Shown: positions 1-64,000 of the stretch, one piece after another
Layout: every line of letters starts with the position of its first letter
Numbering within the stretch: the first letter of the stretch is position 1
Assembly (NCBI GenBank): GCA_001793945.1
Contig: MGIW01000006.1
Coordinates: 1,584-65,583 of the forward strand
Source: Candidatus Wolfebacteria bacterium RIFOXYD12_FULL_48_21
GTDB taxonomy: Bacteria; Patescibacteriota; Minisyncoccia; UBA6257; UBA9933
Length of the DNA stretch: 64,000 bases
Reading direction: 5' to 3'
Made by a program: the position numbers and the translations under genes
The notes under the pieces: model-generated
Seen by the model: the letters and a program-made list of their open reading frames with translations, nothing else
What the model was told of the DNA's origin: nothing
Databases searched by the model: none

Positions 1-30
1 GATGTGAGGTAAGGAAAAGAGAGGTGCGGG
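1..30. repeat. GA-rich low-complexity repeat unit ending in GAGGTGCGGG; near-identical 30-bp copy at 211-240
   Basis: direct reading: gatgtgaggtaaggaaaagagaggtgcggg vs gatgtgagataaggaaaagagaggtgcggg. Confidence 0.8.
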
Positions 31-31
31 G

Positions 32-190
32 ATGACAAAAACGCGTTGTCATCCCGAGTGCAGTGAAGCGAAGCGGAGCGAAATCGACCGCGTGCCGCCA
101 TAGCTTTAGCGGTGGAGCAGGGATCTGCATATTACAGACTCCTTCCGCCAGCCGGCGGACAGGCTTAAGCTCGGAATGACAATACGGGGG
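32..190. repeat. Palindromic GTCATTCC...GGAATGAC modular element (module A gtcatcccgagtgcaNcgaagcgRagcggag; module B cagattccttccgccagccggcggacaggcttaNNctcggaatgacaat)
   Basis: inverted termini gtcatcc/ggaatgac, internal palindrome ccgccagccggcgg; same modules recur at >15 loci in window. Confidence 0.8.
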
Positions 191-240
191 ATGAGAGATA
201 TGAGATATGAGATGTGAGATAAGGAAAAGAGAGGTGCGGG
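191..240. repeat. GA-rich repeat (gatgagagatatgagatatgagatgtgagataaggaaaagagaggtgcggg)
   Basis: direct reading; second copy of 30-bp unit flanking the palindromic element. Confidence 0.8.
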
Positions 241-324
241 TGTTTGACTTTATTTGTAAAAGTTGGTATGGAATAGGCAGGACATAACAATGTAGTTTAT
301 GGTAATACCTACGCAGAGGAGGAA

Positions 325-2028
325 GTGAACATGAAGTTAAGCGATTATGTGATGTGGTTCATCAAGGAGCAGGTTGCGGATACGGTATTCCTGATGTCGG
401 GTGGTGGCATTATGCATTTGGTCGATTCCCTTGGGAAGTCCGACCTGAAGGCAGTTTGCTGTCACCACGAACAGGCTGCGGCGATTGCCGCGGAAGGGTA
501 TGCCCGCATGAAGAATGTTCCGGGTGTCGTGTTGGTAACGACCGGCCCCGGCGGCACGAACGCTTTGACCGGTATTGCCGGCGCATGGCTCGACAGCATC
601 CCTATGCTGGTCATTGCCGGGCAGGTAAAGCGGGCCGACATTACGCCGCGGGAAGATGGCGTGCCTGTGGTGCGGCAAACAGGGTTTCAGGAGTTGAATG
701 TCATCGACATGATGAAACCGATCACCAAATATGCAGTGACGGTTGATAGACCGCAAAGTATCCGGCGTGTCTTGCAAAAGGCGGTCTACCTTGCGACGCA
801 TGGCAGACCCGGGCCGGTGTTTGTGGAAATCCCGCTCGATGCACAGGCTACGGAATTAGATCTTGCCGATTTGGAGGAGTGTGGAAGCTGGTATCCTGCA
901 ATGGATCTTCTGCCGGAGCAATCGGATGCCGTTTTGTGTTTTGCGTATAAAGTTGGACAGCTGTTGCGGAGCGCAAAGCGCCCGCTGTTGATGGCCGGCA
1001 ATGGCATCAGACTTGCGGGTGGTGTGGATGCGCTGAATCGGTTTTTGGAAAAGACATGGGTCAATACGGTTACTCCGATGTTTACCGCGGACGACTTGGT
1101 TACCCGCGATTATCCGTATTATCTTGGACGGCAAGGCATGTCGGGTAACAGGGCGGCGAACTATGCCGTGGATAACTGCGATGTGCTGCTGGTCATCGGC
1201 GAGCGGTTGCAGTTGACCCAAACATCGTACGACCACAAAAACTTCGCCACGCAGGCGACGAAGATCATGGTGGACATTGACTTGGGGGAGTTGCAGAAAA
1301 ACACCCTTTCGATCGATATGCCCATCTGGTGCGATGCAAAAACATTTCTTGAGGCGCTGTGCGCGGAGGATATTGATGTGCTGGCCCCATGGAGTGTACC
1401 TATCGAACGGATCGACCCTGCCGCGCATGAGTGCGCCAAAGGCTACCTCAATGTGTATCGGTTTTTGGAGCGGCTCAATACCTATCCGGACCCGATGCCC
1501 ATTGTAACCGCGAATGGCATGGCGAGTGTTGCTTCGCATCAGGCGCTGACTCTCAAGAACGGACAACGGTTTCTTACCAATGCCGGGCTTGGCCACATGG
1601 GTTCCGGATTGCCGATGGCGATTGGGGCTTGCATTGCAAACGGCTATAAGCCGGTGATCTGCATGGAGGGCGACGGATCCATTATGCTGAACCTGCAGGA
1701 ACTGCAGACGATCGAGCATCACAAACTGCCGATCAAGATCTTCATCTTCAACAACAACGGGTATTATTCCATTCGCAATACGCACCAGAATTATTTCAAC
1801 AATGTGTTCGCGGCCGATTCTACTTCGGGGGTTAGTTTTCCGAGTTTCTACCGGATCGCCCCCGCGTTCGGGTTGCCTATCGTGCGCATTTGCAACGACG
1901 ACGAACTCGACGTGGGACTTGATCAGGTCATGCGACATGGCGGACCTATCGTGTGCGAGTTGGCGCTCGACCCGGCCCAGCCGATGCTGGAGCGGTGGTC
2001 GGCTGGCATGTTGCGCGAAGCGCTGTAG
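325..2028 (+). CDS. ThDP-dependent enzyme, acetolactate-synthase-large-subunit-like (candidate YerE-like two-carbon branch transferase acting on an NDP-4-keto-sugar)
   Basis: 567 aa; N-terminal Pyr domain, central domain, C-terminal ThDP-binding GDGS...NN motif (ICMEGDGSIMLNLQELQT...FIFNNNGY); adjacent to E1 dehydrase gene. Confidence 0.8.
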   Translation: MNMKLSDYVMWFIKEQVADTVFLMSGGGIMHLVDSLGKSDLKAVCCHHEQAAAIAAEGYARMKNVPGVVLVTTGPGGTNALTGIAGAWLDSIPMLVIAGQVKRADITPREDGVPVVRQTGFQELNVIDMMKPITKYAVTVDRPQSIRRVLQKAVYLATHGRPGPVFVEIPLDAQATELDLADLEECGSWYPAMDLLPEQSDAVLCFAYKVGQLLRSAKRPLLMAGNGIRLAGGVDALNRFLEKTWVNTVTPMFTADDLVTRDYPYYLGRQGMSGNRAANYAVDNCDVLLVIGERLQLTQTSYDHKNFATQATKIMVDIDLGELQKNTLSIDMPIWCDAKTFLEALCAEDIDVLAPWSVPIERIDPAAHECAKGYLNVYRFLERLNTYPDPMPIVTANGMASVASHQALTLKNGQRFLTNAGLGHMGSGLPMAIGACIANGYKPVICMEGDGSIMLNLQELQTIEHHKLPIKIFIFNNNGYYSIRNTHQNYFNNVFAADSTSGVSFPSFYRIAPAFGLPIVRICNDDELDVGLDQVMRHGGPIVCELALDPAQPMLERWSAGMLREAL

Positions 2029-2052
2029 ACTACGGCGCGTGAGTTTTACCAA

Positions 2053-2080
2053 GGAGGGGCTATGGCCCCTCTTTTTTTGT
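2053..2080 (+). terminator. rho-independent terminator (aggggctatggcccct + T7)
   Basis: GC hairpin followed by ttttttt directly after stop of 325..2028. Confidence 0.6.
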
Positions 2081-2102
2081 TAGAATGTTAATTACTATAC
2101 TG

Positions 2103-2448
2103 CAGATTCCTCGACAAGCTCGGAATGACAATGCGGGAAAGGGGAGGGAGATACAAATGACAGCTTTCATTTGTCATCCCGAGCGCAACGAAGCGAAGCG
2201 GAGTGAAGTCGAGAGATCTGTAGTAAAAAGCAGATTCCTTCCGCCAGCCGGCGGACAGGCTTAGACTCGGAATGACAATGCGGGGAGGGTGTCATCCCGT
2301 GCCACGACACGGGATCCAGTGTTTTCTGCAGTGGTAACACGGGGACACCCGAGTGCTGGATACCGGCCGGATCCGTCGGCTGACGGACTGATCCGCCAGC
2401 TGGCGGACGAATGGGCCGGAATGACAATACGGGGAATGACAGAGAAAC
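2103..2448. repeat. Cluster of 3-4 palindromic GTCATTCC/GGAATGAC elements
   Basis: cagattcctcgacaagctcggaatgacaat; gtcatcccgagcgcaacgaagcgaagcggag; ccgccagccggcggacaggcttagactcggaatgacaat; ccgccagctggcggacgaatgggccggaatgacaat. Confidence 0.8.
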
Positions 2449-2471
2449 GCGGGAGTGATAAGATTATTATT

Positions 2472-2945
2472 ATGCTTACTAAAAAAGAGATCGATCAGCT
2501 TGCCGTGCTTTTAAAAAAAATAGACAACCCGCGTGGCGGATTGCCGCAGCCTGTGTTTGATGCGCTCTGTGGCGTTGTGCCGTTCGTTGCGTGTGAGCTT
2601 GCCATTATGAACAAAAAAGGGGAGCTGTTGCTTGCATGGCGGGAGGACCAATGGTGGAAGGGCTGGCATTTCCCCGGAGGGCTGATGCGCCACCGGGAAA
2701 CATTTGATGAGCGCATCAAAGCGACGGCATTGCGGGAGGTTGGTATTGATGTGAAAAAACATTCGTTTCTTTTTCCTATCAATTATTCCGAAGGAAGACG
2801 CGGACCAACGGTGTCACTTGTATTTTTGTGCCATGCAGAAACATCCACGGAGGGCAAGTTTTTTAAGACCATGCCAAAGGATATCATTCCCGAGCATCGG
2901 GAAATGTGGAGGGGGATTCGCAAGGCGATTAGGGATGAGGTGTGA
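2472..2945 (+). CDS. NUDIX-family hydrolase (start moved to internal Met; the ORF-track N-terminus 2289-2471 reads through repeat DNA)
   Basis: Nudix-box-like GGLMRHRETFDERIKATALREVGI; the N-terminal 61 aa of ORF 2289.. are translations of palindromic repeats. Confidence 0.5.
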   Translation: MLTKKEIDQLAVLLKKIDNPRGGLPQPVFDALCGVVPFVACELAIMNKKGELLLAWREDQWWKGWHFPGGLMRHRETFDERIKATALREVGIDVKKHSFLFPINYSEGRRGPTVSLVFLCHAETSTEGKFFKTMPKDIIPEHREMWRGIRKAIRDEV

Positions 2946-3010
2946 GGTGAGAGGTGAGAGGGGGGAGGTGTGAGATGAGAGGTGTGAGATGAGAGATGTG
3001 AGGAGAGAAG
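2938..3010. repeat. GA-rich repeat (gtgagaggtgagagg...gagatgagagatgtgagg)
   Basis: direct reading. Confidence 0.7.
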
Positions 3011-3027
3011 GGGGAGCATGCACTTGA

Positions 3028-3412
3028 GTGTCATCCCCGTCCGCCAGCTGGCGGAGGGATCCAGGGTGCACATGCGAAATACTGGATTCCCGTTTTCACG
3101 GGAATGACAATGCGGGAGGGATAGGGGAAATAACCGATGACTGATAACCGATGACTGATGACGGGGTGCGAGGAGTGTGTCATCCCGAGTGCAACGAAGC
3201 GGAGCGGAGTGAAGTCGAGGGATCTGTAGTTATTGGTGGTGGCAGATTCCTCGACTGTGCGGGGTACCGCGGAGTTTACCCTGAGCTTGTCGAACGGGCT
3301 CGGAATGACAATGCAAAATGCTGGATCTCGGCTTTCCTGCCCGCAGTTGCTACAGCGTTGCAGACGGGTGCAGGAATGACAGAAAGAGGGACAGGAATGA
3401 CAATACAACTCG
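3028..3412. repeat. Cluster of palindromic GTCATTCC elements interleaved with (ATAACCGATGAC)n unit at 3128-3172
   Basis: gtgtcatccccgtccgccagctggcgga; attcccgttttcacgggaatgacaat; gtcatcccgagtgcaacgaagcggagcggag; ctgcccgcagttgctacagcgttgcagacgggtgcaggaatgac (45-bp module repeated at 33320-33375). Confidence 0.8.
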
Positions 3413-3527
3413 TGGGGTGTTGCAAAGGCATTGAACCATTATAAAAAGTTGACAAAGCGGGGCAAATAGGCGATGCTATGGGCAGAAAAGCTTTGTCAAT
3501 TTCATAGATGCATTTAACTGCCTACTA

Positions 3528-4880
3528 TTGAGGAGGAGGTGTGTGATGGCACAAGATCGTGAGAGAATCATCAGTTTTGTGAAAAAGTATCTGAAAGATC
3601 GCCCGCAGCCGGGCCCGTTCATTCCCGGGCAAACGCCCGTGCCAGTTTCCGGCAAGGTTGTAAGCGGACTCGACATGCAGTACATGATCGAAGCGGTGCT
3701 GGACGGACATTGGACGGAAGGCAGGTTTGCTGAAGAATTTGAAGAGAGGCTTGCCTCATTTATTCGTGTACGATATTGTTCCATCGTCAATTCAGGCTCA
3801 TCTGCCAACTTGTTGGCGTTGACCGCATTGACATCGTTTCGTATTCCGGAGGATCGTCGGCTGAAAAAAGGCGACGAGGTCATAACCGTCGCGGCCGGGT
3901 TTCCGACGACCATCAATCCGATCATCCAAAACGGATTGCGGCCGGTGTTCGTTGATATCGAACCGGGAACATACAACGCATCGATCGATTCCATTATGGA
4001 GGCGGTGTCGAGTCGCACAAGAGCGGTATTTCTCGCTCACACGCTTGGCAACCCGTTCGAAGCGCAAACGCTCAGAACGCTGTGCGACGAGCTTGGATTG
4101 TGGCTCGTTGAAGACAATTGCGATGCGCTTGGTACGAAGCACCGCAGTGTGCATACCGGCGCATTTGGGCACTTGTCGACCTGCAGTTTTTATCCTGCCC
4201 ATCATATTACCATGGGGGAAGGGGGCGCGGTGTTGACCGATGACCCGCTGTTGCACAAAATAGTTCGATCGCTGCGCGACTGGGGGCGTGATTGTTCTTG
4301 TGCGACCGGTGCGGACAATGCCTGCGGCAAGCGGTTTACGCAACAGCATGGCGATCTGCCCTACGGGTATGACCATAAATATGTGTACTCCGAACTCGGG
4401 TACAATATGAAGGTCACCGACATGCAGGCGGCGCTTGGGCTGGCACAGCTTGAGCGGTTGCCTACATTCATTCGGCGTCGGCGCGAGAACTTTTCATTTC
4501 TGCATATGTTCTTTCGGGAACTGTATGACTCGTTCATATTGCCGGAGTGGAGCATGCATTCGCAGCCGAGCTGGTTTGGCTATCCGCTGACCATTCGGGA
4601 TACTGCCGGTTTTACGCGGGGCGAACTGTTGAAGTTTCTCGAGCAGAAAAAGATCGGCACGCGCCTGCTGTTCGCGGGCAATGTGACCAATCAACCGTAT
4701 TTCAAGAACTACGATTTCAGGTGGCGTAGCGTAGGGAAAGCGGAGGGGAACCGCATTGTGTTGCCCAACACCGACATTGTCATGGATCGCATGTTCTGGA
4801 TCGGCGTATATCCGGGCCTGAACATTGAAATGATCAACTATGTAACCAAGTCTTTTAAGGAGTTCTTGGCGAGCAGGTAA
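3528..4880 (+). CDS. rfbH: CDP-6-deoxy-D-xylo-4-hexulose-3-dehydrase-like (E1, DdhC/RfbH family; PMP/PLP-dependent DegT fold with Fe-S motif)
   Basis: 450 aa DegT-family; conserved PLP-Lys position replaced by His (SFYPAHHITMGEGG); cysteine pattern NCD...(57)...DCSCATGADNACGK = C-X57-C-X-C-X7-C typical of E1 [2Fe-2S]. Confidence 0.7.
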   Translation: MRRRCVMAQDRERIISFVKKYLKDRPQPGPFIPGQTPVPVSGKVVSGLDMQYMIEAVLDGHWTEGRFAEEFEERLASFIRVRYCSIVNSGSSANLLALTALTSFRIPEDRRLKKGDEVITVAAGFPTTINPIIQNGLRPVFVDIEPGTYNASIDSIMEAVSSRTRAVFLAHTLGNPFEAQTLRTLCDELGLWLVEDNCDALGTKHRSVHTGAFGHLSTCSFYPAHHITMGEGGAVLTDDPLLHKIVRSLRDWGRDCSCATGADNACGKRFTQQHGDLPYGYDHKYVYSELGYNMKVTDMQAALGLAQLERLPTFIRRRRENFSFLHMFFRELYDSFILPEWSMHSQPSWFGYPLTIRDTAGFTRGELLKFLEQKKIGTRLLFAGNVTNQPYFKNYDFRWRSVGKAEGNRIVLPNTDIVMDRMFWIGVYPGLNIEMINYVTKSFKEFLASR

Positions 4881-4902
4881 ATGCACGGTATATCGTTTGT
4901 GA

Positions 4903-4928
4903 AGCCCCGGGAAACTGGGGCTTTTTTG
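4903..4928 (+). terminator. rho-independent terminator (gccccgggaaactggggc + T6)
   Basis: hairpin plus T-run immediately after stop at 4880. Confidence 0.65.
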
Positions 4929-4994
4929 TTGCACGCACATACATTTCTTGTTTTTGCCCTTTTCGTGGCGTACAATTGAGGGGAAATAAACATT

Positions 4995-5080
4995 GAGATA
5001 AGAGATGAGAGAAGTGAAGTGTGAGGGATTTATTCCGCATTCTTCATATCTCCTACCTCCTATCTCTAACCTCTAACTCT
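4995..5080. repeat. Inverted pair: GA-rich repeat (gagataagagatgagagaagtgaagtgtgaggg) followed by its TC-rich complement (tcttcatatctcctacctcctatctctaacctctaactct)
   Basis: direct reading; can form long imperfect hairpin. Confidence 0.7.
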
Positions 5081-5081
5081 T

Positions 5082-7250
5082 ATGGCATTTTTTATCAAAC
5101 TTAGTTTATGGGCGTTGGCATTTGTGCCGCTTATTATTACAGAGTCTGTGTTCTTTCCGTTCATCTTCGGAAAGGTTGTTATGATTCGGGTGTTTGTTGC
5201 GCTTGTATCTATGTTGTTCGCGGTGCATGTCATCGCCGATGCAGAGTTTCGAAGGGGCGTTTATGGCAGACTAAAACTCGTCGCGAAAAATCCGCTCTTT
5301 GTAACAACGACCGCGTTCGTCGCACTATCCATCGCGAGTACCATCTTTGCAGCCAATCCGTTCCGGGCATTTTTTGGCGATGTTGAACGCGGGGAGGGGT
5401 TGACCGGCCTGCTCTATTTCTACGGGTTCTTTGTGTATTCCCTGCTGGTGTTTGAGAAAAAGGATTGGATTTGGTTCTTTCGGCTCAACCTGTTTACCGG
5501 CGTCATTTTGTTTACAAAGGCACTGGTTGAAATAAGCGAAGGTGCCGTGCGGCCGGGGTCGTTTACCGGAAACCCAGCGTTTCTTGGTGGGTATTTCTTG
5601 TTCGTCATTTTTGCCGCGTTGGTTTCTTTCTATTACAGCAAAAAAGAACCTGTATGGAAGTTCTTTTCTGCGGCCATGCTTCCGCTTGGAACCATTGGGC
5701 TTTTCTTGACTCAAACGCGCAGTGCTATGGCCGGACTTGTGGTGGGTGTGTTGGCGCTTATTATCTACGGAGCCTTTCACGGGAAAGCCATTATGCTATG
5801 GAAAGGTTTTTCATTGCGCACTGTGGCGTTTGCCACACTGACTGCGATGATCGTAGTAGGAAGTCTTTTCGGCACCACCAAAGAAAGTCCGCTTTGGCAA
5901 CGCGTTCCCGGATTCAATCGAATCGCAAACTTTACATTTATGGACGCCACCGTGCAAACGCGCTTGATCTCTTTGGGCGTCAGTAAAAATGCCATTGACC
6001 CTGCCAAGAATGGCATGCAGAAGTTTTTGATCGGTTGGGGGCCGGAAAACTTCAGCATTGCGTACAATAAATACTACAACCCTGAATATTACCGATATGA
6101 ACATACATGGTTCGATCGCGCGCATAACAAATTGATGGATGTCGCCGTTATGAACGGCGCGCTTGGGCTGCTTGCCTATATGGGCATGTGGATTTCCGTC
6201 GCGTGGCTCGTGTTCCGCAGAAAGGGCTTTTCGTTCGATATGATGGCGGCGTTGTTCTTTGGCGGCGCATTCTTCTTTAACCTGTTGTTCGTATTTGATC
6301 AGGTATCCACAATCATCCCTTTGTTCGCATTCTTTGCATTTCTTTCTCATGTTTCCACAGTGGAAGATGTGGCGCCTGCGACCGGAAAGGAGAAAAAAGC
6401 GTACGCCATTGCCGGCATGCGGGAATACGCAACTTATGGCTCGTTTGGCGCGGCGGGCTTGTTCTTCACATGGGCGCTTATCTTTTGGACGATCGTCCCG
6501 TATTCACAAATGAGCACCTATCTTACGGCTATTGGAACCAAAAATGTGGCGGGGATCCTGCAAAATCCGGAAGCCATATTTGAACCATATACATTCGCAC
6601 AGCAGGATATCCGCGGACACTTCTTGAACGGATTGACCCAATATTACGGCAAGGCGCCACAGTTAAATCCGTTAATTGATGATTCCATCCGACGCATGGA
6701 AGAGCTGATTGCAAAGGAACCAACCAATCCGCGCTATTTTTTGATGATTGCCGGTGCCTATGATCGCAGAGCCCGCGCGGGTGATGGGTTGGACTATTTC
6801 AAAAAAGCGGAGGTGTATTACCACAAGGCCGGCGAACTTGCGCCGATGCGCCAAGATGTCATGTATGCGATCGCATTTAACCTTTCGTTCCAAGGGCGGA
6901 CCGATGAAGCGATAGCGGTATTGCGCACTGTGCTGACGGTCGACGATGTGTCTCCGGAAACCCATTACTTCCTCGGCGCCATACTTAGTGAAAAGGGAGG
7001 GGATTATCGGGAAGCGCTCAAGGAAATGGAGATCGCTATGAGCAGTCCTACCTATATCAATTTCAGAGATGAGCAGACGGTGAATATTTATCAACTTTTT
7101 CTGAAGCGTACATACGCCGCGCGGGATAAGGATAACTTTCTCATCGTTGCAAAACGGCTTGAAATCGTCGACCCTGAGCAGGCTGAAATGGCGCGGCAGA
7201 TGGAAGATATGGTAAGAAAAGGGCAGTGGCCCGCGATCAACTTCAACTAA
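5082..7250 (+). CDS. O-antigen ligase (Wzy_C) family membrane protein with C-terminal TPR domain
   Basis: 722 aa, ~10 TM helices, Wzy_C-like motif FLTQTRSAMAGLVVG; C-terminal ~250 aa soluble TPR-like repeats. Confidence 0.7.
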   Translation: MAFFIKLSLWALAFVPLIITESVFFPFIFGKVVMIRVFVALVSMLFAVHVIADAEFRRGVYGRLKLVAKNPLFVTTTAFVALSIASTIFAANPFRAFFGDVERGEGLTGLLYFYGFFVYSLLVFEKKDWIWFFRLNLFTGVILFTKALVEISEGAVRPGSFTGNPAFLGGYFLFVIFAALVSFYYSKKEPVWKFFSAAMLPLGTIGLFLTQTRSAMAGLVVGVLALIIYGAFHGKAIMLWKGFSLRTVAFATLTAMIVVGSLFGTTKESPLWQRVPGFNRIANFTFMDATVQTRLISLGVSKNAIDPAKNGMQKFLIGWGPENFSIAYNKYYNPEYYRYEHTWFDRAHNKLMDVAVMNGALGLLAYMGMWISVAWLVFRRKGFSFDMMAALFFGGAFFFNLLFVFDQVSTIIPLFAFFAFLSHVSTVEDVAPATGKEKKAYAIAGMREYATYGSFGAAGLFFTWALIFWTIVPYSQMSTYLTAIGTKNVAGILQNPEAIFEPYTFAQQDIRGHFLNGLTQYYGKAPQLNPLIDDSIRRMEELIAKEPTNPRYFLMIAGAYDRRARAGDGLDYFKKAEVYYHKAGELAPMRQDVMYAIAFNLSFQGRTDEAIAVLRTVLTVDDVSPETHYFLGAILSEKGGDYREALKEMEIAMSSPTYINFRDEQTVNIYQLFLKRTYAARDKDNFLIVAKRLEIVDPEQAEMARQMEDMVRKGQWPAINFN

Positions 7251-7261
7251 TGATCATACAT

Positions 7262-7290
7262 AAAAATAACGCTTAAGGCGTTATTTTTAT
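7262..7290 (+). terminator. rho-independent terminator (aaaataacgcttaaggcgttatttt)
   Basis: perfect hairpin with flanking A/T runs after stop 7250. Confidence 0.65.
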
Positions 7291-7296
7291 GTGTGG

Positions 7297-7326
7297 TTGA
7301 CACCTTTTGACACCTTTTGATACAAT
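7297..7326 (+). promoter_or_regulatory. sigma70-like promoter: TTGACA (duplicated) - 18 nt - TACAAT
   Basis: ttgacaccttttgacaccttttgatacaat upstream of 7364 gene. Confidence 0.4.
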
Positions 7327-7330
7327 GTAT

Positions 7331-7363
7331 GGGTAATTTGAAGTTTTTAATTTAGAATTTAAA
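7331..7363. repeat. AT-rich boundary element GTAATTTGAAGTTTTTAATTTAGAATTTAAA (family GTAATTTGAAATTTAGAATT)
   Basis: 5 related copies: 7331, 7717, 15803, 58013, 60686. Confidence 0.75.
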
Positions 7364-7720
7364 ATGAATGAGAATGCATATAATCTTGAGCAGCGAACGC
7401 GAGAGTTTTCTGTTCAGGTAATACGATTTCTTAAAACATTACAACAGGATACTATAAGCAGGCCGATTATTGGTCAACTAATACGGTCTGCTACCAGTGT
7501 CGGTGCAAATTATTGTGAGGCAAATGGGGCAAGCTCAAAAAAAGATTTTTGCAATAAAATATTTATTTGCAAAAAAGAGGCCAAAGAAACACATTATTGG
7601 CTTGATCTTATCGAAGAATGTTGCGGATATAAGAAGGAGCTTAATCATTTAAGAAATGAATGTGTCGAGCTGATTAGAATATTTTCTAAAATAGCCGCAA
7701 GTAGCAAAGAGGAGAGGTAA
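7364..7720 (+). CDS. four-helix-bundle protein (23S rRNA intervening-sequence protein family, TIGR02436-like)
   Basis: 118 aa; signature SATSVGANYCEANGASSKKDF...KEAKETHYWL; two paralogs at 22429 and 63131. Confidence 0.8.
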   Translation: MNENAYNLEQRTREFSVQVIRFLKTLQQDTISRPIIGQLIRSATSVGANYCEANGASSKKDFCNKIFICKKEAKETHYWLDLIEECCGYKKELNHLRNECVELIRIFSKIAASSKEER

Positions 7721-7775
7721 TTTGAAATTTAGAATTTTTAATTTATATTTTCAAATTTCGAATTTCAAATTGTAA
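7717..7775. repeat. AT-rich boundary element (ggTAAtttgaaatttagaatttttaatttatattttcaaatttcgaatttcaaattg); supplies stop codon of 7364..7720
   Basis: direct repeat of element at 7331. Confidence 0.75.
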
Positions 7776-7787
7776 ATTATCCAATGT

Positions 7788-8033
7788 ATGTCTGAAATTC
7801 TACCTAACGAAGTGTATACGACCGGGGAGGCTGAGGCTCTCTTAAAAGTGAGCAACAGCACCATGAAGCGTCTTTTGAAAAAGGGGCTCCTTCGGGCAAA
7901 CAAAGTGGGTGGGCAATACAGGATATTGGGGCATGAATTGTTGCGATTGCTTTCGCCTGAGGTAGATCAAAAGGCGACCGATCTGTATCAAAAGGTAAAG
8001 ACCATAACAAGGGAGGCGACCAAACACTGGTAA
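7788..8033 (+). CDS. helix-turn-helix DNA-binding protein (excisionase/MerR-like HTH_17 family)
   Basis: 81 aa, TGEAEALLKVSNSTMKRLLKKGLLRANKVGGQYRI matches excisionase-family HTH. Confidence 0.55.
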   Translation: MSEILPNEVYTTGEAEALLKVSNSTMKRLLKKGLLRANKVGGQYRILGHELLRLLSPEVDQKATDLYQKVKTITREATKHW

Positions 8034-8038
8034 TACAT

Positions 8039-9508
8039 ATGGATATTGACAAGCAGGCGGGGAAAAACTTTGCATGGCTCTCGACCGCACAGGTTGGCAT
8101 ACGCATTTTGGGCGCGGCGTTTTTCTTTTTTCTGTCGTACATATTGAAAGATACCGGGCTGGGCCAGTACAGCTTCGTTGCTTCGTTGGTTCCGTTTTGG
8201 TTTATTTTGGTTGATTTTGGTGCTAGTGGATATTTGTATCGCGAGTGGACTCGTGGGAAGGATGATCTAAAAACGATGGATCGTGATTTTAATATTTTGT
8301 TCACAACGCGGCTTATTATTATTTCGGCCGTGTTCATTCCGTTCGTCGCAATCAACTATGTTTCCAATCGGGATATATTGAGCTCGTTGATCCTGCTGTT
8401 CATTGCGCTGTTCATATCCCAAATGGTCGGGCTTTACGACTTGTATCTGCAATCGGCTAACCGGTTTAATGTCGTCGCCATCCGACAGGTCATAGAAAAG
8501 CTTGTGGTCACTGCTGTTGCCACCGTGGGACTGTTGTTATTGCCAAAGGTCTATGTCGTCTTTTTTGCCATTTTGGTAAGTTACATCGGCGCACTTTTGT
8601 ATTATCGGTATCGCGCCAACTTGCCATTCAGGTTTCACCTTGTATTTGATTGGGCGCGTTCCAAAGAACTGTTTCGCAAAGGAATGCCGTTTGTTTTTTT
8701 GGGCATGTTCGCCGCCATTTATGGACGCATCGACATGATCATGCTCCGGTACTTCAGTGGATTTGAAGCGGTCGGCTGGTATAGTGTTGCGTACAAGTTT
8801 TTGGATATCTCGTTTGTGTTCCCGTCGCTTTTTCTCGCCTCTATATTTCCTTTGCTTTCTTCCCTGTATGCGCGGGAAGGATCGGCCGGGCAATTTGCCA
8901 AACTGTTCGAAAAAAGTTTTCGCGTACTGTTCTCGTTTGGTGTTCTTGTGGCCGTATTTTTTATGTTTTTTGCGCCGCGCGTCATCGATCTGTTCTTTAT
9001 TGATTCGTTCGCCCCGGCGGCTCCGGCGCTGCGCATATTGATGGTAGGGCAAATGTTCGCATTTTTGAGCCTGTTGTTCAGTAATCTACTCATCGTTCAG
9101 CGAAAGGAATATAAGGGTCTGTATGTCGTCATGGCGTGCGCGTTGCTTAATATCGCGCTCAACATTTTGTTGATTCCAAAGTTTTCGCTCTATGGCGCCG
9201 CATGGGCAACGGTCGCGGCCGAGCTGGTTAATCTTGCCATATTGCAACACTATGCCGAATGGAAGACCACTCGCAATACGCTTATGACGATGTTTGCCGT
9301 GAGCGCGGGCAATTTGGCGTTGTTTGCAATATTTCACATAGCCGGCCTATTGGATGTGCTGTGGTTGGGCATTGTGGCATTGCTCTGTAACTTTGCTTTG
9401 TTGTTTGCAGTACGCTTGGTAAATAAGAATGATATACTCCTGTTTCTTGATCCGTTCGTCATGAAATTCAAAAGCCTACTGCGAAGTAATCAAGTTGATA
9501 CCGTATGA
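8039..9508 (+). CDS. polysaccharide biosynthesis protein / oligosaccharide flippase (Wzx-like, MOP superfamily)
   Basis: 489 aa, 12-14 predicted TM helices, polysacc_synt-like organisation. Confidence 0.6.
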   Translation: MDIDKQAGKNFAWLSTAQVGIRILGAAFFFFLSYILKDTGLGQYSFVASLVPFWFILVDFGASGYLYREWTRGKDDLKTMDRDFNILFTTRLIIISAVFIPFVAINYVSNRDILSSLILLFIALFISQMVGLYDLYLQSANRFNVVAIRQVIEKLVVTAVATVGLLLLPKVYVVFFAILVSYIGALLYYRYRANLPFRFHLVFDWARSKELFRKGMPFVFLGMFAAIYGRIDMIMLRYFSGFEAVGWYSVAYKFLDISFVFPSLFLASIFPLLSSLYAREGSAGQFAKLFEKSFRVLFSFGVLVAVFFMFFAPRVIDLFFIDSFAPAAPALRILMVGQMFAFLSLLFSNLLIVQRKEYKGLYVVMACALLNIALNILLIPKFSLYGAAWATVAAELVNLAILQHYAEWKTTRNTLMTMFAVSAGNLALFAIFHIAGLLDVLWLGIVALLCNFALLFAVRLVNKNDILLFLDPFVMKFKSLLRSNQVDTV

Positions 9509-10437
9509 ACAAGCCAACCCTTACTATCGGCATACCTACTTATAATCACGGTCATTTTTTAAAGGAATGCCTTGCGTGTGTTACTGGCCAGTTCGCCGGT
9601 CAGGGTATTTTTGATCGCGTAGAGATCGTGGTGTCGGACAACGGCAGTATCGACAATACGGCGGATGTTGTCCGGGAATATCAGAAGAGATTTTCAAATA
9701 TCCGATATTCCCGAAATGAAAGAAATTTGGAATTCGACCGGAATGTCGATGCCGTGCTTTCCATGGCGCGCGGGCAATTTTGCTGGACGCTGAGCAGTAA
9801 TGAATATCTGAAACCGGGGAGTATCGCATTTGTTCTTTCGGCGATCGAGCAGAATCGCGACGCGGCATTTTTATGCATATCGAATCGGCGAGAGGATATT
9901 GGGAAATCGGAGCTTCGGCGGTTCGCCAACGGAAGCCAATGGTTGAAGGATATGGGGCTGTTTGGCGGACAAATCTCCCAATGCGTATTCAATATGGAAT
10001 ATTTGCCGAGCGAGCGGGCAAAATATTACGATAATTTCTGGATCCATCTTTCGCTTTTTTGGGAAGCAGCTATTCGCCATCCGGTTGTGTTGCTGCCGTG
10101 CCTGTTTGCGCTGCCAGATGTCGTTCCGGTCTGCAAGTGGGCATGGGATCGGGGCGGTGGGCAGAATCTGATGACATATGTGTATCTTAAAAAGAATGTG
10201 GAAGGCCTTCTTCGGCTCGGTTATACTTATGAGGTAGTAGATCCTATTGTGAGCGGGTTGGCGAAAGGATTGCCTCGTATGGTCGCGTCGGCAAGATTAT
10301 GCGGATTGCCGATCGAGTGGAACAGATTTTTTCTACTGGTAAGGGAATTTTACCGCTATCCTCTGTACCTACTTGCTTCACTCGTGATTTTCGTTGTTCC
10401 CGTTATGGCGTTGCGAATGGTAAAAAAATATAGTTGA
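9505..10437 (+). CDS. glycosyltransferase family 2
   Basis: N-terminal LTIGIPTYNHGHFLKECLACV GT-A signature; start overlaps upstream stop (ATGA). Confidence 0.7.
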   Translation: MNKPTLTIGIPTYNHGHFLKECLACVTGQFAGQGIFDRVEIVVSDNGSIDNTADVVREYQKRFSNIRYSRNERNLEFDRNVDAVLSMARGQFCWTLSSNEYLKPGSIAFVLSAIEQNRDAAFLCISNRREDIGKSELRRFANGSQWLKDMGLFGGQISQCVFNMEYLPSERAKYYDNFWIHLSLFWEAAIRHPVVLLPCLFALPDVVPVCKWAWDRGGGQNLMTYVYLKKNVEGLLRLGYTYEVVDPIVSGLAKGLPRMVASARLCGLPIEWNRFFLLVREFYRYPLYLLASLVIFVVPVMALRMVKKYS

Positions 10438-10438
10438 T

Positions 10439-11488
10439 ATGCATATTGATACCAATAAAAAAATAGTCGTGTTCGATGCGGGTATTCCCCAGCTTTTAGA
10501 CAATAAGGTCTTTGACCCCGTTGCGGCAAAGGCCATAAGCCATACGATATTGCCTGCCTGTTATTTGTATCAAGAAGCGCTTAAGCGGGGCATACAGCTG
10601 GTGACGCCGGATATCTATTTTGCCTTGCCGAACAAGCCCGCGCATGCGCCGTTGATCAGTAATTTGACGAGCGAATATACGCAGCGGCTCATCGATGCGG
10701 GCGTCGAACCGACCCTTCTTGCCTGTGGCGAATCGCCGTTCATCGCTACGCGATTTTATGTCGGTTTGAAACGCATTAGTGCGGCATTTGTGCATTCGTT
10801 TGTGTTTAAGGGGATGAAGAAGCGGCTGAGTAAAAAGACGATTTATCATCAAATGTTTTTTCCACAATCATTTGAAGTGGCTTCTTTTGCGCCGGTTCCG
10901 TTCGGACAAAAAAAGTTCATCACGATGATCAGCGGCAACAAGCGTGTCGATAATTGGAAAAAGAACATCGTACTCAAGTTGCTGTACGGATTCGGGGTGA
11001 CAGAAATCTATGGAAAACGACTGTCGGTCATTGATCATTTTTCGGGCAAGGGGTTCGACTTGTATGGATTTGGATGGGATGCGAGCACGCGGCTGAGCGT
11101 CGTTGCGGCATATCGGGGGACGGTGGAAGATAAAGGTGAAACATTGGCACGATACAAGTTTGCTTTTTGTCTTGAAAACTCTATTTTCGAGGGAAATGTG
11201 ACCGAGAAGATATTTGATGCCTTATTTGCCGCCTGTGTGCCCGTGTATTTGGGCGCACCGGACATTGCCGACTATGTTCCCAAAGATGCATTCATCGACA
11301 TGCGTGATTTTGCTTCGTATGATGCGCTGGAAACATTTTTGCGAGCCATGGATGGAAAAACATACAGCGGATACATCGAGCGCATACAAGCATTTTTACG
11401 GTCGGATCAGTACAAACGCTTTTCTCAGGAACAATATGCAAACGATGTACTTTCTATTCTTGAAGAATCATTCAACAACCATGCCTAA
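10439..11488 (+). CDS. alpha-1,3-fucosyltransferase-like glycosyltransferase (GT10)
   Basis: C-terminal motif YKFAFCLENSIFEGNVTEKIFDAL matches GT10 FucT motif (..CFENS..YVTEK..). Confidence 0.6.
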   Translation: MHIDTNKKIVVFDAGIPQLLDNKVFDPVAAKAISHTILPACYLYQEALKRGIQLVTPDIYFALPNKPAHAPLISNLTSEYTQRLIDAGVEPTLLACGESPFIATRFYVGLKRISAAFVHSFVFKGMKKRLSKKTIYHQMFFPQSFEVASFAPVPFGQKKFITMISGNKRVDNWKKNIVLKLLYGFGVTEIYGKRLSVIDHFSGKGFDLYGFGWDASTRLSVVAAYRGTVEDKGETLARYKFAFCLENSIFEGNVTEKIFDALFAACVPVYLGAPDIADYVPKDAFIDMRDFASYDALETFLRAMDGKTYSGYIERIQAFLRSDQYKRFSQEQYANDVLSILEESFNNHA

Positions 11489-12413
11489 AGTAACCGTCGC
11501 CATACCTACCTATAATAGAAGGGAGCATTTGCGGGAGGCCATTAAGAGTGTACTTGCGCAGACCTTTCAGGATTTTGTCATCATCGTGTTTGATAACCAT
11601 AGCGATTATGATGTCCGTGCGTTTTTGGACGAATTTAATGATAGTCGAATATCGGCAATCGTTGCACCCGTAAACGAAGGTAACTATAATCACATCTTTA
11701 TGCATGGGTTTGATTCTGAGTATGCCATTTTATTTCATGATGACGATGTGATGCATCCCGAATTGTTGGCGCGCGAGGTTGCCGTACTTGATGCGCACAC
11801 GGAGCTGGTATGGGTCGGGACCGATCTGCAATTCGTTCGAAGCGATGCACGCATGCATGACTTTGTGCCCGTTAAGAGCGACATCATTTTTACGCACGAT
11901 GCGGCAGGCATTGTACGGCTTATCCTGCAAGGCTTTAATTTATGTTATGATTCGGTCATGTATCGGACTGTTCATCTCGATGATGCCGCTCCACTTACCA
12001 ATCAATATTCCAAATGGGGCGATCGGCCGTATCTTGTCAGTTTGTTGCATGGCGGGAAGGCGGGCATCATAAAGGAAAGGCTGGTAAACTATCGCATCCA
12101 CCCCGGGCAGGATTCGCAGGCTGCGGCGCCCGACTCCGCGCAATATGCCATCAACCTTTTGTTGTTCTATAAAAAATGTTTGCATAATTTGCAAATAGCA
12201 TCGGACAGGCGATTGTTTTATAGGCATGTCGTCGACAGTCTTATCCCCGCGACGATCGTTTCTTCGCGTACCATCGCGGAGTTCAAGCAATTTCTTTTAC
12301 CGTATCGTCGTGTTGGCCTTGTGCGATTGCGTTACATTACCCCGAAAGGAGTATTTCGATCGTTGCGTGCCTTAGTGCGAACTATACAGAAAAAATTACC
12401 ATGGAAAAATTGA
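11481..12413 (+). CDS. glycosyltransferase family 2 (start at in-frame Met 11481 overlapping upstream stop by 8 nt; ORF track start 11214 overlaps previous gene)
   Basis: MPKVTVAIPTYNRREHLREAIKSVLAQTFQDFVIIVFDN GT2 signature. Confidence 0.7.
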   Translation: MPKVTVAIPTYNRREHLREAIKSVLAQTFQDFVIIVFDNHSDYDVRAFLDEFNDSRISAIVAPVNEGNYNHIFMHGFDSEYAILFHDDDVMHPELLAREVAVLDAHTELVWVGTDLQFVRSDARMHDFVPVKSDIIFTHDAAGIVRLILQGFNLCYDSVMYRTVHLDDAAPLTNQYSKWGDRPYLVSLLHGGKAGIIKERLVNYRIHPGQDSQAAAPDSAQYAINLLLFYKKCLHNLQIASDRRLFYRHVVDSLIPATIVSSRTIAEFKQFLLPYRRVGLVRLRYITPKGVFRSLRALVRTIQKKLPWKN

Positions 12414-13384
12414 CCATTTTGACCCGCCGTGTTTCCCTTGCATATGCATTGCTAAAAAAGGCAAGGAATATGTTGCGGTTTTTGCGCGCATTCGCAAAAG
12501 GCGGCATTATCGATTTTGATTATATTCGGTATGGCGGACATGTTGCCGTTACTCGAAGTTTGGTCCATGGGTTACGGGAGCTCGGCACGAGTTTTAATTA
12601 TAACCCTGTTTCGGTATCTGCCATCGGCGATGTGGTCGTCGTGTTAAGCGGTGTCGGTGCGGTACGGCAGGCCATCGAACTAAAAAAACAGGGAAAGATA
12701 AAGAAGCTGTTCGTGGGGCCCAATGTCGTTGAGATGTCTACCGAGTATGACAATCTTCTTGCGGCGCCTGAGATCGACGCCTGTCTTGTTCCATCCGACA
12801 TGACCGTCGCGATCTATGAGCGGCTTACGCCCGCGCTTCGTGGCCGATGTGTGTCGTGGTATGCGGGGGTCGGCGAGAAATATTGGAGTCCACTTGAGCA
12901 TGTATCGATCGCAAAAAATGTCGCGGTCTATTGGAAAAATGCTCCCAAGCCGTTTTGCATGGAAGTGGAGCGGTTGTTGACCGTGCATGGATACACCCCT
13001 TTGCGGATTGTGTATGGGCGATATAATAAAAAAGAGTTCAGGCGCAAGTTGCGCATGAGCGCCTTTTCCGTTTTTTTAAGCATTACGGAAACACAGGGAA
13101 TAGCCCTTGCCGAATCGTGGGCGGTAAATGTGCCGACGCTTGTGTGGGACCCGCAGATCGAGCATTATTATATACGCGGGTTGCAGACCACGGCGGCGCC
13201 GTATCTGACCGATGCAACGGGACTGCGGTGGAAGGAGTTGGGCGAGTTTGAAGCCGCCATAAAAAACTTTTCCGCAGACGGTTTTCAACCGCGAGCGTGG
13301 GTCATGGAGCATATGACCGATCGGGTATCAGCGGAACAACTCGTGCAATTGTGCAAAGCCACACCTGATACAAAAACATTATGA
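12401..13384 (+). CDS. glycosyltransferase, GT-B fold (GT1/GT4-like)
   Basis: C-terminal FSVFLSITETQGIALAESWAVNVPTLV resembles GT4 E-x7-E region; weak. Confidence 0.4.
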   Translation: MEKLTILTRRVSLAYALLKKARNMLRFLRAFAKGGIIDFDYIRYGGHVAVTRSLVHGLRELGTSFNYNPVSVSAIGDVVVVLSGVGAVRQAIELKKQGKIKKLFVGPNVVEMSTEYDNLLAAPEIDACLVPSDMTVAIYERLTPALRGRCVSWYAGVGEKYWSPLEHVSIAKNVAVYWKNAPKPFCMEVERLLTVHGYTPLRIVYGRYNKKEFRRKLRMSAFSVFLSITETQGIALAESWAVNVPTLVWDPQIEHYYIRGLQTTAAPYLTDATGLRWKELGEFEAAIKNFSADGFQPRAWVMEHMTDRVSAEQLVQLCKATPDTKTL

Positions 13385-14139
13385 TTAAACATCTCATTAA
13401 AAAAGCAATTCCCAAAAAACTGTTACCCAAGGTAAAGGCGATCAATTTTATTTTGCGCAATAAGGTGACTTACGCGCAGGATTGTTTGTATACGACCGTC
13501 AATGCCGATTTTATGAACGATGCGCGGTTTGCAAACGCGTACGCGAAAGGGCGCGCGCTCATGCTCGAGTCGTGGGGCGATTATCAATTCCATTGGCGTG
13601 CATATGTTGCGTGCTGGGCTGCTCAAAAGGCGAGCGGTATTGAAGGCGACTTTGTTGAGTGCGGCGTGAATACGGGCATGCTTGATAGGATGATCATCGA
13701 TTATGTTGATTTTGCGCACTTGCCTAAAAAGTTCTACCTTATGGATACATTTCAAGGCATGGACGAGGCGTACAGCACCGAGGCAGAAATGAAACGATCC
13801 CATACCATGGGATATGTCGATGTGTACGAGCAGGTGAAGAAAACATTCAAGGAGTTTCCGAATGTCGAATTGGTCAAGGGGCCTATTCCTGACACCTTGC
13901 CGCTGGTCCCGTCTAAGGCAATCGCGTATTTGTCGATCGACATGAATTGCGTCGCGCCCGAAGTCGCCGCACTGGAATATTTTTGGGACAGGATCGTTTC
14001 GGGCGGTGTTGTTTTGTTCGATGACTACGGCTTCCCGGGGCATGAACAACAAAAGACTGCCCATGATGCATTTGCCGCGAAAAAAGGAGTATCTATTTTG
14101 CCGCTTCCTACGGGGCAGGGGCTCATTATTAAACCTTGA
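13381..14139 (+). CDS. TylF/MycF-family sugar O-methyltransferase (class I SAM-dependent)
   Basis: 252 aa; GDFVECGVNTGM and VVLFDDYGFPGHEQQKTAHDAF motifs typical of macrocin-O-methyltransferase family. Confidence 0.65.
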   Translation: MIKHLIKKAIPKKLLPKVKAINFILRNKVTYAQDCLYTTVNADFMNDARFANAYAKGRALMLESWGDYQFHWRAYVACWAAQKASGIEGDFVECGVNTGMLDRMIIDYVDFAHLPKKFYLMDTFQGMDEAYSTEAEMKRSHTMGYVDVYEQVKKTFKEFPNVELVKGPIPDTLPLVPSKAIAYLSIDMNCVAPEVAALEYFWDRIVSGGVVLFDDYGFPGHEQQKTAHDAFAAKKGVSILPLPTGQGLIIKP

Positions 14140-14142
14140 TTC

Positions 14143-15066
14143 ATGCCATTGGTTTCCATCATCATTCCCACTTATAACAGTGCACGATTTCTCTCGCGAA
14201 CCATCGAGAGCGTGTTGGCGCAGACCTATCGGAACTTTGAATTGATCATCGTCGATGATGTTTCTACCGATGATACCGTTTCGATCATTCGCTCGTTCGC
14301 GGAAAAGGATTCGCGCATACGCTCTATTGTTTCGGATACCAATTCCGGCGGCCCTGCCCGGCCGACTAATAAAGGACTTGTCGTTGCGAAAGGGGACTTT
14401 GTCGCATTTCTGGATCATGACGATGAATGGTTGCCCGAAAAGCTGCAAGAGCAGGTTTCATTTTTACAGTCTGCATCAAAGGATGTCGGCGCCGTAGTTT
14501 GCGATGTCGATCTGTTGACGCCGGATGGTGCGCGCCGTCCCATGCATGTATTTCCCGATTATCCGACCAAAGAGAGTTTTCTTACCGCAGTCTTATGCGC
14601 GAAATTCTTTTTTATGTTTTCTGACCTGTGTATGCGCAGGGAAACACTGGATGCCGTAGGCTTGCTTGATGAACGCTATGTGCTGGGCGCGGATCATGAC
14701 TATTATGTTCGCATTGCGCAGGTTTGTTTGATCGGCGTGGTGCATAAGCCGTTGATCCGTTATGCCGTGCATCCGCAAAATCTTTCGCGCGGGTCGCTTT
14801 CTTTAACCAATGCCATAGCCGATCTGGAGCTGTCGCTTGATACGCATGCGGAGCTGTTTGCTCGATACCCTCGGTGTTATCGGCGCAGAGTGGTACAATT
14901 AGGTAGTGCGTTAATAGCCGTCGGAAATATGAAGCAGGCACGCAGCGCATTGCGTACTGCATTTTTCCTGAATCCGCTGGCGCTTGATGTTCCATTTTAT
15001 TTGCTCCTTTCTTTTTTGGGTAAGCGAATACATCGCGCATTGAAGACAATAAAAAATACGGTTTGA
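14143..15066 (+). CDS. glycosyltransferase family 2
   Basis: VSIIIPTYNSARFLSRTIESVLAQTYRNFELIIVDDVSTDDT. Confidence 0.75.
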   Translation: MPLVSIIIPTYNSARFLSRTIESVLAQTYRNFELIIVDDVSTDDTVSIIRSFAEKDSRIRSIVSDTNSGGPARPTNKGLVVAKGDFVAFLDHDDEWLPEKLQEQVSFLQSASKDVGAVVCDVDLLTPDGARRPMHVFPDYPTKESFLTAVLCAKFFFMFSDLCMRRETLDAVGLLDERYVLGADHDYYVRIAQVCLIGVVHKPLIRYAVHPQNLSRGSLSLTNAIADLELSLDTHAELFARYPRCYRRRVVQLGSALIAVGNMKQARSALRTAFFLNPLALDVPFYLLLSFLGKRIHRALKTIKNTV

Positions 15067-15070
15067 AACC

Positions 15071-15808
15071 ATGCTTAAAGCGATCGTCAAAAAAACAAAA
15101 AAAATTGCATTGCTTCCGCTTATTATTGGGGATTATTTTGCATTCAAAAAAGCAGCCGGCCGTAACGGGCGCTTTACCGTAAATCTTGGCGATGCTTATC
15201 CGTGTCCTTTTGACAAGACCATGTTGACCGGGTTTGATCGGCATTATGTGTATCATACCGCTTGGGCGGCGCGGAAGGTTGCGTACATAAAGCCGGAGGT
15301 CCATACGGATATATCTTCGAGTCTGTATTTTTCTTCCATCGTTTCGGCTTTTGTGCCGGTAACATTTTATGATTATCGGCCGGCCGATCTTCAGTTGAGC
15401 GGCTTGCTTAGTGAAAAGGCAGATCTGCTTGCATTGCCGTTTGCAGACAATAGTGTTGCGTCGCTTTCATGCATGCATACCGTGGAGCATGTGGGGCTGG
15501 GGCGCTATGGCGACCCTATCGACCTAGATGGCGACCTGAAGGCAATCAAGGAGTTGCAGCGGGTGCTTGCGCCGGGCGGATCGCTGTTGTTCGTAGTACC
15601 GATAGGCAAGGCAAAGATCCAATTTAATGCGCATCGCATCTATTCCTACGCCATGATCATGGAATATTTTAATGATCTTGAGTTGAGGGAGTTTTCGCTT
15701 ATTCCCGAAACAAGCGGCTCCATGATCGTCAATGCAACAAGAGAGCAGGCGGACGAGGAGGCATATGGATGTGGATGCTTTTGGTTTGTGAAGAAAGGGA
15801 ATGGGTAA
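15071..15808 (+). CDS. putative SAM-dependent methyltransferase (Methyltransf_11/DUF268-like); stop codon lies inside AT-rich boundary element
   Basis: LQRVLAPGGSLLFVVPIG motif II-like; weak overall. Confidence 0.4.
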   Translation: MLKAIVKKTKKIALLPLIIGDYFAFKKAAGRNGRFTVNLGDAYPCPFDKTMLTGFDRHYVYHTAWAARKVAYIKPEVHTDISSSLYFSSIVSAFVPVTFYDYRPADLQLSGLLSEKADLLALPFADNSVASLSCMHTVEHVGLGRYGDPIDLDGDLKAIKELQRVLAPGGSLLFVVPIGKAKIQFNAHRIYSYAMIMEYFNDLELREFSLIPETSGSMIVNATREQADEEAYGCGCFWFVKKGNG

Positions 15809-15852
15809 TTTGAAATTTAGAATTTTAAATTTTAAATTTATAATTTTATATA
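15803..15852. repeat. AT-rich boundary element (gggtaatttgaaatttagaattttaaattttaaatttataattttatat)
   Basis: same family as 7331/7717. Confidence 0.75.
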
Positions 15853-16718
15853 TGATCATCATCAAATTAAAAGGAGGGTTGGGGAATCAGATGTTCCAGT
15901 ATGCGTGCGCGAAGCATTTGGCCGAGCGTAATGGTGATGTATTGAAATTGGACATCAGCCTTTACCAACCGGGCAATGCTCCCGCGGGCGATACCGCGCG
16001 TTCGTATGCCTTGGGCGCGTTTTCCATTTCCGCACAGGTGGCGAGCAAAGAAGAGGTCCGGCGGGTCAGGGGGCTACTGTGGCACATTATGGCATTAGCC
16101 ATGAAGGTCATTAACAGGGTGCGGCCGATATCCAGTTACATGTTTGACCCGCAGGTATTAGAACGCAGAGGCAATGTGTATCTGGATGGATATTTTCAAA
16201 GCGAGCGATATTTTAAGGATATAAAAGCTTGCATCAGAAATGAATTCCGATTGCGTGAACCTATGGGTGAGCAGGCGCAGGCCATGTTGCGCGACATCGA
16301 CGGATCGGATTCCGTTTCCCTGCATATACGGCGAGGCGATTATGTGACAAATAAAAACGCCAATGCGTTTCATGGGACCTGCCCGCCCGAATATTATCAT
16401 GCGGCTATCAAGGAAATAGGTAAGCATGTACATTCGCCGAAGTTCTTCATATTTTCTGATGACATCGAATGGGCAAAAGCGGATGTCGGCATGCCGGCTC
16501 ATGCTACCTATGTGTCCCGCGATGGCATAGCAGATTATGAGGAGCTTTTATTGATGAGCAAGTGCAAGCACAACATCATCGCGAACAGCAGTTTTAGCTG
16601 GTGGGGTGCGTGGCTCAATGCAAACTCGAACAAGATCGTTGTTGCGCCGAAGCGGTGGATAAACGACGAGCGTGTCGATACGAGTGATGCGGTGCCTGTG
16701 GAATGGGTTAGTATGTGA
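15852..16718 (+). CDS. alpha-1,2-fucosyltransferase (GT11); start moved from 15801 (which reads through the AT-rich repeat) to Met 15852
   Basis: IIKLKGGLGNQMFQYACAKHLA = canonical GT11 N-terminal motif (FutC-like). Confidence 0.75.
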   Translation: MIIIKLKGGLGNQMFQYACAKHLAERNGDVLKLDISLYQPGNAPAGDTARSYALGAFSISAQVASKEEVRRVRGLLWHIMALAMKVINRVRPISSYMFDPQVLERRGNVYLDGYFQSERYFKDIKACIRNEFRLREPMGEQAQAMLRDIDGSDSVSLHIRRGDYVTNKNANAFHGTCPPEYYHAAIKEIGKHVHSPKFFIFSDDIEWAKADVGMPAHATYVSRDGIADYEELLLMSKCKHNIIANSSFSWWGAWLNANSNKIVVAPKRWINDERVDTSDAVPVEWVSM

Positions 16719-16734
16719 TTAAAAATCCCGGTCG

Positions 16735-17454
16735 TCAGATCGGGATTTTTAACCATATGCGCATGAATGCAAGAATGCGGATGATAATCGTTTTGCGTAT
16801 CATAGGTCCCCAATGCTTTTGCGTGACTGACCCTTCCGTAATGCGGTATTTAAAAAGATACTCGGGCAGGTTTGCGGTGTTGAATGTTGCGACTATGCGT
16901 GTCCAAAGCTCGTAGTCTTCTGCATGTTTGTATTCTTGCCGATAGCGACCGACTTTTTCGATTGCTTGTTTTGTGAACATCACGCTTGGGTGAATAAAAG
17001 GATTATGTCGCAGCATCGCGCGCTTTATTTCCGCATGTGTTGTCGAGGGATAGTCGTATGCGCCTGTTTCTTCCCCTGTATCGCTTATCGTCTTCGCCCA
17101 TGTGCCGCACAGGGCAATATCGGGGTGTCCTCTTAAAAAGGTAACCTGCTTTTCGAGGCGTACGGGCTCAGACATATCATCAGCGTCCATGCGGGCGATG
17201 TAGGTTCCTTGGGCGATTTTCAGCCCTGTGTTAAGTGCGCCAATGATTCCCGTATTGGATTGCGAGACCATATGAATACGCGGATCCGTAAAACTTTTTA
17301 TAATTTCTGCCGATCTATCCGATGATCCATCATTTATAATAATGAATTCAAAATCGGTAAATGTTTGATGGAGGATGCTCTCGATCGCTTCTTTTACAAA
17401 TCGCTCCGCGTTATATACCGGCATTATGACGCTTATGAGTGGCGTTTTATTCAT
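16735..17454 (-). CDS. glycosyltransferase family 2
   Basis: LISVIMPVYNAERFVKEAIESILHQTFTDFEFIIINDGSSDRS. Confidence 0.75.
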   Translation of the reverse strand: MNKTPLISVIMPVYNAERFVKEAIESILHQTFTDFEFIIINDGSSDRSAEIIKSFTDPRIHMVSQSNTGIIGALNTGLKIAQGTYIARMDADDMSEPVRLEKQVTFLRGHPDIALCGTWAKTISDTGEETGAYDYPSTTHAEIKRAMLRHNPFIHPSVMFTKQAIEKVGRYRQEYKHAEDYELWTRIVATFNTANLPEYLFKYRITEGSVTQKHWGPMIRKTIIIRILAFMRIWLKIPI

Positions 17455-18565
17455 ATATTTTTTCGTATTGCCTTACCATCGCTTCTCCTTCGAATTGGGC
17501 GCGGTGGTTTTTTTGTGCTTCGGAATATGTGCTGTCTTTTTGCGAATGAATCGTCTTTACCTTTATGATAAAATCTTCGACATCGTCGAGCTTATAGGTT
17601 TGTGCCGGATCACCGAGCAGTTCCGGTGTGCCGCCGACGCGGGAGGCTAAAATCGGCACTTCGGCAAACATTGCTTCTATGAGCGTTATCGACATACCTT
17701 CGTATTCGGAGGGAAGCGCAAATAGGTCAAATGCTTTGATGTATTGATATGCGTCAACCAGCTCGCCCACAAAAAATACATTGTTTGACAATTTTCTGAG
17801 CCCGATCATGCGCTCGTATTTTTCCCGCTCCGGTCCTTCGCCGATGACAAGTATGGTCGCGTCGGGGATATCGCGCAGGATATCAGGCAGCGTGTCTATA
17901 AGGAATTCATAATTCTTCGGATAGGCAAGGCGGCCTATGGAACCGATGATGAAACGGTTTGAGATGTCTGTTTTTGTCAGCGTGGAAAGGGAAATGCGGG
18001 CTTCATTGCGAGGCAAAAATCGCAATGCATTTGCGGCGATGCCATTGTGGATCACCGTGCCTTTCGCAAGCAGGCCCACCTTTTTCGCATACTCGAAGTT
18101 TTCTTTGCTTACAAATACGGATTCATCGACAAGCGACAGGAGGAACTTGAACAGAAGTCGATATAAGCCCTTTATGATCTTTGACGCGGAAAAATTTGGG
18201 TCTACTATTGAAAGGCCATGCAGTGTAAAAACGATCTTTGGACGATGGCGCAATAATCGTGTGCCGATGACGCCGAACAGCGCATTTGAACTGTTGAAAT
18301 GCACGACATCAAATGAATGTTGCGCGAGAAATGTCCGCAGCTCCCAGCCAAAAAACAGATTCGTGAGCGGGTTTTTTGTCCGACGCAATGAACTGAATCG
18401 AACAATAGAAATGCCTTCCGGGGCCAGCGTGTCGCGCAGGTAGTCTCCTTCGCCACAGGCAACGGTTATTTTGTGTCCTTGTTTGTGCAATATTTTTGCG
18501 AGCGTTGAAACAAAGACTTGCGCTCCGCCGATTTCCCCTTTGGTTATTACGATGAGAATGTTCAT
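17447..18565 (-). CDS. glycosyltransferase family 4 (GT-B)
   Basis: 372 aa, N-terminal NILIVITKGEIGGAQVFV, C-terminal EGMSITLIEAMFAEVPILASRVGG (E-x7-E region). Confidence 0.7.
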   Translation of the reverse strand: MNILIVITKGEIGGAQVFVSTLAKILHKQGHKITVACGEGDYLRDTLAPEGISIVRFSSLRRTKNPLTNLFFGWELRTFLAQHSFDVVHFNSSNALFGVIGTRLLRHRPKIVFTLHGLSIVDPNFSASKIIKGLYRLLFKFLLSLVDESVFVSKENFEYAKKVGLLAKGTVIHNGIAANALRFLPRNEARISLSTLTKTDISNRFIIGSIGRLAYPKNYEFLIDTLPDILRDIPDATILVIGEGPEREKYERMIGLRKLSNNVFFVGELVDAYQYIKAFDLFALPSEYEGMSITLIEAMFAEVPILASRVGGTPELLGDPAQTYKLDDVEDFIIKVKTIHSQKDSTYSEAQKNHRAQFEGEAMVRQYEKIYE

Positions 18566-18690
18566 GATGTGAGGTTGGAGATGTGAGATTAGAGGTGTGA
18601 GGTTGGAGATGGGAGGTATGAGATGCGAGATGAGAGATGAGAGGTGAGAGATGCGAGGTTAGGGGGTGGAGATATGAGACGGGGGGCGGA
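18566..18690. repeat. GA-rich repeat tract (gtgaggttggagatgtgagattagaggtgtgagg...gagatgcgaggttaggggg)
   Basis: direct reading, lies between two minus-strand genes. Confidence 0.7.
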
Positions 18691-20143
18691 GGCGGTGGAG
18701 GATTGGGTCGGTGATTTCTTTAAATGTTGGGTCTTGTAGTAGGTGCAGAATATATCCGTAGAGTGCAGCCGATGCAATGATAATAATGATTGCGTTGAGT
18801 TCGAGTAATGCAAGGCTTATGATGGACATGAAAAGAATAAATGACGCCGTAAGAATGTTCGGCAGTTTTTTTCGTATCGAGATGGATATTTCCTGTTTGA
18901 GCTTGGTGGATAGATAGACCGTGATGATGGTTTGGGTGATCAATGTAGAAAAGGCGGCGCCCGCGATGCCGAAGTGGGGTATCAGTGCCAAATTGAAGAA
19001 AAAGTTGCCGAAGATCCCGATAAGCGCATAGGCGAACAGACTGCGCTCCTTATTGAGCGCGAAAAGCGCGTTGCCCAATATCGGTGCAAGAAAACCTGTA
19101 ATGAATGTAAGCGACATGATCGCAAATGCAAACGAGCCTGCGAGGTACTGGTCGCCGTAGACGATGTATATGATGTCCTTTGCGAGTAGCGCTCCGCCGA
19201 TGGCCATGGGGATGCCTATCATGAGGAGCGCGAGTATCGATCGTTCAAGCGCATGCGTGAAGCGATCTTTGTCATGTGCGAATCGAGCAAGCGAAGGGAA
19301 GAGTGCGGTGCCGAGCAATGCCGGGATCATGAAGATGATCTGTGCTATGCGCAATCCTGCGGAATAATAACCGACATCGGTTATGTCACGAAACCAGCCT
19401 ATCATGATAGTATCGGTGTTGAGCATGGTCGCCGTCATGAGCCCGAGCATGCCAATGGGCCAGCTTGCGTAGAGGATGGGCTTGATGAGTTTCGGATCGA
19501 ATGTTTGGCGAATGTTTTTGAAATAGCGGCGGAATGGATGGAATGCCACAAGCATACCGATGCCGACACCAATGGTGTATCCGACGGAAAGGGAATAGGA
19601 AGTTCCGTAATAGGAGAGCGCAACAAGTCCGCCTATGACAATGGCTATATTGGTAATTATCTGTATTGCCGCTTCGATTTCCATTTTTTCCCATGCGCGG
19701 GAAAGCGATGCGGCAAAATCGCGCATACCGTCGAGACTGACGAGTAGGATAATGATTGGCAAAAGCGCCATAATAGCCTTTTGTTTTATGATGAACGGCG
19801 CGAGTGCAAGGAATATGATAATGGAGGCGACCGTCATGACGAGCTTAATGACGATCGAGGTGGAAAAATATTTTTCCTGCACGGAAAGATCCTTTGCCGA
19901 TTCGCGGGTTATGACCGTGCTGATGCCGAAGTCGGTAAATACCGTAAAGAACGCCGCCAAAGAAAGTGCATAGGAAAAGACACCCCACTCTCCTGCGCCA
20001 AGAATACGCGCAGCATAGATGATGATACCCGCCTTTATGAGCCGGGAGCTGATATTGCCAAAAAAGAGCCAAAATGTATTTTTTTCTATGGTCTGTCGGG
20101 TTGTTTTGTTCTCCAAGAGGAGGGATTTGGCTTTTGAAAACAT
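18659..20143 (-). CDS. polysaccharide flippase (Wzx-like); start moved to Met (MFSKAKSLL..), ORF-track N-terminal 45 aa is translation of repeat DNA
   Basis: multi-TM MOP-family organisation; N-terminus PPYTFYPHPFTPIPYTYYP is low-complexity read-through of GA/TC repeat. Confidence 0.6.
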   Translation of the reverse strand: MFSKAKSLLLENKTTRQTIEKNTFWLFFGNISSRLIKAGIIIYAARILGAGEWGVFSYALSLAAFFTVFTDFGISTVITRESAKDLSVQEKYFSTSIVIKLVMTVASIIIFLALAPFIIKQKAIMALLPIIILLVSLDGMRDFAASLSRAWEKMEIEAAIQIITNIAIVIGGLVALSYYGTSYSLSVGYTIGVGIGMLVAFHPFRRYFKNIRQTFDPKLIKPILYASWPIGMLGLMTATMLNTDTIMIGWFRDITDVGYYSAGLRIAQIIFMIPALLGTALFPSLARFAHDKDRFTHALERSILALLMIGIPMAIGGALLAKDIIYIVYGDQYLAGSFAFAIMSLTFITGFLAPILGNALFALNKERSLFAYALIGIFGNFFFNLALIPHFGIAGAAFSTLITQTIITVYLSTKLKQEISISIRKKLPNILTASFILFMSIISLALLELNAIIIIIASAALYGYILHLLQDPTFKEITDPILHRLRPPSHISTP

Positions 20144-20149
20144 GGGGGT

Positions 20150-20235
20150 AGGGATAGGAGGTGAGAGGGGAAGGGTGCGAGTAGAAAGTATAGGGTAGTA
20201 GGTATACGGTATAGGAGTGAAAGGGTGCGGGTAGA
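20150..20235. repeat. GA-rich repeat tract
   Basis: gggatagggataggaggtgagaggggaagggtgcgagtagaaagtatagggtagtaggtatacggtataggagtgaaagggtgcggg. Confidence 0.7.
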
Positions 20236-20239
20236 AGGT

Positions 20240-20280
20240 ATATGGGGGCTCGCCGGCTGGCGGACGGGAATGACACACAG
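20240..20280. repeat. palindromic element fragment (ccggctggcggacgggaatgacac)
   Basis: shares ccgccRgctggcgga + ggaatgaca modules. Confidence 0.6.
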
Positions 20281-20454
20281 GGAGCGGCTCTTATAGAGGT
20301 AATGATACCGTAAAAAGGGAGTGGGTTAAAGAGGAAAATTTGAGATTAGATGTATGAGATGAGAGATTGGAGGGTAAGGGCTAACTTTATAAAGTTATGA
20401 GTATTTTGACTAACATTTATAATGTTTGAGCATGTGCGAAATTCTTAGTATGCT

Positions 20455-20480
20455 TGCGCTTTTATGGTATACTATGTACA
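20455..20480 (+). promoter_or_regulatory. extended -10-like promoter motif TGGTATACT
   Basis: ttatggtatactatgtac 20 nt upstream of 20497; motif TGnTATACT recurs upstream of several genes (24222, 25705, 31671, 40795, 60762). Confidence 0.35.
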
Positions 20481-20496
20481 GTAACCCTATATATTT

Positions 20497-20862
20497 ATGA
20501 CCAAGATAAATACTAAAAAATCAGGAGTCGTAAGGACTATCATTTTCCCGATTCGTGGTGGATATAGGGCTGTTTGCCTTGATTTTGATATTATCGAGGA
20601 GGCAAGTACCCGGCTGGAGGTCGAGGAGCAGATCAAGGAGGTAATTGTTGGGTATGTGGCCAATATTTGCAAAAACAAGCTTAATGATGCGTTGCTTAAT
20701 AGACATGCAGATAAACGATACTGGGATATGTACGATTCGTATCAAAAGTTGATAACTGCGAAGAGGGAGGCTGTAAATACTTCGTCAGCTACGAATAAGG
20801 TTTCATTATTCACTACGCCGGTTGCCGATCTGTTTAAGCAATCGGCATATTGCTCCGCGTAA
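20497..20862 (+). CDS. HicB-like antitoxin (UPF0150/RNase-H-like fold), putative
   Basis: YRAVCLDFDIIEEASTRLEVEEQIKEVIVGYV resembles HicB N-domain pattern; adjacent HicA-like gene. Confidence 0.4.
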   Translation: MTKINTKKSGVVRTIIFPIRGGYRAVCLDFDIIEEASTRLEVEEQIKEVIVGYVANICKNKLNDALLNRHADKRYWDMYDSYQKLITAKREAVNTSSATNKVSLFTTPVADLFKQSAYCSA

Positions 20863-20869
20863 AGAAAAT

Positions 20870-21142
20870 ATGAGCAAGCTCAGGAATTGGTCGTTTCGCG
20901 ACCTTTGTAAATTCTTGGAGGCGTATGGATTTGTTCCGGGGTATATCAATGGGTCCCATCATTTTTATAATGGAAGCATTAACGGTTCGCAACGAGTTGT
21001 ACAGGCTATTTTGAGCAGTAAGGAGCGTCAGTGCCAAACCAATAAGACAATGAATATGGCGGTACGGCATACCGGAATTGAAAAGAAATATTTTGAAGAA
21101 TGGAAAAAGAAGGGGTTTGTACATGCTGAGATTATTTATTAA
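20870..21142 (+). CDS. HicA-like mRNA interferase toxin (YcfA family), putative
   Basis: KFLEAYGFVPGYINGSHHFY contains HicA hallmark G-S-H-H after dsRBD-like helix; start moved to MSKLRNW. Confidence 0.4.
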   Translation: MSKLRNWSFRDLCKFLEAYGFVPGYINGSHHFYNGSINGSQRVVQAILSSKERQCQTNKTMNMAVRHTGIEKKYFEEWKKKGFVHAEIIY

Positions 21143-21354
21143 AACTTGGATGTATGAAATCCGCTTCACATTGGCAGAGTTTTTAGCTCTGTATATTATC
21201 GTGCGTGATTGATATACTATAATATGTTCGGGATTTTCCCGCGGCCCTGCCTTTTGAATGGTGGGGAATATGGGGTAATTAAAGAGATGGAGGTATAATT
21301 TAAAATTACCAATTTTGAATTTTTAATGGGAGAATGCTTACTATCCGTTAGTGG

Positions 21355-21425
21355 ATAGACGGGTTTAGGACCGGAATGACCCCGTAAAGTCCGCCGGCGG
21401 GCGGACCACGGGGGCAAGCAATGCG
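21355..21425. repeat. palindromic element variant (ggaccggaatgacc...gtccgccggcgggcggac...gcaatgcgggg)
   Basis: direct reading. Confidence 0.55.
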
Positions 21426-21442
21426 GGGATAACAGAAATACT

Positions 21443-22363
21443 ATGATTGAAATCTATCGAAAATCATTGAAGGATGCCCATATCCAAAGGGGTAGCGTGG
21501 TGCAGAAGGGAAGTTGGGTTTCGGTGACCGACCCGTCGGAGCACGAGATCGAATTTTTGACCGATGACCTTAAGCTGGAGCGCGGGCATATTTCCGACGC
21601 ACTCGATCCGTTCGAGGTGCCGCGTTTTGAAGTGGAAGGTACGACCATGTACATCTTTTTGCGGTTTCCGTACGAAGATCGGGGAGCCATACAAACGATG
21701 CCCATCCTTTTTGTCGTAGCAGAGGATTTTTTGGTGACGGTCACGCGGGATCGCAAGGCGATGTTCGAAGACTTCCTTTCCGGAAAGATCGATTTTACGA
21801 CCACGCAAAAGGAAAAGTTTTTGCTACTGTTCTTTATCAAGATCAATGTGCTCTACCAAAGCTATCTGCATTCGATCAATAAAGATGTCCGCATAAAGCA
21901 ATCGAATATCGAACGCATTACCAACCGCGACATTATCGCATTCGTAGATCGCGAGCGCGTGCTGAATGATTTTGTGACCGCGTTGGTCCCGGCGGGAAAG
22001 ATCTATAATACCTTGCTTGGCAAGCAGCACCTTGCATTTATCAAGGAAGACAGCGACATCGTCGAGGATCTTACGCTGAGCAACGAAGAGGCTATCGACA
22101 TTTGCAATACGAGCATCAAGGCGATCTCGAATATTCGGCAGGCCTACTCGACCATTTTGACGAACGACCTGAACAAGACCATGAAGTTTTTGGCAGGTAT
22201 TACCATTCTTTTGACCCTGCCTACGATGATCGCAAGCATATTTGGCATGAATGTGCAGTTCCCGCTGCAGGAAAACCCAATGGCATTTACAGGGATTATA
22301 GGGTTAATCGCGCTTGTCTCGCTTATCGCGTTCTGGATTTTCTCGAAGAAAGACTGGTTTTGA
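21443..22363 (+). CDS. corA: magnesium/cobalt transporter CorA
   Basis: 306 aa, two C-terminal TM helices with GMN motif (IFGMNVQFP). Confidence 0.8.
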   Translation: MIEIYRKSLKDAHIQRGSVVQKGSWVSVTDPSEHEIEFLTDDLKLERGHISDALDPFEVPRFEVEGTTMYIFLRFPYEDRGAIQTMPILFVVAEDFLVTVTRDRKAMFEDFLSGKIDFTTTQKEKFLLLFFIKINVLYQSYLHSINKDVRIKQSNIERITNRDIIAFVDRERVLNDFVTALVPAGKIYNTLLGKQHLAFIKEDSDIVEDLTLSNEEAIDICNTSIKAISNIRQAYSTILTNDLNKTMKFLAGITILLTLPTMIASIFGMNVQFPLQENPMAFTGIIGLIALVSLIAFWIFSKKDWF

Positions 22364-22367
22364 TAAT

Positions 22368-22399
22368 GTGAGATTGGAGGTTAGAGGTATGAGGTGTGG
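22368..22399. repeat. GA-rich repeat, left inverted repeat flanking four-helix-bundle gene
   Basis: gtgagattggaggttagaggtatgaggtgtgg; reverse complement recurs at 22811-22855. Confidence 0.65.
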
Positions 22400-22428
22400 A
22401 ATGATAAAATGAAACGAATATATTTATT

Positions 22429-22809
22429 ATGAACGGAGAATCCTTAAAGATTAGATCGTTTACTGATTTACATGCGTGGCAAGAAGCGCATGCATTAGTG
22501 GTGGCTATTTATACGCTGACAAAGTTGTTTCCCAAGGAAGAGCTTTTTGGATTAACCTCTCAAGTTCGTCGTGCCGCCATATCGGTTCCTTCTAATATTG
22601 CCGAGGGGTTTAGTAGGGGTTCATATAAAGAACGCCATCAATTCTATTCAATAGCAAGGGGATCTCTTACCGAAGTGCAGAGCCAGCTACTTATTGCGCG
22701 AGATGTACATTATATTAATAGGGACATGTGTGAAAAGCTATTTTTGCAAACAGAGACAGTTAGTCGGATAATAAATGGACTTATGAAAAGCACTAAAGCA
22801 TTATGTTGA
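22429..22809 (+). CDS. four-helix-bundle protein (23S rRNA IVS protein family)
   Basis: 126 aa, LTSQVRRAAISVPSNIAEGFSRGSYKERHQFYSIARGSLTEVQSQL. Confidence 0.8.
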   Translation: MNGESLKIRSFTDLHAWQEAHALVVAIYTLTKLFPKEELFGLTSQVRRAAISVPSNIAEGFSRGSYKERHQFYSIARGSLTEVQSQLLIARDVHYINRDMCEKLFLQTETVSRIINGLMKSTKALC

Positions 22810-22810
22810 T

Positions 22811-22855
22811 TATCTTATCTCTCACCTCTGACCTCATACCTCTCATCTCACACCC
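22811..22855. repeat. TC-rich repeat, right inverted repeat partner (tatcttatctctcacctctgacctcatacctctcatctcacaccc)
   Basis: shares cctcatacctct and atctcac with reverse complement of 22368-22399. Confidence 0.65.
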
Positions 22856-24196
22856 ATGAACATTTCACGCGCAAAAATAACTGCCATATTGTTGGGTGAC
22901 ATCGCGTTGTTTTATGTATCGCTGTTTTTGTCGTTGCTTATTCGTTACAAGGGTGAGCACATCAGCGCGTTGTATAGTTTTGTATACGCACATGTTGTGC
23001 CGTTTTCGTTCGTATTGGTCTCGTGGGTCTTGGTATTTTATTTATTCGACCTGTATCGTGAAAAGAACTTCAAGCCGGATAGCCGTACGCTGACGGTGTT
23101 TGGGCAGGCGTTGGGCGTGAATGTCGCCGTCGCTATCGCGATCTTCTATTTCTTTTTTCCGGTCTTTGGTATTTCGCCTAAAACGAATCTGGTCATCTTC
23201 ACGGTTGTCTTTGCTGCGCTCGATTATGTCTATCGCCTCGGACTTGGCAAGGTGTTCGTACGCAGGGGAATGCGCAACAATGTTTTGTTTATCGGGGAAT
23301 CTCCGGAAATGACCTTGACCATGGATTTTATCAGGCAAAATCCGCAGGTAGGATATTCCGTGGCGATGCATATGGCCGGCGAAGATGGCGGGTTTGCACA
23401 TATCGAATCGATCATCGCCAATCGGCACATCAATACCCTGGTCATCCAATCAAATATCATTAAAAAATCTTCGACCGCAAAGATCGTGTATCGCCTGCTC
23501 CCCATGGGTGTGCGCATCGCCGATTTTGTCGATTTCTACGAGCAGATATTCCGGCAGATCCCGCTCAAGGAGATCGAAGAAAACTGGTTCATAGAAAACA
23601 TTCGACCTGCAGGATCGCTTTACTCGTTCACCCGTTCGGTGTTCGAGCGCCTGTTGGCCGTGGTGATGCTGGTTGCGTTGGCGCCTTTTATGGTGCTCGC
23701 CGCGCTTGCGGTAAAACTTACTTCGCGCGGGCCCGTTATTTACCGGCAAGCGCGAGTCGGTAAAAATGAGGTTTCGTTCGATATTTACAAATTCAGAAGC
23801 ATGCGCATGGATGCGGAAAAGCACGGAGCACAGTGGTCAAAGCCGGGGGATAATCGCGTGACGAATGTCGGCAAAATATTGCGCGCCACGCATATCGACG
23901 AATTTCCGCAATTGTGGAATGTGCTGCGAGGGGAGGTTTCGTTCGTCGGTCCGCGCCCTGAACGGCCGGAGTTTGTGGCCGATCTAAAAAAGAAGATCCC
24001 TTATTATGAAGTGCGGCATTTGATAAAGCCGGGCATTACCGGGTGGGCGCAGATCGGGTATCGCTATGGGTCGACCGTTGAGGATGCGTATCGCAAGCTT
24101 GAATTTGATATTTATTATTTAAAGAATATGTCTTTCACACTGGATATGCTGATCATCTTGAAAACGATCAAAACCGTATTCGTAAATGAGAAGTGA
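22856..24196 (+). CDS. undecaprenyl-phosphate sugar phosphotransferase (WbaP/exopolysaccharide polyprenyl glycosylphosphotransferase family), initiating enzyme
   Basis: 446 aa, N-terminal TM helices, C-terminal bacterial sugar transferase domain with EFPQLWNVLRGEVSFVGPRPERPEF. Confidence 0.8.
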   Translation: MNISRAKITAILLGDIALFYVSLFLSLLIRYKGEHISALYSFVYAHVVPFSFVLVSWVLVFYLFDLYREKNFKPDSRTLTVFGQALGVNVAVAIAIFYFFFPVFGISPKTNLVIFTVVFAALDYVYRLGLGKVFVRRGMRNNVLFIGESPEMTLTMDFIRQNPQVGYSVAMHMAGEDGGFAHIESIIANRHINTLVIQSNIIKKSSTAKIVYRLLPMGVRIADFVDFYEQIFRQIPLKEIEENWFIENIRPAGSLYSFTRSVFERLLAVVMLVALAPFMVLAALAVKLTSRGPVIYRQARVGKNEVSFDIYKFRSMRMDAEKHGAQWSKPGDNRVTNVGKILRATHIDEFPQLWNVLRGEVSFVGPRPERPEFVADLKKKIPYYEVRHLIKPGITGWAQIGYRYGSTVEDAYRKLEFDIYYLKNMSFTLDMLIILKTIKTVFVNEK

Positions 24197-24214
24197 GGGG
24201 GGTAGTATGTATTT

Positions 24215-24240
24215 GGTATATGGTATACTGTATAATAATT
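24215..24240 (+). promoter_or_regulatory. extended -10-like promoter motif (tggtatatggtatactgtataat)
   Basis: TGGTATACT/TATAAT-like upstream of 24261. Confidence 0.35.
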
Positions 24241-24260
24241 AAATTATTATACTAAATACT

Positions 24261-25070
24261 ATGGAACAACACGAAACAGAACAAACACAGGGGAGTGGCA
24301 ATGCGGCCGTTGAAGAAACGGCCCATGAAATAAAAAAGGAAGAAAAAAAGGAATGGATGTTGCCGGCAAGTATTGTATTTGCGGCCATCGTGATTGGCGC
24401 AGCATTTGTTTATGCATCGGGGCCGGGCGGCGCCGCTACAACCGGGCAACCCGAAAAGGCGGTGGCAACCGCTCCGCCGGTCACCGATAAAGATGTGATC
24501 GTTGGCGACCCGAATGCGCCGATGACCATCATTGAATATGGCGATTTTCAATGCCCGGGTTGTGTTTCATTTTTTGCCGTCGGAGAGGGGCTGATACGGC
24601 AGCAGCTTGTTGAGACCGGCAAGGCCAAATTTATCTTCAGGCCATTTCCTATAGTTGATAAGATTGTAGGCAAGGGGACCGAATCGGTCGATTCTTCGTT
24701 GGCACTTTTGTGCGCACGCGATCAAGGCAAATTTTGGGAAATGCACGACGGGTTGTACACTGCCGAAGCGAAAGATGAAGAAGCGATCGCGCGCACTGGA
24801 GTTGGTTCTTCCGAGGGCAATGGCAATCTGAACCGGGAACTTTTTGTGCAGATCGCAAAAAATAGCGGAGCGGATGTGAAAGCTTTTTCGGCATGTTACG
24901 ATGCGCGAACCCCGGCGGGTGAATTGAGCGAGATCGTTGCGAGCGCGAATGAGGCCGGTGTACAGGGCACTCCGACGCTTTTTGTAAATGGCGTCCTGTT
25001 CGATCTTGATCCCCGCCAATATCCTACATGGCAATCGGTGATCGATTATATCGCCCAATCCTCGAAGTAA
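24261..25070 (+). CDS. DsbA-family thiol:disulfide oxidoreductase (thioredoxin fold), membrane-anchored
   Basis: N-terminal TM, CPGC active site (FQCPGCVSF), DsbA-like C-terminal region. Confidence 0.65.
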   Translation: MEQHETEQTQGSGNAAVEETAHEIKKEEKKEWMLPASIVFAAIVIGAAFVYASGPGGAATTGQPEKAVATAPPVTDKDVIVGDPNAPMTIIEYGDFQCPGCVSFFAVGEGLIRQQLVETGKAKFIFRPFPIVDKIVGKGTESVDSSLALLCARDQGKFWEMHDGLYTAEAKDEEAIARTGVGSSEGNGNLNRELFVQIAKNSGADVKAFSACYDARTPAGELSEIVASANEAGVQGTPTLFVNGVLFDLDPRQYPTWQSVIDYIAQSSK

Positions 25071-25096
25071 GTTTATTGTGGTACACTATTACTATC

Positions 25097-25270
25097 ATGA
25101 ACTATTTTAGTTGGGCAAAACTTATTCTTGGTCTTTGGGTGTTCGTTTCTCCATGGGTGCTCGGGTTTGCCGGATATCCACTCGCATTGTGGAGCAACAT
25201 TCTGAGCGGCGCGGGCATTGTTGTTCTTGTGCTTTGGACCTTGTTTGGGAAGAGGGATGCTAACAGATAA
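25097..25270 (+). CDS. SPW-repeat small membrane protein
   Basis: MNYFSWAKLILGLWVFVSPWVLGF; start moved to internal Met. Confidence 0.4.
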   Translation: MNYFSWAKLILGLWVFVSPWVLGFAGYPLALWSNILSGAGIVVLVLWTLFGKRDANR

Positions 25271-25420
25271 CAGATAACCAATAACCGATAACGAGATGCG
25301 AGGGAATAACCAATAACCAATAACAGATAACCAATAACCAATAACGGGATGCGGGAAATAACCTATGACAGATAACTAATAACCGATAACGAGATGCGAG
25401 GGGAAAACATAAAATTATTT
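25262..25420. repeat. (ATAACCRATRAC)n low-complexity repeat, three units each ending in G(A/G)GATGCG(A/G)GG
   Basis: taacagataacagataaccaataaccgataacgagatgcgaggg...ataaccaataacgggatgcggg...ataaccgataacgagatgcgagggg. Confidence 0.8.
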
Positions 25421-25433
25421 TTATAATACAACC

Positions 25434-25661
25434 ATGGTAATTATCTACTCAACCAACACATGCCCATATTGCGTTATGGCAAAGGATTATTTCAAGGAGA
25501 AGGGTGTTGAATTTGTGGAAAAGAATGTGCAAATGGATCACGATGCCGCGAAAGAAATGGTGGAAAAGACGCACCAGCTTGGCGTGCCTGTCATTGATAT
25601 CAACGGAACCATTGTGCTTGGATTCGATCGGGAAGCGATCGATAAGGCTTTGGCCAACTAA
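25434..25661 (+). CDS. glutaredoxin-like protein (NrdH/YruB family)
   Basis: 75 aa, CPYC active site near N-terminus. Confidence 0.7.
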   Translation: MVIIYSTNTCPYCVMAKDYFKEKGVEFVEKNVQMDHDAAKEMVEKTHQLGVPVIDINGTIVLGFDREAIDKALAN

Positions 25662-25684
25662 AAATCCCTTCGGGGATTTTTAGT
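25661..25684 (+). terminator. rho-independent terminator (aaaatcccttcggggattttt)
   Basis: hairpin with UUCG loop + T-run. Confidence 0.65.
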
Positions 25685-25748
25685 TGGCAGAATGTATACG
25701 GTATACGGTATACTGTATACATACTACGCTTCTCTTATCTCTAACTAT

Positions 25749-26672
25749 ATGTACGATCTCATTATCATCGGGGGAGGGCCCGCGGGCGTTGCCGCAGGGG
25801 TCTATGCTTCTCGTAAAAAATTGAATGCGTTACTACTGACCAAGGATTTTGGCGGGCAGGCGGTCACATCGGCAAAGATCGAGAACTTTATTGGACACAT
25901 CGCTATTTCCGGGCTGGAGCTTGCCCGGGCGCTGGAAGCGCAACTGCGCGCACAAAAGCATATTGAGATCAGGGATGGGATAATGGTACAGAGCGTCAAA
26001 AAGATTGACGGCGGGTTTGAGGTTGCCGATTTAAAAGGAGGTACATACCAAACCAAGACGGTGTTGATGACACTCGGAAGCAGCTATAAACATTTAAATG
26101 TGCCCGGAGAAAAGGAATATTCCGGCAAAGGGGTATTTTATTGTTCTACATGCGATGCACCGCTTATGCAGGACAAGGCGGCTGTCGTGATCGGCGGGGG
26201 AAATAGCGGGCTTGAAGCGGCACGGGATCTGCTACCGTTCGCTTCAAAGATTACCATTTTAGAATTTGCGCCGACGCTAAAAGGCGATGCGGTAACGCAA
26301 GAGGCGTTGCGGAAAGATCCTAAGGTGGAGATCGTTACACAAGCGCAAACGAAGGAAATTTTGGGGAATGATTTTGTGAGCGGATTGATGTATGTCGATC
26401 TGGCGACCGGCGAAGAGAAAAAACTGGCTACCGAAGGCGTGTTTGTCGCCATCGGTATGCGGCCGAATTCCGATGTGATCAATGGGCTGGTTGATCTGAC
26501 ACCGACCGGAAATGTGATCGTCGATCATAAAACGATGCAGTCTTCGGCGAAAGGCATTTGGGCGGCGGGCGATATTACTGATGGTTCTTATAATCAGATC
26601 AATACAGCTATTGGGGAAGCCATCAAGGCAGTATTGAATATTCACGAATATTTGTTTACGGATAGGGTTTGA
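25749..26672 (+). CDS. trxB: thioredoxin-disulfide reductase
   Basis: IIIGGGPAGVAAGVYA FAD motif, CSTCDAPL-like redox centre (YCSTCDAPL), GGGNSGLEAA NADPH motif; start moved to MYDLIII. Confidence 0.85.
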   Translation: MYDLIIIGGGPAGVAAGVYASRKKLNALLLTKDFGGQAVTSAKIENFIGHIAISGLELARALEAQLRAQKHIEIRDGIMVQSVKKIDGGFEVADLKGGTYQTKTVLMTLGSSYKHLNVPGEKEYSGKGVFYCSTCDAPLMQDKAAVVIGGGNSGLEAARDLLPFASKITILEFAPTLKGDAVTQEALRKDPKVEIVTQAQTKEILGNDFVSGLMYVDLATGEEKKLATEGVFVAIGMRPNSDVINGLVDLTPTGNVIVDHKTMQSSAKGIWAAGDITDGSYNQINTAIGEAIKAVLNIHEYLFTDRV

Positions 26673-26751
26673 GCGGAGCGTGTTTTTTAAAAATAATTTC
26701 TTGTATACTATATTGTAATGAACACCAAGTTAAAACTCGGTTTGCAACTGT

Positions 26752-26964
26752 TTGCGATTACTAACGATGAGCATTGCCATTGCATTGGTCGCCCGCGAGG
26801 GTTTTGCGTGGACAAGCCCCGCCAGTAATCCGCCGTTAGGCTCAGGAGTATTGAAAGTAAGCGGTGGTAATGTCGGTATTGGGACATCAACACCAAGTTA
26901 TACATTGGAGGTCAACGGAACGATCAGCGGGGCTTCCGTATTAAACCCGACTTATGCTCCTTAA
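26752..26964 (+). CDS. small ORF resembling the N-terminal segment of tail-fiber-like/collagen-stalk proteins (GNVGIGTSTPSYTLEVNGTI); possible gene remnant
   Basis: 70 aa; motif NVGIGTxxPxxxLxVxG seen at N-termini of long fiber-like proteins; here no downstream continuation in frame. Confidence 0.25.
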   Translation: MRLLTMSIAIALVAREGFAWTSPASNPPLGSGVLKVSGGNVGIGTSTPSYTLEVNGTISGASVLNPTYAP

Positions 26965-27664
26965 TAGGAAACAAATTATTTACATAATTATTGTTATTGG
27001 AGTCGTGCTTGTCGCGGCTCTTTTGGGGTATGTGTATCGCGCGCAATTGAATAGTATTTTAAATAACCCCGAATTGCCCGCAGCGGAATCCCGTACCGAA
27101 CTGCAAATACAGGAGCAACTTGGCGAGCTTATAAAAGGAGGCAACTTCGACGACTGCGAAAAGATTGGCAATGCGTATTACGAAACGGTGTGTGTAAACA
27201 ACATTGCGTTGCAGTTGGCACAAGAGCGGCTCGATGTAAGCTATTGTCAAAAAATAGATAACAAACTTATTCCGATTGCTGATTGTGAGCGGCAGGTGGT
27301 GGTGAAAAAATCGATCGAACGCGAGAGTGTTGCCATTTGTGATGAGGCGACCGATGGCGATGTACGCGAACAATGCAAAGCGTCTTTTTTAATCGGGTTG
27401 GCATATAAAAAGAACGATGTCAGTATTTGCGACCGAGAGCAGGACAGTGTCCGTCGAAATGAGTGCGTTGATATGTATGTATTCCAGCGAGAATATGTTA
27501 CAAATTCTGTCGGGTTTGATTGCGGGCGTTTTTCCGATGGCGATGTACGCCGGGACTGCGTGCTTTTTGCGCAGCGATATGCCGTGCGTGATATGCAGGC
27601 ATGCGATGGATTAAGATCGGGATTATTCGTAAGCCATTGCATGATGCAGAATGTGTTTAGATAA
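26954..27664 (+). CDS. membrane-anchored cysteine-rich repeat protein (six C-x10-12-C modules, several with DGDVR)
   Basis: N-terminal TM helix; repeats CDEATDGDVREQC, CGRFSDGDVRRDC, CDREQDSVRRNEC etc. Confidence 0.45.
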   Translation: MLLNRKQIIYIIIVIGVVLVAALLGYVYRAQLNSILNNPELPAAESRTELQIQEQLGELIKGGNFDDCEKIGNAYYETVCVNNIALQLAQERLDVSYCQKIDNKLIPIADCERQVVVKKSIERESVAICDEATDGDVREQCKASFLIGLAYKKNDVSICDREQDSVRRNECVDMYVFQREYVTNSVGFDCGRFSDGDVRRDCVLFAQRYAVRDMQACDGLRSGLFVSHCMMQNVFR

Positions 27665-27715
27665 TCATATAAATAAACATATGTTGCGCGGAATGCGAAT
27701 AGCTTTAATTATAGT

Positions 27716-29227
27716 ATGAGATATTTTTTACAAACAATCTTTGCCGCTACTATTGTATTATTTTTTATTGCCAATGTTGGTACTGTTTTTGCCGCGGAGG
27801 GGGATTTGGTGTGGACGCAGGTCAATAACCCGAGTGCGATTTCTGATGCCGCGGGACCCATTGCCGTCGACGCGAGCGGCATTTATGTTGCGGGTTATGA
27901 TACAATCCCCGGCAATTACCAGTGGCGCATAGAAAAGCGCAGCCTTTCCGATGGTGCGGTTATATGGACCAAAACAAGTAACCCGAGTTCGGATACTGAT
28001 TATGCGACAGCCATTGCCATCGACGCGAGCGGCATTTATGTCGCTGGGTATGATTATGTTTCCGGCAGGTTCTTTCGATGGCGCATAGAAAAGCGCAGCC
28101 TTTCCGATGGCGCGGTCATATGGACCAAAACGAATGACCCGAGTGCGAGTCATGATATTGCTAACGCCATTACCATCGACGCGAGCGGTATTTATGTCGC
28201 CGGGTTTGATTCTATTCTCGCCAACTATCAATGGCGCATAGAAAAGCGCAGCCTTTCCGACGGCGCGATCATATGGACCAAAACGAACAACCCGAGTGCG
28301 GGCGGTGATTATGCGACAGCCATTACCGTCGACGCGAGCGGCATTTATGTCGCTGGGGTGGATGCTATTCCCGGAAACAATCAATGGCGCATAGAAAAGC
28401 GCAGCCTTTCCGACGGCGCGGTGATTTGGACCCAAACAAGCAATCCGAGTGCGCAACCTGAGGGTGTAGGCGCCATCACCGTCGACGCGAGCGGCATTTA
28501 TGTCGTCGGTGATGATTTTACTCCCGGTTTCGGCAATTCCCAATGGCGCATAGAAAAGCGCAGCCTTTCCGACGGCGCGGTGATTTGGACCCAAACAAGC
28601 AATCCGAGTGCGAGTTATGATGGCCCTGGATCCATTGCCATCAACGCGATCGGTATTTATGTCGCCGGGTTTGATTCTATTCTCGCCAACTATCAATGGC
28701 GCATAGAAAAGCACAGCCTTTCCGACGGTGCGGTCATATGGACTAAAACGAACAACCCGAGTGCGAGTTCTGATGTCCCGGGAGGCATTGCCGTTGATGC
28801 GATTGGTATTTATGTGGCGGGTAATGACCGTGCGTCCGTCAATGATCAATGGCGCATAGAAAAGCGTGAAAGAGCTTCCTTCATCTGCGCTGGTCCGTTT
28901 GCCGCATCTTGGACCGATTCGACCATTACCGCCAACAGCACCAAGATCCGCAAGGTGCACATCGACGAGTTGCGGAGCGCGATAAACACTCGTCGTATCG
29001 ACGCCGGGTTAACTAACTATTCTTGGACCGATCCGACGATCACAGCCAATTCCACCAAAATCCGTAAGGTGCACATTGATGACCTCCGCACGGCAATTTC
29101 GCAAGTCTATACGACCTGTGGGCAAGCGGCCCCGAGTTGGACCGATCCGACGATCACAGCCAACACCACCAAAATCCGCAAGGTGCATATTGATGAATTG
29201 CGGAGCGCGGTCAGTAATGCCCAATAA
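27716..29227 (+). CDS. secreted SBBP-type beta-propeller repeat protein with C-terminal triple 40-aa repeat
   Basis: signal peptide; 7-8 x ~50 aa blades WRIEKRSLSDGAVIWTKTNNPSA...IDASGIYVAGYD (SBBP-like DxSGnIYVTG); then 3 x SWTDPTITANSTKIRKVHIDELRSAI. Confidence 0.55.
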   Translation: MRYFLQTIFAATIVLFFIANVGTVFAAEGDLVWTQVNNPSAISDAAGPIAVDASGIYVAGYDTIPGNYQWRIEKRSLSDGAVIWTKTSNPSSDTDYATAIAIDASGIYVAGYDYVSGRFFRWRIEKRSLSDGAVIWTKTNDPSASHDIANAITIDASGIYVAGFDSILANYQWRIEKRSLSDGAIIWTKTNNPSAGGDYATAITVDASGIYVAGVDAIPGNNQWRIEKRSLSDGAVIWTQTSNPSAQPEGVGAITVDASGIYVVGDDFTPGFGNSQWRIEKRSLSDGAVIWTQTSNPSASYDGPGSIAINAIGIYVAGFDSILANYQWRIEKHSLSDGAVIWTKTNNPSASSDVPGGIAVDAIGIYVAGNDRASVNDQWRIEKRERASFICAGPFAASWTDSTITANSTKIRKVHIDELRSAINTRRIDAGLTNYSWTDPTITANSTKIRKVHIDDLRTAISQVYTTCGQAAPSWTDPTITANTTKIRKVHIDELRSAVSNAQ

Positions 29228-29245
29228 CCTTGATTTTTAAAGGGG

Positions 29246-29288
29246 ATTGCAAGAGCCGCCCGAATCGGGCTGCTCTTGCAATTTTAGG
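29246..29288 (+). terminator. rho-independent terminator (long hairpin ttgcaagagccgcccgaatcgggctgctcttgcaa + T)
   Basis: direct reading after stop 29227. Confidence 0.65.
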
Positions 29289-29344
29289 CCATTTTCAGTA
29301 GACTATCTGCACATTCCTTTAGTAAATAAGGAATTTATTAATTT

Positions 29345-30082
29345 ATGGATAACAAAATAACCACAGAAGCAGTCGAGGGGATGACCCAAGCCGACGAGAT
29401 CGATGTTGACATGACTCTTATCAAAGAGATGGCCGACAACGGTTTGTTGTATGGACACAAGAAACAGCGGACCCATCCGCGTTTCAAGCAGTTCATCTAC
29501 ACTACTAGGAATGGCGTGGAAATCATCGACTTGGCGAAAACGTCGAAAAAGATCGACGAAGCAGTAGCGTTTTTGAACGCGCAATTGCAGGAGAAGAAAA
29601 CCGTACTCGTGGTCGGGACTCAGGCGGCGAGCTGGGACGCGGTTGAAGCATTTGCGAAGAAATTCGGAATGCCGTATGTAAAGAACGGTTGGGTCGGAGG
29701 TTTGGTAACTAACTTTAAGGTGGTCGGACAGCGCTTGGATTATCTCCGCAAGGCGCTCGTGTCTATAGAGAAGGGCGAATTCGACAAATACACCAAAAAG
29801 GAGCGCGTGACTATCAACCGCAAGATCGACAAGATGAAGATCATGTTCGAAGGCTTGGACACATTGACCAAGGCCCCGGATGTCATGTTCGTCATCGATG
29901 GCTCGCTTAGGAACCATATTACCGCCATCAAGGAAGCGGCAACGCTGAAGATCCCGGTGGTCGCCATCATCGATAGCGATGACAATCCCGATCTGGTAAC
30001 CTATCCGATCCCGGCGAATGATCATGCTAAGTTGAGCATTACATGGCTTATGGATCACATCGGAAATCGTCTTAAAGCGTAA
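29345..30082 (+). CDS. rpsB: 30S ribosomal protein S2
   Basis: 245 aa, LLYGHKKQRTHPRFKQFIYTTRNGVEIIDLAKT matches S2 N-terminal region. Confidence 0.85.
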   Translation: MDNKITTEAVEGMTQADEIDVDMTLIKEMADNGLLYGHKKQRTHPRFKQFIYTTRNGVEIIDLAKTSKKIDEAVAFLNAQLQEKKTVLVVGTQAASWDAVEAFAKKFGMPYVKNGWVGGLVTNFKVVGQRLDYLRKALVSIEKGEFDKYTKKERVTINRKIDKMKIMFEGLDTLTKAPDVMFVIDGSLRNHITAIKEAATLKIPVVAIIDSDDNPDLVTYPIPANDHAKLSITWLMDHIGNRLKA

Positions 30083-30086
30083 TAGC

Positions 30087-30390
30087 ACTGTCATTCCCGT
30101 GAAAACGGGAATCCAGTTTTCTGTACTTTTTTCTAAGAAAAAAGTACCCGTCGGATTCGTGTAAGAATAATCGAATCCGACAGCCCGGCCCGCTGCACAC
30201 TCTCCGCCGGCCCTGCCTACCGGCAGGCAGGTGGCGGATCGTTAGCAACGCCAAGGGTAAAAAGTCGCGAGCGAATAAAAAATGCCGGAGTACCCTATGC
30301 TGTCATCCCGGGCTTGACCCGGGATCTCGATGATTATTGACGAGATTCTGGCTTCCGCTAGTCTGCGGACAGGCGTGGGCCGGAATGACA
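30087..30390. repeat. Cluster of palindromic elements between rpsB and tsf (gtcattcccgtgaaaacgggaatccag; ccgccggccctgcctaccggcaggcaggtggcgga; gtcatcccgggcttgacccgggat; ...ggccggaatgacat) plus two perfect hairpins 30124-30182
   Basis: direct reading. Confidence 0.8.
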
Positions 30391-30471
30391 TGAATTAGAT
30401 GTTGCCCCGCCATTTTCACAGGCTCGCACAGAGGGCTCAGGATAAAAAATAATTAAACCAATTTTATCACT

Positions 30472-30915
30472 ATGGCAATGGAAGATGTAGCAAAATTGCG
30501 GGAATTGACCGGAGCGGGTGTTGTGGAGTGCAAAAAGGCACTCGATGAGGCAGCGGGGGATTTCGACCGTGCAAAAGACATCATTTTTGAGCGCGGCATC
30601 GCCCGAGCCGAGAAAAAGAGCGATCGTGCGACTGGCGCAGGGCTGTTGGAGACCTATATTCACAATGGCCGCGTGTCCGTTATGCTTGAACTGCGTTGCG
30701 AGACCGATTTTGTGGCGCGCAATGAAAAGTTTCAAGCCTTGGCGCACGACATCGCTATGCATATCGCCGCGATGAATCCGGCGACCGTTGAGGAATTGTA
30801 CGCCCAGCAGTATGTAAAGGATCCCTCCATGACTGTTGAGGAGCTGATCAAAAATTTGATTGGAACCATCGGGGAGAATATGAAGGTGGAGAAGTTTGTG
30901 AGATTCGAGATCTGA
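30472..30915 (+). CDS. tsf: elongation factor Ts (short form)
   Basis: 147 aa, VAKLRELTGAGVVECKKALDEA UBA-like N-terminus, conserved TDFVARNE motif. Confidence 0.85.
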   Translation: MAMEDVAKLRELTGAGVVECKKALDEAAGDFDRAKDIIFERGIARAEKKSDRATGAGLLETYIHNGRVSVMLELRCETDFVARNEKFQALAHDIAMHIAAMNPATVEELYAQQYVKDPSMTVEELIKNLIGTIGENMKVEKFVRFEI

Positions 30916-30944
30916 GATAAGAGATTAGTGGTGAGAGGTAAGAT

Positions 30945-30982
30945 AAATCCCGAATGGCATGCCATTTGGGATTTGTTTTTTA
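30945..30982 (+). terminator. rho-independent terminator (aaatcccgaatggcatgccatttgggattt + T6)
   Basis: direct reading. Confidence 0.65.
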
Positions 30983-31011
30983 GGGGGTAATCGCCGTATA
31001 ATAAAGTAATT

Positions 31012-31467
31012 ATGTATCACTTTGTATTGCAAATTTTGATCATGATCTCGTTGGGTGTATTAGTCTATTTGGCTGCCCGCAAGATCCCGCAAATATCGGA
31101 CACGGTTGATGAAGATACCACCGGCCAGTCCAAGGGGGTTTGGTATCGAATAGAGCTCCTGCTTGGGCGGTTGCCGCTTGATCGGTTTGACCTTGCCGTG
31201 AGCCAATTTTTGGAAAAAAATGTCCGCAAGATGAAGCTGATACTTGCGCGGCTTGATAATTATCTGACCCATCATTTGGAGCAGTTTAAGAAGGTCAAAC
31301 AGCGCACACACCGCAAACAGCAAAAGAAATTTGCGCTGTTTGAGTCTGCGGAGACCGCGGAAGGGGAACCGGATCTGAAGGCGATCGCGGAGCTCGATGA
31401 GGCACAGACCCGCTCTACCGAGGCACCCGAGGCCATAAAAAAGGAGGAATCAGACCTTGCAAAATAA
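31012..31467 (+). CDS. hypothetical membrane protein
   Basis: 151 aa, one N-terminal TM helix, charged C-terminus; no recognisable family. Confidence 0.35.
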   Translation: MYHFVLQILIMISLGVLVYLAARKIPQISDTVDEDTTGQSKGVWYRIELLLGRLPLDRFDLAVSQFLEKNVRKMKLILARLDNYLTHHLEQFKKVKQRTHRKQQKKFALFESAETAEGEPDLKAIAELDEAQTRSTEAPEAIKKEESDLAK

Positions 31468-31494
31468 TTTCCAATAAGGCATTATTGGAAAACT

Positions 31495-31581
31495 GGGTGG
31501 GTAGTCCCGTAGGGGCCGGGAGCAGACTGTAAATCTGTCAGGCATGTACTCGCGTGAGTTCGACTCTCACCTCACCCACCA
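31495..31581 (+). tRNA. tRNA-Tyr (anticodon GTA), class II with long variable arm, CCA encoded
   Basis: acceptor GGGTGGG/CTCACCC, anticodon loop CTGTAAA, T-arm GTGAGTTCGACTCTCAC, 3' ACCA. Confidence 0.8.
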
Positions 31582-31612
31582 AAAAAATCCCGCGAGGGAT
31601 TTTTTTATTTTG
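31582..31612 (+). terminator. rho-independent terminator (atcccgcgagggat + T7)
   Basis: hairpin + T-run right after tRNA-Tyr. Confidence 0.6.
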
Positions 31613-31686
31613 TTTTAGTTGGTAGACATATATTTCCATTAAAACTTGCTTTGCTATCCCCGTGATTTATTGGTATACTATGAGTA

Positions 31687-32280
31687 ATGGATATCCAATT
31701 TACTCCTGACATATTAAAAAGACTTTATTTAGAAGAGAAAAAATCAACCTTTGATATTGCAGCGTTATTGCATTGCTCTGAAAATAAGATTAATTATTGG
31801 TTAAAGAAATTTGGTATTTCTAAACGCTCTATCAGTGAGGCAATCTATTTAAAAAAGAATCCTAACGGAGACCCTTTTGTTTTTCGTATGCCAAAAACTC
31901 GAGAAGAGGCTATTCTTTTTGGCATGGGTATCGGTTTATACTGGGGCGAGGGTACTAAAGCGAACGGAAATACTGTGCGATTGGGTAATTCAGATCCTAA
32001 ATTGATTCGAAAATTTATGGATTTTTTAGTCACATTTTTTGCTGTTGACGAGCGCGATTTTCGCTATCATTTGCATATTTTTACCGATATTGATATAAAG
32101 AAGGCATGTCAATTTTGGATGGATGAACTTGGTATTGAAGAAAATCAGTTCTATAAGCCAACCATAACGCGTACCGGTAAATTGGGAACCTATAGGCATA
32201 AAAGCGAATATGGGGTTTTGACAATTTACTACGGAAACATTAAACTGAGGAACAAATTAATAGAAATAGTGCCGATGTAG
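31687..32280 (+). CDS. hypothetical protein with N-terminal HTH-like region and a single LAGLIDADG-like motif (possible homing-endonuclease relative); stop overlaps first 10 nt of intron-containing tRNA
   Basis: 197 aa; EAILFGMGIGLYWGEGTKANG resembles LAGLIDADG block (GLxxGEG); weak. Confidence 0.3.
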   Translation: MDIQFTPDILKRLYLEEKKSTFDIAALLHCSENKINYWLKKFGISKRSISEAIYLKKNPNGDPFVFRMPKTREEAILFGMGIGLYWGEGTKANGNTVRLGNSDPKLIRKFMDFLVTFFAVDERDFRYHLHIFTDIDIKKACQFWMDELGIEENQFYKPTITRTGKLGTYRHKSEYGVLTIYYGNIKLRNKLIEIVPM

Positions 32281-32546
32281 CTCAGTTGGTAGAGCAGCTC
32301 CATGGTGGGTCGCAAACCCCCGCCCACTTCGATAGAGATGTCGAGGTGAATCCCGAATAACGGTTAAAGGCCAGTAATGGTTAAGACCGTGGCGCTCCGG
32401 CGCCCGAACGACTGACAAGGGGATCCTCATTGTTGTAAAAACGAAAGGTTCAAGATACAGTCTAGCCCGTCTATAATTCGCTTTGTGCGATGAAATGAAG
32501 GTGTAAGCGAAGGAGCAGGTCGAAGGTTCGAATCCTTTCATCGGCT
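32271..32546 (+). tRNA. tRNA-Thr (inferred anticodon GGT) interrupted by 203-nt group-I-like intron in anticodon loop (exons 32271-32306 and 32510-32546)
   Basis: 5' half GCCGATGTAGCTCAGTTGGTAGAGCAGCTCCATGGT; 3' half AAGGAGCAGGTCGAAGGTTCGAATCCTTTCATCGGCT; perfect 7-bp acceptor, anticodon stem GCTCC/GGAGC; 5' exon ends in U and intron ends in G. Confidence 0.7.
32307..32509 (+). ncRNA. putative group I intron (self-splicing) within tRNA-Thr
   Basis: 203 nt; contains S-element-like AAGATACAGTCT (cf. group I consensus AAGAUAUAGUC) preceded by GTTC, and R-like GACTGACAAGG; terminal G before 3' exon. Confidence 0.5.
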
Positions 32547-32564
32547 CATTTTTTGTGAAAAGTG

Positions 32565-32637
32565 GCCACCTTAGCTCAGCTGGTAGAGCAACGCATTTGT
32601 AATGCGTGGGTCCGCGGTTCGATCCCGCGAGGTGGCT
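32565..32637 (+). tRNA. tRNA-Thr (anticodon TGT)
   Basis: acceptor GCCACCT/AGGTGGC, anticodon stem-loop ACGCA-TTTGTAA-TGCGT, T-arm CGCGGTTCGATCCCGCG. Confidence 0.8.
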
Positions 32638-32681
32638 CAAAGGTTGCAAAACCGTAAAAATAGTGATATATAATAAAGACT

Positions 32682-32852
32682 ATGGCGAAATCAAAGCTTA
32701 AAGAACAACTGACCCGTTTGCGCTGTGCGACCTGTAAGCATGTTAATTATCATACCCGGAAGAACAAGAAGTCCGTTTCCCGGAAGATCGAACTGAACAA
32801 GTTCTGTGATTGGTGCCGTGTTCATACCACCCATAAGGAGGCACGCAGATAA
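32682..32852 (+). CDS. rpmG: 50S ribosomal protein L33
   Basis: 56 aa MAKSKLKEQLTRLRCATCKHVNYHTRKNKKSVSRKIELNKFCDWCRVHTTHKEARR with C4 zinc ribbon; below ORF-track length cutoff. Confidence 0.75.
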   Translation: MAKSKLKEQLTRLRCATCKHVNYHTRKNKKSVSRKIELNKFCDWCRVHTTHKEARR

Positions 32853-32994
32853 TTTAGAACTTTCACATTTGGCGAATTACTGCGTTGCGGGGCCCCGTTG
32901 GCTTGGGCACCGTACTATTAGTACGGCTTCTGCGCCAACTTCCCCGCGCCTTGTACTTCATCCAAATGTGCGCGTTCTAAGCGTTTATATTGCA

Positions 32995-33054
32995 TAAAAA
33001 ATGCGCCATAAGTATACTGAATATGCTTTTGGCGCATTTTTTATAATATATTCA
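32995..33054 (+). terminator. rho-independent terminator (aaaaaatgcgccat...ttggcgcattttttat)
   Basis: long hairpin with T-run after rpmG. Confidence 0.55.
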
Positions 33055-33061
33055 ATCAATC

Positions 33062-33123
33062 TGTCATTCCCGCGGAGGCGGGAATCCAGTATTATATAGA
33101 TTCCCGCCTCCGCGGGAATGACA
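33062..33123. repeat. palindromic element: gtcattcccgcggaggcgggaatccag...gattcccgcctccgcgggaatgacac (nested inverted copies)
   Basis: direct reading. Confidence 0.8.
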
Positions 33124-33160
33124 CGCAAGAAGATCGTCATAGTGCGATAAGCCCATAAAC

Positions 33161-33231
33161 GGGGGATTAGTTAAATGGTATAATTTCTCTCTCCAAAAGA
33201 GAAGTCGATGGTTCGATTCCTTCATCCCCCG
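33161..33231 (+). tRNA. tRNA-Trp (anticodon CCA)
   Basis: acceptor GGGGGAT/ATCCCCC, anticodon stem-loop TCTCT-CTCCAAA-AGAGA, T-loop GGTTCGATTCC. Confidence 0.75.
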
Positions 33232-33236
33232 CATTT

Positions 33237-33270
33237 AAGAAAATAGACCTTTTGAGGTCTATTTTCTTAA
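33237..33270 (+). terminator. rho-independent terminator (aagaaaatagaccttttgaggtctattttctt)
   Basis: hairpin after tRNA-Trp. Confidence 0.55.
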
Positions 33271-33278
33271 TGGCGTTT

Positions 33279-33378
33279 TTGTCATTCCTGCGAAAGCAGG
33301 AATCTACATCGCCGCAGATTCCTGCTTTCCTGCCCGCAGTTGCTACAGCGTTGCAGACGGGCGCAGGAATGAAAGTGC
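33279..33378. repeat. palindromic element (gtcattcctgcgaaagcaggaatc ... ctttcctgcccgcagttgctacagcgttgcagacgggcgcaggaatga)
   Basis: 45-bp module nearly identical to 3330-3380. Confidence 0.8.
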
Positions 33379-33446
33379 GCCTCACTTTTTGCTTACCGTT
33401 GTTAGTTATGGGTTGTTAGTTATAGGTTATTTAGTATACTAAAACC

Positions 33447-35462
33447 ATGAATCGAAAGAACTATACTCCGGAAGATTTTGCATGGGTGAACTGGACCCCC
33501 GAGATCATCAAGAAAAAAATACAGGAAGCGATCGAAGCAAAGAAGGCCCGCTACGCGACCATCAAGGCGATTACTCCCGAAGCGCGCACTTTTGAAAACA
33601 CGATCGTTGCCATTGAATCATCGAGCTATGACTATGATGATGCCACAGAGGCGATCGGCCTATTGACGCATGTTAGCTCTGTCAAAGAGGTGCGCAGTGC
33701 CGCGCAATCAGCCGTCGAAGAATTGCAAAAAGCGATGATCGATATCGAATACGATGAGGCAATGTATCGTGCCGTGCAGGAATATGCGGCAAAGAATGAA
33801 CAGCTCGAAGGCGCCGATGCGCAATTGTTCGCCGATACGATGCGTGCCTATAAACGCATGGGTTTTGCTCTCGACCCCGAGAAGCAAAAGCAGCTCAAGA
33901 ACAATCTTAAGGAGATAGCCGAGCTTGCGTCCGGATTTGAAAAGGCGATTGCGGACCATACGGATCGCATCCTTGTTCGTCGGGAAGAGCTTCGCGGATT
34001 GCCCGAGGCCTACATTAACGGGTTGAAGCGTGATGAGGAGGGGAATTATATCGTATCGTTGGCCTACCCCGATTACATTCCATTTTGCGAACGGTGTGAT
34101 TCCGCTCAGCGACGCAAGGAATTGATGGATAAGTTCAATCGCCGCGGTGGCGTGGTGAACATGGAGCGCCTGAAGCGCATTCTTGAGTTGCGTGGCGAAA
34201 ATGCAGTATTGCTTGGCTATCCGCACCATGCGGCATTCAAGCTGGAAGATCGTATGGCAAAAACGGTCGATACCGTAAATGCGTTTTACGATGATCTTCG
34301 CGCCGCGATCGGTAATCCGGCGAAGTTTGACCTGCAACTGCTTGCCGCCATGAAACAGAAAGATTTGGGTGATCCGTCTGCGCGCCTTGCGTATTATGAT
34401 ATCGGCTATTATATCCAGCAGGACAAAATGAACGGCTATGCCGTCGATGACGAAGCGGTACGGGAGTATTTTCCCTTGGAAATGGTCAAGGCGACCATGT
34501 TTGATCTTTACTCGACCGTGCTTGGACTTTCATTCTCTGTGGAACAATTTCCCACATGGCATGAGAGCGTGCAATGGTATCGGGTCAATAATACGGACGG
34601 TTCGTTGGTCGGGTATTTTGCGCTCGACCTGTTCCCGCGCGAAGGTAAATATGGTCATGCGATGATGCAACCGATCGTGCAGGGGCGCATGGTTTCGCGC
34701 AAGCCGCAATCGGCCTATGCTACGCCGACCTGCGCGGTGGTCGCGAATTTTAATCCTTCCGCTGGTGATACTCCTGCATTGTTGAGCCACGGAGAAGTGC
34801 AAACGCTGTTCCATGAATTTGGTCATGCCATACATACATTGGTTACCGTTGCGCCGTATGCATCCCAAGCGGGCACAAGCACGGCGCGCGATTTTGTGGA
34901 GGCACCATCGCAGATGTTTGAATATTGGGTATGGGAAAAAGATCTGCTTAAGAAGATGTCAAAGCATTACGCAACGGGCGAGCCGTTGTCCGATGATCTG
35001 ATCGATCGGATCATCCGCGCAAAGAACCATGCGCAAGGGTATTCCGTGTTGCGGCAGTTGTTTTTGGGCACATTTGACATGGCATTGCATACGACCGTTG
35101 AACCGGTTGATCCGGTACAGGTCTATGCCGATCTGTATAAAAAGACATTCGAGCTGGATTCGTCGGCCGACCAATTGTGGGCTGCGGGCTTTGGGCATTT
35201 AATGGGGTACGATGCAGGCTATTATGGGTACCTGTGGTCCGAGGTCTATGCGGCGGACATGTTCGCCCGTTTCCGTGCGGAAGGCGTGCTTGACCCGAAG
35301 GTCGGCATGGACTATCGAAAAAAGATATTGGAAGTCGGTTCGAGCCGCGATGAGATGGAATCGGTCAAAGATTTTCTTGGTCGGACTCCGAATAACAAAG
35401 CATTCCTGCAAGACATGGGTCTTGCTACTCGCGACGAGCACGGAGAAGCGGCGGGGGAATGA
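33447..35462 (+). CDS. M3-family zinc metallo-oligopeptidase (oligoendopeptidase/thimet-like)
   Basis: 671 aa, HEFGH zinc motif (LFHEFGHAIHTL) plus downstream E ligand region. Confidence 0.85.
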   Translation: MNRKNYTPEDFAWVNWTPEIIKKKIQEAIEAKKARYATIKAITPEARTFENTIVAIESSSYDYDDATEAIGLLTHVSSVKEVRSAAQSAVEELQKAMIDIEYDEAMYRAVQEYAAKNEQLEGADAQLFADTMRAYKRMGFALDPEKQKQLKNNLKEIAELASGFEKAIADHTDRILVRREELRGLPEAYINGLKRDEEGNYIVSLAYPDYIPFCERCDSAQRRKELMDKFNRRGGVVNMERLKRILELRGENAVLLGYPHHAAFKLEDRMAKTVDTVNAFYDDLRAAIGNPAKFDLQLLAAMKQKDLGDPSARLAYYDIGYYIQQDKMNGYAVDDEAVREYFPLEMVKATMFDLYSTVLGLSFSVEQFPTWHESVQWYRVNNTDGSLVGYFALDLFPREGKYGHAMMQPIVQGRMVSRKPQSAYATPTCAVVANFNPSAGDTPALLSHGEVQTLFHEFGHAIHTLVTVAPYASQAGTSTARDFVEAPSQMFEYWVWEKDLLKKMSKHYATGEPLSDDLIDRIIRAKNHAQGYSVLRQLFLGTFDMALHTTVEPVDPVQVYADLYKKTFELDSSADQLWAAGFGHLMGYDAGYYGYLWSEVYAADMFARFRAEGVLDPKVGMDYRKKILEVGSSRDEMESVKDFLGRTPNNKAFLQDMGLATRDEHGEAAGE

Positions 35463-35473
35463 GTATATGTAAA

Positions 35474-35503
35474 GAAAACCTGCGCATTGCGCAGGTTTTT
35501 TTA
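35474..35503 (+). terminator. rho-independent terminator (aacctgcgcattgcgcaggtt + T7)
   Basis: direct reading. Confidence 0.65.
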
Positions 35504-35640
35504 GGCAGATGGCGGCCATGTTGTCGGCTACTTCTTCTTGCCGGCGGAGGAGCCGCCGATGCCGTGTTTTACCACATGGTCGTGGTCTCTCTTGTCACCT
35601 TGAATTACGAAACTCTCTTGTTTTGGCATAAGCCAGACCA

Positions 35641-35742
35641 TTGTCATTCCGAGCGTATCCGCCAGTAGGCGGAGCAGTCGAGGAATCTGCAGCGTTTTTA
35701 CTACAGATCCCTCGGCTCCGTTTCACTACACTCGGGATGACA
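35641..35742. repeat. palindromic element (ttgtcattccgagcgtatccgccagtaggcggagcagtcgaggaatctgcag...ctcgggatgacat)
   Basis: direct reading. Confidence 0.75.
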
Positions 35743-35842
35743 TGCCAAGTGTAGTAATCGAGAGTCGTCAGGTTGTCGTGGTGTAGGATGCTAGTACATT
35801 GCCTTGACCTTTTGTACTATAATAGCTATACAGACCATACAT

Positions 35843-37114
35843 ATGCAGCGCATTTATTTGGACAATGCGGCGACCACGCCGCTGGATAGCGAAGTAAAAC
35901 AGGCCATGGAGCCTTATTTTGGCGATACATACGGCAATCCGAACTCGTTGCATTGGTTCGGCCAGCAGGCGCGGGCGGCCGTTGACCGGGCACGCGAAAC
36001 GATCGCCAACGCCATTGGTTCCCGATTTAGAGAGGTCATTTTTACCGGGTCGGCGACCGAAGCGAACAACTTGGCAATACGGGGTGCCATTATGCATGCG
36101 CGTGAGACTTTTAACAAAATTGCCGATGGCCGGCCTATGAAGGTTATTGTTTCGACCATAGAGCATGATTCCATTTTGGCCGCCGTGCGGGACATTGAAA
36201 AAGAAGGTGTGGAGGTGGTGCGCATTCCGGTCGATGGCCGTGGATTTGTGGATGTGCAAAAACTTGAGGCGGCGCTCGACGAACGCACCGTGCTGGTATC
36301 GATCATGTATGCGAACAACGAGATTGGGTCCATACAGCCGATCAAAGAAATCGCGAATATACTTAAAAAGTTTCGCGAACGGGAACATGCGTTGCCCTAT
36401 TATCCGCTATTGCATACCGACGCGGTGCAGGCGTTTCAATTTTTGGATTGCACTGTCGATGAACTGGGTGTCGATTTGATGACGCTTTCGGCACATAAGC
36501 TCTACGGACCGAAAGGCATCGGTGCGTTGTATGCACGCACCATGAATACGGTCATGCACGCAAAGGACAACCGCGTCCACATGATACGCCCTCGCGTATC
36601 GGGAGGCGGGCAGGAGTTTGGCATGCGTTCAGGCACGGAAAATGTGGCCGCCATCGCGGGCTTCGCGAAAGCGGTTGAACTGGCGCAAGTGCATCGCACC
36701 AATGAGGGGGAGCGACTTGTGGGATTGCAAAAACGCTTGTGGATTGGGATTCAGGATGCATGCCCCGAAGCAATCATAAACGGGGTTGAAGTGGATTCCC
36801 GCCTCCGCGGGAATGACAGAGGGGAGGGTGGGAATGACAATACAAAAGAGATGACGCTCCCGAACATTCTTAATGTACATGTGCCCGGTAAAAAGGGAGG
36901 GGATCTGCTCATCGCGCTCGATATGCGCGGCATTGCGGTTTCCAGTGGGTCCGCATGCGCGGCATTTTCCGCAAAGCCGTCCCATGTGCTTATGGCACTT
37001 GGGTTTACCGATGCCCGCGCGGGTGGCAGTCTGCGGTTCAGTTTCGGGCGCCACACGACCCAGGAGGACATCGATGGCGCCGTTGAAGCGCTGCGTGCCG
37101 TTTTGCGGGCCTAA
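35843..37114 (+). CDS. iscS: cysteine desulfurase (IscS/NifS family, class V aminotransferase) carrying an in-frame 48-nt palindromic-repeat insertion
   Basis: MQRIYLDNAATTPLD..., PLP Lys in SAHKLYGPKGIGALY, active-site SSGSACA; insertion DSRLRGNDRGEGGNDN encoded by gattcccgcctccgcgggaatgacagaggggagggtgggaatgacaat. Confidence 0.85.
   Translation: MQRIYLDNAATTPLDSEVKQAMEPYFGDTYGNPNSLHWFGQQARAAVDRARETIANAIGSRFREVIFTGSATEANNLAIRGAIMHARETFNKIADGRPMKVIVSTIEHDSILAAVRDIEKEGVEVVRIPVDGRGFVDVQKLEAALDERTVLVSIMYANNEIGSIQPIKEIANILKKFREREHALPYYPLLHTDAVQAFQFLDCTVDELGVDLMTLSAHKLYGPKGIGALYARTMNTVMHAKDNRVHMIRPRVSGGGQEFGMRSGTENVAAIAGFAKAVELAQVHRTNEGERLVGLQKRLWIGIQDACPEAIINGVEVDSRLRGNDRGEGGNDNTKEMTLPNILNVHVPGKKGGDLLIALDMRGIAVSSGSACAAFSAKPSHVLMALGFTDARAGGSLRFSFGRHTTQEDIDGAVEALRAVLRA
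36794..36841. repeat. palindromic GGAATGACA element embedded in frame in iscS-like CDS
   Basis: sequence identical in style to intergenic copies (cf. 46040-46101, 33062-33123). Confidence 0.8.
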
Positions 37115-37243
37115 GGGTTGCGGCATTGCGATTTGTGCGGTTTATTGCTAAGGTTTGCAGTACTCTTTTTCGGGCTATTAGCGTTGTGCTATAGTATAAT
37201 AGTAGAAAGAAAACATAACACTCTATCGATATTTTAGGTTTAC

Positions 37244-39910
37244 ATGAATAATTTTAATCGGTTTACAATCAAGGCACAGGAAGCGTTGCAGAACGCGCAG
37301 GATTTCGCCGCGAAAGAAAACCACGGCGAACTCAAGGCGCTCCATTTGTTGGTGGCGCTCGTGAGCGATGAAAGTACATTGGTGCGGCCGTTGCTTGCCA
37401 AGGCGGGTGTGAGTTCCGACGATGTGCGCTCCGAAGCCATCGTGGAATTGATGAACGAGCCCAAGGCCATGGGCAATGTTAATTTGTCGCAGTTGTATCT
37501 GTCGCAGGAATTGATGAATATCCTCGACAAGGCGGGGAAGATCGCCCAGCATCAAAAGGATGAATATATTTCATGCGAGCATTTGTTGCTCGCCATTCTT
37601 GAAGCAGGGTCGTCGAAAGCGTCCCGTATTTTGGTAACGCTCGGGTTGAAGCGCGACGCGGCCATTCGCATTTTGGCGCAGTTGCGCGGTTCTTCGCGGG
37701 TTACCGATGAAACGCCGGAAACAAAGTTTCAGGTTCTCGAAAAGTACGGCGTCAACCTTACCGACATGGCGCGGGACGGCAAGCTTGACCCGGTCATCGG
37801 CCGCGATGAAGAATTGCGCCGTGTGATACAGGTGCTGAGCCGCCGCACGAAAAACAATCCGGTATTGATCGGCGAACCGGGCGTCGGAAAAACGGCGGTC
37901 GTTGAAGGCCTCGCACAGCGCATCATTACGGGCGATGTCCCCGAGCCGCTGAAAGGAAAAGAAATAGTCATGCTTGATCTTGGTTCGCTGATCGCGGGAA
38001 CAAAGTTTCGCGGTGAATTTGAAGACCGCCTGAAGGCGTTCATGCGCGAAGTGCAAAACTCCGCAGGGCGCATCATTTTGTTCATAGACGAGATCCACAT
38101 GATCGTAGGCGCAGGCGCCGCAGAGGGCGCCATCGATGCATCGAACTTGCTGAAGCCGCCATTGGCGCGCGGAGAATTGCATGCCATTGGTGCAACGACC
38201 ATCACTGAATACCAGCGGCATATCGAAAAGGATATGGCGCTTGAGCGCCGGTTCCAGCCTATTATGGTTGAAGAACCTACTATTGAAGACAGTATCGCCA
38301 TTTTGCGTGGACTGAAAGGAAAATACGAATTGCACCACGGCATCCGCATCAGCGATGAAGCCATTGTGTCCGCGGTAAATTTGTCTGCCCGTTATTTGAC
38401 GGACCGCTTTTTGCCGGACAAAGCCATCGACCTGATCGATGAAGCGGCTGCGGCCCGCCGACTTGAATCTGAAAGTCTGCCGTCTGAAATAGACAAGGTG
38501 CGTCACGAGATCATTAAGCTGGAAATCGAAAAGTCCGCGCTGTCCACAGAGACCGCCGACAAGGCGAAGGTCCGTTTGAAGGCGATCGAAAAGGAGCTGA
38601 ACGCGCTCAAAGATCGCAACGATGAACTGTCTGCGAAGTGGCATGCCGAAAAGCTGACCTTCGAAGAGTTTCATAATTTGAAAAAGAAGATCGAAGACCT
38701 GCGTCGCCAGGCGGAGCTGGCCGAACGCGAGGGAAGTCTCGATAAGGTTGCAAAGATCCTCTACGGTGAATTGCCACAGGCGGAAAAGGACCTTAAGGTG
38801 TTTGAAAAGAAGTTTGTTGAAACCGGTAAACCAAAGGGAAAGAAAATAAAGGCAGGCGATGAAAAGTTCATCAAGGAGGCTATCGATGAACACGATGTTG
38901 CCGCCGTGGTTTCTAAGTGGACCCATATTCCGGTCATGAAGATGGTCGAGTCGGAAGCGAACAAACTTTCGACCATCGAAGACCAGCTGCGGGCTCGGGT
39001 CGTCGGGCAGGAAGATGCCGTCAAGGCCATCGCCAATGCCTTGCGCCGCGCCCGTACGGGCCTTTCCGATGAAAAGCGCCCGTTTGGTTCCTTTATGTTC
39101 TTGGGGCCCACGGGGGTTGGAAAAACGGAGCTTGCCAAGGCGCTTGCCGAAATCATGTTCAACGACGAAAGGGCGTTGGTCCGCGTGGACATGTCCGAAT
39201 ATATGGAACGGCACTCGGTGTCCCGTCTAATCGGTTCGCCCCCGGGCTATGTCGGCCACGAAGAGGGCGGCAAACTGACGGAAGCCATGCGTCATCGTCC
39301 ATACAGTCTTGTATTGTTCGATGAAATAGAAAAGGCGCACCCTGATGTGTTTAACATTCTGTTGCAGGTACTTGATGATGGCCGCTTGACCGACAGCAAA
39401 GGCAAGAGCGTGAACTTCAGGAACTCCATCATCATTCTTACATCGAATGTAGGCAGCGAATTCTTCCATGAAATGTCCAAGCTCGGGTTTGATACGGGTA
39501 AAGACGAAGAAGTTGTCGAGCGACAAGAAGAATTGTTCAAGGAGCGGGTCAACGCATCGTTGAAAGATACATTCCGTCCGGAGTTTCTGAACCGATTAGA
39601 CGAGATCATTGTGTTTAATCCGCTGACCCAAAAGGAAATAGGGGAGATCGTGGAAATACAGGTCAACGAGGTGCTGCGCAGACTTGCCCAGCGCAATCTG
39701 AATGTTACCATCGACGCGTCGGTGAAAAAGTACATTGCCGAGCACGGGTTTGATCCCGATTACGGCGCGCGGCCGATCAAGCGATTGATCCAAAAGACCA
39801 TCTTGGACCAGCTTGCCGATAAGATCATCAAAGGCGAATTCAACAATGTTAAAAAGATTAAGATCAGTTTCAAGGATCATCGTCTCAACATCGTTTCCGC
39901 TCGCGCTTAG
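37244..39910 (+). CDS. clpB: ATP-dependent chaperone ClpB (Hsp100, two AAA+ modules with M-domain)
   Basis: 888 aa; Clp_N repeats, Walker A GEPGVGKT and GPTGVGKT, coiled-coil middle domain. Confidence 0.9.
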
Positions 39911-39980
39911 GGCGGGGAGATATTTTGGCAAAACAGCCACCGCTTCCGCGTCGCGTCTTGCGCGGCGGTTGCGGTTGCCT

Positions 39981-40721
39981 ATGTTGATGCCCTCCATCAT
40001 AAAGTCGGCGTTGTTTGCGATCGCACTTGCGGTCGCCGTGTTTGAGGGCGGATTCTTTTGGGGAGCGGTTTTCTTCGGACTTGCGTTCTACTGGTACTTT
40101 CGCTCGTCATTCGAATGGGGCACATTCTTTTGCTCGTTCCTCATCTTGACATTGTATGCGTATCTCGACACTTCGTTTCTGTATTATGCGACGGAAACGA
40201 ATGTTTCTTCGGGCGTTGCACCGGTATGGCTTGCATCCGCGTTGTTTGGCGCCCTATTTTTTCTATTGCTCGGCATTAAGGAATTTGTGTTCTTGCGGCG
40301 ACAGGCCATCTTCAATTTTCTTTCCGGCTCACTTTACTTCTTTGTCGGCGGCACATTTTTCGTAGCCGATAAAGACGCCGGTGGTCCGTTTCTTTTATAC
40401 GCGTTGCTTTCATCGGTGGTGTTTTACCTGCTCATAAAGGAATCTATTGATTTTTTCATGGAAGATGCGCCAAAGCGCAAAAAGGAAGTGCTCGCCATCG
40501 GTTCGACCTTGTTGATCATGGAGTTCCTCGGTGTCGTCGGCATATTGCCGATCGGGTTCCTTAATTCCGCGGCATTGATCGTGCTGATCGTATTCGTTTT
40601 TGAGGATCTTATTTATCATCACTTGAAAGGAGCTCTTAGCCGGCAGATTGTGTTGAACAATGCGACTATTTTGATCGTTTGTTTGTTATTTATCTTTGCC
40701 ACATCAAAATTGACCCTGTAG
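39981..40721 (+). CDS. hypothetical polytopic membrane protein (start moved downstream of clpB stop)
   Basis: 6-7 TM helices; no family recognised. Confidence 0.35.
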   Translation: MLMPSIIKSALFAIALAVAVFEGGFFWGAVFFGLAFYWYFRSSFEWGTFFCSFLILTLYAYLDTSFLYYATETNVSSGVAPVWLASALFGALFFLLLGIKEFVFLRRQAIFNFLSGSLYFFVGGTFFVADKDAGGPFLLYALLSSVVFYLLIKESIDFFMEDAPKRKKEVLAIGSTLLIMEFLGVVGILPIGFLNSAALIVLIVFVFEDLIYHHLKGALSRQIVLNNATILIVCLLFIFATSKLTL

Positions 40722-40817
40722 GGGGGGTATTTTGGGGAGTTTGACCGAGTGGGCGGAATGGCAAATAGCCCCATTCCACGGCTTTATTCTTTATACGGTA
40801 TACCGTATACTAAGCGT

Positions 40818-41792
40818 ATGGCCAGGGTTATTGCGGTATACAACCAAAAGGGGGGAGTGGCAAAAACGACGACATGTGTAAACCTGTCGGCGTACCTGGC
40901 GCTTGAAGGAAAAAAAGTCTTGTTGATTGATTTTGATCCGCAGGCCAATGCGAGTTCCGGTTTGGGCCATCCTGCAAAATTGAATGAGGGCAGTATTTAT
41001 CACGGCTTGTTCGGTCTTGCCGAGCCCGATGCGCTCACCAAGCCGACCATTTTTTATAATTACCATCTTATCCCGTCGAGCCAGCATCTTGCTGGTGCGC
41101 TTATCGAATTGGTAAACATCCCTGAGCGGGAGCATAAGTTGCGACAGTTTATCGACAAGATACGCGACAAATATGACTATATATTCATCGACATGCCGCC
41201 GTCTTTGAGCCTGTTGACCATCAACGGGTTGGTTGCTGCCGACGAAATAGTCATTCCGGTGCAGAGTCATTACTTTAGTATGGAAGGGTTGAGTCAGTTG
41301 CTCGAGATTATCGAACTGGTTCATAAAAATATTTCCACACGGGGGCTAAAGGTATCGGGTGCCGTCATGACCATGTTCGACGAAAACGAACCGTTGTCCC
41401 ATAAGATCGCCGGCGACATTGCGGCGAGTTTTCCACATAATGTCTTTAAGACGCGCATCCCGCGTTCCTCCGCCCTTTCCGAGGCGCCGAGCTATGGTCG
41501 CCCGGTCATTTTGCACGATCCAAACTCCACCGGTGCGCGTGCATACGAACAACTCGCAAAAGAATTGATCGCGCAGGAAACGCCCAAGCAGTTTCAGATG
41601 CCCAGTCAAATGGTTTCCGCGGTCGAGCCAAAGCAAGAACAGATCGTAACCCCGTTGCCAAACGAATCGGATATTTTGATAGACATAAAACCGCAGTCGC
41701 AGCCTGAGCAACCACCCGTTGTAGCGACGGAAGCTCCGATCCGTGATGAAGCCCTTCGACAGGCTCAGGGTGATTCCACTTTTTATTTTTAG
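40818..41792 (+). CDS. parA: chromosome partitioning ATPase ParA/Soj with long Pro/Gln-rich C-terminal extension
   Basis: MARVIAVYNQKGGVAKTTT deviant Walker A; start moved to this Met. Confidence 0.8.
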   Translation: MARVIAVYNQKGGVAKTTTCVNLSAYLALEGKKVLLIDFDPQANASSGLGHPAKLNEGSIYHGLFGLAEPDALTKPTIFYNYHLIPSSQHLAGALIELVNIPEREHKLRQFIDKIRDKYDYIFIDMPPSLSLLTINGLVAADEIVIPVQSHYFSMEGLSQLLEIIELVHKNISTRGLKVSGAVMTMFDENEPLSHKIAGDIAASFPHNVFKTRIPRSSALSEAPSYGRPVILHDPNSTGARAYEQLAKELIAQETPKQFQMPSQMVSAVEPKQEQIVTPLPNESDILIDIKPQSQPEQPPVVATEAPIRDEALRQAQGDSTFYF

Positions 41793-41802
41793 ATACACGC
41801 GA

Positions 41803-41892
41803 TTGTCATTCCGAGCGAAGAAGTACTCTTCGTAGTCGAGGAATCTGCTTTATGACTTCAGATTCCTCGACAAGCTCGGAATGACAATACAC
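41803..41892. repeat. palindromic element pair (ttgtcattccgagcgaagaagtactcttcgtagtcgaggaatctg...cagattcctcgacaagctcggaatgacaat)
   Basis: direct reading. Confidence 0.8.
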
Positions 41893-41912
41893 AAGCATTT
41901 AACTCATTAATC

Positions 41913-43295
41913 ATGATAGGACAGGGACTTAATTCATTAATACCGCCAAGGGAACCGCAACGCCCCGAGCAGCCCGCTGGACAAGCGCAGGGCTCAACCC
42001 TTCGGCAAGCTCAGGACATGGCGCAACCACAGGTACCGCAAGCGCAGCCTCAAGTGCCTGTTTCTGCTATTCCTGCTCCAAACCTCTCACCGTCCATTCG
42101 ACAAGCTCAGGATGCTCCGCGAATAGCGGAAGTGATCCATGTGGACCCGGAACAGATGCGGGCCGATGAGCATGCCGAGATTTCGATCAAAGCAATACGC
42201 GAAGCGGGCGAACATCCGAATGTCGTGGGTATCGAAGTGACCCCGCAGGAACGCGAAGTATTTTTTGCGGACCAGCGACGCGAAAATATCCCAGTCGATT
42301 CCGCATATGCCATGGATCAGCCAAGCGTAGTTGGTGTGCGCATCTCCGAGCAAGACCGCGCCGACATTGCACGCGATGTTGCGTATCATACGCTTGCGCA
42401 AGATGATTCCGAATTTGCCGCAACCAAGCGGGCGGTTGGGTTTTCTAAAAAAACGGCGCTTCACGATGCTATCTTTCACATAGAGGTAGACAAGATCAAG
42501 CCGAACCCGTACCAGCCACGCAAGCATTTTGACGAGGGCGCGTTGAAGGACCTTGCAAGCTCCATTCGTGAGTTTGGCATTTTGCAGCCGTTGGTCGTTT
42601 CCAAGATAGAAACGGAAACCGACAGCGGAACAAAAGTAGAGTACCAGCTCATCGCGGGGGAGCGCCGATTGATGGCGTCGAAGCGTGCCGGCTTGGAGCG
42701 TGTGCCGGTCATCATCCGTCAGGCCGCGGAGCGCGCCGAACAGCTCGAGCTTGCCATCATCGAAAACCTCCAGCGCGAAAACTTGGACACCATTGAAATG
42801 GCGCGTTCATACGCGCGGTTGCAGGATGAATTTGGCATGACCCAGCGTGAGGTGGCCGCCCGGCTTGGCAAGAGCCGCGAGGTCATCGGCAACGCATTGC
42901 GGTTGTTGAGCTTGCCGGTAGAAATACAAGATGCGTTGGCGCACAATCAGATCAACGAAAGCCAAGCTCGATTGCTGCTTTCCATTCCGAACATGACGGT
43001 GCAGAAGCAACTATTTGCCGACCTGTTGACCAAAAACTTCAGTGTGCGCGAACTGAAGGCGAAAATAAAGAACATTCATAACCCGCCCATGCCACAGGGC
43101 GCACGGGTTGATTTTGCCGGCCAACAGGGCGAAGACCTCGAAATGCGCGACTTGCAAAATAGACTCAAAAGCGCCCTGGGCACCGATGTGCGCATAGACA
43201 AGCGCGGCGACAGCGGCAAGATCGTAATCAGCTTCTATTCCCCCGAGGAATTGTACGGAGTTGTGAAGAGGATAAACCCGGGAGGGGAGATATAA
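41913..43295 (+). CDS. parB: chromosome partitioning protein ParB/Spo0J with disordered N-terminal extension
   Basis: ParB box GERRLMASKRAG, HTH region QREVAARLGKSREVIGNALRLL. Confidence 0.8.
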   Translation: MIGQGLNSLIPPREPQRPEQPAGQAQGSTLRQAQDMAQPQVPQAQPQVPVSAIPAPNLSPSIRQAQDAPRIAEVIHVDPEQMRADEHAEISIKAIREAGEHPNVVGIEVTPQEREVFFADQRRENIPVDSAYAMDQPSVVGVRISEQDRADIARDVAYHTLAQDDSEFAATKRAVGFSKKTALHDAIFHIEVDKIKPNPYQPRKHFDEGALKDLASSIREFGILQPLVVSKIETETDSGTKVEYQLIAGERRLMASKRAGLERVPVIIRQAAERAEQLELAIIENLQRENLDTIEMARSYARLQDEFGMTQREVAARLGKSREVIGNALRLLSLPVEIQDALAHNQINESQARLLLSIPNMTVQKQLFADLLTKNFSVRELKAKIKNIHNPPMPQGARVDFAGQQGEDLEMRDLQNRLKSALGTDVRIDKRGDSGKIVISFYSPEELYGVVKRINPGGEI

Positions 43296-43300
43296 AGCCT

Positions 43301-44047
43301 ATGTTTATAACGGGCCCGACATCGACAATTATTACCGGAGAAACTTTACTTGATTGGCAGCTAGAATGGTCAAGACATCTAAGCACACAATCAGTTGAGT
43401 ATCTCGGAATAGCTATTGGCGTGATAACCTTACTCGGTGGAGGTTTTTATTTCTTTTCCTTAAGACCTTTGGAAAAAGGGCTTGATGAGCAAGAAAAACA
43501 AATAGAAAATCAGAAAAAAGAAGTAGAGCGATTGATAAAGGAGGAAATAGAAAAAGCAAAGAAAGACATTAAAGCATTAGTTGTTGAATCAACGGTTAAA
43601 GATATTAGCATTGCTGTTTCTCAAAGCCGAGAGAGTATCGAAAAAGAGTTGAATGGAATTCGAACAAAATTAAGTTCATTAGATATTACGCGTGCCGAGC
43701 AAAGTAAAGAGGTGCAGTCAATAAAGAAGGATCAAGGTGCTACAAAAACTTATTTAAGAGATGTTGATTTTAGATTGCGAGACCTGGAAATATATAAATA
43801 CTCCAAGGAGGGGCAAATGGGTGCAATTTATGTCGCCATTGAAACAATTAAAAAGGCAATAGGGACGCTGGAGGATTGGCGCATCCCTTATCTGCTTGAT
43901 TCGCTTGAAAAGGAAATAGATGGCCTTACTCTTGATTTCGATATTAAGAACAAGATAGGGGATATATTATCCTCAATAGAGAATACAGAGCATAAACAGC
44001 TTACTGTAAAATTGCGTGGCATACTTAGAGAAAGCGAAAAGAAATAA
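43301..44047 (+). CDS. hypothetical coiled-coil protein with N-terminal TM helix
   Basis: 248 aa, heptad-rich, Lys/Glu-rich. Confidence 0.35.
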   Translation: MFITGPTSTIITGETLLDWQLEWSRHLSTQSVEYLGIAIGVITLLGGGFYFFSLRPLEKGLDEQEKQIENQKKEVERLIKEEIEKAKKDIKALVVESTVKDISIAVSQSRESIEKELNGIRTKLSSLDITRAEQSKEVQSIKKDQGATKTYLRDVDFRLRDLEIYKYSKEGQMGAIYVAIETIKKAIGTLEDWRIPYLLDSLEKEIDGLTLDFDIKNKIGDILSSIENTEHKQLTVKLRGILRESEKK

Positions 44048-44140
44048 TGCACCCCACTTACCACGCAATTGATGCGATGATAGAGGTGCCACTGGAGCCG
44101 GATCGGGGGATTTGTGCGAAGATATAAGATAAATACATAA

Positions 44141-44178
44141 ACGCCCCAGCCAGCCGAAAGGTCCGCTGGGGTTTTTGT
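44141..44178 (+). terminator. rho-independent terminator (ccccagccagccgaaaggtccgctgggg + T5)
   Basis: direct reading. Confidence 0.6.
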
Positions 44179-44229
44179 TTACGCATTCGATCTAATAGTA
44201 TTGACTTGCGATGTCGATAATTCGGGAGT

Positions 44230-44420
44230 GGACTCCTGCTTTGGAATGTACGCCTTGCGAAGGCGTACATATTGAATTTTGGGAGAAGGCCCTGTGTTGA
44301 TATGTACGCCTTGCGAAGGCATACATATTTGTTGTTATCTTTTGCGGTCGCAAAAGATAACAACAAAATGGAGGGGGGGGAGAGGGGGGGGTAAACATTC
44401 CGTCTTGCGATGACGGAAAA
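44230..44420. other. cluster of GNRA-capped hairpins (2 x atgtacgccttgcgaaggcRtacat; gttgttatcttttgcggtcgcaaaagataacaac; ccgtcttgcgatgacgg) plus G8-GAGAG-G8 tract; candidate structured ncRNA or compound terminator in convergent intergenic region
   Basis: direct reading; small minus-strand ORFs here (MYAFARRT...) are repeat artefacts. Confidence 0.3.
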
Positions 44421-44437
44421 TTATGTTAATAGGTGAT

Positions 44438-44487
44438 GGATTCCTCCGCCGGCCCTGCCTGCCGGCAGGCAGGTGGCGGACGGGAAT
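44438..44487. repeat. palindromic element (ccgccggccctgcctgccggcaggcaggtggcggacgggaatgacaa)
   Basis: near-identical to 30205-30239 module. Confidence 0.75.
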
Positions 44488-44561
44488 GACAAACATATGG
44501 GAATAAAAAACCCCGACTCTTGCGAGTCGGGGTGGTTATCAAAAAAGGGAACGGATGTCGG

Positions 44562-45905
44562 TCAGAGCGCGATGCCGAGCTCTTCGGTCATGACGCGCTT
44601 GAGTTCAGCTGCCGGATCGGGGGCTCGCAGAAATTGCCGGCCGGCGACGAGGTGTGTTGCTCCGTTTTTCAGTGCCTCGGCGTGGGTGACCACATTTTTT
44701 TGGTCATGTGTCTCCGCGCCGGGCGAACGCGTTCCGGGGGTAACGAATATCCGGCCGGGGAAGGTCGCGCGAAGCGCGGCTACTTCCTTTTTGCCCGAGC
44801 AGACAAAGCCGTGGCACCCGCCGTCTTCGCTTGCGATGGCTGCCAAGTTCTCTACCGTGCGGGGGCGTTTGTTCCCGTAGATCGTTTTGCATGCGTTGTC
44901 GTCCAACGAGGTAAGTGCCGTAACGGCCAACACCTTGGTGGGTGTGCCCGTGAATGCCTTCATGGCGGCGCGAACCATTTCGCTATTGCCGCTGGCATGC
45001 ACGGTGACCGCCCAGGGCGGGTGCTCCCGGTAACGCAGACAGGTGTTGTACACGGTTTCCGGGATGTCATGGCCTTTAAAGTCGACCATGACCTTGCCGT
45101 AGACGCCGATATCGCGGACGATGTGCGTGCGATGTTGATCGTGCAACAGGTCGTTGATCTTGAAGATTGAACCGGACGGCCGAAGCACATCGATGAGCGG
45201 GAGGATTTCCTCCCATGGTTTGCCGTCGAGCGAGACGATGAACGGGTTCTTTGCTTCCATCGCGGGGTCGCACCGTCGCATGAGTTTGAAGGTGTCGATG
45301 ACATGGCGACGGACGGTGTGCAGATCGGTGGCTGACCAGACGGGCATGTTGATGCCGAGCTGAGCGAACTTTTGCTTCCAGCCCTGCTGTCGATCGACCA
45401 TGACGATCAAATACGGCATGATTCCCATCGCAGAGAGTGCGAAGTAGGGAGCAGCTTTCGAGCCGCCATCGGTGATGACGTCGTCGAAAATCGCTACCCG
45501 GTCGCTCGGCTTTATATCGCCGATAATGAGCCCTTTCGTTGCGCGCCCTTCCTTTGCTTGTTCACGGATGGTGATCATAGGCAGGCGCGTGCGCTCGGCT
45601 ATGGAGCCGGTCAGATGACTTACTGCTTGGGGTATGTCCGCAAAGCGGTTGACCCCCAGGCGTGTCATTGCCGGAGCATAGAGACTGGCGAGGAACGCGG
45701 TCGCTTCGTGATTGTTGCGGGAATCACGGATGTTGATGTAGATGTCCGTGAAGCCGCCCTTTTTCAGGGGCAGGTCTCGTGCGTTGGACAGCTTAAGCAG
45801 TCCGTAGTAAGCGAGGCCTGCCACGAGCTGTTTCTGCTCCGACGGGTCCAAGAAATGGCCCACCGGAAAATCGGGATTGTATAACGCCTCTTTGAGATTC
45901 GTCAA
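44562..45905 (-). CDS. bifunctional orotate phosphoribosyltransferase / orotidine-5'-phosphate decarboxylase (PyrE-PyrF fusion)
   Basis: N-terminal PRPP-binding motif VAIFDDVITDGGS; C-terminal ODCase region ALTSLDD...IFVTPGTRSPG. Confidence 0.7.
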   Translation of the reverse strand: MTNLKEALYNPDFPVGHFLDPSEQKQLVAGLAYYGLLKLSNARDLPLKKGGFTDIYINIRDSRNNHEATAFLASLYAPAMTRLGVNRFADIPQAVSHLTGSIAERTRLPMITIREQAKEGRATKGLIIGDIKPSDRVAIFDDVITDGGSKAAPYFALSAMGIMPYLIVMVDRQQGWKQKFAQLGINMPVWSATDLHTVRRHVIDTFKLMRRCDPAMEAKNPFIVSLDGKPWEEILPLIDVLRPSGSIFKINDLLHDQHRTHIVRDIGVYGKVMVDFKGHDIPETVYNTCLRYREHPPWAVTVHASGNSEMVRAAMKAFTGTPTKVLAVTALTSLDDNACKTIYGNKRPRTVENLAAIASEDGGCHGFVCSGKKEVAALRATFPGRIFVTPGTRSPGAETHDQKNVVTHAEALKNGATHLVAGRQFLRAPDPAAELKRVMTEELGIAL

Positions 45906-46002
45906 TTGCTACTCCTCCTGTGTTTTTTTGATAAAAATTGTTGTTGGGTACTGGATTACTTATGACATATAATTTTAGAAATGTAAAGACCATAATGCGG
46001 GG

Positions 46003-46101
46003 CAGATTCCTCGTCCGCCGGCTGGCGGATCGGAATGGCAATGCAACATGCTGGATTCCCGCCTCCGCGGGAATGACAGAGAGATGGATGGGAATGACAC
46101 C
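46003..46101. repeat. palindromic elements (cagattcctcgtccgccggctggcggatcggaatggcaat; gattcccgcctccgcgggaatgacagagagatggatgggaatgacac)
   Basis: direct reading; forms spurious N-terminal extension of ORF 45938.. Confidence 0.8.
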
Positions 46102-46141
46102 AATAGAGAAATTGGTGTGGCAAAAGTGGTATACTTATGAC

Positions 46142-47887
46142 ATGAGGATCACCAATGCCGAGATCGCACAATTGTTGAGTGAAATAGCGGAATATCTTGA
46201 AATGGACGATGTGCTATTTAAGCCGCGTGCGTACCAAAAGGTGGCAGATGCCATCGCGGCTTTGGATGAAGAAATTGTCGAGATCCATAAAAAGGGCGGT
46301 TTAAAAGCAGTTAGCAGTATTCCCGGTGTGGGCGCTTCCATTGCAAAAACGATCGAAGAATACATACAAACGGGACGCATCGCCCAATACGAAGAATTGA
46401 AGAAAAAGATCCCTGTCGATCTGCGTAGTTTGACGGCGGTCGAAGGCTTGGGCCCGAAGAAGATCAAGAAATTGTACAAGGCGCTTGATGTTAAAACTTT
46501 GGACGATCTGGAAAAGGCGGCGGCCTCGGGCGCGCTTGCAAAAGTGGAAGGATTTGGCGCGAAGTCGGTGGAGAATATTTTGAAAGGGATCGAATTTGTA
46601 AAGACATCGGGAGGCCGACTTATTTTGGGCAATGCATTTCCCGTGATCGAATATATCAGGGACGGACTTGCGAAAGTCAAAGGAGTGGAGCGCGTGGATA
46701 TTGTTGGTTCGGCGCGGCGGAAAAAGGAAACGGTGGGCGATTTTGACCTGTTGGTCATTGCGAAAGATTCCGGCCCTGTGATGCACTTTTTTGTGCATAT
46801 GGACGAGGTTGTGCTCGTACATGCGCAAGGCGAAACAAAAGCTTCGGTGCGCATTAAGGCGGGCATCGATGTGGATGTTCGCGTTGTCGCGCGGGAATCA
46901 TATGGCGCCGCGCTGTTGTATTTTACCGGGTCAAAGGCGCACAATGTCGCCTTGCGGCAAATGGCCATTAAAAAAGGGTTGAAGCTGAACGAATATGGAC
47001 TGTTCCGCATGAAGGGAGGGAAGGAAGAAAAGATGATCGCTGGCGATACGGAGGAGGGTATTTATAACGCATTGGGTCTTACCTATGTGGAGCCGGAAAT
47101 GCGCGAAGATGTCGGAGAACTTGAGCTTGCACAAAATCATAAACTGCCGGTATTGGTCGATTACGATGCCATGAAAGGAGATATGCAGATGCATACCAAC
47201 TGGAGCGATGGCGCAAATACGATCGAGGAGCTTGCTTATGCGGCCATGGCTTTGGGTTTGGAATATATTGTCATTACGGATCATACGAAGCGATTGACCG
47301 TTGCCAACGGGCTTGATGAGACCCGACTGCTTGAGCATATGAAAGCGGTTGATGCAGTAAATGCGAAACTGAAAAAAGAAGGGAAGAAGTTCACCGTACT
47401 TAAAGGGAGCGAAGTGGACATTTTGAAGGATGGATCCCTCGACATGTCCGATGCAGTTTTGGCGAAGCTGGATGTGGCGGGTGCCTCGGTGCATTCGTAT
47501 TTTAACTTGCCGCGCGAAGCGCAAACGAAACGCATTATTGCTGCTATGGAAAATCCGCATGTGGATATCATTTTTCATCCGACGGGGCGGGTCATTAACA
47601 GGCGACCTGCATATGATGTAGATATGGATGCCATTATCGAGGCGGCGAAGCGCACCAAGACGGTGCTCGAGATCAATGCATTTCCCGATCGGCTCGATCT
47701 TAAAGATGAATATGTACGCAAGTGCGTACGCGCGGGAGTAAAGTTGTCCATCGGTACCGATGCGCATGCCATCGCGCATTTGTCGTATCTTGCGTGGGGT
47801 GTGGGGCAGGCCCGCAGGGGTTGGGCGGAGCGAAGCGATATTGTGAATGCATGGCCTGTGGAGAAGATGAAGAAGATGCTTAAATAA
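46142..47887 (+). CDS. polX: DNA polymerase X family protein with C-terminal PHP phosphoesterase domain (PolX); start moved to MRITNAEIAQLL (alternative Met at 46094 lies inside repeat)
   Basis: HhH motifs (GVGASIAKTIEE, GLGPKKIKKLY), pol-beta-like nucleotidyltransferase GSARRKKETVGDFDLLV, PHP His-rich C-terminus. Confidence 0.8.
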   Translation: MRITNAEIAQLLSEIAEYLEMDDVLFKPRAYQKVADAIAALDEEIVEIHKKGGLKAVSSIPGVGASIAKTIEEYIQTGRIAQYEELKKKIPVDLRSLTAVEGLGPKKIKKLYKALDVKTLDDLEKAAASGALAKVEGFGAKSVENILKGIEFVKTSGGRLILGNAFPVIEYIRDGLAKVKGVERVDIVGSARRKKETVGDFDLLVIAKDSGPVMHFFVHMDEVVLVHAQGETKASVRIKAGIDVDVRVVARESYGAALLYFTGSKAHNVALRQMAIKKGLKLNEYGLFRMKGGKEEKMIAGDTEEGIYNALGLTYVEPEMREDVGELELAQNHKLPVLVDYDAMKGDMQMHTNWSDGANTIEELAYAAMALGLEYIVITDHTKRLTVANGLDETRLLEHMKAVDAVNAKLKKEGKKFTVLKGSEVDILKDGSLDMSDAVLAKLDVAGASVHSYFNLPREAQTKRIIAAMENPHVDIIFHPTGRVINRRPAYDVDMDAIIEAAKRTKTVLEINAFPDRLDLKDEYVRKCVRAGVKLSIGTDAHAIAHLSYLAWGVGQARRGWAERSDIVNAWPVEKMKKMLK

Positions 47888-48075
47888 CCTACAACCGACA
47901 ACTAACGACCTATAACGGGATGCAAAGGTTGTCATTCCGGCCTACGAGCCGGAATCTCATGAAAAAATCATGGGATTATAGATCAAGAAATTTGAAAATT
48001 AATGACATTTAATGTCGTTAAAAATATGCGGGTGCTATTGTCGACGAGATCCCGGGTCAAGCCCGGGATGACAAA
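47887..48075. repeat. (ACAACCGACAACTAACGACCTATAAC)GGGATGC unit followed by palindromic element fragments (ttgtcattccggcctacgagccggaat; gatcccgggtcaagcccgggatgacaa)
   Basis: direct reading. Confidence 0.7.
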
Positions 48076-48122
48076 CTTCTGGGCCTGTGGAAATACAGCA
48101 AAAAATGTTAAAATAACGGCAT

Positions 48123-48791
48123 ATGAAGCATCCGCATTGCAATCGATCTCTCGCATCTCATTTGTTTTGGTGTCGTGGGTTTGCGCCTACATTTTTCGTT
48201 ATTGTGGTTGCGTTGTTCGTAGTTTCCGTCGGAAGCGGATTTTATTTCGCATCGCGGCCTGATTCGGCGCTTGCTCCGAGCGAGCCGATTGCCGTTGCGG
48301 AACAAAAGATCGAGGATATCGCGGCATCGACTCAAGATGCGGTTGTTGTGGAACCTGTAACTGCGAAGCCCGCCGTTGTTGTTGCTACTCCGGTTGCAAA
48401 GCCTGCCACTGCGCCTGTTGTCGCGCCGAAGCCTGTACAGGCCAAGCCTGTCGATTGTGGGTTGGGAGCGGCTGCTGATGCGTGCATGTTCGAAAGTATC
48501 GCCAACTGTACACCCGCAAAGGCAATGCTTTTTGATGAGCGTACCGGGGTGCGCGTCGAGCATGTCATTAGCGGATTGGTGAATGGAAAATGCCTTTATC
48601 AGTCGGTGATCGCGTCTGCTCCGGGAGATTTCGCCTTGCTTGAGGGACTTACCGTGCGCTGCCTTCTTCCGAAAGAGCAATTACTGCAAGTAGTACAGGA
48701 GGCCGATGAAGCCGAACTGTTAAAGGTGTGTACCGGTTCATATATCGATATCTTGCGTCAGGCCCGGGGCATGGAACCGACCGCCCAATAA
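48123..48791 (+). CDS. hypothetical membrane-anchored protein with Ala/Pro/Val-rich linker and Cys-containing C-terminal domain
   Basis: 222 aa; TM helix, AKPAVVVATPVAKPATAPVVAPKP linker. Confidence 0.35.
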   Translation: MKHPHCNRSLASHLFWCRGFAPTFFVIVVALFVVSVGSGFYFASRPDSALAPSEPIAVAEQKIEDIAASTQDAVVVEPVTAKPAVVVATPVAKPATAPVVAPKPVQAKPVDCGLGAAADACMFESIANCTPAKAMLFDERTGVRVEHVISGLVNGKCLYQSVIASAPGDFALLEGLTVRCLLPKEQLLQVVQEADEAELLKVCTGSYIDILRQARGMEPTAQ

Positions 48792-48794
48792 CAT

Positions 48795-49973
48795 ATGAAA
48801 AACCTTTCCGCATTGTACGACCGGAATCTTTCCGAAGAGATCGTCATCGTTCGCGTCGATCTGAATATTAATAACAAGACCTTGCGTGTAAGCGGGCCTA
48901 ATTTGCGCGTCACCTCCATTATCCCAACGATCAAATTCTTGACCAAGCGTGGCGCAAAGGTCGTGCTGGTCAGCCATCGGGGAAGACCGGCTGGCGTAAC
49001 CAATAACCAACGACCAATAACCGATAACATAAAAGAATTTACATTGAAACCGTTTGCGAAGATCCTTGGTGGATTACTGAAGAAAGATGTTTCGTTTATT
49101 CCGCACGATACGAAAGAATATCGTTTGTTTTCGGATGCGAGCGCCGAGAAGATCAAAAAAGCCTCAAAGGGTTCCGTGTTCCTGCTTGAAAACATGCGTT
49201 TCTTTGCCGGCGAAGAGAAGAACGACCCCGCCGTCGTGCGTCCGCTTGCGGAGCTGGGTACATTTTATGTGAATGACGCATTTGCCGTCAGTCATCGCAA
49301 GAACGCTTCGGTGGTCGCCATCACCAAGCTATTGCCTTCGTGCGCGGGGCTTCTGTTGGAAAAGGAAGTGTTTCATATGGACGAAGCAATCAATAACCAT
49401 AAACATCCGTTTGTGGTCATTTTGGGTGGCGCAAAAATGACCGACAAGATGGGGCTGATCAAGCGCTTTATCGGCAAAGCCGATTACTTTCTCGCGGGGG
49501 GTGGCGTGGCCAATACATTTTTTGCGGCCGACGGCCTGCCGATCGGCGATTCCATTTATGAATCGCACATGATCCCCGTTGCAAAAAAGATCATGAAAAC
49601 GAACAAGGTCATTATGCCTATGGATGTTGCCATTTTCGAACGAAAGATCGTAGACAACGGCCCGGGAACGACCGACGAGTGGGTGGAGATCATCAAAAAC
49701 GCAAAGACGATCATTTGGAATGGGCCGGTAGGCGTTATTGAAAACAAAAAATTTGCCAAGGGTTCCGTTGGCATTGCGCAGGCCATCGCCAAGAGCAAGG
49801 CGTTTTCTGTGGTGGGTGGTGGTGAAACAGCACTTGCCTTTACAGGCGTTCCGCTTAAAAAGAACACATTTCTTTCTACGGGGGGTGGTGCGATGTTGGA
49901 GTACCTTTCTGGCATCAAGCTGCCTGGAATAGAGGCGCTGCGCGAGAAAAAAGGAAAAGGAAAAAAGAAATAA
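48795..49973 (+). CDS. pgk: phosphoglycerate kinase carrying an in-frame (ATAACC)-repeat insertion
   Basis: 392 aa; VRVDLNI, SHRGRP, VFLLENMRFFAGEEKNDP, YVNDAFAVSHR motifs; between GRP and EFTLKPF sits GVTNNQRPITDNIK encoded by aaccaataaccaacgaccaataaccgataac. Confidence 0.9.
   Translation: MKNLSALYDRNLSEEIVIVRVDLNINNKTLRVSGPNLRVTSIIPTIKFLTKRGAKVVLVSHRGRPAGVTNNQRPITDNIKEFTLKPFAKILGGLLKKDVSFIPHDTKEYRLFSDASAEKIKKASKGSVFLLENMRFFAGEEKNDPAVVRPLAELGTFYVNDAFAVSHRKNASVVAITKLLPSCAGLLLEKEVFHMDEAINNHKHPFVVILGGAKMTDKMGLIKRFIGKADYFLAGGGVANTFFAADGLPIGDSIYESHMIPVAKKIMKTNKVIMPMDVAIFERKIVDNGPGTTDEWVEIIKNAKTIIWNGPVGVIENKKFAKGSVGIAQAIAKSKAFSVVGGGETALAFTGVPLKKNTFLSTGGGAMLEYLSGIKLPGIEALREKKGKGKKK
48998..49029. 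repeat. (ATAACCRAYRAC)n repeat embedded in frame in pgk
   Basis: sequence matches intergenic repeat units at 25262-25420. Confidence 0.75.
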
Positions 49974-49978
49974 GGAAA

Positions 49979-50112
49979 CTTGTCATTCCGAGCGGAGAAG
50001 TACCCTTCGCAGGCGAGGAATCTGCAGTTATGTTACTGCAGATCCTTCGTCCGCCAGCTGGCGGATCAGGATGACGATGTACTGGATTCCGGCCTCCGCC
50101 GGAATGACAAAG
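49979..50112. repeat. palindromic element cluster (cttgtcattccgagcggagaagtacccttcgcaggcgaggaatctgcag...ccgccagctggcggatcaggatgacgat...gattccggcctccgccggaatgacaaa)
   Basis: direct reading; creates spurious TTG-initiated N-terminal extension of ORF 49980.. Confidence 0.8.
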
Positions 50113-50135
50113 AATGGAATTTGGATGATAATGCG

Positions 50136-50993
50136 ATGAAACAGCAACAAACAAAACTGAAAAATATCGTCGTGCTTTATCATAACGGGTGCAGCGATGG
50201 GTTTGGTGGTGCGTGGGCGGCATGGCAGATATTTAAGAATAAGGCCACCTATGTTCCTGTCGATCACGGCAGGGTCATGACGGACGATCTTGTCGATAAA
50301 GAGGTCTATCTGATAGACCTTTGTTTTTCTATAGAGGTTATGCGCGACCTGTTGGCAAAGAACAAAAAGGTGATCGTACTTGACCATCATATCAGCCAGC
50401 GTGATGCCGTCGGTATTTCTACGGAACATGTATACGATAACAACCGATCCGGTGCGATGATCGCATGGCAGTATTTTTCCCCCGATGCGCCGATTCCGAA
50501 ATTATTGAAACATATCCAGGATATTGATCTGTGGAAGTTCAAGATATCGCATACCCGGGAATTGATGGCCGCATTGAATGAATATCCGTTCGAGTTCAGA
50601 ACATGGAACAAGATCGCGCAGGAATGGGAAGACAAGGAAACCATAAAAAAGTATATCGGGGACGGGAAGTCCATTTTAAAATACGAAGATCGCATTGTTG
50701 ATCGTTTGATTCGGCATGCCGAGCGCGTCGAGTTTGAAGGAAAGACCGCGTATGCGGTCAATTCGCCCATTCTTGAATCGGAGATCGGGAATTGGATCGT
50801 GAAACACAGAAAAGCGATCGGGATCGTTTGGGCATATAAAGGACGCGATGTGCGTGTATCGTTGCGTTCCGACGGCAAGACCGATGTTTCCGAGCTTGCC
50901 CAGCGGTATGGCGGAGGAGGGCACAAGGCGTCGGCCGGGTTTGCATTTGATGTACAGTTGGCGTTTCCATGGGTCAAGCATGTGCCAAAGTAA
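50136..50993 (+). CDS. DHH-family phosphoesterase (NrnA-like bifunctional oligoribonuclease/pAp phosphatase)
   Basis: VVLYHNGCSDGFGGAWAAW DHH motif I, VIVLDHH motif, C-terminal GGGHKASAG DHHA1 motif. Confidence 0.7.
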   Translation: MKQQQTKLKNIVVLYHNGCSDGFGGAWAAWQIFKNKATYVPVDHGRVMTDDLVDKEVYLIDLCFSIEVMRDLLAKNKKVIVLDHHISQRDAVGISTEHVYDNNRSGAMIAWQYFSPDAPIPKLLKHIQDIDLWKFKISHTRELMAALNEYPFEFRTWNKIAQEWEDKETIKKYIGDGKSILKYEDRIVDRLIRHAERVEFEGKTAYAVNSPILESEIGNWIVKHRKAIGIVWAYKGRDVRVSLRSDGKTDVSELAQRYGGGGHKASAGFAFDVQLAFPWVKHVPK

Positions 50994-51052
50994 GCGAGCC
51001 ATTGGTTTGACATGATTTGCATTTTAGGGTATTAATATATCAGTTGTAATTA

Positions 51053-51580
51053 CCGCTATGTCGGTAGGGAGGCGATTACCTTTTTGCTTCGGCAAAGGGG
51101 AGGAAGGTCCGGACACTCATTTGTCCCACCGATCAGGCCAATGTCTTGCGGCAACGGTTGAAGCAACCGCGCTACCGCTTCGTGTTGTCGTGGGATGTTG
51201 ATCTGATCGGTGGGATATCTAACAAGATAGCGGCTAACAGCCGTCGGGAGCGATCCTCGAGGTGCGAGCAGAGACGCCGCAATTTGAAAAAATTGCGGGC
51301 CCTGTACCGCATGGTACAGGGTAGCTCTTATGGAAACATAGGAGGTGAAACGGCTAAATCCTTATCGGGTGCAAGGTCGTACTCTTGTCCTTCGGACAAG
51401 AACTTATAACCAATGACCTATAACTAATAACGGGAATTCTCGTTATGAGTTAATGGTCATGAGTTTTTGGTTCTTGCCCGGAGGGCAGGGGGGTACCGCA
51501 CGAACTTTGGAGCGATCCAAGGTCCAGATACATTATCGTCGAGACACAGAATCCGGCCTATCACCTGCCGATATAGCGGT
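51053..51580 (+). ncRNA. rnpB: RNase P RNA (bacterial type) containing a ~70-nt (ATAACC)-family repeat insertion at 51397-51470
   Basis: P4 strands GGAGGAAGGTCCGGACACTC and ACAGAATCCGGCCTA; terminal P1 pairing ccgctatgtcggtagggagg / cctatcacctgccgatatagcgg; followed by terminator. Confidence 0.75.
51397..51470. repeat. (ATAACC)-family hairpin element inside rnpB (cttataaccaatgacctataactaataacgggaattctcgttatgagttaatggtcatgag)
   Basis: shares ataaccaatgac / ataactaataac words with intergenic repeats; internal palindromes ataacg..cgttat and tgacc..ggtca. Confidence 0.6.
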
Positions 51581-51592
51581 GACTACAACATA

Positions 51593-51626
51593 AAAACAGC
51601 CCCCCTCACGGGCTGTTTTTATATGT
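51593..51626 (+). terminator. rho-independent terminator (aaaaacagcccccctcacgggctgttttt)
   Basis: direct reading after rnpB. Confidence 0.65.
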
Positions 51627-51668
51627 ATGCTTTGCATTACGAAACTTCATTTGCTGCTTTAAAATAGC

Positions 51669-51752
51669 ACTGTCATCCTGAATTTATTTCAGGATCTCTC
51701 AGTGATATCAATCAGATTCTGAATCCGCCGGCTGGCGGATCAGAATGACAAA
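51669..51752. repeat. palindromic element variant (ctgtcatcctgaatttatttcaggatctc...cagattctgaatccgccggctggcggatcagaatgacaaa)
   Basis: direct reading. Confidence 0.75.
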
Positions 51753-51785
51753 ATGAGTTTTGTAATTCAAAGTGTATAGGCTATA

Positions 51786-53141
51786 TCAAATAAACGATAC
51801 CAATAGTGCAATAGCAAATATTGCCATGATCGCGAATGCCGTCCACAGGCCCAGCTTTGAAAGCCATCCGCTTTTGTATTCTCCCATAACATCCTCCCGG
51901 CTCGAGATGCGTGCTATGAGGAAAATGAGCGGTACGGCTGCTATGCCGTTAAACACCGCCGTAAAGACAAGCGCCTTGATGGGATTGAAGCCGATGAAAT
52001 TAAACAGTAGTCCTGCCAAGGTGCCAAAGATGATCACGAAATAGAAATTGCGCGATTGCCGAAACTTTCTATACAGTCCTTCGCGCCAACTGAACGTTTC
52101 CGCCACGGCATAGGCCGAGGAGCCTGCGAGAACGGGAATGCTTTGCAGTCCTATGCCGATGATACCTATGGCAAAGATTAGCTTTGCGAGGAAGCCGGCG
52201 TTGGGAAATGTATGTACGAGCGGTTCGAGCGCGCGAGCGGCATCGGCAGCTGTTTCTATTGTAGTAATGCCTGCTTGGTTTAGTACTACGGCGCCTACGA
52301 TGATGATGAACCATGCGGTGACATTGGAAAATAGCATGCCGATGGCCGTATCGATACGCAACCGTTTTAGGTACGATCGTGTAAGATGGGGGATGCCGCC
52401 GCGCTGAGGGAGTCTATGGTTTGCTATTTCTTCCTCTACGACATTGCTTGTCTGCCAAAAAAACAAATAGGGTGAAATGGTCGTGCCGAAAATGGCAACA
52501 ATGATATAAAGGTATGTGGCACTCCACTCCACGCGCGGCGTGAAGGTTGCCTTGAGTACTGTGAGCCACGGAACATCAATCAAAAAAGCGGTGATGAAAT
52601 AGGCAAACAAGGCCATCGACAGCCACTTCAAGATGCGGATGTATGTCCGATAGGAAATAAATACCTCGAGCAATATGATGAGCAGTGCAAAGGCGATTGC
52701 GAGTAGCGGGAATGGCAGCGCAGGCACGAGCAATTCCGCGCTGGCGGCCATTGCACCGATGTCCGAGCCGATGTTAAGCGTGTTGGCAAGCACCACCAGC
52801 CCGACAACCGGGTAGAGTATTTTTTTCGGATAATGTTCGCGTACCGCCGCGGCCAAACCCTTGCCTGTAATGGCTCCTATGCGCATGCACGCTTCCTGTA
52901 CCGCTGTCATGAGCGGATAGGTAACAAGCATGGTCCACGGCATTTGAAAACCGAATTGTGCGCCTGCTTGCGAGTAGGTTGCGATGCCCGACGGATCGTC
53001 GTCAGCCGCGCCCGTTACGATGCCGGGGCCAAGGATCCGCAAAAAGCGGCTGAACCGTTTCAGACGCTTATGCTCTACGGGTTTTTCTTCCACTTTTTGC
53101 CCTACTGCCTCGTTGAGTATTTCGTCGGGGAACTGGACCAT
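51786..53141 (-). CDS. mntH: Nramp-family divalent metal (Mn2+/Fe2+) transporter
   Basis: 451 aa, 11 TM, N-terminal GPGIVTGAADDDPSGIATYSQAGAQFGF Nramp signature. Confidence 0.85.
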   Translation of the reverse strand: MVQFPDEILNEAVGQKVEEKPVEHKRLKRFSRFLRILGPGIVTGAADDDPSGIATYSQAGAQFGFQMPWTMLVTYPLMTAVQEACMRIGAITGKGLAAAVREHYPKKILYPVVGLVVLANTLNIGSDIGAMAASAELLVPALPFPLLAIAFALLIILLEVFISYRTYIRILKWLSMALFAYFITAFLIDVPWLTVLKATFTPRVEWSATYLYIIVAIFGTTISPYLFFWQTSNVVEEEIANHRLPQRGGIPHLTRSYLKRLRIDTAIGMLFSNVTAWFIIIVGAVVLNQAGITTIETAADAARALEPLVHTFPNAGFLAKLIFAIGIIGIGLQSIPVLAGSSAYAVAETFSWREGLYRKFRQSRNFYFVIIFGTLAGLLFNFIGFNPIKALVFTAVFNGIAAVPLIFLIARISSREDVMGEYKSGWLSKLGLWTAFAIMAIFAIALLVSFI

Positions 53142-53169
53142 ATGCGATAATTATACTGGAAAACATGAA

Positions 53170-53208
53170 TAAAAAATACCGACTGGCTGAGCCAGTCGGT
53201 ATTTTTTA
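53170..53208. terminator. bidirectional rho-independent terminator (aaaaaataccgactggctgagccagtcggtatttttt)
   Basis: perfect hairpin flanked by A-run and T-run. Confidence 0.6.
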
Positions 53209-53225
53209 TATTGAAGTCGTGTGAC

Positions 53226-53582
53226 TTAGTAGCTGCTGCGATATCCACCGCCGAAGCCTCCTCGTCCACCACGGTCTCCGCCACGTCCTCCGCCGAAGCC
53301 ACCGCCTCCGCCTTCACGGCGAGGTGCGCGCTCTTCCATCGGACGAGCAACGTTCACGGTCAAAGAACGTCCTTCGAAGTCCTTTCCGTTGAACATGTCG
53401 ATCGCTTTCTCGGCGTCCTCATCGGATGCCATTTCTACAAAGCCAAAACCCTTCGAGCGGCCGGTCATCTTATCGATGATGATCATGGCTGACTCTACGG
53501 TTCCTGCCTGGGAGAACAGATCGTTCAATGCGTCTTGGGTGGTTGCATACGGCAATCCACCTACGTATAATTTTTTGCCCAT
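53226..53582 (-). CDS. RRM-type glycine-rich RNA-binding protein
   Basis: KLYVGGLPY (RNP2) and KGFGFVEM (RNP1); C-terminal RGG/GGG tail. Confidence 0.8.
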   Translation of the reverse strand: MGKKLYVGGLPYATTQDALNDLFSQAGTVESAMIIIDKMTGRSKGFGFVEMASDEDAEKAIDMFNGKDFEGRSLTVNVARPMEERAPRREGGGGGFGGGRGGDRGGRGGFGGGYRSSY

Positions 53583-53776
53583 ATTGAGATAGTATATTTA
53601 ATTCTGTAAGTCGACCCTTCTCATAGGCCTCGAGAGCGCATAAAACAAAAACGTTTTACCTTCATTATCCACATCCGCTACAGCAGTTCAGGATTGGAAG
53701 CAAACTGAGAAAACTTACTGTTCACAGTATAAACCACCTCTCTATAAATAGCAAATGGCGTTGGGGGGGAGGGGGG

Positions 53777-53820
53777 ATAACTGATGACTGATGACTAATG
53801 ACCGATGACGGGATGCGGGG
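53777..53820. repeat. (ATAACTGATGAC)n repeat ending GGGATGCGGGG
   Basis: gataactgatgactgatgactaatgaccgatgacgggatgcgggg; preceded by G-tracts. Confidence 0.75.
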
Positions 53821-53829
53821 AGTTGCATA

Positions 53830-54579
53830 ATGGCTGTAAATGCGTATGCTCAATACATGGAACCGATTGAATACCCCATTCGTATAAACCGCTATCTTGC
53901 CTTGCAGCAATATGCCAGTCGCCGCGAGGCTGACCGGCTTATTGCCGACAAGCAGGTGCATATCAACGGCAACATTGCCGTGGTGGGTGATAAGGTTCAA
54001 AAAGGAGACAAGGTGACGGTAGGTAGCGGGGTAAAGGCGCTCGCGAAGAAGCGCGTGTATCTTGCGTTTTGCAAGCCGGAGGGCATTGTGACCCATAGCC
54101 CCGAGCGGGGTCAAAAAAGCATCGCCGATATTTTTGATTTCGGGGAGCGGCTGTTTCCGATTGGACGGCTGGATAAGGATTCCCGCGGGTTGATCATATT
54201 GACCAACGACGGACGCATTACCGACAAACTGCTTAACCCCGAGGGCGAACATGAAAAGGAATATCTTGTGCGCGTCGACAAGCCGGTCAATCCGGAGTTT
54301 ATTGAAAAGATGGGTAACCGTGTAAAGCTCGATGACGGGTATGTGACAAAAAAATGCGTTGTGGAATCCACGGGCGCAAAACAATTTCGCATCGTTTTGA
54401 CCGAAGGGAAAAAGCGGCAGATCCGCCGCATGTGCGAAGCACTTGGCTATGGAGTTACCGACCTGTTGCGCATTCGCATCATGAATGTGCGTTTGCGCGA
54501 TCTGCGCGCGGGCGAGTTTCGCCAGCTGAAAGGTGCGGAATTGCAAACCTTGTTGAAAGGCATCGGCATGGGCCAATAA
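53830..54579 (+). CDS. pseudouridine synthase, RsuA/RluB family (S4 domain + catalytic domain)
   Basis: RINRYLA S4-like N-terminus; catalytic Asp motif GRLDKDSRGLIILTNDG. Confidence 0.8.
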   Translation: MAVNAYAQYMEPIEYPIRINRYLALQQYASRREADRLIADKQVHINGNIAVVGDKVQKGDKVTVGSGVKALAKKRVYLAFCKPEGIVTHSPERGQKSIADIFDFGERLFPIGRLDKDSRGLIILTNDGRITDKLLNPEGEHEKEYLVRVDKPVNPEFIEKMGNRVKLDDGYVTKKCVVESTGAKQFRIVLTEGKKRQIRRMCEALGYGVTDLLRIRIMNVRLRDLRAGEFRQLKGAELQTLLKGIGMGQ

Positions 54580-54580
54580 A

Positions 54581-54614
54581 TAAAAACCGTACGCCCAAGG
54601 CGTACGGTTTTTTA
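54581..54614. terminator. bidirectional rho-independent terminator (aaaaaccgtacgcccaaggcgtacggtttttt)
   Basis: direct reading. Confidence 0.6.
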
Positions 54615-55349
54615 ATCGCGCGTTTCAGAACAGAGAACGAATTTGTCGTGATAGCGTAGCATCATGACATTGATAATGATGAGCGATATGAGTACGACCG
54701 GGCCGGTGGCTATGAGCGCAATTGCCATCCACGATTCAACATTCAAGAATAACAATCCGAATACGACCCCCGTTACGACCGTCGACAGCAATACGCTGAA
54801 TCCGATCGCCGAATACAGCGGAGACGGGGATTTTTTTGCGCATTTATATGCAAGGTAGGTGTGGGGAGTGATGACGCACAGTAGGCTTACGAGAACAAAA
54901 AGCGTAATAAAGAATGGGAATGATGTCATGGCCCGGTTGACCAGGTCGGTAAACGGCATGTAGTCGATGAACCGGTTCAGCTCAGGGTGTTGCGTGCTGA
55001 AATAGTGCTCAACCTGCGCATAGAAATAGGTGATTGCCGGAAATGCGAACAGCAATACGAATAGCGATGTGAATTCGTACCCGAGTACCAGTTTCTGCCC
55101 CTCGATCGTTTTTGTGCTTATCCTTTGTGGGATACAGGCAAAGAAGTTCTTTATTTTTTTTGCGTTGATGATGAGCATCAAGCCGATGCAGACCATGTAG
55201 ATCCACGAGCCGTTAAATGCGAGCGCATCGATGATGATGGGCAGTATGGGGGCGGGCGATAGTTCGCGCATGAGGATCGCTGCGCTATGGATGATCGCCG
55301 CAATCACGATGCCCGAGAGAATTGGTTTTTTGTAAAATTCTTTTAGCAT
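54612..55349 (-). CDS. hypothetical polytopic membrane protein
   Basis: 245 aa, ~7 TM helices. Confidence 0.35.
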   Translation of the reverse strand: MLKEFYKKPILSGIVIAAIIHSAAILMRELSPAPILPIIIDALAFNGSWIYMVCIGLMLIINAKKIKNFFACIPQRISTKTIEGQKLVLGYEFTSLFVLLFAFPAITYFYAQVEHYFSTQHPELNRFIDYMPFTDLVNRAMTSFPFFITLFVLVSLLCVITPHTYLAYKCAKKSPSPLYSAIGFSVLLSTVVTGVVFGLLFLNVESWMAIALIATGPVVLISLIIINVMMLRYHDKFVLCSETRD

Positions 55350-55372
55350 TGTCGTGTTATAGGGATGGCTGT

Positions 55373-56002
55373 TTATCGTTGTGTCGTTTCCGCTTTGATG
55401 ATGGTAAATATGCCGAATACTTTATCGTTCAAATATTGCCAAAAGCGTTTTGCGCGCCTGTAGAACAGGAAGGAGCCCAATAGGGAAAGCAGGAAGAATG
55501 CCAAGACCGTCGGCGTGTAGGCAACGACCAACAGGTAGCCAAGCAATATTGCCTCCAACAGGAGCGCGGTAAACCAACCGCGATACAGATTGTAATATGC
55601 GCTAAAGGTTTCCACCTGGCCCGTTGCATCCTTTCCTATTGCAAACAAATAGCAAAGATTCCATAGATAATCGGCTTTGTGTTCCTGATCGTTTTGTTTG
55701 AAATAGGTTTTTGCTTCTTCGAACAGTTTCTTTTCGTGCGGCAGGTAGCTCGGCGTCGCTTCCCATCCGAGCAAAGGGATCAGCGGGATGTCGCGGATCG
55801 CGTTGGATAGGATCTGTATCAGGTGTCCGGCGAAGTAGGCGATTGCCAACCAAGCCAATGCCGATCCGAGATCGATCACGGGAAGCGGCATGGTGAATAG
55901 GTACGCCGCATCCAATACGACGATGATCGTTGCTATTGCACCGACCATGAGAAAGCTGATCTGATCAAAAAGGCTTGTTCTGGGAAATAGTTTGTGGTCC
56001 AT
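55373..56002 (-). CDS. hypothetical membrane protein
   Basis: 209 aa, 4-5 TM helices. Confidence 0.35.
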   Translation of the reverse strand: MDHKLFPRTSLFDQISFLMVGAIATIIVVLDAAYLFTMPLPVIDLGSALAWLAIAYFAGHLIQILSNAIRDIPLIPLLGWEATPSYLPHEKKLFEEAKTYFKQNDQEHKADYLWNLCYLFAIGKDATGQVETFSAYYNLYRGWFTALLLEAILLGYLLVVAYTPTVLAFFLLSLLGSFLFYRRAKRFWQYLNDKVFGIFTIIKAETTQR

Positions 56003-56114
56003 ATGTTGCTTTATAATCTATATGGGTAAGTATATCATGTTTTTAATTCCTCGCTAACTAATGGGTCTATTGGGTTCGCCAACTATAAAAAACAGCCCAG
56101 TAGGCGGGCTGTTT

Positions 56115-58010
56115 TTAGTTGAAGGTCAGTGCATCAACGATCTCATCGATGTTTGCGGTGGCAACTCCTACCACCTTGTCCGCTCCGCCGTAGTAGATAA
56201 ATAGCTTTTTGCCATTGACGGTGCTTCCGCAGGGGAATACCACATTGGGTATGATTCCGTTCTTTTCGTAATCCGTTTCCGGTGCGAAGATATAGTCGGT
56301 CGTTCGCGCCAGTACGATCATCGGATCGTGCAGATCGAGCAATAGGGCGCCGACTCGATAGATGCCTTCTTCGGAAACGCCATGATAGAGGAGGAGCCAT
56401 CCCTTTGTTGTTTTGATCGGTACCGATGCGATACCGACTTTTCGGCCATCCCACATCCCGCGCCGTGGTCCGATGATTGGCGTGAAGGTGTCTATCTTAT
56501 TAGTATCAAAATCAAGTGATTTGATTGGGTCGAGGCAGATATGCTCATGCGTACGGTGGAACACAAGATAGTTGTCGCCAATCTTTTCCGGGAACAGGCA
56601 GGAATCCTTGTCGTCCACGGTCGCCGGTGTAATGATTGCCGGCCAGGACCAGTTCCAATTCTTTTTTAGAAAATCTGCCGTCGATATGCTTGTTGCCGCA
56701 ACCGCCGGGGAATGGGTGCCATCGTAAGCCGTATAGAACATATACAGCATGTCATCTATCTGGGTAATGCGCGGATCTTCGCACCCTGAGTTTCCCGGAT
56801 GCGTCTTTTTTTCAAACGATTCGCGGGGAACATAGATCGGATGATCAACGCGTTCTGTTATTTTCATGCCATCTTTGCTGCATGCGTATCCCAGTACCGA
56901 TGTATCATCGTCGCCCATGGCGCGATATATGATATGTATCTTGCCTCCGATTTCCACGGCAGTCGGGTTGAATACCGCCTTATTTTCCCACGCATGTTCC
57001 TTGATTGGTTCGAGAATGGGATTCTTTTTATACCGGGTAACCACCGGCTCTTTTTTCATGCTCTTGAGTAGTGCCTCAAGATTCACATCGGCCCGGCAGC
57101 AGGTCGTATCGGTCGCGCCATAATAGATATACAGTTCGTTTCCTTTGATAGTCGCGCCGGATGGGAAGATGACATTTGGGATCTGCCCAAACTCCTCGTA
57201 GGTTTCTTCGGGAATGAGTAATGGACTGTCGGTGCGGGCAATGATCTTTTTGGGATCTTTTAGGTCGAGTAAAAGTGCTTCAATGCCGAAGATCTTGTTG
57301 TCGCTGAAGTAATTCTGAATATGCGAATAGATGACCAGCCAGCCATCTTTCGTCTTAAGCGGCACGGCTCCGATCTCGACTTGATCGCTATCTTTTCTGC
57401 GAACGATCATGCGATGAGATTCTATTTCGTTGTGCCATTTGTCCCAATATGCCGTTGACCATATTTGGTCGATGGTATCGAATTCTGCCAAGGCTATTTT
57501 TACCGGCGGCATATCGGTGTGCGCCGCCAAAAGGGCTACATATTTGCCGTTGATCTTTTCGGGGAACAGCGCCATCGCCTTTGCATTGAAGGGTGTTACC
57601 AAATGCCGTTCGGTGATCGTTTCGAAGTCCTTGGTCATCGCCACGGCGATGCGGATACCTTCCGCACTGAATGGGAATGTGCCGAGCGCGGTATAAAAAA
57701 TATAATAGGTGTCGTCGATCTTCGTGACGCGTGGATCTTCACATCCGTATTTTTCCCACTCATATTTGGGTGTGATCAACGGTTTGCGGGGTTCGTACCA
57801 GTGGCCGTCCTTGCTTACGCCGTATCCGATGGTCGAGAGGCGGAGTTCGTGCCCTTTGATATATTTCATCTCGGACATCGCCCGGTAGACGCAATGGAAT
57901 TTGTTCTTGTCTTGGATCGGGCACCAATTAAAGGCAGCGAATGATTCCCATGGATGGTCTATGGTTGGACTAATGATGGGGTTATAGAGTGAGCGTTTTA
58001 CTACGAACAT
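56115..58010 (-). CDS. GH130-like (DUF377) beta-propeller glycoside phosphorylase/hydrolase-family protein with two tandem propeller domains
   Basis: 631 aa; each half carries GCEDPR(V/I)T..IDD.YY.FYTA motif typical of GH130/GH43-type 5-bladed propellers. Confidence 0.5.
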   Translation of the reverse strand: MFVVKRSLYNPIISPTIDHPWESFAAFNWCPIQDKNKFHCVYRAMSEMKYIKGHELRLSTIGYGVSKDGHWYEPRKPLITPKYEWEKYGCEDPRVTKIDDTYYIFYTALGTFPFSAEGIRIAVAMTKDFETITERHLVTPFNAKAMALFPEKINGKYVALLAAHTDMPPVKIALAEFDTIDQIWSTAYWDKWHNEIESHRMIVRRKDSDQVEIGAVPLKTKDGWLVIYSHIQNYFSDNKIFGIEALLLDLKDPKKIIARTDSPLLIPEETYEEFGQIPNVIFPSGATIKGNELYIYYGATDTTCCRADVNLEALLKSMKKEPVVTRYKKNPILEPIKEHAWENKAVFNPTAVEIGGKIHIIYRAMGDDDTSVLGYACSKDGMKITERVDHPIYVPRESFEKKTHPGNSGCEDPRITQIDDMLYMFYTAYDGTHSPAVAATSISTADFLKKNWNWSWPAIITPATVDDKDSCLFPEKIGDNYLVFHRTHEHICLDPIKSLDFDTNKIDTFTPIIGPRRGMWDGRKVGIASVPIKTTKGWLLLYHGVSEEGIYRVGALLLDLHDPMIVLARTTDYIFAPETDYEKNGIIPNVVFPCGSTVNGKKLFIYYGGADKVVGVATANIDEIVDALTFN

Positions 58011-58012
58011 GA

Positions 58013-58045
58013 GAAAGTAATTTGAAATTTAAAATTCGAAATGAC
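58013..58045. repeat. AT-rich boundary element (gaaagtaatttgaaatttaaaattcgaaatgac) abutting start codon of 56115..58010
   Basis: same family as 7331/7717/15803/60686. Confidence 0.7.
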
Positions 58046-58095
58046 ACACCCTGTCATTTCGATTCGCCAGCTGGCGGACGAGGAATCTGCAGGAT
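58041..58095. repeat. palindromic element fragment (ctgtcatttcgattcgccagctggcggacgaggaatctgcag)
   Basis: direct reading. Confidence 0.7.
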
Positions 58096-58101
58096 GGATG
58101 T

Positions 58102-59958
58102 TTACGCGAGTTTTGTCAGGGTGATGTGCGCCGTTTTGATCGGCACTGTGGTTTCGGGTGTCGATTCTTTCATGACCGCTTCGAGAAACTCGTCGAGTGG
58201 TGCGGTTGCCACACATGCGACACTGTCGGCTCCGCCATAGTAGACAAAGAGCGTATCGTCTTTGATGACACTGCCGCAGGCGAAGACTACGCCACGCTTT
58301 GCGCCCTCGTTTTCGTACCATTCGTTCGGTTCCAACAAGGGGATATTTGAACGATAGAGTATCTTTGTGGGGTCGTCATGGTCCAATATCATTGCGCCGA
58401 CTTTGTACCGATTCGGATCACGCTTGTCCATTGCATGGTAGAGTACTAACCACCCCTCTTTTGTTTTGAGTGGTGGCGTTGCCGCGCCGCGCATAAGGTT
58501 ATCCCATCGTGTCCGGTCTCCACTGCAGGAAAACGGACTTTCAATCGCCATTTCTGCGTCCATCGGGTCGTCGAAGTAATCGATTCGGATCGTAGGATTG
58601 ATGCCGTGCAGAAATGCATATTTGCCGTGGATCTTTTCCGGAAACATGACCCAGTTTTTTTGGATCTGTTCCGGTTTTGATATCAGGATCGGTTCTGCCC
58701 AATTCCAGTTTTTTTCAAGAAAGTCAGATACCGGTATCGAGGTAAGTGCCATTCCGGGCGGATGATATCCGTCGAATGCGGTGTAGGTCATGTAGATCGT
58801 GTCGTCCACCTTGACCATGCGCGGATCTTCGCAACCGCTCCAACTGCCACCCGACATATAAAAGTTCACATAGCGTTCCTTTTTAGCTTTTGGCTCCCCG
58901 TAATGTTCCTTGGCGATATAGACCGGCTTTTCCGACCGTTCTTCAAAATTGATACCGTCTTCACTGGACGCGTGGCCGATATATGACATGCCGTTTGCGC
59001 CGATCGCCCGATAGAGCAGGTGTACTCTGCCATCGAGATAGATGGCCGCGGGGTTGAATGTCGCTTCACATTCCCAATGATTGTCGGGATTTGGCGTGAT
59101 GATCGGATTGGCGGGGTGCCGCACGAGTGCTACCGCAGGTTCCACCGGTTGTGGACCGAACAGGGACACGGGGAGTGTGACGGATATGACCTTATTTTTT
59201 TGCGTTCGCCAGTAGTGTTGGATCTGTCCATTGCGATAGACCGTGCCGAGGGAAACTGCCGGAGCGGATCCCTTTGCAAGTGTGGTTTCCCAAATAGGGA
59301 ATGCCGAGCGCCATATCGGGCGGTAGGGTTGGTCGTATGCAAACAGTGCCGCTCCCATAAGGATATGGTTTGCATTGTGTTCGTAGTCGGTTGCATCGTA
59401 GATTGTCAGGATACCCGCGCTGATCGCAGCGGCTCCGATGACGCTCAGTGTCGCACTGTCGAACTCTTCATTGCGCCTATCGAGCAGGGGGCCGGTGATG
59501 TTCCAGTTTTGAAAATCTTTTGTTGCCGCCGCGCGAATTGAACCGTTTCCAAGATATGCGATAAAGTGATCCTTGTATGCGTGGTTTGGAACAATAACAA
59601 GCGGTTCGTTTGCAAAAGGCGTTTTACTGATGACGCGAAAGGTTGTTAGGTCGCTTGAGGCGGCGACGATCCGTTCTGTTTTATTGCGTATGGTGCGCGT
59701 ATAGGTGAGGTACTGCGTAGGGCCGTCATTTGTGATTTGGAAGTGAGTGGCATGGGTGAGCGGTTCCGGCTCTCCGATTGTCGTAAGAACGGCAACTTCG
59801 TTCGCCAATGCAAAATTTACTCCGTCGGAGGCGGTAAAAAGAAACAGTTTCGTTTTTGAAGCGAGCGGGAGCACATACAGGAGTGCGAGTGTATCACCAA
59901 TAGAGGTGACGGCGACGGAGATCATTTGATTTTTGTCGGGTGTAACTGCTTTTTTCAT
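58102..59958 (-). CDS. GH130-like (DUF377) beta-propeller family protein, paralog of 56115..58010, with distinct N-terminal beta-rich domain
   Basis: 618 aa; C-terminal half has SGCEDPRMVKVDDTIYMTYTAFDG and NWNW motifs shared with neighbour. Confidence 0.5.
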   Translation of the reverse strand: MKKAVTPDKNQMISVAVTSIGDTLALLYVLPLASKTKLFLFTASDGVNFALANEVAVLTTIGEPEPLTHATHFQITNDGPTQYLTYTRTIRNKTERIVAASSDLTTFRVISKTPFANEPLVIVPNHAYKDHFIAYLGNGSIRAAATKDFQNWNITGPLLDRRNEEFDSATLSVIGAAAISAGILTIYDATDYEHNANHILMGAALFAYDQPYRPIWRSAFPIWETTLAKGSAPAVSLGTVYRNGQIQHYWRTQKNKVISVTLPVSLFGPQPVEPAVALVRHPANPIITPNPDNHWECEATFNPAAIYLDGRVHLLYRAIGANGMSYIGHASSEDGINFEERSEKPVYIAKEHYGEPKAKKERYVNFYMSGGSWSGCEDPRMVKVDDTIYMTYTAFDGYHPPGMALTSIPVSDFLEKNWNWAEPILISKPEQIQKNWVMFPEKIHGKYAFLHGINPTIRIDYFDDPMDAEMAIESPFSCSGDRTRWDNLMRGAATPPLKTKEGWLVLYHAMDKRDPNRYKVGAMILDHDDPTKILYRSNIPLLEPNEWYENEGAKRGVVFACGSVIKDDTLFVYYGGADSVACVATAPLDEFLEAVMKESTPETTVPIKTAHITLTKLA

Positions 59959-59984
59959 GCGCGCTTAAATACTTTTGTTGCGGG

Positions 59985-60332
59985 TTATGAAGAAGTTCTT
60001 CCGTATGAGTCTTCGAGTCGCACTATATCGTTTTCATTGAATGCGCCAAAGGCCAGCTCAAGGATGCGAACGGTTTGTTCATTTGCCTTTATGCGGTGGT
60101 GCGTTTTTTTAGGAACAACAAATTCATCGCCTTCTTTTGCGATCGTTTCATTTTCACCAATGATAATAGTCGGATTGCCGTCGAGTACCCTCCAAAATTC
60201 CTCGCGGTCATTATGATATTGCAAGCTCAGTTGCTTGCCGGCAGTAACGGTGACCAATTTGACGGTGCTTGGCTCGTTTACTGTGAACCGACGAAAGGAG
60301 CCCCATGGCCGTTGTTCATCTTGGATATCCAT
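59985..60332 (-). CDS. cupin-domain protein (mannose-6-phosphate isomerase type II C-terminal-like)
   Basis: 115 aa; QRPWGSF...SLQYHNDREEFWRVLDG cupin motifs. Confidence 0.6.
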   Translation of the reverse strand: MDIQDEQRPWGSFRRFTVNEPSTVKLVTVTAGKQLSLQYHNDREEFWRVLDGNPTIIIGENETIAKEGDEFVVPKKTHHRIKANEQTVRILELAFGAFNENDIVRLEDSYGRTSS

Positions 60333-60436
60333 AGTTCAATAGATAAAATTGATATTTTTTCGATGCCTGTTCTATAAGTATACTATATCTGACAGGCAAA
60401 AGAAAAAGTAACATTGACCCGCGATGGGTGGGATTT

Positions 60437-60685
60437 TTATGTCGATCCGATCAGGCACAGTTTTTGTGCGCGGGTCAATGTTTTAATAAAGGCTTCCCGC
60501 TTGAGCGCTTCGTTGCGCGAGGGCGCTTCTTCCGTATATGCTATGCGCTTTGCTCCACGGGCATGGACATATTTTGAGCCTTTGCCCGCGGCGTGTTCGG
60601 CAAAGCGGCGATCGACATCGGTTGCTATGCCTGTGTAGAGGGACCCGTCCGAGCATTCGAGAATATAAACGAAATAACAAGGCAT
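60437..60685 (-). CDS. GIY-YIG nuclease-family protein (UPF0213-like)
   Basis: 82 aa; YFVYILECSDGSLYTGIATDVDRRFAEH = GIY-YIG signature. Confidence 0.7.
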   Translation of the reverse strand: MPCYFVYILECSDGSLYTGIATDVDRRFAEHAAGKGSKYVHARGAKRIAYTEEAPSRNEALKREAFIKTLTRAQKLCLIGST

Positions 60686-60724
60686 AGGGTAATTTGAAAT
60701 TTAGAATTCGAAATTTGAAATAAA
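60686..60724. repeat. AT-rich boundary element (gggtaatttgaaatttagaattcgaaatttgaaataaaag) abutting GIY-YIG start
   Basis: same family. Confidence 0.7.
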
Positions 60725-60759
60725 AGGGGAGGGTCTTAAATTTCCGCAGGCTGTACTTT

Positions 60760-62007
60760 ATGATATACTATTACAGTATGGCCGCAATAGACAAAGATTC
60801 GATCGACAAGCTGTTAAAACAGCCGGAAGAGACCATTTCCATTATTGACCTGGTAAAGAGTCTTATTGAATTTGCCTACGCTTCCCGCGCATCCGACATC
60901 CACCTTGATCCGTCTGAGGATAAGCTTATCGTGCGGTTTCGCATCGACGGGGTAATGCATGATGTTTTTCATGTTCCGAAAGCGATTCACCCCGAGGTTA
61001 TTAGTCGTATCAAGGTGCTGTCCGGTCTGCGCACGGATGAACATCAAATTCCGCAAGACGGGCGTCTGCAATTCATAACATCCGATAAGGTAAAATTTGA
61101 TATTCGCGTTTCCATCGTGCCAACCTACCATGAAGAAAATACCGTCATGCGACTTTTGATCCAAGAGGGTCAGGCGGCGCGTGAACTTGAAACGCTCGGG
61201 TTTTCCGAGCGCGATCTTGGCATCGTGCGAAACGCCATCGCAAAACCGTACGGCATGTTGTTGATCACCGGTCCGACCGGCTCGGGAAAGACCACGACGC
61301 TGTACACGATGTTGAAAAAATTGAACCAGCCCGATGTTTCCATTATTACTATCGAAGATCCGGTGGAGTTTTCACTTGAGGGCGTGGATCAAATACAGGT
61401 AAATGCCCAAACCGGCCTTACCTTTGCAAACGGTCTGCGCGCCATTTTGCGGCAAGATCCGAACATCATCATGGTGGGCGAGATCCGCGATGAAGAGACC
61501 GCTTCCATTGCCGTGAACGCCGCGCTTACGGGGCATTTGCTGTTGTCCACCTTGCACACGAACGATGCCGCCACTACACTGCCTCGGTTACTCGATATGG
61601 GTATCGAACCGTTTTTGATCGCTTCCACCGTGAACATTGCCATTGCCCAACGCTTGGTCCGCAAGATATGCCCAGTTTGCAAGGAAGAAGAAAAATATTC
61701 CGTTTCTGCACTGGAAACGCTTGGTGCCGCTTTTCCGGTAGGCACCATTTCTGCAGATATGAACTTTTTCAAAGGAAAGGGCTGCAAAACATGCAACAAC
61801 ACGGGCTATCTTGGTAGGCTTCCTATCTACGAGGTCATGGATGTGTCCGATGCCGTTCGTGAGGCGATTATCGGTCGCGTGAGCGCCGATGAACTGAAAA
61901 AGATCGCCGTACATGAAGGCATGACCACCATGTTGCAAGACGGCATTCGCAAGTCCACGCAAGGACTTACGACACTTGAAGAAATTCTTCGCGTTATTCA
62001 TGGCTAA
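60760..62007 (+). CDS. pilB: type IV pilus assembly ATPase PilB / GspE family
   Basis: Walker A GPTGSGKTTT, Asp box, His box, tetracysteine CPVC...CKTC motif. Confidence 0.85.
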   Translation: MIYYYSMAAIDKDSIDKLLKQPEETISIIDLVKSLIEFAYASRASDIHLDPSEDKLIVRFRIDGVMHDVFHVPKAIHPEVISRIKVLSGLRTDEHQIPQDGRLQFITSDKVKFDIRVSIVPTYHEENTVMRLLIQEGQAARELETLGFSERDLGIVRNAIAKPYGMLLITGPTGSGKTTTLYTMLKKLNQPDVSIITIEDPVEFSLEGVDQIQVNAQTGLTFANGLRAILRQDPNIIMVGEIRDEETASIAVNAALTGHLLLSTLHTNDAATTLPRLLDMGIEPFLIASTVNIAIAQRLVRKICPVCKEEEKYSVSALETLGAAFPVGTISADMNFFKGKGCKTCNNTGYLGRLPIYEVMDVSDAVREAIIGRVSADELKKIAVHEGMTTMLQDGIRKSTQGLTTLEEILRVIHG

Positions 62008-63094
62008 CTTCATCGCTTCGCTCAATCAATCGTTTACCAATGCATTCACGAGAGTTTCGCTCGCGGAGCGTATTATGTTCGTGAAGCACATGTCCATGAT
62101 GATCCATTCGGGCATGACCGAGGTGGAGAGCTTGCGGCTTATCCGAAGTCAGATTAGGAACAAGGGATTTTTGACCATACTCGATGACATCATCGTGAGT
62201 GTTGAAAACGGACAGGCGCTTTCCACCGCGCTTGCGCGATATAACCGCGTGTTTGGGGACCTGTTTGTCAATATCATCAAAATAGGCGAGCTGAGTGGAA
62301 CGCTATCGGAAAACCTTGACTACCTTGCGCTTGAAATGAGAAAAAACCAGTCGCTTCGCTCGAAGGTACGCGGCGCGCTTATTTATCCGGCGGTCATCTT
62401 TGCAGCCACCATCGGCGTGGTCGGCGGTTTGATCTTTTTCATTCTTCCGAAGATTCTGCCGATATTCAAAAGTCTCAAGGTCACGCTTCCGTTCACGACG
62501 CGCGCGCTGATGGCCGTGTCCGACGCGTTGCGGTCGCATACCATTCTTATCGGAATTTTACTTATTGCCTTTATCGCACTGATGTTCGTCTTGCGGCGCA
62601 TCCCCGCAACGCGCTATATATTGCATCGCGTATTGCTTTCGTTGCCGATCTTCGGGAACATATCCATCGGCTTCAATATGGCAAATATGACGCGCATATT
62701 GGGCATGTTGCTCAAGAGCGGTGAAAAGATCGTGCAGGCCATTTCCATTACCGCGGATGCTTCATCCAACATGGTCTATCGCAAGGCGTTACAGGAAGCC
62801 GTCGTCGAGATTCAAAAAGGAAAGACGCTGTATGCTTATTTTGAAGAGCACGAGCGCCTGTTCCCGCCCACGGTCGGGCGCATGATCGAGGTAGGGGAAA
62901 AGACGGGCAACCTCGACAACAACCTTGCCTACCTTGCCGAGTTTTACGAAAATGAGGTAGACGAGGTGACGAAGAACCTGTCGGGCATTCTTGAGCCGCT
63001 TTTGTTGGTGGTCATGGGTGTTGCGGTGGGGTTTGTGGCGTTGGCGATTATTACGCCGATATACGGAATCACCCAAGGCTTGAAAACCAAATAG
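61976..63094 (+). CDS. pilC: type IV pilus platform protein PilC / GspF family
   Basis: 372 aa, two T2SSF repeats, 3 TM segments. Confidence 0.8.
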   Translation: MKKFFALFMANFIASLNQSFTNAFTRVSLAERIMFVKHMSMMIHSGMTEVESLRLIRSQIRNKGFLTILDDIIVSVENGQALSTALARYNRVFGDLFVNIIKIGELSGTLSENLDYLALEMRKNQSLRSKVRGALIYPAVIFAATIGVVGGLIFFILPKILPIFKSLKVTLPFTTRALMAVSDALRSHTILIGILLIAFIALMFVLRRIPATRYILHRVLLSLPIFGNISIGFNMANMTRILGMLLKSGEKIVQAISITADASSNMVYRKALQEAVVEIQKGKTLYAYFEEHERLFPPTVGRMIEVGEKTGNLDNNLAYLAEFYENEVDEVTKNLSGILEPLLLVVMGVAVGFVALAIITPIYGITQGLKTK

Positions 63095-63130
63095 TTCACA
63101 GGAGATAGTTCACGGTTAATTGGTGAGCAT

Positions 63131-63484
63131 ATGCATAATTTTGAACACTTGGATGTGTATAACAAATCGCTGGATATCGTCAATCGTATCTATGGGGTGG
63201 TTAGGGCGTTTCCGAGAGAGGAGCTTTTTTCTTTATCGGATCAATTTAGGCGCGCTGCAACTTCCATTGTTTTGAATATCGCCGAAGGAAGCGGAAGAAG
63301 CAGAAAAGAATTCGCCCATTTCCTTACCGTATCCAGATCGTCTGCATATGAATGCAGTGCTATCGCCGAGATAGCACGAAGGAGGACATATGTCAGCGAA
63401 ACAGAGTTTAAAGAGCTTTATTGTGAATTGGAAGTGATTATCAAGATGCTTAATAGGCTCAGGCAATCCATCCGTGAACTGTGA
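63131..63484 (+). CDS. four-helix-bundle protein (23S rRNA IVS protein family), inserted between pilC and pilin gene
   Basis: LSDQFRRAATSIVLNIAEGSGRSRKEFAHFLTVSRSSAYECSAIAEI; flanked by inverted agttcacgg / ccgtgaact. Confidence 0.8.
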   Translation: MHNFEHLDVYNKSLDIVNRIYGVVRAFPREELFSLSDQFRRAATSIVLNIAEGSGRSRKEFAHFLTVSRSSAYECSAIAEIARRRTYVSETEFKELYCELEVIIKMLNRLRQSIREL

Positions 63485-63515
63485 ACCGTCGACCGTAAAC
63501 GGTGCCGTAGTTAAT

Positions 63516-64000
63516 ATGCAATTACAACATCATCAAAAAAGAACAGGTAGGAGTGCATTTACGCTCATTGAAATGCTTATTTCGGCGTCGTTGTTCGTGG
63601 TCATCGGTACGACGACATACTTTGCGTTTCAAAATGTTCTTGAGGCCATTTCGCGCAGTCAGGTGCGGAGCGATGCCATAGCGCTTGTGAAAGGAGAAAT
63701 AGAAACGGTTCGCAACATGCCCTATGTTGATGTGGGTATTTTAGGCGGTTATCCGGCGGGGAAACTGTCGGCAAGCAAAGATCTTTCGTATGAAGGTAAT
63801 ACATTTGCATTGACCACTACGGTGCGCAATATCGACGATCCATTCGACGGAACGCTGGGCGGCTCGCCAAACGATACCGCTCCGGCCGATTACAAAATAG
63901 TGGAGTTCGAGATCGCATGCACCACATGCGGAACATTTGTGCCAATCGCCATGACCACGACCATTTCCGCGAAAGGGTTGGAAAGTGCGAGTACGAACGG
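63516..64000 (+). CDS. type IV (pseudo)pilin with prepilin N-terminal cleavage/methylation motif; 3' end beyond window
   Basis: MQLQHHQKRTGRSAFTLIEMLISASLFVVIG = class III signal (G|FTLIEM). Confidence 0.65.
   Translation, partial: MQLQHHQKRTGRSAFTLIEMLISASLFVVIGTTTYFAFQNVLEAISRSQVRSDAIALVKGEIETVRNMPYVDVGILGGYPAGKLSASKDLSYEGNTFALTTTVRNIDDPFDGTLGGSPNDTAPADYKIVEFEIACTTCGTFVPIAMTTTISAKGLESASTN

What the first reader, a model, noticed from the sequence alone, without database searches (positions are those of the whole stretch)
48998..49029. (ATAACC)n low-complexity repeat inserted in frame in phosphoglycerate kinase
Within pgk, the DNA aaccaataaccaacgaccaataaccgataac lies between the conserved SHRGRP block and the EFTLKPF block. 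It is translated as TNNQRPITD. Canonical PGKs have about 6 residues here and this protein has about 15. The DNA words are those of the intergenic (ATAACCRATRAC)n repeats at 25262-25420, 3128-3172 and 53777-53820. So a second, unrelated repeat family also invades an essential CDS in frame.
Basis: partly seen in the sequence, partly recalled or inferred. Interest (0 to 1): 0.75.

Follow-up and report, generated by a model that had tools for sequence, protein, structure and literature searches.

The report
Heptamer repeat array inside pgk loop
A short run of seven-base DNA repeats sits in frame inside an essential glycolysis gene of a tiny groundwater bacterium and lengthens one floppy loop of the enzyme; related bacteria carry many different seven-base repeats at the same spot, so repeat-prone DNA repeatedly remodels this core enzyme.

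Summary
Window 48996-49030 holds five degenerate units (GTAACCA ATAACCA ACGACCA ATAACCG ATAAC). They lie in frame in a functional pgk gene (48795-49973, Candidatus Wolfebacteria), directly after the substrate-binding SHRGRP motif.

- **Insertion size:** the nearest short-loop relatives lack exactly 21 nt, which is 3 units or 7 residues.
- **Stop avoidance:** the one unit that departs from consensus departs where TAA would fall in frame; it reads CGA.
- **Genome context:** the same words build intergenic arrays and a hairpin inside the RNase P RNA gene. Period-7 arrays are about 50 times more frequent than chance in the window.
- **Main result:** this loop is a clade-wide hotspot. In 119 related PGKs it varies from 3 to 32 residues with a 7-residue periodicity. 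DNA of ten relatives shows arrays of about eight different heptamer families there, some perfect.
- **Outside the clade:** the 49 PGKs from other bacteria that were sampled keep the canonical short loop.
- **Other genes:** sister lineages carry in-frame heptamer arrays in LeuRS, TIM and LepA.

Best explanation: microsatellite slippage and turnover in place, filtered by reading frame, giving a tolerated disordered loop. Import from the intergenic arrays ("invasion") is not shown. This is a new variant of known heptamer-repeat and in-frame-repeat phenomena.

The parts
48795..49973 (+). pgk coding sequence (392 aa), carrier of the array
   Evidence: ORF list. Pfam PGK E 2.6e-104 over residues 9-373. 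100% identical to the PGK of Candidatus Wolfebacteria RIFOXYD12_FULL_48_21. AF2 model pLDDT 91.5, TM 0.74-0.85 to solved PGKs.
48972..48989 (+). codons S60-H61-R62-G63-R64-P65, the conserved motif just upstream of the array
   Evidence: S60, H61 and G63 are invariant and R62, R64 and P65 at least 90% conserved in the clade alignments. The motif aligns to SHLGRP of solved PGKs. Its role in 3-phosphoglycerate binding is taken from established PGK literature, not tested here.
48996..49030 (+). heptanucleotide array: GTAACCA / ATAACCA / ACGACCA / ATAACCG / ATAAC(AT), read as V T N N Q R P I T D N I
   Evidence: TRF period 7, 4.6 copies, 80% matches. Period-7 run 48995-49034. It is the only one of the window's 23 runs that lies inside a credible CDS.
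48997..49017 (+). the 21 nt (3 units, 7 codons) absent from the nearest short-loop relatives; placement within the repeat is arbitrary
   Evidence: DNA alignment A3: L001 (P0009) and L002 (P0010) show one 21-column gap here and are otherwise collinear.
49011..49013 (+). codon R73 = CGA, at positions 2-4 of unit 3. This is the only unit whose consensus TAA would be in frame.
   Evidence: Read directly from the sequence and frame. Restoring the consensus gives CAA TAA CCA.
49943..49978 (+). purine-rich period-7 array (GAAAAAR) that supplies the Lys-rich tail EKKGKGKKK, the stop codon and the spacer to the next gene
   Evidence: TRF rows 49946-49978. Run 49943-49978 covers the stop. Relatives have GAAAAAT/GAAAAAA versions. 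Residues 387-392 have pLDDT below 50.
25256..25390 (+). three blocks of intergenic ATAACCR / ATAACAG arrays separated by GRGATGCGRGG spacers; the first block supplies the last codons and stop of the upstream ORF
3130..3165 (+). intergenic ATAACCG / ATGACTG array of the same family
53764..53813 (+). intergenic GATAACT / GATGACY array of the same family, between the RRM-protein gene and the next + strand gene
51398..51475 (+). ATAACCR-family array plus its imperfect reverse complement, forming a hairpin inserted in the RNase P RNA gene (51060-51576)
   Evidence: 51406, 51420. RF00010 E 3.4e-23 with the full model covered, about 70 extra nt at model position 245/246. Hairpin -54.4 kcal/mol, z -9.7.

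Best explanation
**What it is.** The segment is a degenerate five-unit heptanucleotide microsatellite (A-[T/C]-A-A-C-C-R) inside a working pgk gene. It lies in the coil that follows the SHRGRP motif.

**Context.** It is one state of a hypervariable site shared by the Wolfebacteria/Paceibacteria-like PGK clade, whose genomes are unusually rich in 7-nt tandem arrays.

**Proposed mechanism (inferred).**
1. Arrays at this site grow, shrink and are homogenised in 7-nt steps, by slipped-strand mispairing or unequal exchange.
2. Because 7 and 3 share no factor, successive units are read in the three frames. This gives a 7-residue peptide period.
3. Selection on an essential enzyme passes only net changes divisible by 3, typically 3 units (21 nt, 7 residues), and only arrays without an in-frame stop.

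**Result.** A longer, low-complexity loop, probably disordered, that the enzyme tolerates. It is most likely neutral or nearly so.

**Shown here:** the array, its frame, the 21-nt difference, the stop-avoiding substitution, the clade-wide hotspot with many different units, and the low model confidence of the loop.

**Inferred:** slippage as the generating process, and neutrality.
For: - **Period 7 is specific and far above chance.** 23 runs against 0.4 in shuffles; other periods give 1-4.
- **Exact 21-nt difference** from L001 and L002, which keep GCAACCGATAACC, about 1.4 units, in the same register.
- **Homologous array in a relative.** L003 has a perfect (ACAACCG)x4.7 in the same register and of the same length.
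- **Other units at the same site:** GAAAAAG (L004), CGAAAAA x4 perfect (L091), GAAATYY (L090), AATTTCY (L005, L085, L088), GGAATWA (L006), AAGTATC x4 perfect (L086), AAAAATC (L087).
- **Protein-level periodicity.** 119 homologous loops span 3-32 residues. Identity at a lag of 7 residues is 0.229 against 0.05-0.13 at other lags, and 112 matches are observed against 45.6 +/- 6.0 in shuffles.
- **Back-translation test.** For 79 loops of at least 11 residues, one perfect stop-free heptamer array reproduces 58% of residues, against 39% for shuffled loops. The best case is 11 of 11.
- **Interleaved states.** Short and long loops are interleaved in a tree of relatives at 74% identity or more, and sisters carry different units.
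- **Hotspot is clade-limited.** Other bacteria keep the canonical loop.
- **Stop avoidance.** Unit 3 reads CGA where consensus TAA would be in frame.
- **Structure.** The loop is coil with the lowest pLDDT of the protein body (71 and 60 for residues 61-80).
- **No RNA structure.** z = +0.13.
- **Gene looks functional.** Catalytic and substrate-binding residues are invariant.
- **Literature.** Heptameric SSRs are over-represented in many bacteria, and polymerase slippage has been proposed as the cause (PMC4692102).
Against: - **No slippage event was seen.** P0001-P0004 have identical loops. L089 is uninformative because its first 329 nt are identical to the window through a mosaic.
- **Same units as the intergenic arrays.** The window array uses exactly the units of this genome's intergenic arrays, whereas L003 uses ACAACCG. 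Loop units resemble other arrays of the same locus more than arrays of other loci (1.0 against 1.75 mismatches). This hints at exchange between arrays or a shared sequence preference that simple local slippage does not explain.
- **Length differences are not always multiples of 7 residues.** P0005 is an example.
- **Some CDS arrays elsewhere are not net insertions.** The TIM arrays replace native sequence.
- **Weak tree.** It is neighbour-joining without support values.
- **Data quality.** All data are metagenome assemblies, which can mis-assemble repeats.
Confidence: 0.68

Rival explanations
1. Import. The array, or its present unit composition, was copied into pgk from the genome's intergenic ATAACCR arrays. 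The route would be recombination or gene conversion between arrays, or a small mobile element that carries or targets heptamer arrays.
For: - The units ATAACCA and ATAACCG are identical to those at 25256-25390 and related to those at 3130, 53764 and 51406.
- The same family has entered the RNase P RNA gene as a hairpin.
- Four of the five pgk units carry T at position 2, as the intergenic consensus does, where L003 has C. The exception is the unit where T would create a stop.
- Loop units are closer to other arrays of the same locus than to arrays of other loci.
- In L088 a 51-nt palindromic element sits in frame inside the pgk loop array, so small elements do enter these arrays.
Against: - L003 has the homologous array in the same register on a 9.8-kb contig with no other array. 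L001 and L002 have none in 12-13 kb.
- Short alleles retain a seed in register.
- There are no terminal repeats, hairpin or target duplication around the pgk array.
- Array lengths differ from site to site, so there is no defined element.
- The similarity test is confounded by base composition and by the number of arrays per locus.
Confidence: 0.17
2. Selected function. The extended loop, or the repeat in the mRNA, is maintained because it does something. One option is a binding site for a protein that recognises heptamer repeats, as proposed for TAACTGA repeats. Another is a loop that tunes PGK or mediates an interaction.
For: - Expanded loops persist across a large clade: 85 of 120 homologues have at least 5 extra residues at this site.
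- Some subclades keep a constant length while all units co-vary, for example KVSSIKYQVSS and KVQSSKFKVQS.
- Most arrays in the window abut start or stop codons, as MacGregor reported for TAACTGA (PMC4679880).
- An RRM RNA-binding protein gene lies nearby.
Against: - The loop sequence is not conserved; about eight unit families are seen at DNA level and more by inference.
- Short-loop relatives are interleaved with long ones.
- The loop has low model confidence and is coil.
- No RNA structure is predicted.
- Relatives with the RRM gene have few arrays.
Confidence: 0.1
3. Phase variation. The array is a contingency locus that switches pgk on and off by 7-nt frameshifts.
For: The unit length is not divisible by 3. 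Perfect 4-5 unit arrays exist in relatives' pgk (L003, L086, L091), and these would be slippage-prone.
Against: - The window array is only 80% regular.
- pgk is a housekeeping enzyme, not a surface or restriction gene.
- All 120 homologues retrieved are in frame.
- No frameshifted allele was seen.
Confidence: 0.03
4. Chance or ordinary divergence. This would be a lineage-specific loop that merely looks repetitive.
For: The array is short (35 nt) and imperfect.
Against: See the period-7 statistics, the perfect arrays at the same site in relatives and the 7-residue lag signal across 119 loops.
Confidence: 0.02

Closest known systems
Heptanucleotide tandem arrays of bacteria: STRR repeats of Calothrix/Nostoc, GGGAATC of Xanthomonas, TAACTGA direct repeats of Beggiatoaceae, cyanobacteria and Bacteroidetes (PMC4692102; PMC4679880)
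   Same: - 7-nt head-to-tail units of 2 to tens of copies, strongly over-represented relative to other periods.
- Mostly intergenic, often within a few nt of start codons or overlapping stop codons.
- Length and sequence vary between close relatives.
- A few copies lie inside ORFs.
- The window array at 53776 even contains TAACTGA and TGACTGA units.
   Different: - Here many unit families coexist in one genome.
- The in-ORF copy is in the middle of a core enzyme, next to a substrate-binding motif, not at a protein end.
- The same site is occupied by different units across a whole clade.
- No paper was found describing this in the Candidate Phyla Radiation.
Amino-acid tandem repeats of Borg elements (PMC9879509)
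   Same: DNA tandem repeats arise both between and within genes, stay in frame, evolve fast and add disordered segments to proteins.
   Different: Borg in-ORF units are all divisible by three and nearly perfect. Here the unit is 7 nt, is read in all three frames and is degenerate. The hosts are housekeeping enzymes of a small bacterial genome.
Rickettsia palindromic elements and other in-frame MITEs (review PMC10969869)
   Same: Genomic repeats inserted in frame into unrelated metabolic genes at positions compatible with the fold. L088 shows such a 51-nt palindromic element inside the pgk loop array.
   Different: The window segment is a tandem microsatellite. It is not a palindromic unit of fixed length, has no hairpin and has no defined ends.
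Phase-variable simple sequence repeats (contingency loci)
   Same: A repeat tract inside a coding sequence whose unit is not a multiple of three.
   Different: The tract is degenerate, the gene is essential and housekeeping, and no out-of-frame alleles were seen.
Low-complexity regions formed by short-repeat proliferation in prokaryotic proteins (PMC10120016, abstract seen)
   Same: Short DNA repeats proliferating inside genes create low-complexity protein segments.
   Different: That work is a general statistical trend. Here a specific 7-nt mechanism and a fixed hotspot can be followed at base resolution.

Membership tests
Phosphoglycerate kinase (PF00162) | Full-length match to the family profile | tested here: met
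   E 2.6e-104, profile positions 3-378 of 379. 46 solved PGKs matched, best E 7.5e-74.
Phosphoglycerate kinase (PF00162) | Two-domain PGK fold | tested here: met
   AF2 model pLDDT 91.5, pTM 0.89. Foldseek TM 0.74-0.85 to solved PGKs.
Phosphoglycerate kinase (PF00162) | Conserved substrate- and nucleotide-binding residues (basic patch R38, H61, R64, R135, R168; K214; GGGE 341-344; NGPxG 309-313) | tested here: met
   These residues are invariant or at least 90% conserved in the alignments and align to the same residues in solved PGKs. Their functional roles come from the PGK literature. Enzyme activity itself was not tested.
Heptanucleotide tandem arrays (bacterial 7-nt SSRs) | Head-to-tail units of 7 nt, at least 2-3 copies | tested here: met
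   TRF period 7, 4.6 copies, 80% matches, no indels.
Heptanucleotide tandem arrays (bacterial 7-nt SSRs) | Genome-level excess of period 7 over neighbouring periods | tested here: met
   23 period-7 runs against 1-4 for periods 5, 6, 8 and 9, and 0.4 in shuffles. 28 per 100 kb against 3.3 in other bacteria.
Heptanucleotide tandem arrays (bacterial 7-nt SSRs) | Length variation between relatives in whole units | tested here: met
   A 21-nt (3-unit) difference from L001 and L002. Loops of 6-7 against 13-17 residues among close relatives.
TAACTGA direct-repeat family (MacGregor 2015) | Unit sequence TAACTGA | tested here: not met
   The pgk units are RTAACCR and ACGACCA. Only the intergenic array at 53776 contains TAACTGA and TGACTGA.
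Phase-variable contingency locus | Out-of-frame length alleles among close strains | tested here: inconclusive
   Four near-identical proteins share the same loop. L089 is identical across the array because of a mosaic. No read-level data are available, and both metagenome pattern scans found nothing.
Phase-variable contingency locus | Perfect or near-perfect tract | tested here: not met
   80% matches; unit 3 differs at two positions.
RPE / MITE-like in-frame palindromic element | Palindromic or terminal-inverted-repeat structure of fixed length | tested here: not met
   The predicted fold leaves the array unpaired, z +0.13. Arrays of this family have different lengths at each site.
Borg-type amino-acid tandem repeats | In-ORF unit length divisible by three | tested here: not met
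   The unit is 7 nt. The Borg rule is stated in PMC9879509.

The most novel reading that the evidence does not exclude
Wolfebacteria/Paceibacteria-like CPR bacteria may have a dedicated process that seeds and homogenises 7-nt arrays genome-wide, rather than only generic polymerase slippage. Candidates are an array-recognising protein, exchange between arrays, or a small mobile cassette such as the PF05635 genes bracketed by arrays. This process would write the arrays into fixed permissive sites of housekeeping proteins (PGK at two sites, LeuRS, TIM, LepA) and of RNase P RNA. The arrays are read in all three frames. If so, this would be an undescribed mode of insertional evolution of core genes in reduced genomes.
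Probability: 0.2. Interest if true: 0.8.

Novelty: new variant of a known kind. Interest (0 to 1): 0.6.

Why it matters
- **Non-triplet repeats in a core enzyme.** A 7-nt microsatellite can live inside an essential enzyme gene, one residue away from substrate-binding residues. It is read in three frames and held in check only by frame and stop-codon selection.
- **Repeated remodelling of one loop.** The same loop has been rewritten many times in one bacterial radiation.
- **A tractable study system.** Many natural alleles of one site are available for studying how repeat instability creates protein length variation and disordered loops in streamlined genomes.
- **Annotation warning.** Low-complexity "insertions" in CPR proteins and RNAs may be repeat-derived rather than functional.
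- **Link to an older puzzle.** CPR genomes now join the question of why heptamer repeats are favoured in cyanobacteria, Beggiatoaceae, Bacteroidetes and Xanthomonas.

Tried and rejected
- **Period 6 or 12 reading of the repeat.** Rejected: TRF and lag statistics give period 7.
- **GTDB scan for relatives.** It served only as a control set for canonical loops and array density, not for close relatives.
- **Two pattern scans of metagenome contigs for length alleles of the pgk array.** Both found nothing, not even sequences known to come from JGI samples. No population-level information was obtained.
- **L089 (P0004, 96% identity) for microevolution of the array.** Its first 329 nt are identical to the window and the rest is about 13% divergent, so it is a mosaic and uninformative.
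- **RNA structure around the pgk array.** None was found (z +0.13).
- **Rfam at gathering threshold.** It missed the RNase P RNA. A permissive search was needed.
- **Literature searches for heptamer arrays in CPR, Parcubacteria or Patescibacteria.** Nothing was found. One search failed on term length.
- **Elhai et al. 2008 on small elements inserting into heptamer arrays of Nostoc.** The paper is not held, so that parallel rests on memory only.
- **Assumption that all in-CDS arrays are net insertions.** The TIM arrays of L087 are not.
- **Chance, assembly artefact and phase variation.** Considered and rejected or ranked low (see rival explanations).
Full report
**1. What is at the coordinates**

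Window 48795..49973 (+) is a 392-codon ORF. It is a full-length phosphoglycerate kinase: Pfam PF00162, E 2.6e-104, with best solved relatives at E 7.5e-74. It is 100% identical to the PGK of Candidatus Wolfebacteria bacterium RIFOXYD12_FULL_48_21.

The flagged DNA lies between codons S60-H-R-G-R-P65 and E81-F-T-L-K-P-F. It is read as V68 T N N Q R P I T D N I79. HMMER alignments to Bacillus and Thermotoga PGKs open a 9-residue gap exactly here.

Tandem Repeats Finder gives period 7 (48997-49028, 4.6 copies, 80% matches, no indels). Parsed in register, the units are:

| Unit | Sequence | Coordinates |
|---|---|---|
| 1 | GTAACCA | 48996-49002 |
| 2 | ATAACCA | 49003-49009 |
| 3 | ACGACCA | 49010-49016 |
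| 4 | ATAACCG | 49017-49023 |
| 5 | ATAAC(AT) | 49024-49030 |

**2. Is it more than chance?**

- A 21-nt sliding test for self-identity at lag 7 (at least 15 of 21) finds 23 runs in the 64 kb, against 0.4 in shuffled sequence. Lags 5, 6, 8 and 9 give 1-4 runs.
- The word ATAACCRATAAC with at most 1 mismatch occurs 17 times against 0.57 expected.
- Of the 23 arrays, only the pgk one lies inside a credible CDS. Eleven cover or abut a stop codon, including one at the end of pgk. Many lie within 60 nt upstream of a start codon.

**3. Frame logic**

Because 7 and 3 share no factor, successive units are read in frames 0, 1 and 2, so a perfect array encodes a 7-residue peptide period. The consensus unit ATAACCR contains TAA, so one unit in three would place a stop in frame.

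In pgk that unit is number 3, and it is the one unit that departs from consensus. It reads A-CGA-CCA, where the consensus would give CAA TAA CCA. This is what purifying selection on a translated repeat should leave behind. The array then ends just before the next in-frame risk position.

**4. Close relatives**

Synteny (PolX - hypothetical - pgk - DHHA1 - Nramp) is conserved in contigs carrying PGKs that are 74-84% identical. The DNA at the loop is as follows (alignment A3):

| Locus (protein, identity) | Loop DNA at the site |
|---|---|
| L001 (P0009, 78%) | Short loop GCAACCGATAACCTG, about 1.4 units in the same register |
| L002 (P0010, 78%) | Short loop GCAACGGCGAATTTG; the unit is no longer recognisable |
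| L003 (P0021, 74%) | Perfect (ACAACCG)x4.7, same register and length as the window array |
| L004 (P0005, 84%) | (GAAAAAG)n |
| L091 (P0011, 77%) | Perfect (CGAAAAA)x4 |
| L090 (P0008, 78%) | (GAAATTC/GAAATCT)x4.5 |
| L092 (P0013, 76%) | Decayed GGNANAN units |

- The window equals L001 or L002 plus exactly 21 nt (3 units, 7 codons).
- In a neighbour-joining tree of loop-masked proteins, short loops (6-7 residues) and long loops (13-17 residues) are interleaved, and sister sequences carry different units (no support values).
- The flanks of L001-L003 contain no other period-7 array, and L004 has only the pgk loop, the pgk tail and two weak runs. The coding array therefore does not depend on a nearby intergenic family.

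**5. The wider clade**

- Among the 120 best homologues (48-100% identity, all CPR), the loop between GRP and F/L-S/T-L ranges from 3 to 32 residues. 85 have at least 5 extra residues at reference positions 68-78.
- Loop peptides show identity of 0.229 at a lag of 7 residues, against 0.05-0.13 at other lags. That is 112 matches against 45.6 +/- 6.0 in shuffles.
- For 79 loops of at least 11 residues, a single perfect stop-free heptamer array reproduces 58% of residues, against 39% for shuffled loops. Some cases are near-perfect, such as TKVQSSKFKVQS = (AAAGTTC)n, 11 of 11. More than 15 different best-fit units appear.
- DNA fetched for more distant members confirms this: (AATTTCC) in L085, perfect (AAGTATC)x4 in L086, (AAAAATC)x4 in L087, (AATTTCT) in L005 and L088, (GGAATWA) in L006.
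- In L088 the array is split by a 51-nt palindromic element, still in frame.
- All 49 PGKs from other bacteria, and most of the more distant CPR PGKs, in a GTDB sample have the canonical short loop.

**6. Not only pgk**

In four Paceibacteria-like loci with called genes, 15 of 32 period-7 runs lie inside coding sequences. These are a second pgk site near residues 340-370, four sites in LeuRS, two in TIM, and sites in LepA, UppS and FtsX. The two TIM arrays are not net insertions relative to Thermotoga TIM, so arrays can also replace native sequence.

Period-7 runs per 100 kb at the 16-of-21 threshold:

| Sequence set | Runs per 100 kb |
|---|---|
| This window | 28 |
| Paceibacteria-like loci | 30 |
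| Other CPR loci | 7.5 |
| Other bacteria | 3.3 |

**7. Structure and function of the host protein**

An AlphaFold2 model built with 79 homologues has pLDDT 91.5 and pTM 0.89. It superposes on solved PGKs with TM 0.74-0.85.

Residues 60-75 are coil. Blocks 61-70 and 71-80 have the lowest confidence of the protein body (71 and 60). The only worse part is the Lys-rich C-terminal tail (387-392 below 50), which is itself encoded by a GAAAAAR period-7 array spanning the stop codon.

Residues known from the PGK literature to bind 3-phosphoglycerate and nucleotide are invariant or nearly so in the clade. These are R38, H61, R64, R135, R168, K214, the GGGE motif and NGPxG. The gene therefore looks functional. 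No RNA structure is predicted over the array (z +0.13).

**8. Explanation**

The best-supported reading is an old microsatellite hotspot that evolves in place. Arrays expand, contract and are homogenised in 7-nt steps. Selection on an essential enzyme passes only in-frame, stop-free outcomes, mostly 21-nt steps. The site is permissive because it is a flexible loop that looks surface-exposed.

Steps shown here:
- the array and its reading frame;
- the 21-nt difference;
- the stop-avoiding substitution;
- many different units at one site;
- perfect arrays in some lineages, which points to recent homogenisation;
- low structural confidence of the loop.

Steps inferred: slippage as the process, and neutrality of the product.

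The window's units match its intergenic arrays exactly, whereas L003's do not. Loop units are also closer to other arrays of the same locus than to arrays of other loci (mean 1.0 against 1.75 mismatches; only 5 of the valid derangements among 5,000 random permutations scored as low). That test is confounded by composition and array number, and the relatives' data argue against a recent arrival.

A selected role, at protein or RNA level, cannot be excluded. It is disfavoured by the lack of sequence conservation and by the interleaved short alleles. Phase variation and chance rank lowest.

**9. Comparison with what is known**

- Heptameric repeats are known to be over-represented in many bacteria. 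They have been described as STRR repeats in Calothrix, GGGAATC in Xanthomonas and GGGGAYT in Nostoc, and polymerase slippage has been proposed as the cause (PMC4692102).
- MacGregor (PMC4679880) described TAACTGA direct repeats next to start codons and overlapping stop codons, with a few in ORFs, mainly at protein ends. She noted the 7-residue translation. The window's intergenic arrays behave the same way.
- Borg tandem repeats also create in-frame disordered segments, but all their in-ORF units are divisible by three (PMC9879509).
- Rickettsia palindromic elements are the classic in-frame selfish repeats of metabolic genes (PMC10969869), but they are palindromic units of fixed size.

What is different here: a non-triplet repeat in the middle of a core enzyme next to its substrate-binding motif; a fixed hotspot occupied by many different units across a radiation; and the same phenomenon in several housekeeping genes and in RNase P RNA. 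I found no paper describing this for CPR bacteria. That is absence from the held library, not proof of novelty.

**10. Verdict**

This is a new variant of known kinds (heptamer microsatellites and in-frame genomic repeats). Interest is moderate to high, because the hotspot and the three-frame reading are unexpected and can be followed at base resolution.

Noticed in passing
window 51060-51576 (+), insertion 51398-51475: RNase P RNA (class A, 76.3 bits, below the gathering score of 100; E 3.4e-23; full model covered). It carries an extra hairpin of about 70 nt at model position 245/246, made of an ATAACCR-family heptamer array paired to its own reverse complement (-54.4 kcal/mol, z -9.7). A second insertion of about 100 nt lies near model position 80-85. 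Rfam's default threshold misses the gene.
   Followed up: partly
window 7364-7720, 22429-22809, 63131-63484 with arrays at 7337-7365, 7716-7783, 22366-22399, 22811-22852, 63469-63503: Three PF05635 (23S rRNA-intervening-sequence / bAvd-like four-helix-bundle) genes each abut period-7 arrays. The pair around 22429-22809 is an inverted pair (GAGGTNW and its complement) bracketing the gene. Five of the window's 23 arrays touch these three small genes, which may point to a cassette-like association.
   Followed up: partly
window 2924-3010, 7716-7783, 15797-15853, 18605-18665, 22366-22399, 22811-22852, 24200-24242, 25256-25295, 30897-30943, 49943-49978, 63469-63503: Eleven arrays cover or abut stop codons. 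Several supply the last codons plus the stop, for example ...VRFEI* at 30915, ...DANR* at 25270 and ...RDEV* at 2945. Others fill the whole spacer up to the next start codon, as reported for TAACTGA repeats in Beggiatoaceae.
   Followed up: partly
L086 15029-17464 (LeuRS, four arrays); L086 11014-11064 and L087 11078-11125 (second pgk site, residues about 340-370); L087 4980-5153 (TIM, two arrays); L088 4355-4391 (LepA): In-frame heptamer arrays lie inside other housekeeping genes of related CPR bacteria. The TIM arrays are not net insertions relative to Thermotoga TIM (1B9B), so arrays may overwrite native sequence as well as add to it.
   Followed up: partly
L088 10214-10264 (inside the pgk loop array): A 51-nt GC-rich palindromic element (CCCGCCTACGCTGAGCCTGCCTGCCGGACAGGCAGGGCTTCGGCGGGCAGG) is inserted in frame within the (AATTTCT)n array. 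Similar peptide signatures (IPACAKASAGR, LCLPADR, PCGRSREARQ) appear in the loops of P0089, P0082 and P0119.
   Followed up: no
PGK homologues, reference positions 31-35, 104-114, 352-355: These are further indel hotspots in the clade's PGKs. Their inserted peptides look like translated genomic repeats (GYEHGLTR, AFAKASAGRHGYETRLPAGRQGLTR, TQINADINADKRRK, NYAEIRRKKFRV), and they do not show a lag-7 signal.
   Followed up: no
L089 5001-6179 compared with window 48795-49973: The first 329 nt of pgk, and the upstream genes, are identical or 99% identical to the window. The remainder of pgk is about 13% divergent. This is either a recombination breakpoint inside pgk or a chimeric assembly.
   Followed up: partly
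window 27827-28866: A large tandem repeat (periods 153, 312 and 465 nt, 76-79% matches) lies inside the 503-aa ORF 27716-29227. It is probably a repeat-domain protein.
   Followed up: no
window about 3080-3110, 3175-3220, 45990-46090, 51660-51750: Short GC-rich palindromic elements of the type tggattcccg...cgggaatgac and gtcatcc...ggatc recur in spacers and generate spurious ORF text (WIPASAGMTE and similar). They often lie next to heptamer arrays.
   Followed up: no
window 53226-53582 (-): This gene encodes an RRM-type RNA-binding protein with a Gly/Arg-rich tail (PF00076, E 3.7e-25) and lies next to a heptamer array. The gene is syntenic in L002 and L004, which have few arrays, so there is no obvious correlation.
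   Followed up: no

What the first reader, a model, noticed from the sequence alone, without database searches (positions are those of the whole stretch)
51397..51470. Repeat-family hairpin element embedded inside RNase P RNA
The RNase P RNA (51053-51580) is identified by its P4 strands and its P1 terminal helix. It carries a 70-75-nt segment (cttataaccaatgacctataactaataacgggaattctcgttatgagttaatggtcatgag) built from the same ATAACC-type words as the intergenic repeats. The segment contains internal palindromes (ataacg/cgttat and tgacc/ggtca). It lies between a P-helix hairpin (cttgtccttcggacaag) and the 3' core. A mobile repeat tolerated inside an essential ribozyme, most likely as an extension of a peripheral helix, is unusual and parallels the in-frame protein insertions.
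Basis: partly seen in the sequence, partly recalled or inferred. Interest (0 to 1): 0.75.

Follow-up and report, generated by a model that had tools for sequence, protein, structure and literature searches.

The report
Heptamer-repeat hairpin inside RNase P RNA
In this groundwater Wolfebacteria (CPR) genome, a short conserved hairpin of the essential RNase P RNA has been replaced by a rod of about 110 nt built from the genome's own 7-nt tandem repeats, which closely parallels a case known since 1997 in cyanobacteria.

Summary
Rfam's class A RNase P model matches 51060-51576 (76 bits, E 3e-23, below the curated cut-off). The flagged bases fall in an unaligned insert in the P15-P17 region, and P18, the P4 3' strand and P1 lie downstream.

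The insert is a hairpin with two arms of five 7-nt units (consensus YRATRAC). The arms run head-to-head and sit on a 14-bp outer stem, so the whole rod is 51382-51491. The same unit family forms eight other arrays in the window, against 0.005 expected by chance.

The closest relative, L011, has the rod with some units changed. Eight other Wolfebacteria rnpB genes have a conserved 6-bp, GNRA-capped hairpin at that position. Among the roughly 110 other CPR rnpB genes examined, three more carry their own heptamer hairpins at the same site.

The best reading is a tolerated expansion of peripheral helix P16, seeded by the genome's STRR-like heptamer repeats. "Mobile element" is not shown: the window holds no second hairpin copy and no transposon-like ends. 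Retention in the mature RNA is untested.

The closest precedent is Vioque 1997, which reported STRR repeats in helix P12 of cyanobacterial rnpB. I rate this a new variant of a known kind, of moderate interest.

The parts
51054..51579 (+). rnpB, RNase P RNA (class A-like, diverged CPR form)
   Evidence: RF00010 matches 51060-51576 at 76.3 bits, E 3.2e-23, full model. The outermost P1 pairs CCGCUAU/AUAGCGG are read directly and appear in the fold. Orthologous rnpB sits in the same PGK-DHH-rnpB-Nramp context in 9 relatives.
51382..51491 (+). Lineage-specific P16 expansion rod, the whole segment that replaces the ancestral CCAAUA-GNRA-UAUUGG hairpin
   Evidence: It folds as one independent hairpin both in isolation and within the full-length RNA, in MFE and centroid structures. 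The distance from the anchor to the P4 3' strand is 213 nt, against 123-124 nt in 8 other Wolfebacteria.
51382..51395 (+). 5' strand of the outer stem (not made of heptamers)
   Evidence: It pairs with 51478-51491 at probabilities 0.89-1.00. No match elsewhere in the window.
51397..51431 (+). 5' arm: five heptamers, CAAGAAC TTATAAC CAATGAC CTATAAC TAATAAC
   Evidence: Lag-7 identity 0.64, p = 0.0002. It matches 23 of 26 positions at 25358-25383 and is 79% identical to 25311-25349. Unit scores are in the top 0.05-0.4%.
51432..51441 (+). Apex GGGAAUUCUC: three closing pairs and an AAUU loop at 51435-51438
   Evidence: Folds. The sequence ATAAC-GGGA matches the 3' end of the intergenic arrays (ATAAC-GRGATGCG).
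51442..51476 (+). 3' arm: the reverse complement reads CAAGAAC CAAAAAC TCATGAC CATTAAC TCATAAC, followed by GAGA
   Evidence: Lag-7 identity 0.54, p = 0.008. 28 of 35 positions pair with the 5' arm; unit position 2 pairs in only 1 of 5 units, while positions 5-7 always pair. Unit scores are in the top 0.4%.
51478..51491 (+). 3' strand of the outer stem
25265..25390 (+). Three tandem modules of the same ATAAC-type heptamer family (intergenic), the best match to the rnpB 5' arm
3128..3162 (+). ATAAC/ATGAC heptamer array of the same family
47882..47916 (+). Heptamer array of the same family, starting at the stop codon of the PolX gene
49001..49028 (+). Heptamer array of the same family, in frame inside PGK
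53775..53809 (+). ATGAC heptamer array of the same family
33398..33432 (-). The only array of the family on the minus strand
51124..51215 (+). Second large block of rnpB left unaligned by Rfam: a ~92-nt hairpin conserved in Wolfebacteria and not repeat-derived
   Evidence: with a compensatory change in L007.
51597..51620 (+). Likely intrinsic terminator of rnpB (CAGCCC-loop-GGGCTG followed by TTTTT)
   Evidence: Read directly. The consensus scan did not call it.

Best explanation
The segment is a lineage-specific expansion of peripheral helix P16 of the RNase P RNA. P16 is the stem distal to the P15/L15 internal loop in the catalytic domain.

In the common ancestor of this organism and its sister Wolfebacteria RIFOXYB1_FULL_54_12, the ancestral hairpin was replaced. 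That hairpin had 6 bp and a GNRA cap. The replacement is a rod of about 110 nt. Its core is two head-to-head arrays of the genome's ATAAC-type heptanucleotide tandem repeat (an STRR-like family), with five units per arm.

Both arms follow the same unit consensus, YRATRAC. As a result they pair automatically at the conserved positions and mismatch at the variable position. This gives a helix of 5-6-bp blocks separated by small internal loops.

The rod folds as an independent domain pointing away from the P4 core. The ribozyme therefore tolerates it, and it drifts faster than the rest of the RNA.

Shown: the location of the insert, its repeat-family membership, the fold prediction, its absence from relatives, and its faster divergence.

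Inferred: that it is retained in the mature RNA, that it is neutral or nearly so, and that it arose by repeat invasion or slippage rather than transposition.
For: 1. Placement. cmscan puts the bases in an insert at model positions 245/246, with all core elements on either side.
2. Assembly support. The rod is identical in nine contigs from ENA and JGI assemblies, so it is not an assembly artefact.
3. Phylogenetic distribution. L011 (92% PGK identity) has the rod with the same outer stem, loop and 5+5 units, but 7 substitutions. Eight other Wolfebacteria rnpB genes in the same gene order have CCAAUA-G(C/U)(A/G)A-UAUUGG instead.
4. Link to the genome's repeats. L011 carries ATAACCN arrays elsewhere on its contig, while L012 and L013 show none in 13 kb each.
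5. Family membership of both arms.
6. Mismatch pattern. Mismatches concentrate at the variable unit position: pairs per position are 4, 1, 4, 4, 5, 5, 5 out of 5.
7. Divergence. Window versus L011 differs at 8.7% of sites inside the insert and 2.5% in the rest of rnpB, Fisher p = 0.011.
8. Independent domain in the full-length fold.
9. Recurrence. Other CPR rnpB genes carry different heptamer hairpins in the same slot (L021, L082, L083) or at other sites (L085, L060), and their contigs hold 7-nt arrays elsewhere.
10. Literature. CPR RNase P RNAs are known to score below the Rfam cut-offs and to have extended helices, including P15 (PMC8172020). STRR repeats lengthen P12 of cyanobacterial rnpB (Vioque 1997; title). 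P12 is described as dispensable there (PMC2858038).
Against: - There are no expression data, so retention in the mature RNA and activity of the expanded ribozyme are untested.
- Only two sequence versions of the rod exist, so the helix has no real covariation support. It rests on thermodynamic prediction.
- The lost hairpin was strictly conserved, with a GNRA cap, in 8 of 8 relatives. Replacing it may not have been neutral.
- The outer 14-bp stem is not made of heptamers and its origin is unexplained.
- No other array of this family in the window is palindromic, so how a head-to-head pair arose is unknown. The arms are no closer to each other (71%) than to the genomic arrays (75-82%). That neither supports nor excludes an inverted duplication.
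Confidence: 0.7

Rival explanations
1. The segment is a discrete mobile hairpin element (MITE, REP or RPE-like) that transposed into rnpB as a unit.
For: The window is rich in small palindromic repeats. Other CPR rnpB genes carry REP-like hairpins. The rod is absent from 8 relatives.
Against: No second copy of the hairpin exists in the 64-kb window. BLAST of the 3' arm and of the outer stems finds nothing, and only the 5' arm matches, always to one-stranded tandem arrays. No other ATAAC array has a nearby complementary partner. There are no terminal inverted repeats or target-site duplication beyond the heptamers themselves. The ancestral hairpin is replaced rather than split.
Confidence: 0.1
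2. The segment is an intervening sequence in the manner of rRNA IVSs. The long hairpin is a substrate for RNase III and is excised after transcription, leaving a two-piece RNase P RNA held together by the core helices.
For: The anatomy matches rRNA IVSs: an extended hairpin replaces a conserved terminal loop, with a sporadic distribution among close relatives. The rod is about 50 bp of near-duplex.
Against: There is no direct evidence. The helix is interrupted every 5-6 bp by mismatches. From my own knowledge, I do not know of cleavage being reported for the cyanobacterial STRR-extended P12.
Confidence: 0.1
3. The segment is a selected functional module, for example a binding platform for a lineage-specific protein or a stabilising strut that compensates for lost tertiary contacts in a reduced CPR RNase P RNA.
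For: The rod is retained in two species-level lineages and is identical across nine contigs. The P16/17 slot is hit repeatedly in unrelated CPR rnpB genes.
Against: It diverges 3.5 times faster than the rest of the RNA. Some changes between the window and L011 break pairs and others make them. The inserts in other lineages share no sequence, only the 7-nt period. Repeated use of one slot is equally expected if that slot is simply the most permissive.
Confidence: 0.1

Closest known systems
STRR (short tandemly repeated repetitive) heptanucleotide sequences inside rnpB of heterocyst-forming cyanobacteria (Vioque, Nucleic Acids Res 1997, 25:3471)
   Same: In both cases genome-wide 7-nt tandem repeats sit inside the RNase P RNA gene and lengthen a peripheral helix. 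They are present in some strains and absent or different in close relatives. From my own knowledge of that paper, they are dispensable for catalysis in vitro. The paper's title is confirmed, and P12 is called dispensable in cyanobacteria.
   Different: The phylum differs (CPR Wolfebacteria, not cyanobacteria). The helix differs (P16 in the catalytic domain, not P12 in the specificity domain). The unit differs (YRATRAC). Here a conserved GNRA-capped hairpin was replaced. The full text of that paper was not available, so the fine anatomy could not be compared.
Diverged CPR RNase P RNAs with extended helices (Lui, Nielsen and Arkin 2021, PMC8172020)
   Same: These are also CPR rnpB genes that score below the Rfam cut-offs, with 'large extensions of helices', including an extended P15, and loss of other helices.
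   Different: In the passages I read, that paper does not link the extensions to genomic repeat families or to a 7-nt periodicity.
Rickettsia palindromic elements (RPEs) and similar small palindromic repeats inserted in frame into genes (own knowledge)
   Same: Repeats are tolerated inside essential genes, and the family has in-frame insertions in proteins (PGK here).
   Different: RPEs are discrete dispersed elements of about 100-150 bp with many full-length copies. Here the dispersed family is a tandem heptamer array, and the rnpB hairpin is unique in the window.
Intervening sequences (IVS) of bacterial 23S and 16S rRNA (own knowledge)
   Same: In both cases an extended hairpin replaces a conserved terminal loop of an essential structural RNA, with a sporadic distribution among relatives.
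   Different: IVSs are defined by excision by RNase III. Excision was not tested here.

Membership tests
Bacterial RNase P RNA, class A (Rfam RF00010) | Conserved P4 strands (GAGGAARGUCCGG ... ACAGAAnCCGGC) and the P1 terminal helix | tested here: met
   Full-length model match 1-367, E 3.2e-23. P1 is seen in the fold.
Bacterial RNase P RNA, class A (Rfam RF00010) | Score at or above the curated gathering threshold (100 bits) | tested here: not met
   76.3 bits, and absent from the gathering run. The same holds for all nine other CPR rnpB genes scored (41-89 bits). This agrees with PMC8172020. The shortfall comes from two large inserts, not from a defective core.
Bacterial RNase P RNA, class A (Rfam RF00010) | Orthology with rnpB of relatives (same gene neighbourhood) | tested here: met
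   The PGK-DHH-rnpB-Nramp order is conserved in L011-L013 and L135-L140.
STRR-type heptanucleotide repeats within rnpB (Vioque 1997) | Tandem units of 7 nt | tested here: met
   Lag-7 identity is 0.64 and 0.54 in the two arms (p = 0.0002 and 0.008). TRF calls a period of 7 in the L011 copy.
STRR-type heptanucleotide repeats within rnpB (Vioque 1997) | The same unit family is dispersed as arrays elsewhere in the genome | tested here: met
   9 strict arrays against 0.005 expected. All ten units score in the top 0.4% or better against the family matrix.
STRR-type heptanucleotide repeats within rnpB (Vioque 1997) | The repeats lengthen helix P12 | tested here: not met
   The insert is at model positions 245/246, in the P15-P17 region. 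P12 here is short and free of repeats.
STRR-type heptanucleotide repeats within rnpB (Vioque 1997) | Recent origin: absent or different in close relatives | tested here: met
   Absent from 8 Wolfebacteria, and altered at the unit level in L011.
STRR-type heptanucleotide repeats within rnpB (Vioque 1997) | Host is a heterocyst-forming cyanobacterium with STRR1-3 unit sequences | tested here: not met
   The host is Candidatus Wolfebacteria and the unit is YRATRAC.
STRR-type heptanucleotide repeats within rnpB (Vioque 1997) | Retained in the RNA and dispensable for catalysis in vitro | not testable with these tools
   This needs RNA-seq or a Northern blot, and a ribozyme assay.
MITE, REP or RPE-type mobile palindromic element | Multiple full-length copies with conserved ends in the same genome | tested here: not met
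   No other hairpin copy in 64 kb, and the outer stem and 3' arm have no matches. Only 64 kb of the genome was searched.
MITE, REP or RPE-type mobile palindromic element | Terminal inverted repeats with a target-site duplication | tested here: not met
   Comparison with the empty sites in L012, L013 and L135-L140 shows replacement of CCAATAGCAATATTGG, not a duplication.
rRNA-type intervening sequence | An extended hairpin replaces a conserved terminal loop, sporadically among relatives | tested here: met
rRNA-type intervening sequence | Excised from the mature RNA by RNase III | not testable with these tools
   No transcript data are available.
Group I or group II intron | Match to an intron covariance model | tested here: not met
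   No intron family appears among the Rfam matches up to E = 10 in 50900-51750.

The most novel reading that the evidence does not exclude
CPR bacteria may carry a previously undescribed, STRR-like system of heptanucleotide repeats. In this window the arrays are strand-biased, and modules are punctuated by GRGATGCGRG. The system repeatedly remodels essential molecules. It has entered RNase P RNA independently in several lineages, preferentially at the P16/17 slot, and it has entered proteins in frame. It may account for many of the unexplained 'extended helices' that make CPR RNase P RNAs invisible to standard annotation. A stronger form of this reading is that the rods are not inert. They might be cleaved to give split RNase P RNAs, or bound by a lineage-specific factor.
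Probability: 0.2. Interest if true: 0.7.

Novelty: new variant of a known kind. Interest (0 to 1): 0.45.

Why it matters
- It gives a concrete origin for one of the helix extensions that push CPR RNase P RNAs below the Rfam cut-offs. In the default run, rnpB in this window is not annotated at all.
- It shows that invasion of rnpB by heptamer repeats, so far a cyanobacterial curiosity, also happens in an unrelated phylum with a reduced genome. There it hits a different helix and occurs in several lineages.
- It identifies P16/17 as a permissive slot in the ribozyme, even where the ancestral hairpin was strictly conserved.
- It flags 7-nt tandem arrays as a general but undescribed feature of some CPR genomes.

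Tried and rejected
- The default Rfam run at the gathering threshold found only two tRNAs. rnpB appeared only with permissive filters. Weak microRNA and sRNA matches to the hairpin (E 0.02-2) are generic long-hairpin hits and were dismissed.
- Strain variants from exact-protein look-ups (L001-L010) showed no variation in the hairpin. L007 shows a 78-nt duplication elsewhere in rnpB that looks like an assembly artefact.
- The consensus scan for promoters and terminators did not call the evident TTGACA-17-TATTAA promoter or the downstream terminator. Both are read by eye only.
- BLAST of the 3' arm and outer stems against the rest of the window gave nothing. A search for local inverted repeats found no other ATAAC-type hairpin.
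- The test of inverted duplication against two independent arrays was inconclusive.
Contig fragment L114 has a similar local hairpin and is cut off too early to decide.
- The full text of Vioque 1997 is not held. Literature searches for heptamer or STRR repeats in Patescibacteria returned nothing.
- An assembly artefact is rejected because the same sequence occurs in nine contigs from ENA and JGI assemblies and, in diverged form, in a GTDB genome.

Full report
**What is there**

The region 50800-51800 reads as the first-stage reader quoted it. A default Rfam scan of the whole window finds only two tRNAs. With permissive filters, the class A bacterial RNase P model RF00010 matches 51060-51576 on the + strand over its full length. 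The score is 76.3 bits, E 3.2e-23, which is below the curated cut-off of 100 bits.

The alignment contains the conserved P4 strands, P1-P3, P9-P14, P15 and P18. It leaves two large blocks unaligned. One is about 100 nt near 51127-51240. The other is exactly the flagged segment, placed as an insert between model positions 245 and 246 in the P15-P16-P17 region. P18, the P4 3' strand and the P1 3' strand all lie downstream.

**Anatomy of the insert**

The segment 51383-51500 folds into one long hairpin of -59.5 kcal/mol, with z = -9.5 against shuffles. The same hairpin forms as an independent domain in the MFE and centroid folds of the whole 526-nt RNA.

Its core, 51397-51476, consists of three parts:
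- five heptamers: CAAGAAC TTATAAC CAATGAC CTATAAC TAATAAC;
- an apex: GGGAAUUCUC;
- five complementary heptamers.

The reverse complement of the 3' arm reads CAAGAAC CAAAAAC TCATGAC CATTAAC TCATAAC. Lag-7 identity is 0.64 and 0.54 in the two arms, with p = 0.0002 and 0.008. Of the 35 arm positions, 28 pair. Unit positions 5-7 always pair, and position 2, the most variable position of the family, pairs in only 1 of 5 units. The pairing is therefore what two inverted copies of one repeat consensus would give.

Outside the arms, 51382-51395 pairs with 51478-51491. This single-rod structure is 12 kcal/mol better than the alternative in which cttgtccttcggacaag forms its own hairpin, and its pairs have probabilities of 0.89-1.00.

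**Relation to the repeats of the genome**

The window is full of 7-nt-period arrays belonging to several families. Strict arrays of three or more NNAYRAC units occur nine times, against 0.005 in shuffles. One of the nine is the rnpB 5' arm.

Six of the nine arrays end in GRGATGCGRG. The rnpB 5' arm ends in ATAAC-GGGA, and the complement of the 3' arm ends in ATAAC-GAGA. The 5' arm matches the array at 25358-25383 at 23 of 26 positions. All ten units of both arms rank in the top 0.05-0.4% of window 7-mers against the family matrix.

The 3' arm and the outer stem have no BLAST match elsewhere. No other ATAAC array has a complementary partner nearby. The dispersed family is therefore a one-stranded tandem array, and the palindromic arrangement is unique to rnpB in this window.

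**Source and relatives**

Exact-protein look-up places the window on a 235-kb scaffold from the Rifle groundwater data. Nine contigs from ENA and JGI assemblies carry an identical hairpin.

A scan of GTDB genomes with the PGK gene identifies Candidatus Wolfebacteria. The closest genome is RIFOXYB1_FULL_54_12 (L011, 92% PGK identity). It has the same rod, with the same outer stem, apex and 5+5 units, but with seven substitutions. Two more distant genomes, L012 and L013, have only CCAAUA-GYAA-UAUUGG at the site.

Six further Wolfebacteria contigs were reached through homologues of the neighbouring DHH protein. They keep the PGK-DHH-rnpB-Nramp order, and all have the short GNRA-capped hairpin. 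The ancestral state is thus a conserved 6-bp hairpin. The rod is a derived replacement, a net gain of 89 nt, in the window/L011 clade.

L011 carries ATAACCN arrays elsewhere on its contig, whereas L012 and L013 show none in 13 kb each. Between the window and L011, the insert differs at 8.7% of sites and the rest of rnpB at 2.5%, Fisher p = 0.011. The other unaligned block, 51124-51215, is conserved in the three relatives aligned (L011-L013), so it is a lineage feature and not repeat-derived.

**Wider CPR context**

A 21-mer just upstream of the site is conserved across many CPR rnpB genes. One metagenome scan with it returned 120 loci. The segment from P15 to the P4 3' strand has a median length of 101 nt, against 170 nt in the window.

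Three other rnpB types (L021, L082, L083) carry hairpins built from their own, different heptamers at the P16/17 site. cmscan confirms the slot for L021 and L082; the L083 alignment was not shown. L085 has one between P18 and P4. L021 and L060 have arrays at several sites. The contigs checked (L021, L082, L083, L085) hold 7-nt arrays outside rnpB as well. I did not determine the taxonomy of these contigs.

**Interpretation**

The best-supported reading is a tolerated expansion of peripheral helix P16, seeded by the genome's STRR-like heptamer repeats. It was inherited vertically in a small clade and evolves under relaxed constraint.

The following steps are inferred rather than shown:
- retention in the mature RNA;
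- neutrality;
- the mechanism by which a head-to-head pair of arrays arose. The arms are 71% alike, which is no closer than each is to genomic arrays (75-82%). Inverted duplication is therefore neither supported nor excluded.

The rivals are a discrete mobile hairpin, an RNase III-excised intervening sequence, and a selected functional module. None is excluded outright. The first is disfavoured by the lack of any second copy or defined ends. The last is disfavoured by the fast, partly pair-breaking divergence.

**Comparison with what is known**

The closest precedent is Vioque (1997), whose title states that STRR sequences are present within rnpB of heterocyst-forming cyanobacteria. From my own knowledge of that paper, the STRRs lengthen P12, differ between close strains and are not needed for catalysis in vitro. 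PMC2858038 cites it for P12 being dispensable. The full text could not be read.

Lui et al. 2021 report that CPR RNase P RNAs fall below the Rfam thresholds and have large helix extensions, including P15. The passages I read draw no link to repeats. Searches for heptamer or STRR repeats in Patescibacteria found nothing.

The present case shares the defining logic of the cyanobacterial one: 7-nt tandem units, a dispersed family, a peripheral helix, and a recent origin. It differs in phylum, helix, unit sequence, and in replacing a conserved hairpin.

**Verdict**

This is a new variant of a known kind, of moderate interest (0.45). Its value lies mainly in explaining why CPR rnpB genes are missed by annotation, and in pointing to an undescribed class of heptamer repeats in CPR genomes.

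Noticed in passing
window 51124-51215: A second large block of rnpB left unaligned by Rfam. It is a ~92-nt hairpin after P5, in a P5.1-like position. It is conserved in L011-L013, shows a compensatory G-C to A-U change in strain L007, and is not repeat-derived. Together with the P16 rod it pushes the Rfam score below the gathering threshold.
   Followed up: partly
window 195-221, 2936-3008, 18566-18662, 22819-22854 (GAGATGN); 7719-7771, 15807-15855, 58019-58042 (AATTTNA); 24209-24227, 25694-25720 (GTATACN): At least three further families of 7-nt tandem arrays lie in intergenic DNA, mostly on one strand. In the ATAAC family, 8 of 9 arrays are on the + strand, and GC skew is positive across the whole window. 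This suggests a link to replication direction.
   Followed up: no
window 25248-25404: Three tandem modules, each made of a GRGATGCGRG punctuation motif followed by 4-6 ATAACCN heptamers (period 45-53 nt). The role of the punctuation motif is unknown.
   Followed up: partly
window 49001-49028 (inside PGK, 48795-49973): Four heptamers of the same family lie in frame and encode VTNNQRPITDN. The 7-aa block is absent from the L013 orthologue and has a different sequence in L012. L011 has its own heptamer version at L011:6203-6234.
   Followed up: partly
window 49980-50135 (5' end of the DHH gene call): The called 337-aa DHH protein has a 52-aa N-terminal extension not found in relatives (most of them 277-294 aa). 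The extension runs through REP-like hairpins at 50036-50109, so the true start is probably the ATG encoding MKQQQTK.
   Followed up: partly
window 33062-33123, 36792-36820, 46048-46088, 50080-50109, 3078-3113, 30085-30120 and others: Several families of small GC-rich palindromic (REP-like) repeats, such as TGTCATTCCCGCGGAGGCGGGAATCCA and TGTCATCCCGAGYGCARCGAAGCG, occur in many copies in both orientations.
   Followed up: no
L021:8057-8606, L060 (rnpB core about 10700-11300), L082:2341-2860, L083, L085:4430-4771: Other CPR rnpB genes carry hairpins built from their own heptamers. The hairpins sit at P16/17 in L021, L082 and L083, and between P18 and P4 in L085. L021 and L060 have them at several helices.
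   Followed up: partly
L022, L045, L089, L105, L111 (downstream of the 21-mer anchor): These CPR rnpB genes contain long inserts with GAGCRTCCCGAG...CGAGGGA-type hairpins in P15-17 or between P18 and the P4 3' strand. They resemble the REP-like repeats seen in this window.
   Followed up: no
L007:2863-3109: A strain-variant contig has a 78-nt direct duplication inside rnpB (GGTGGGATATCTAAC...GCAATTTG). This is probably an assembly artefact. The same contig has a shortened P13 and compensatory changes in P14.
   Followed up: no
window 27827-28866: A tandem repeat with a 153-nt period and about 6.7 copies (78% matches), probably a repeated protein domain.
   Followed up: no
window 51487-51497 versus L012 and L135-L140: On the 3' side of the P15/16 internal loop, the window, L011 and L013 keep a G-rich GGGU before the P15 3' strand. 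Seven relatives read UUUGU there. So a possible CCA-binding GGU motif varies within Wolfebacteria (compare PMC8172020).
   Followed up: no
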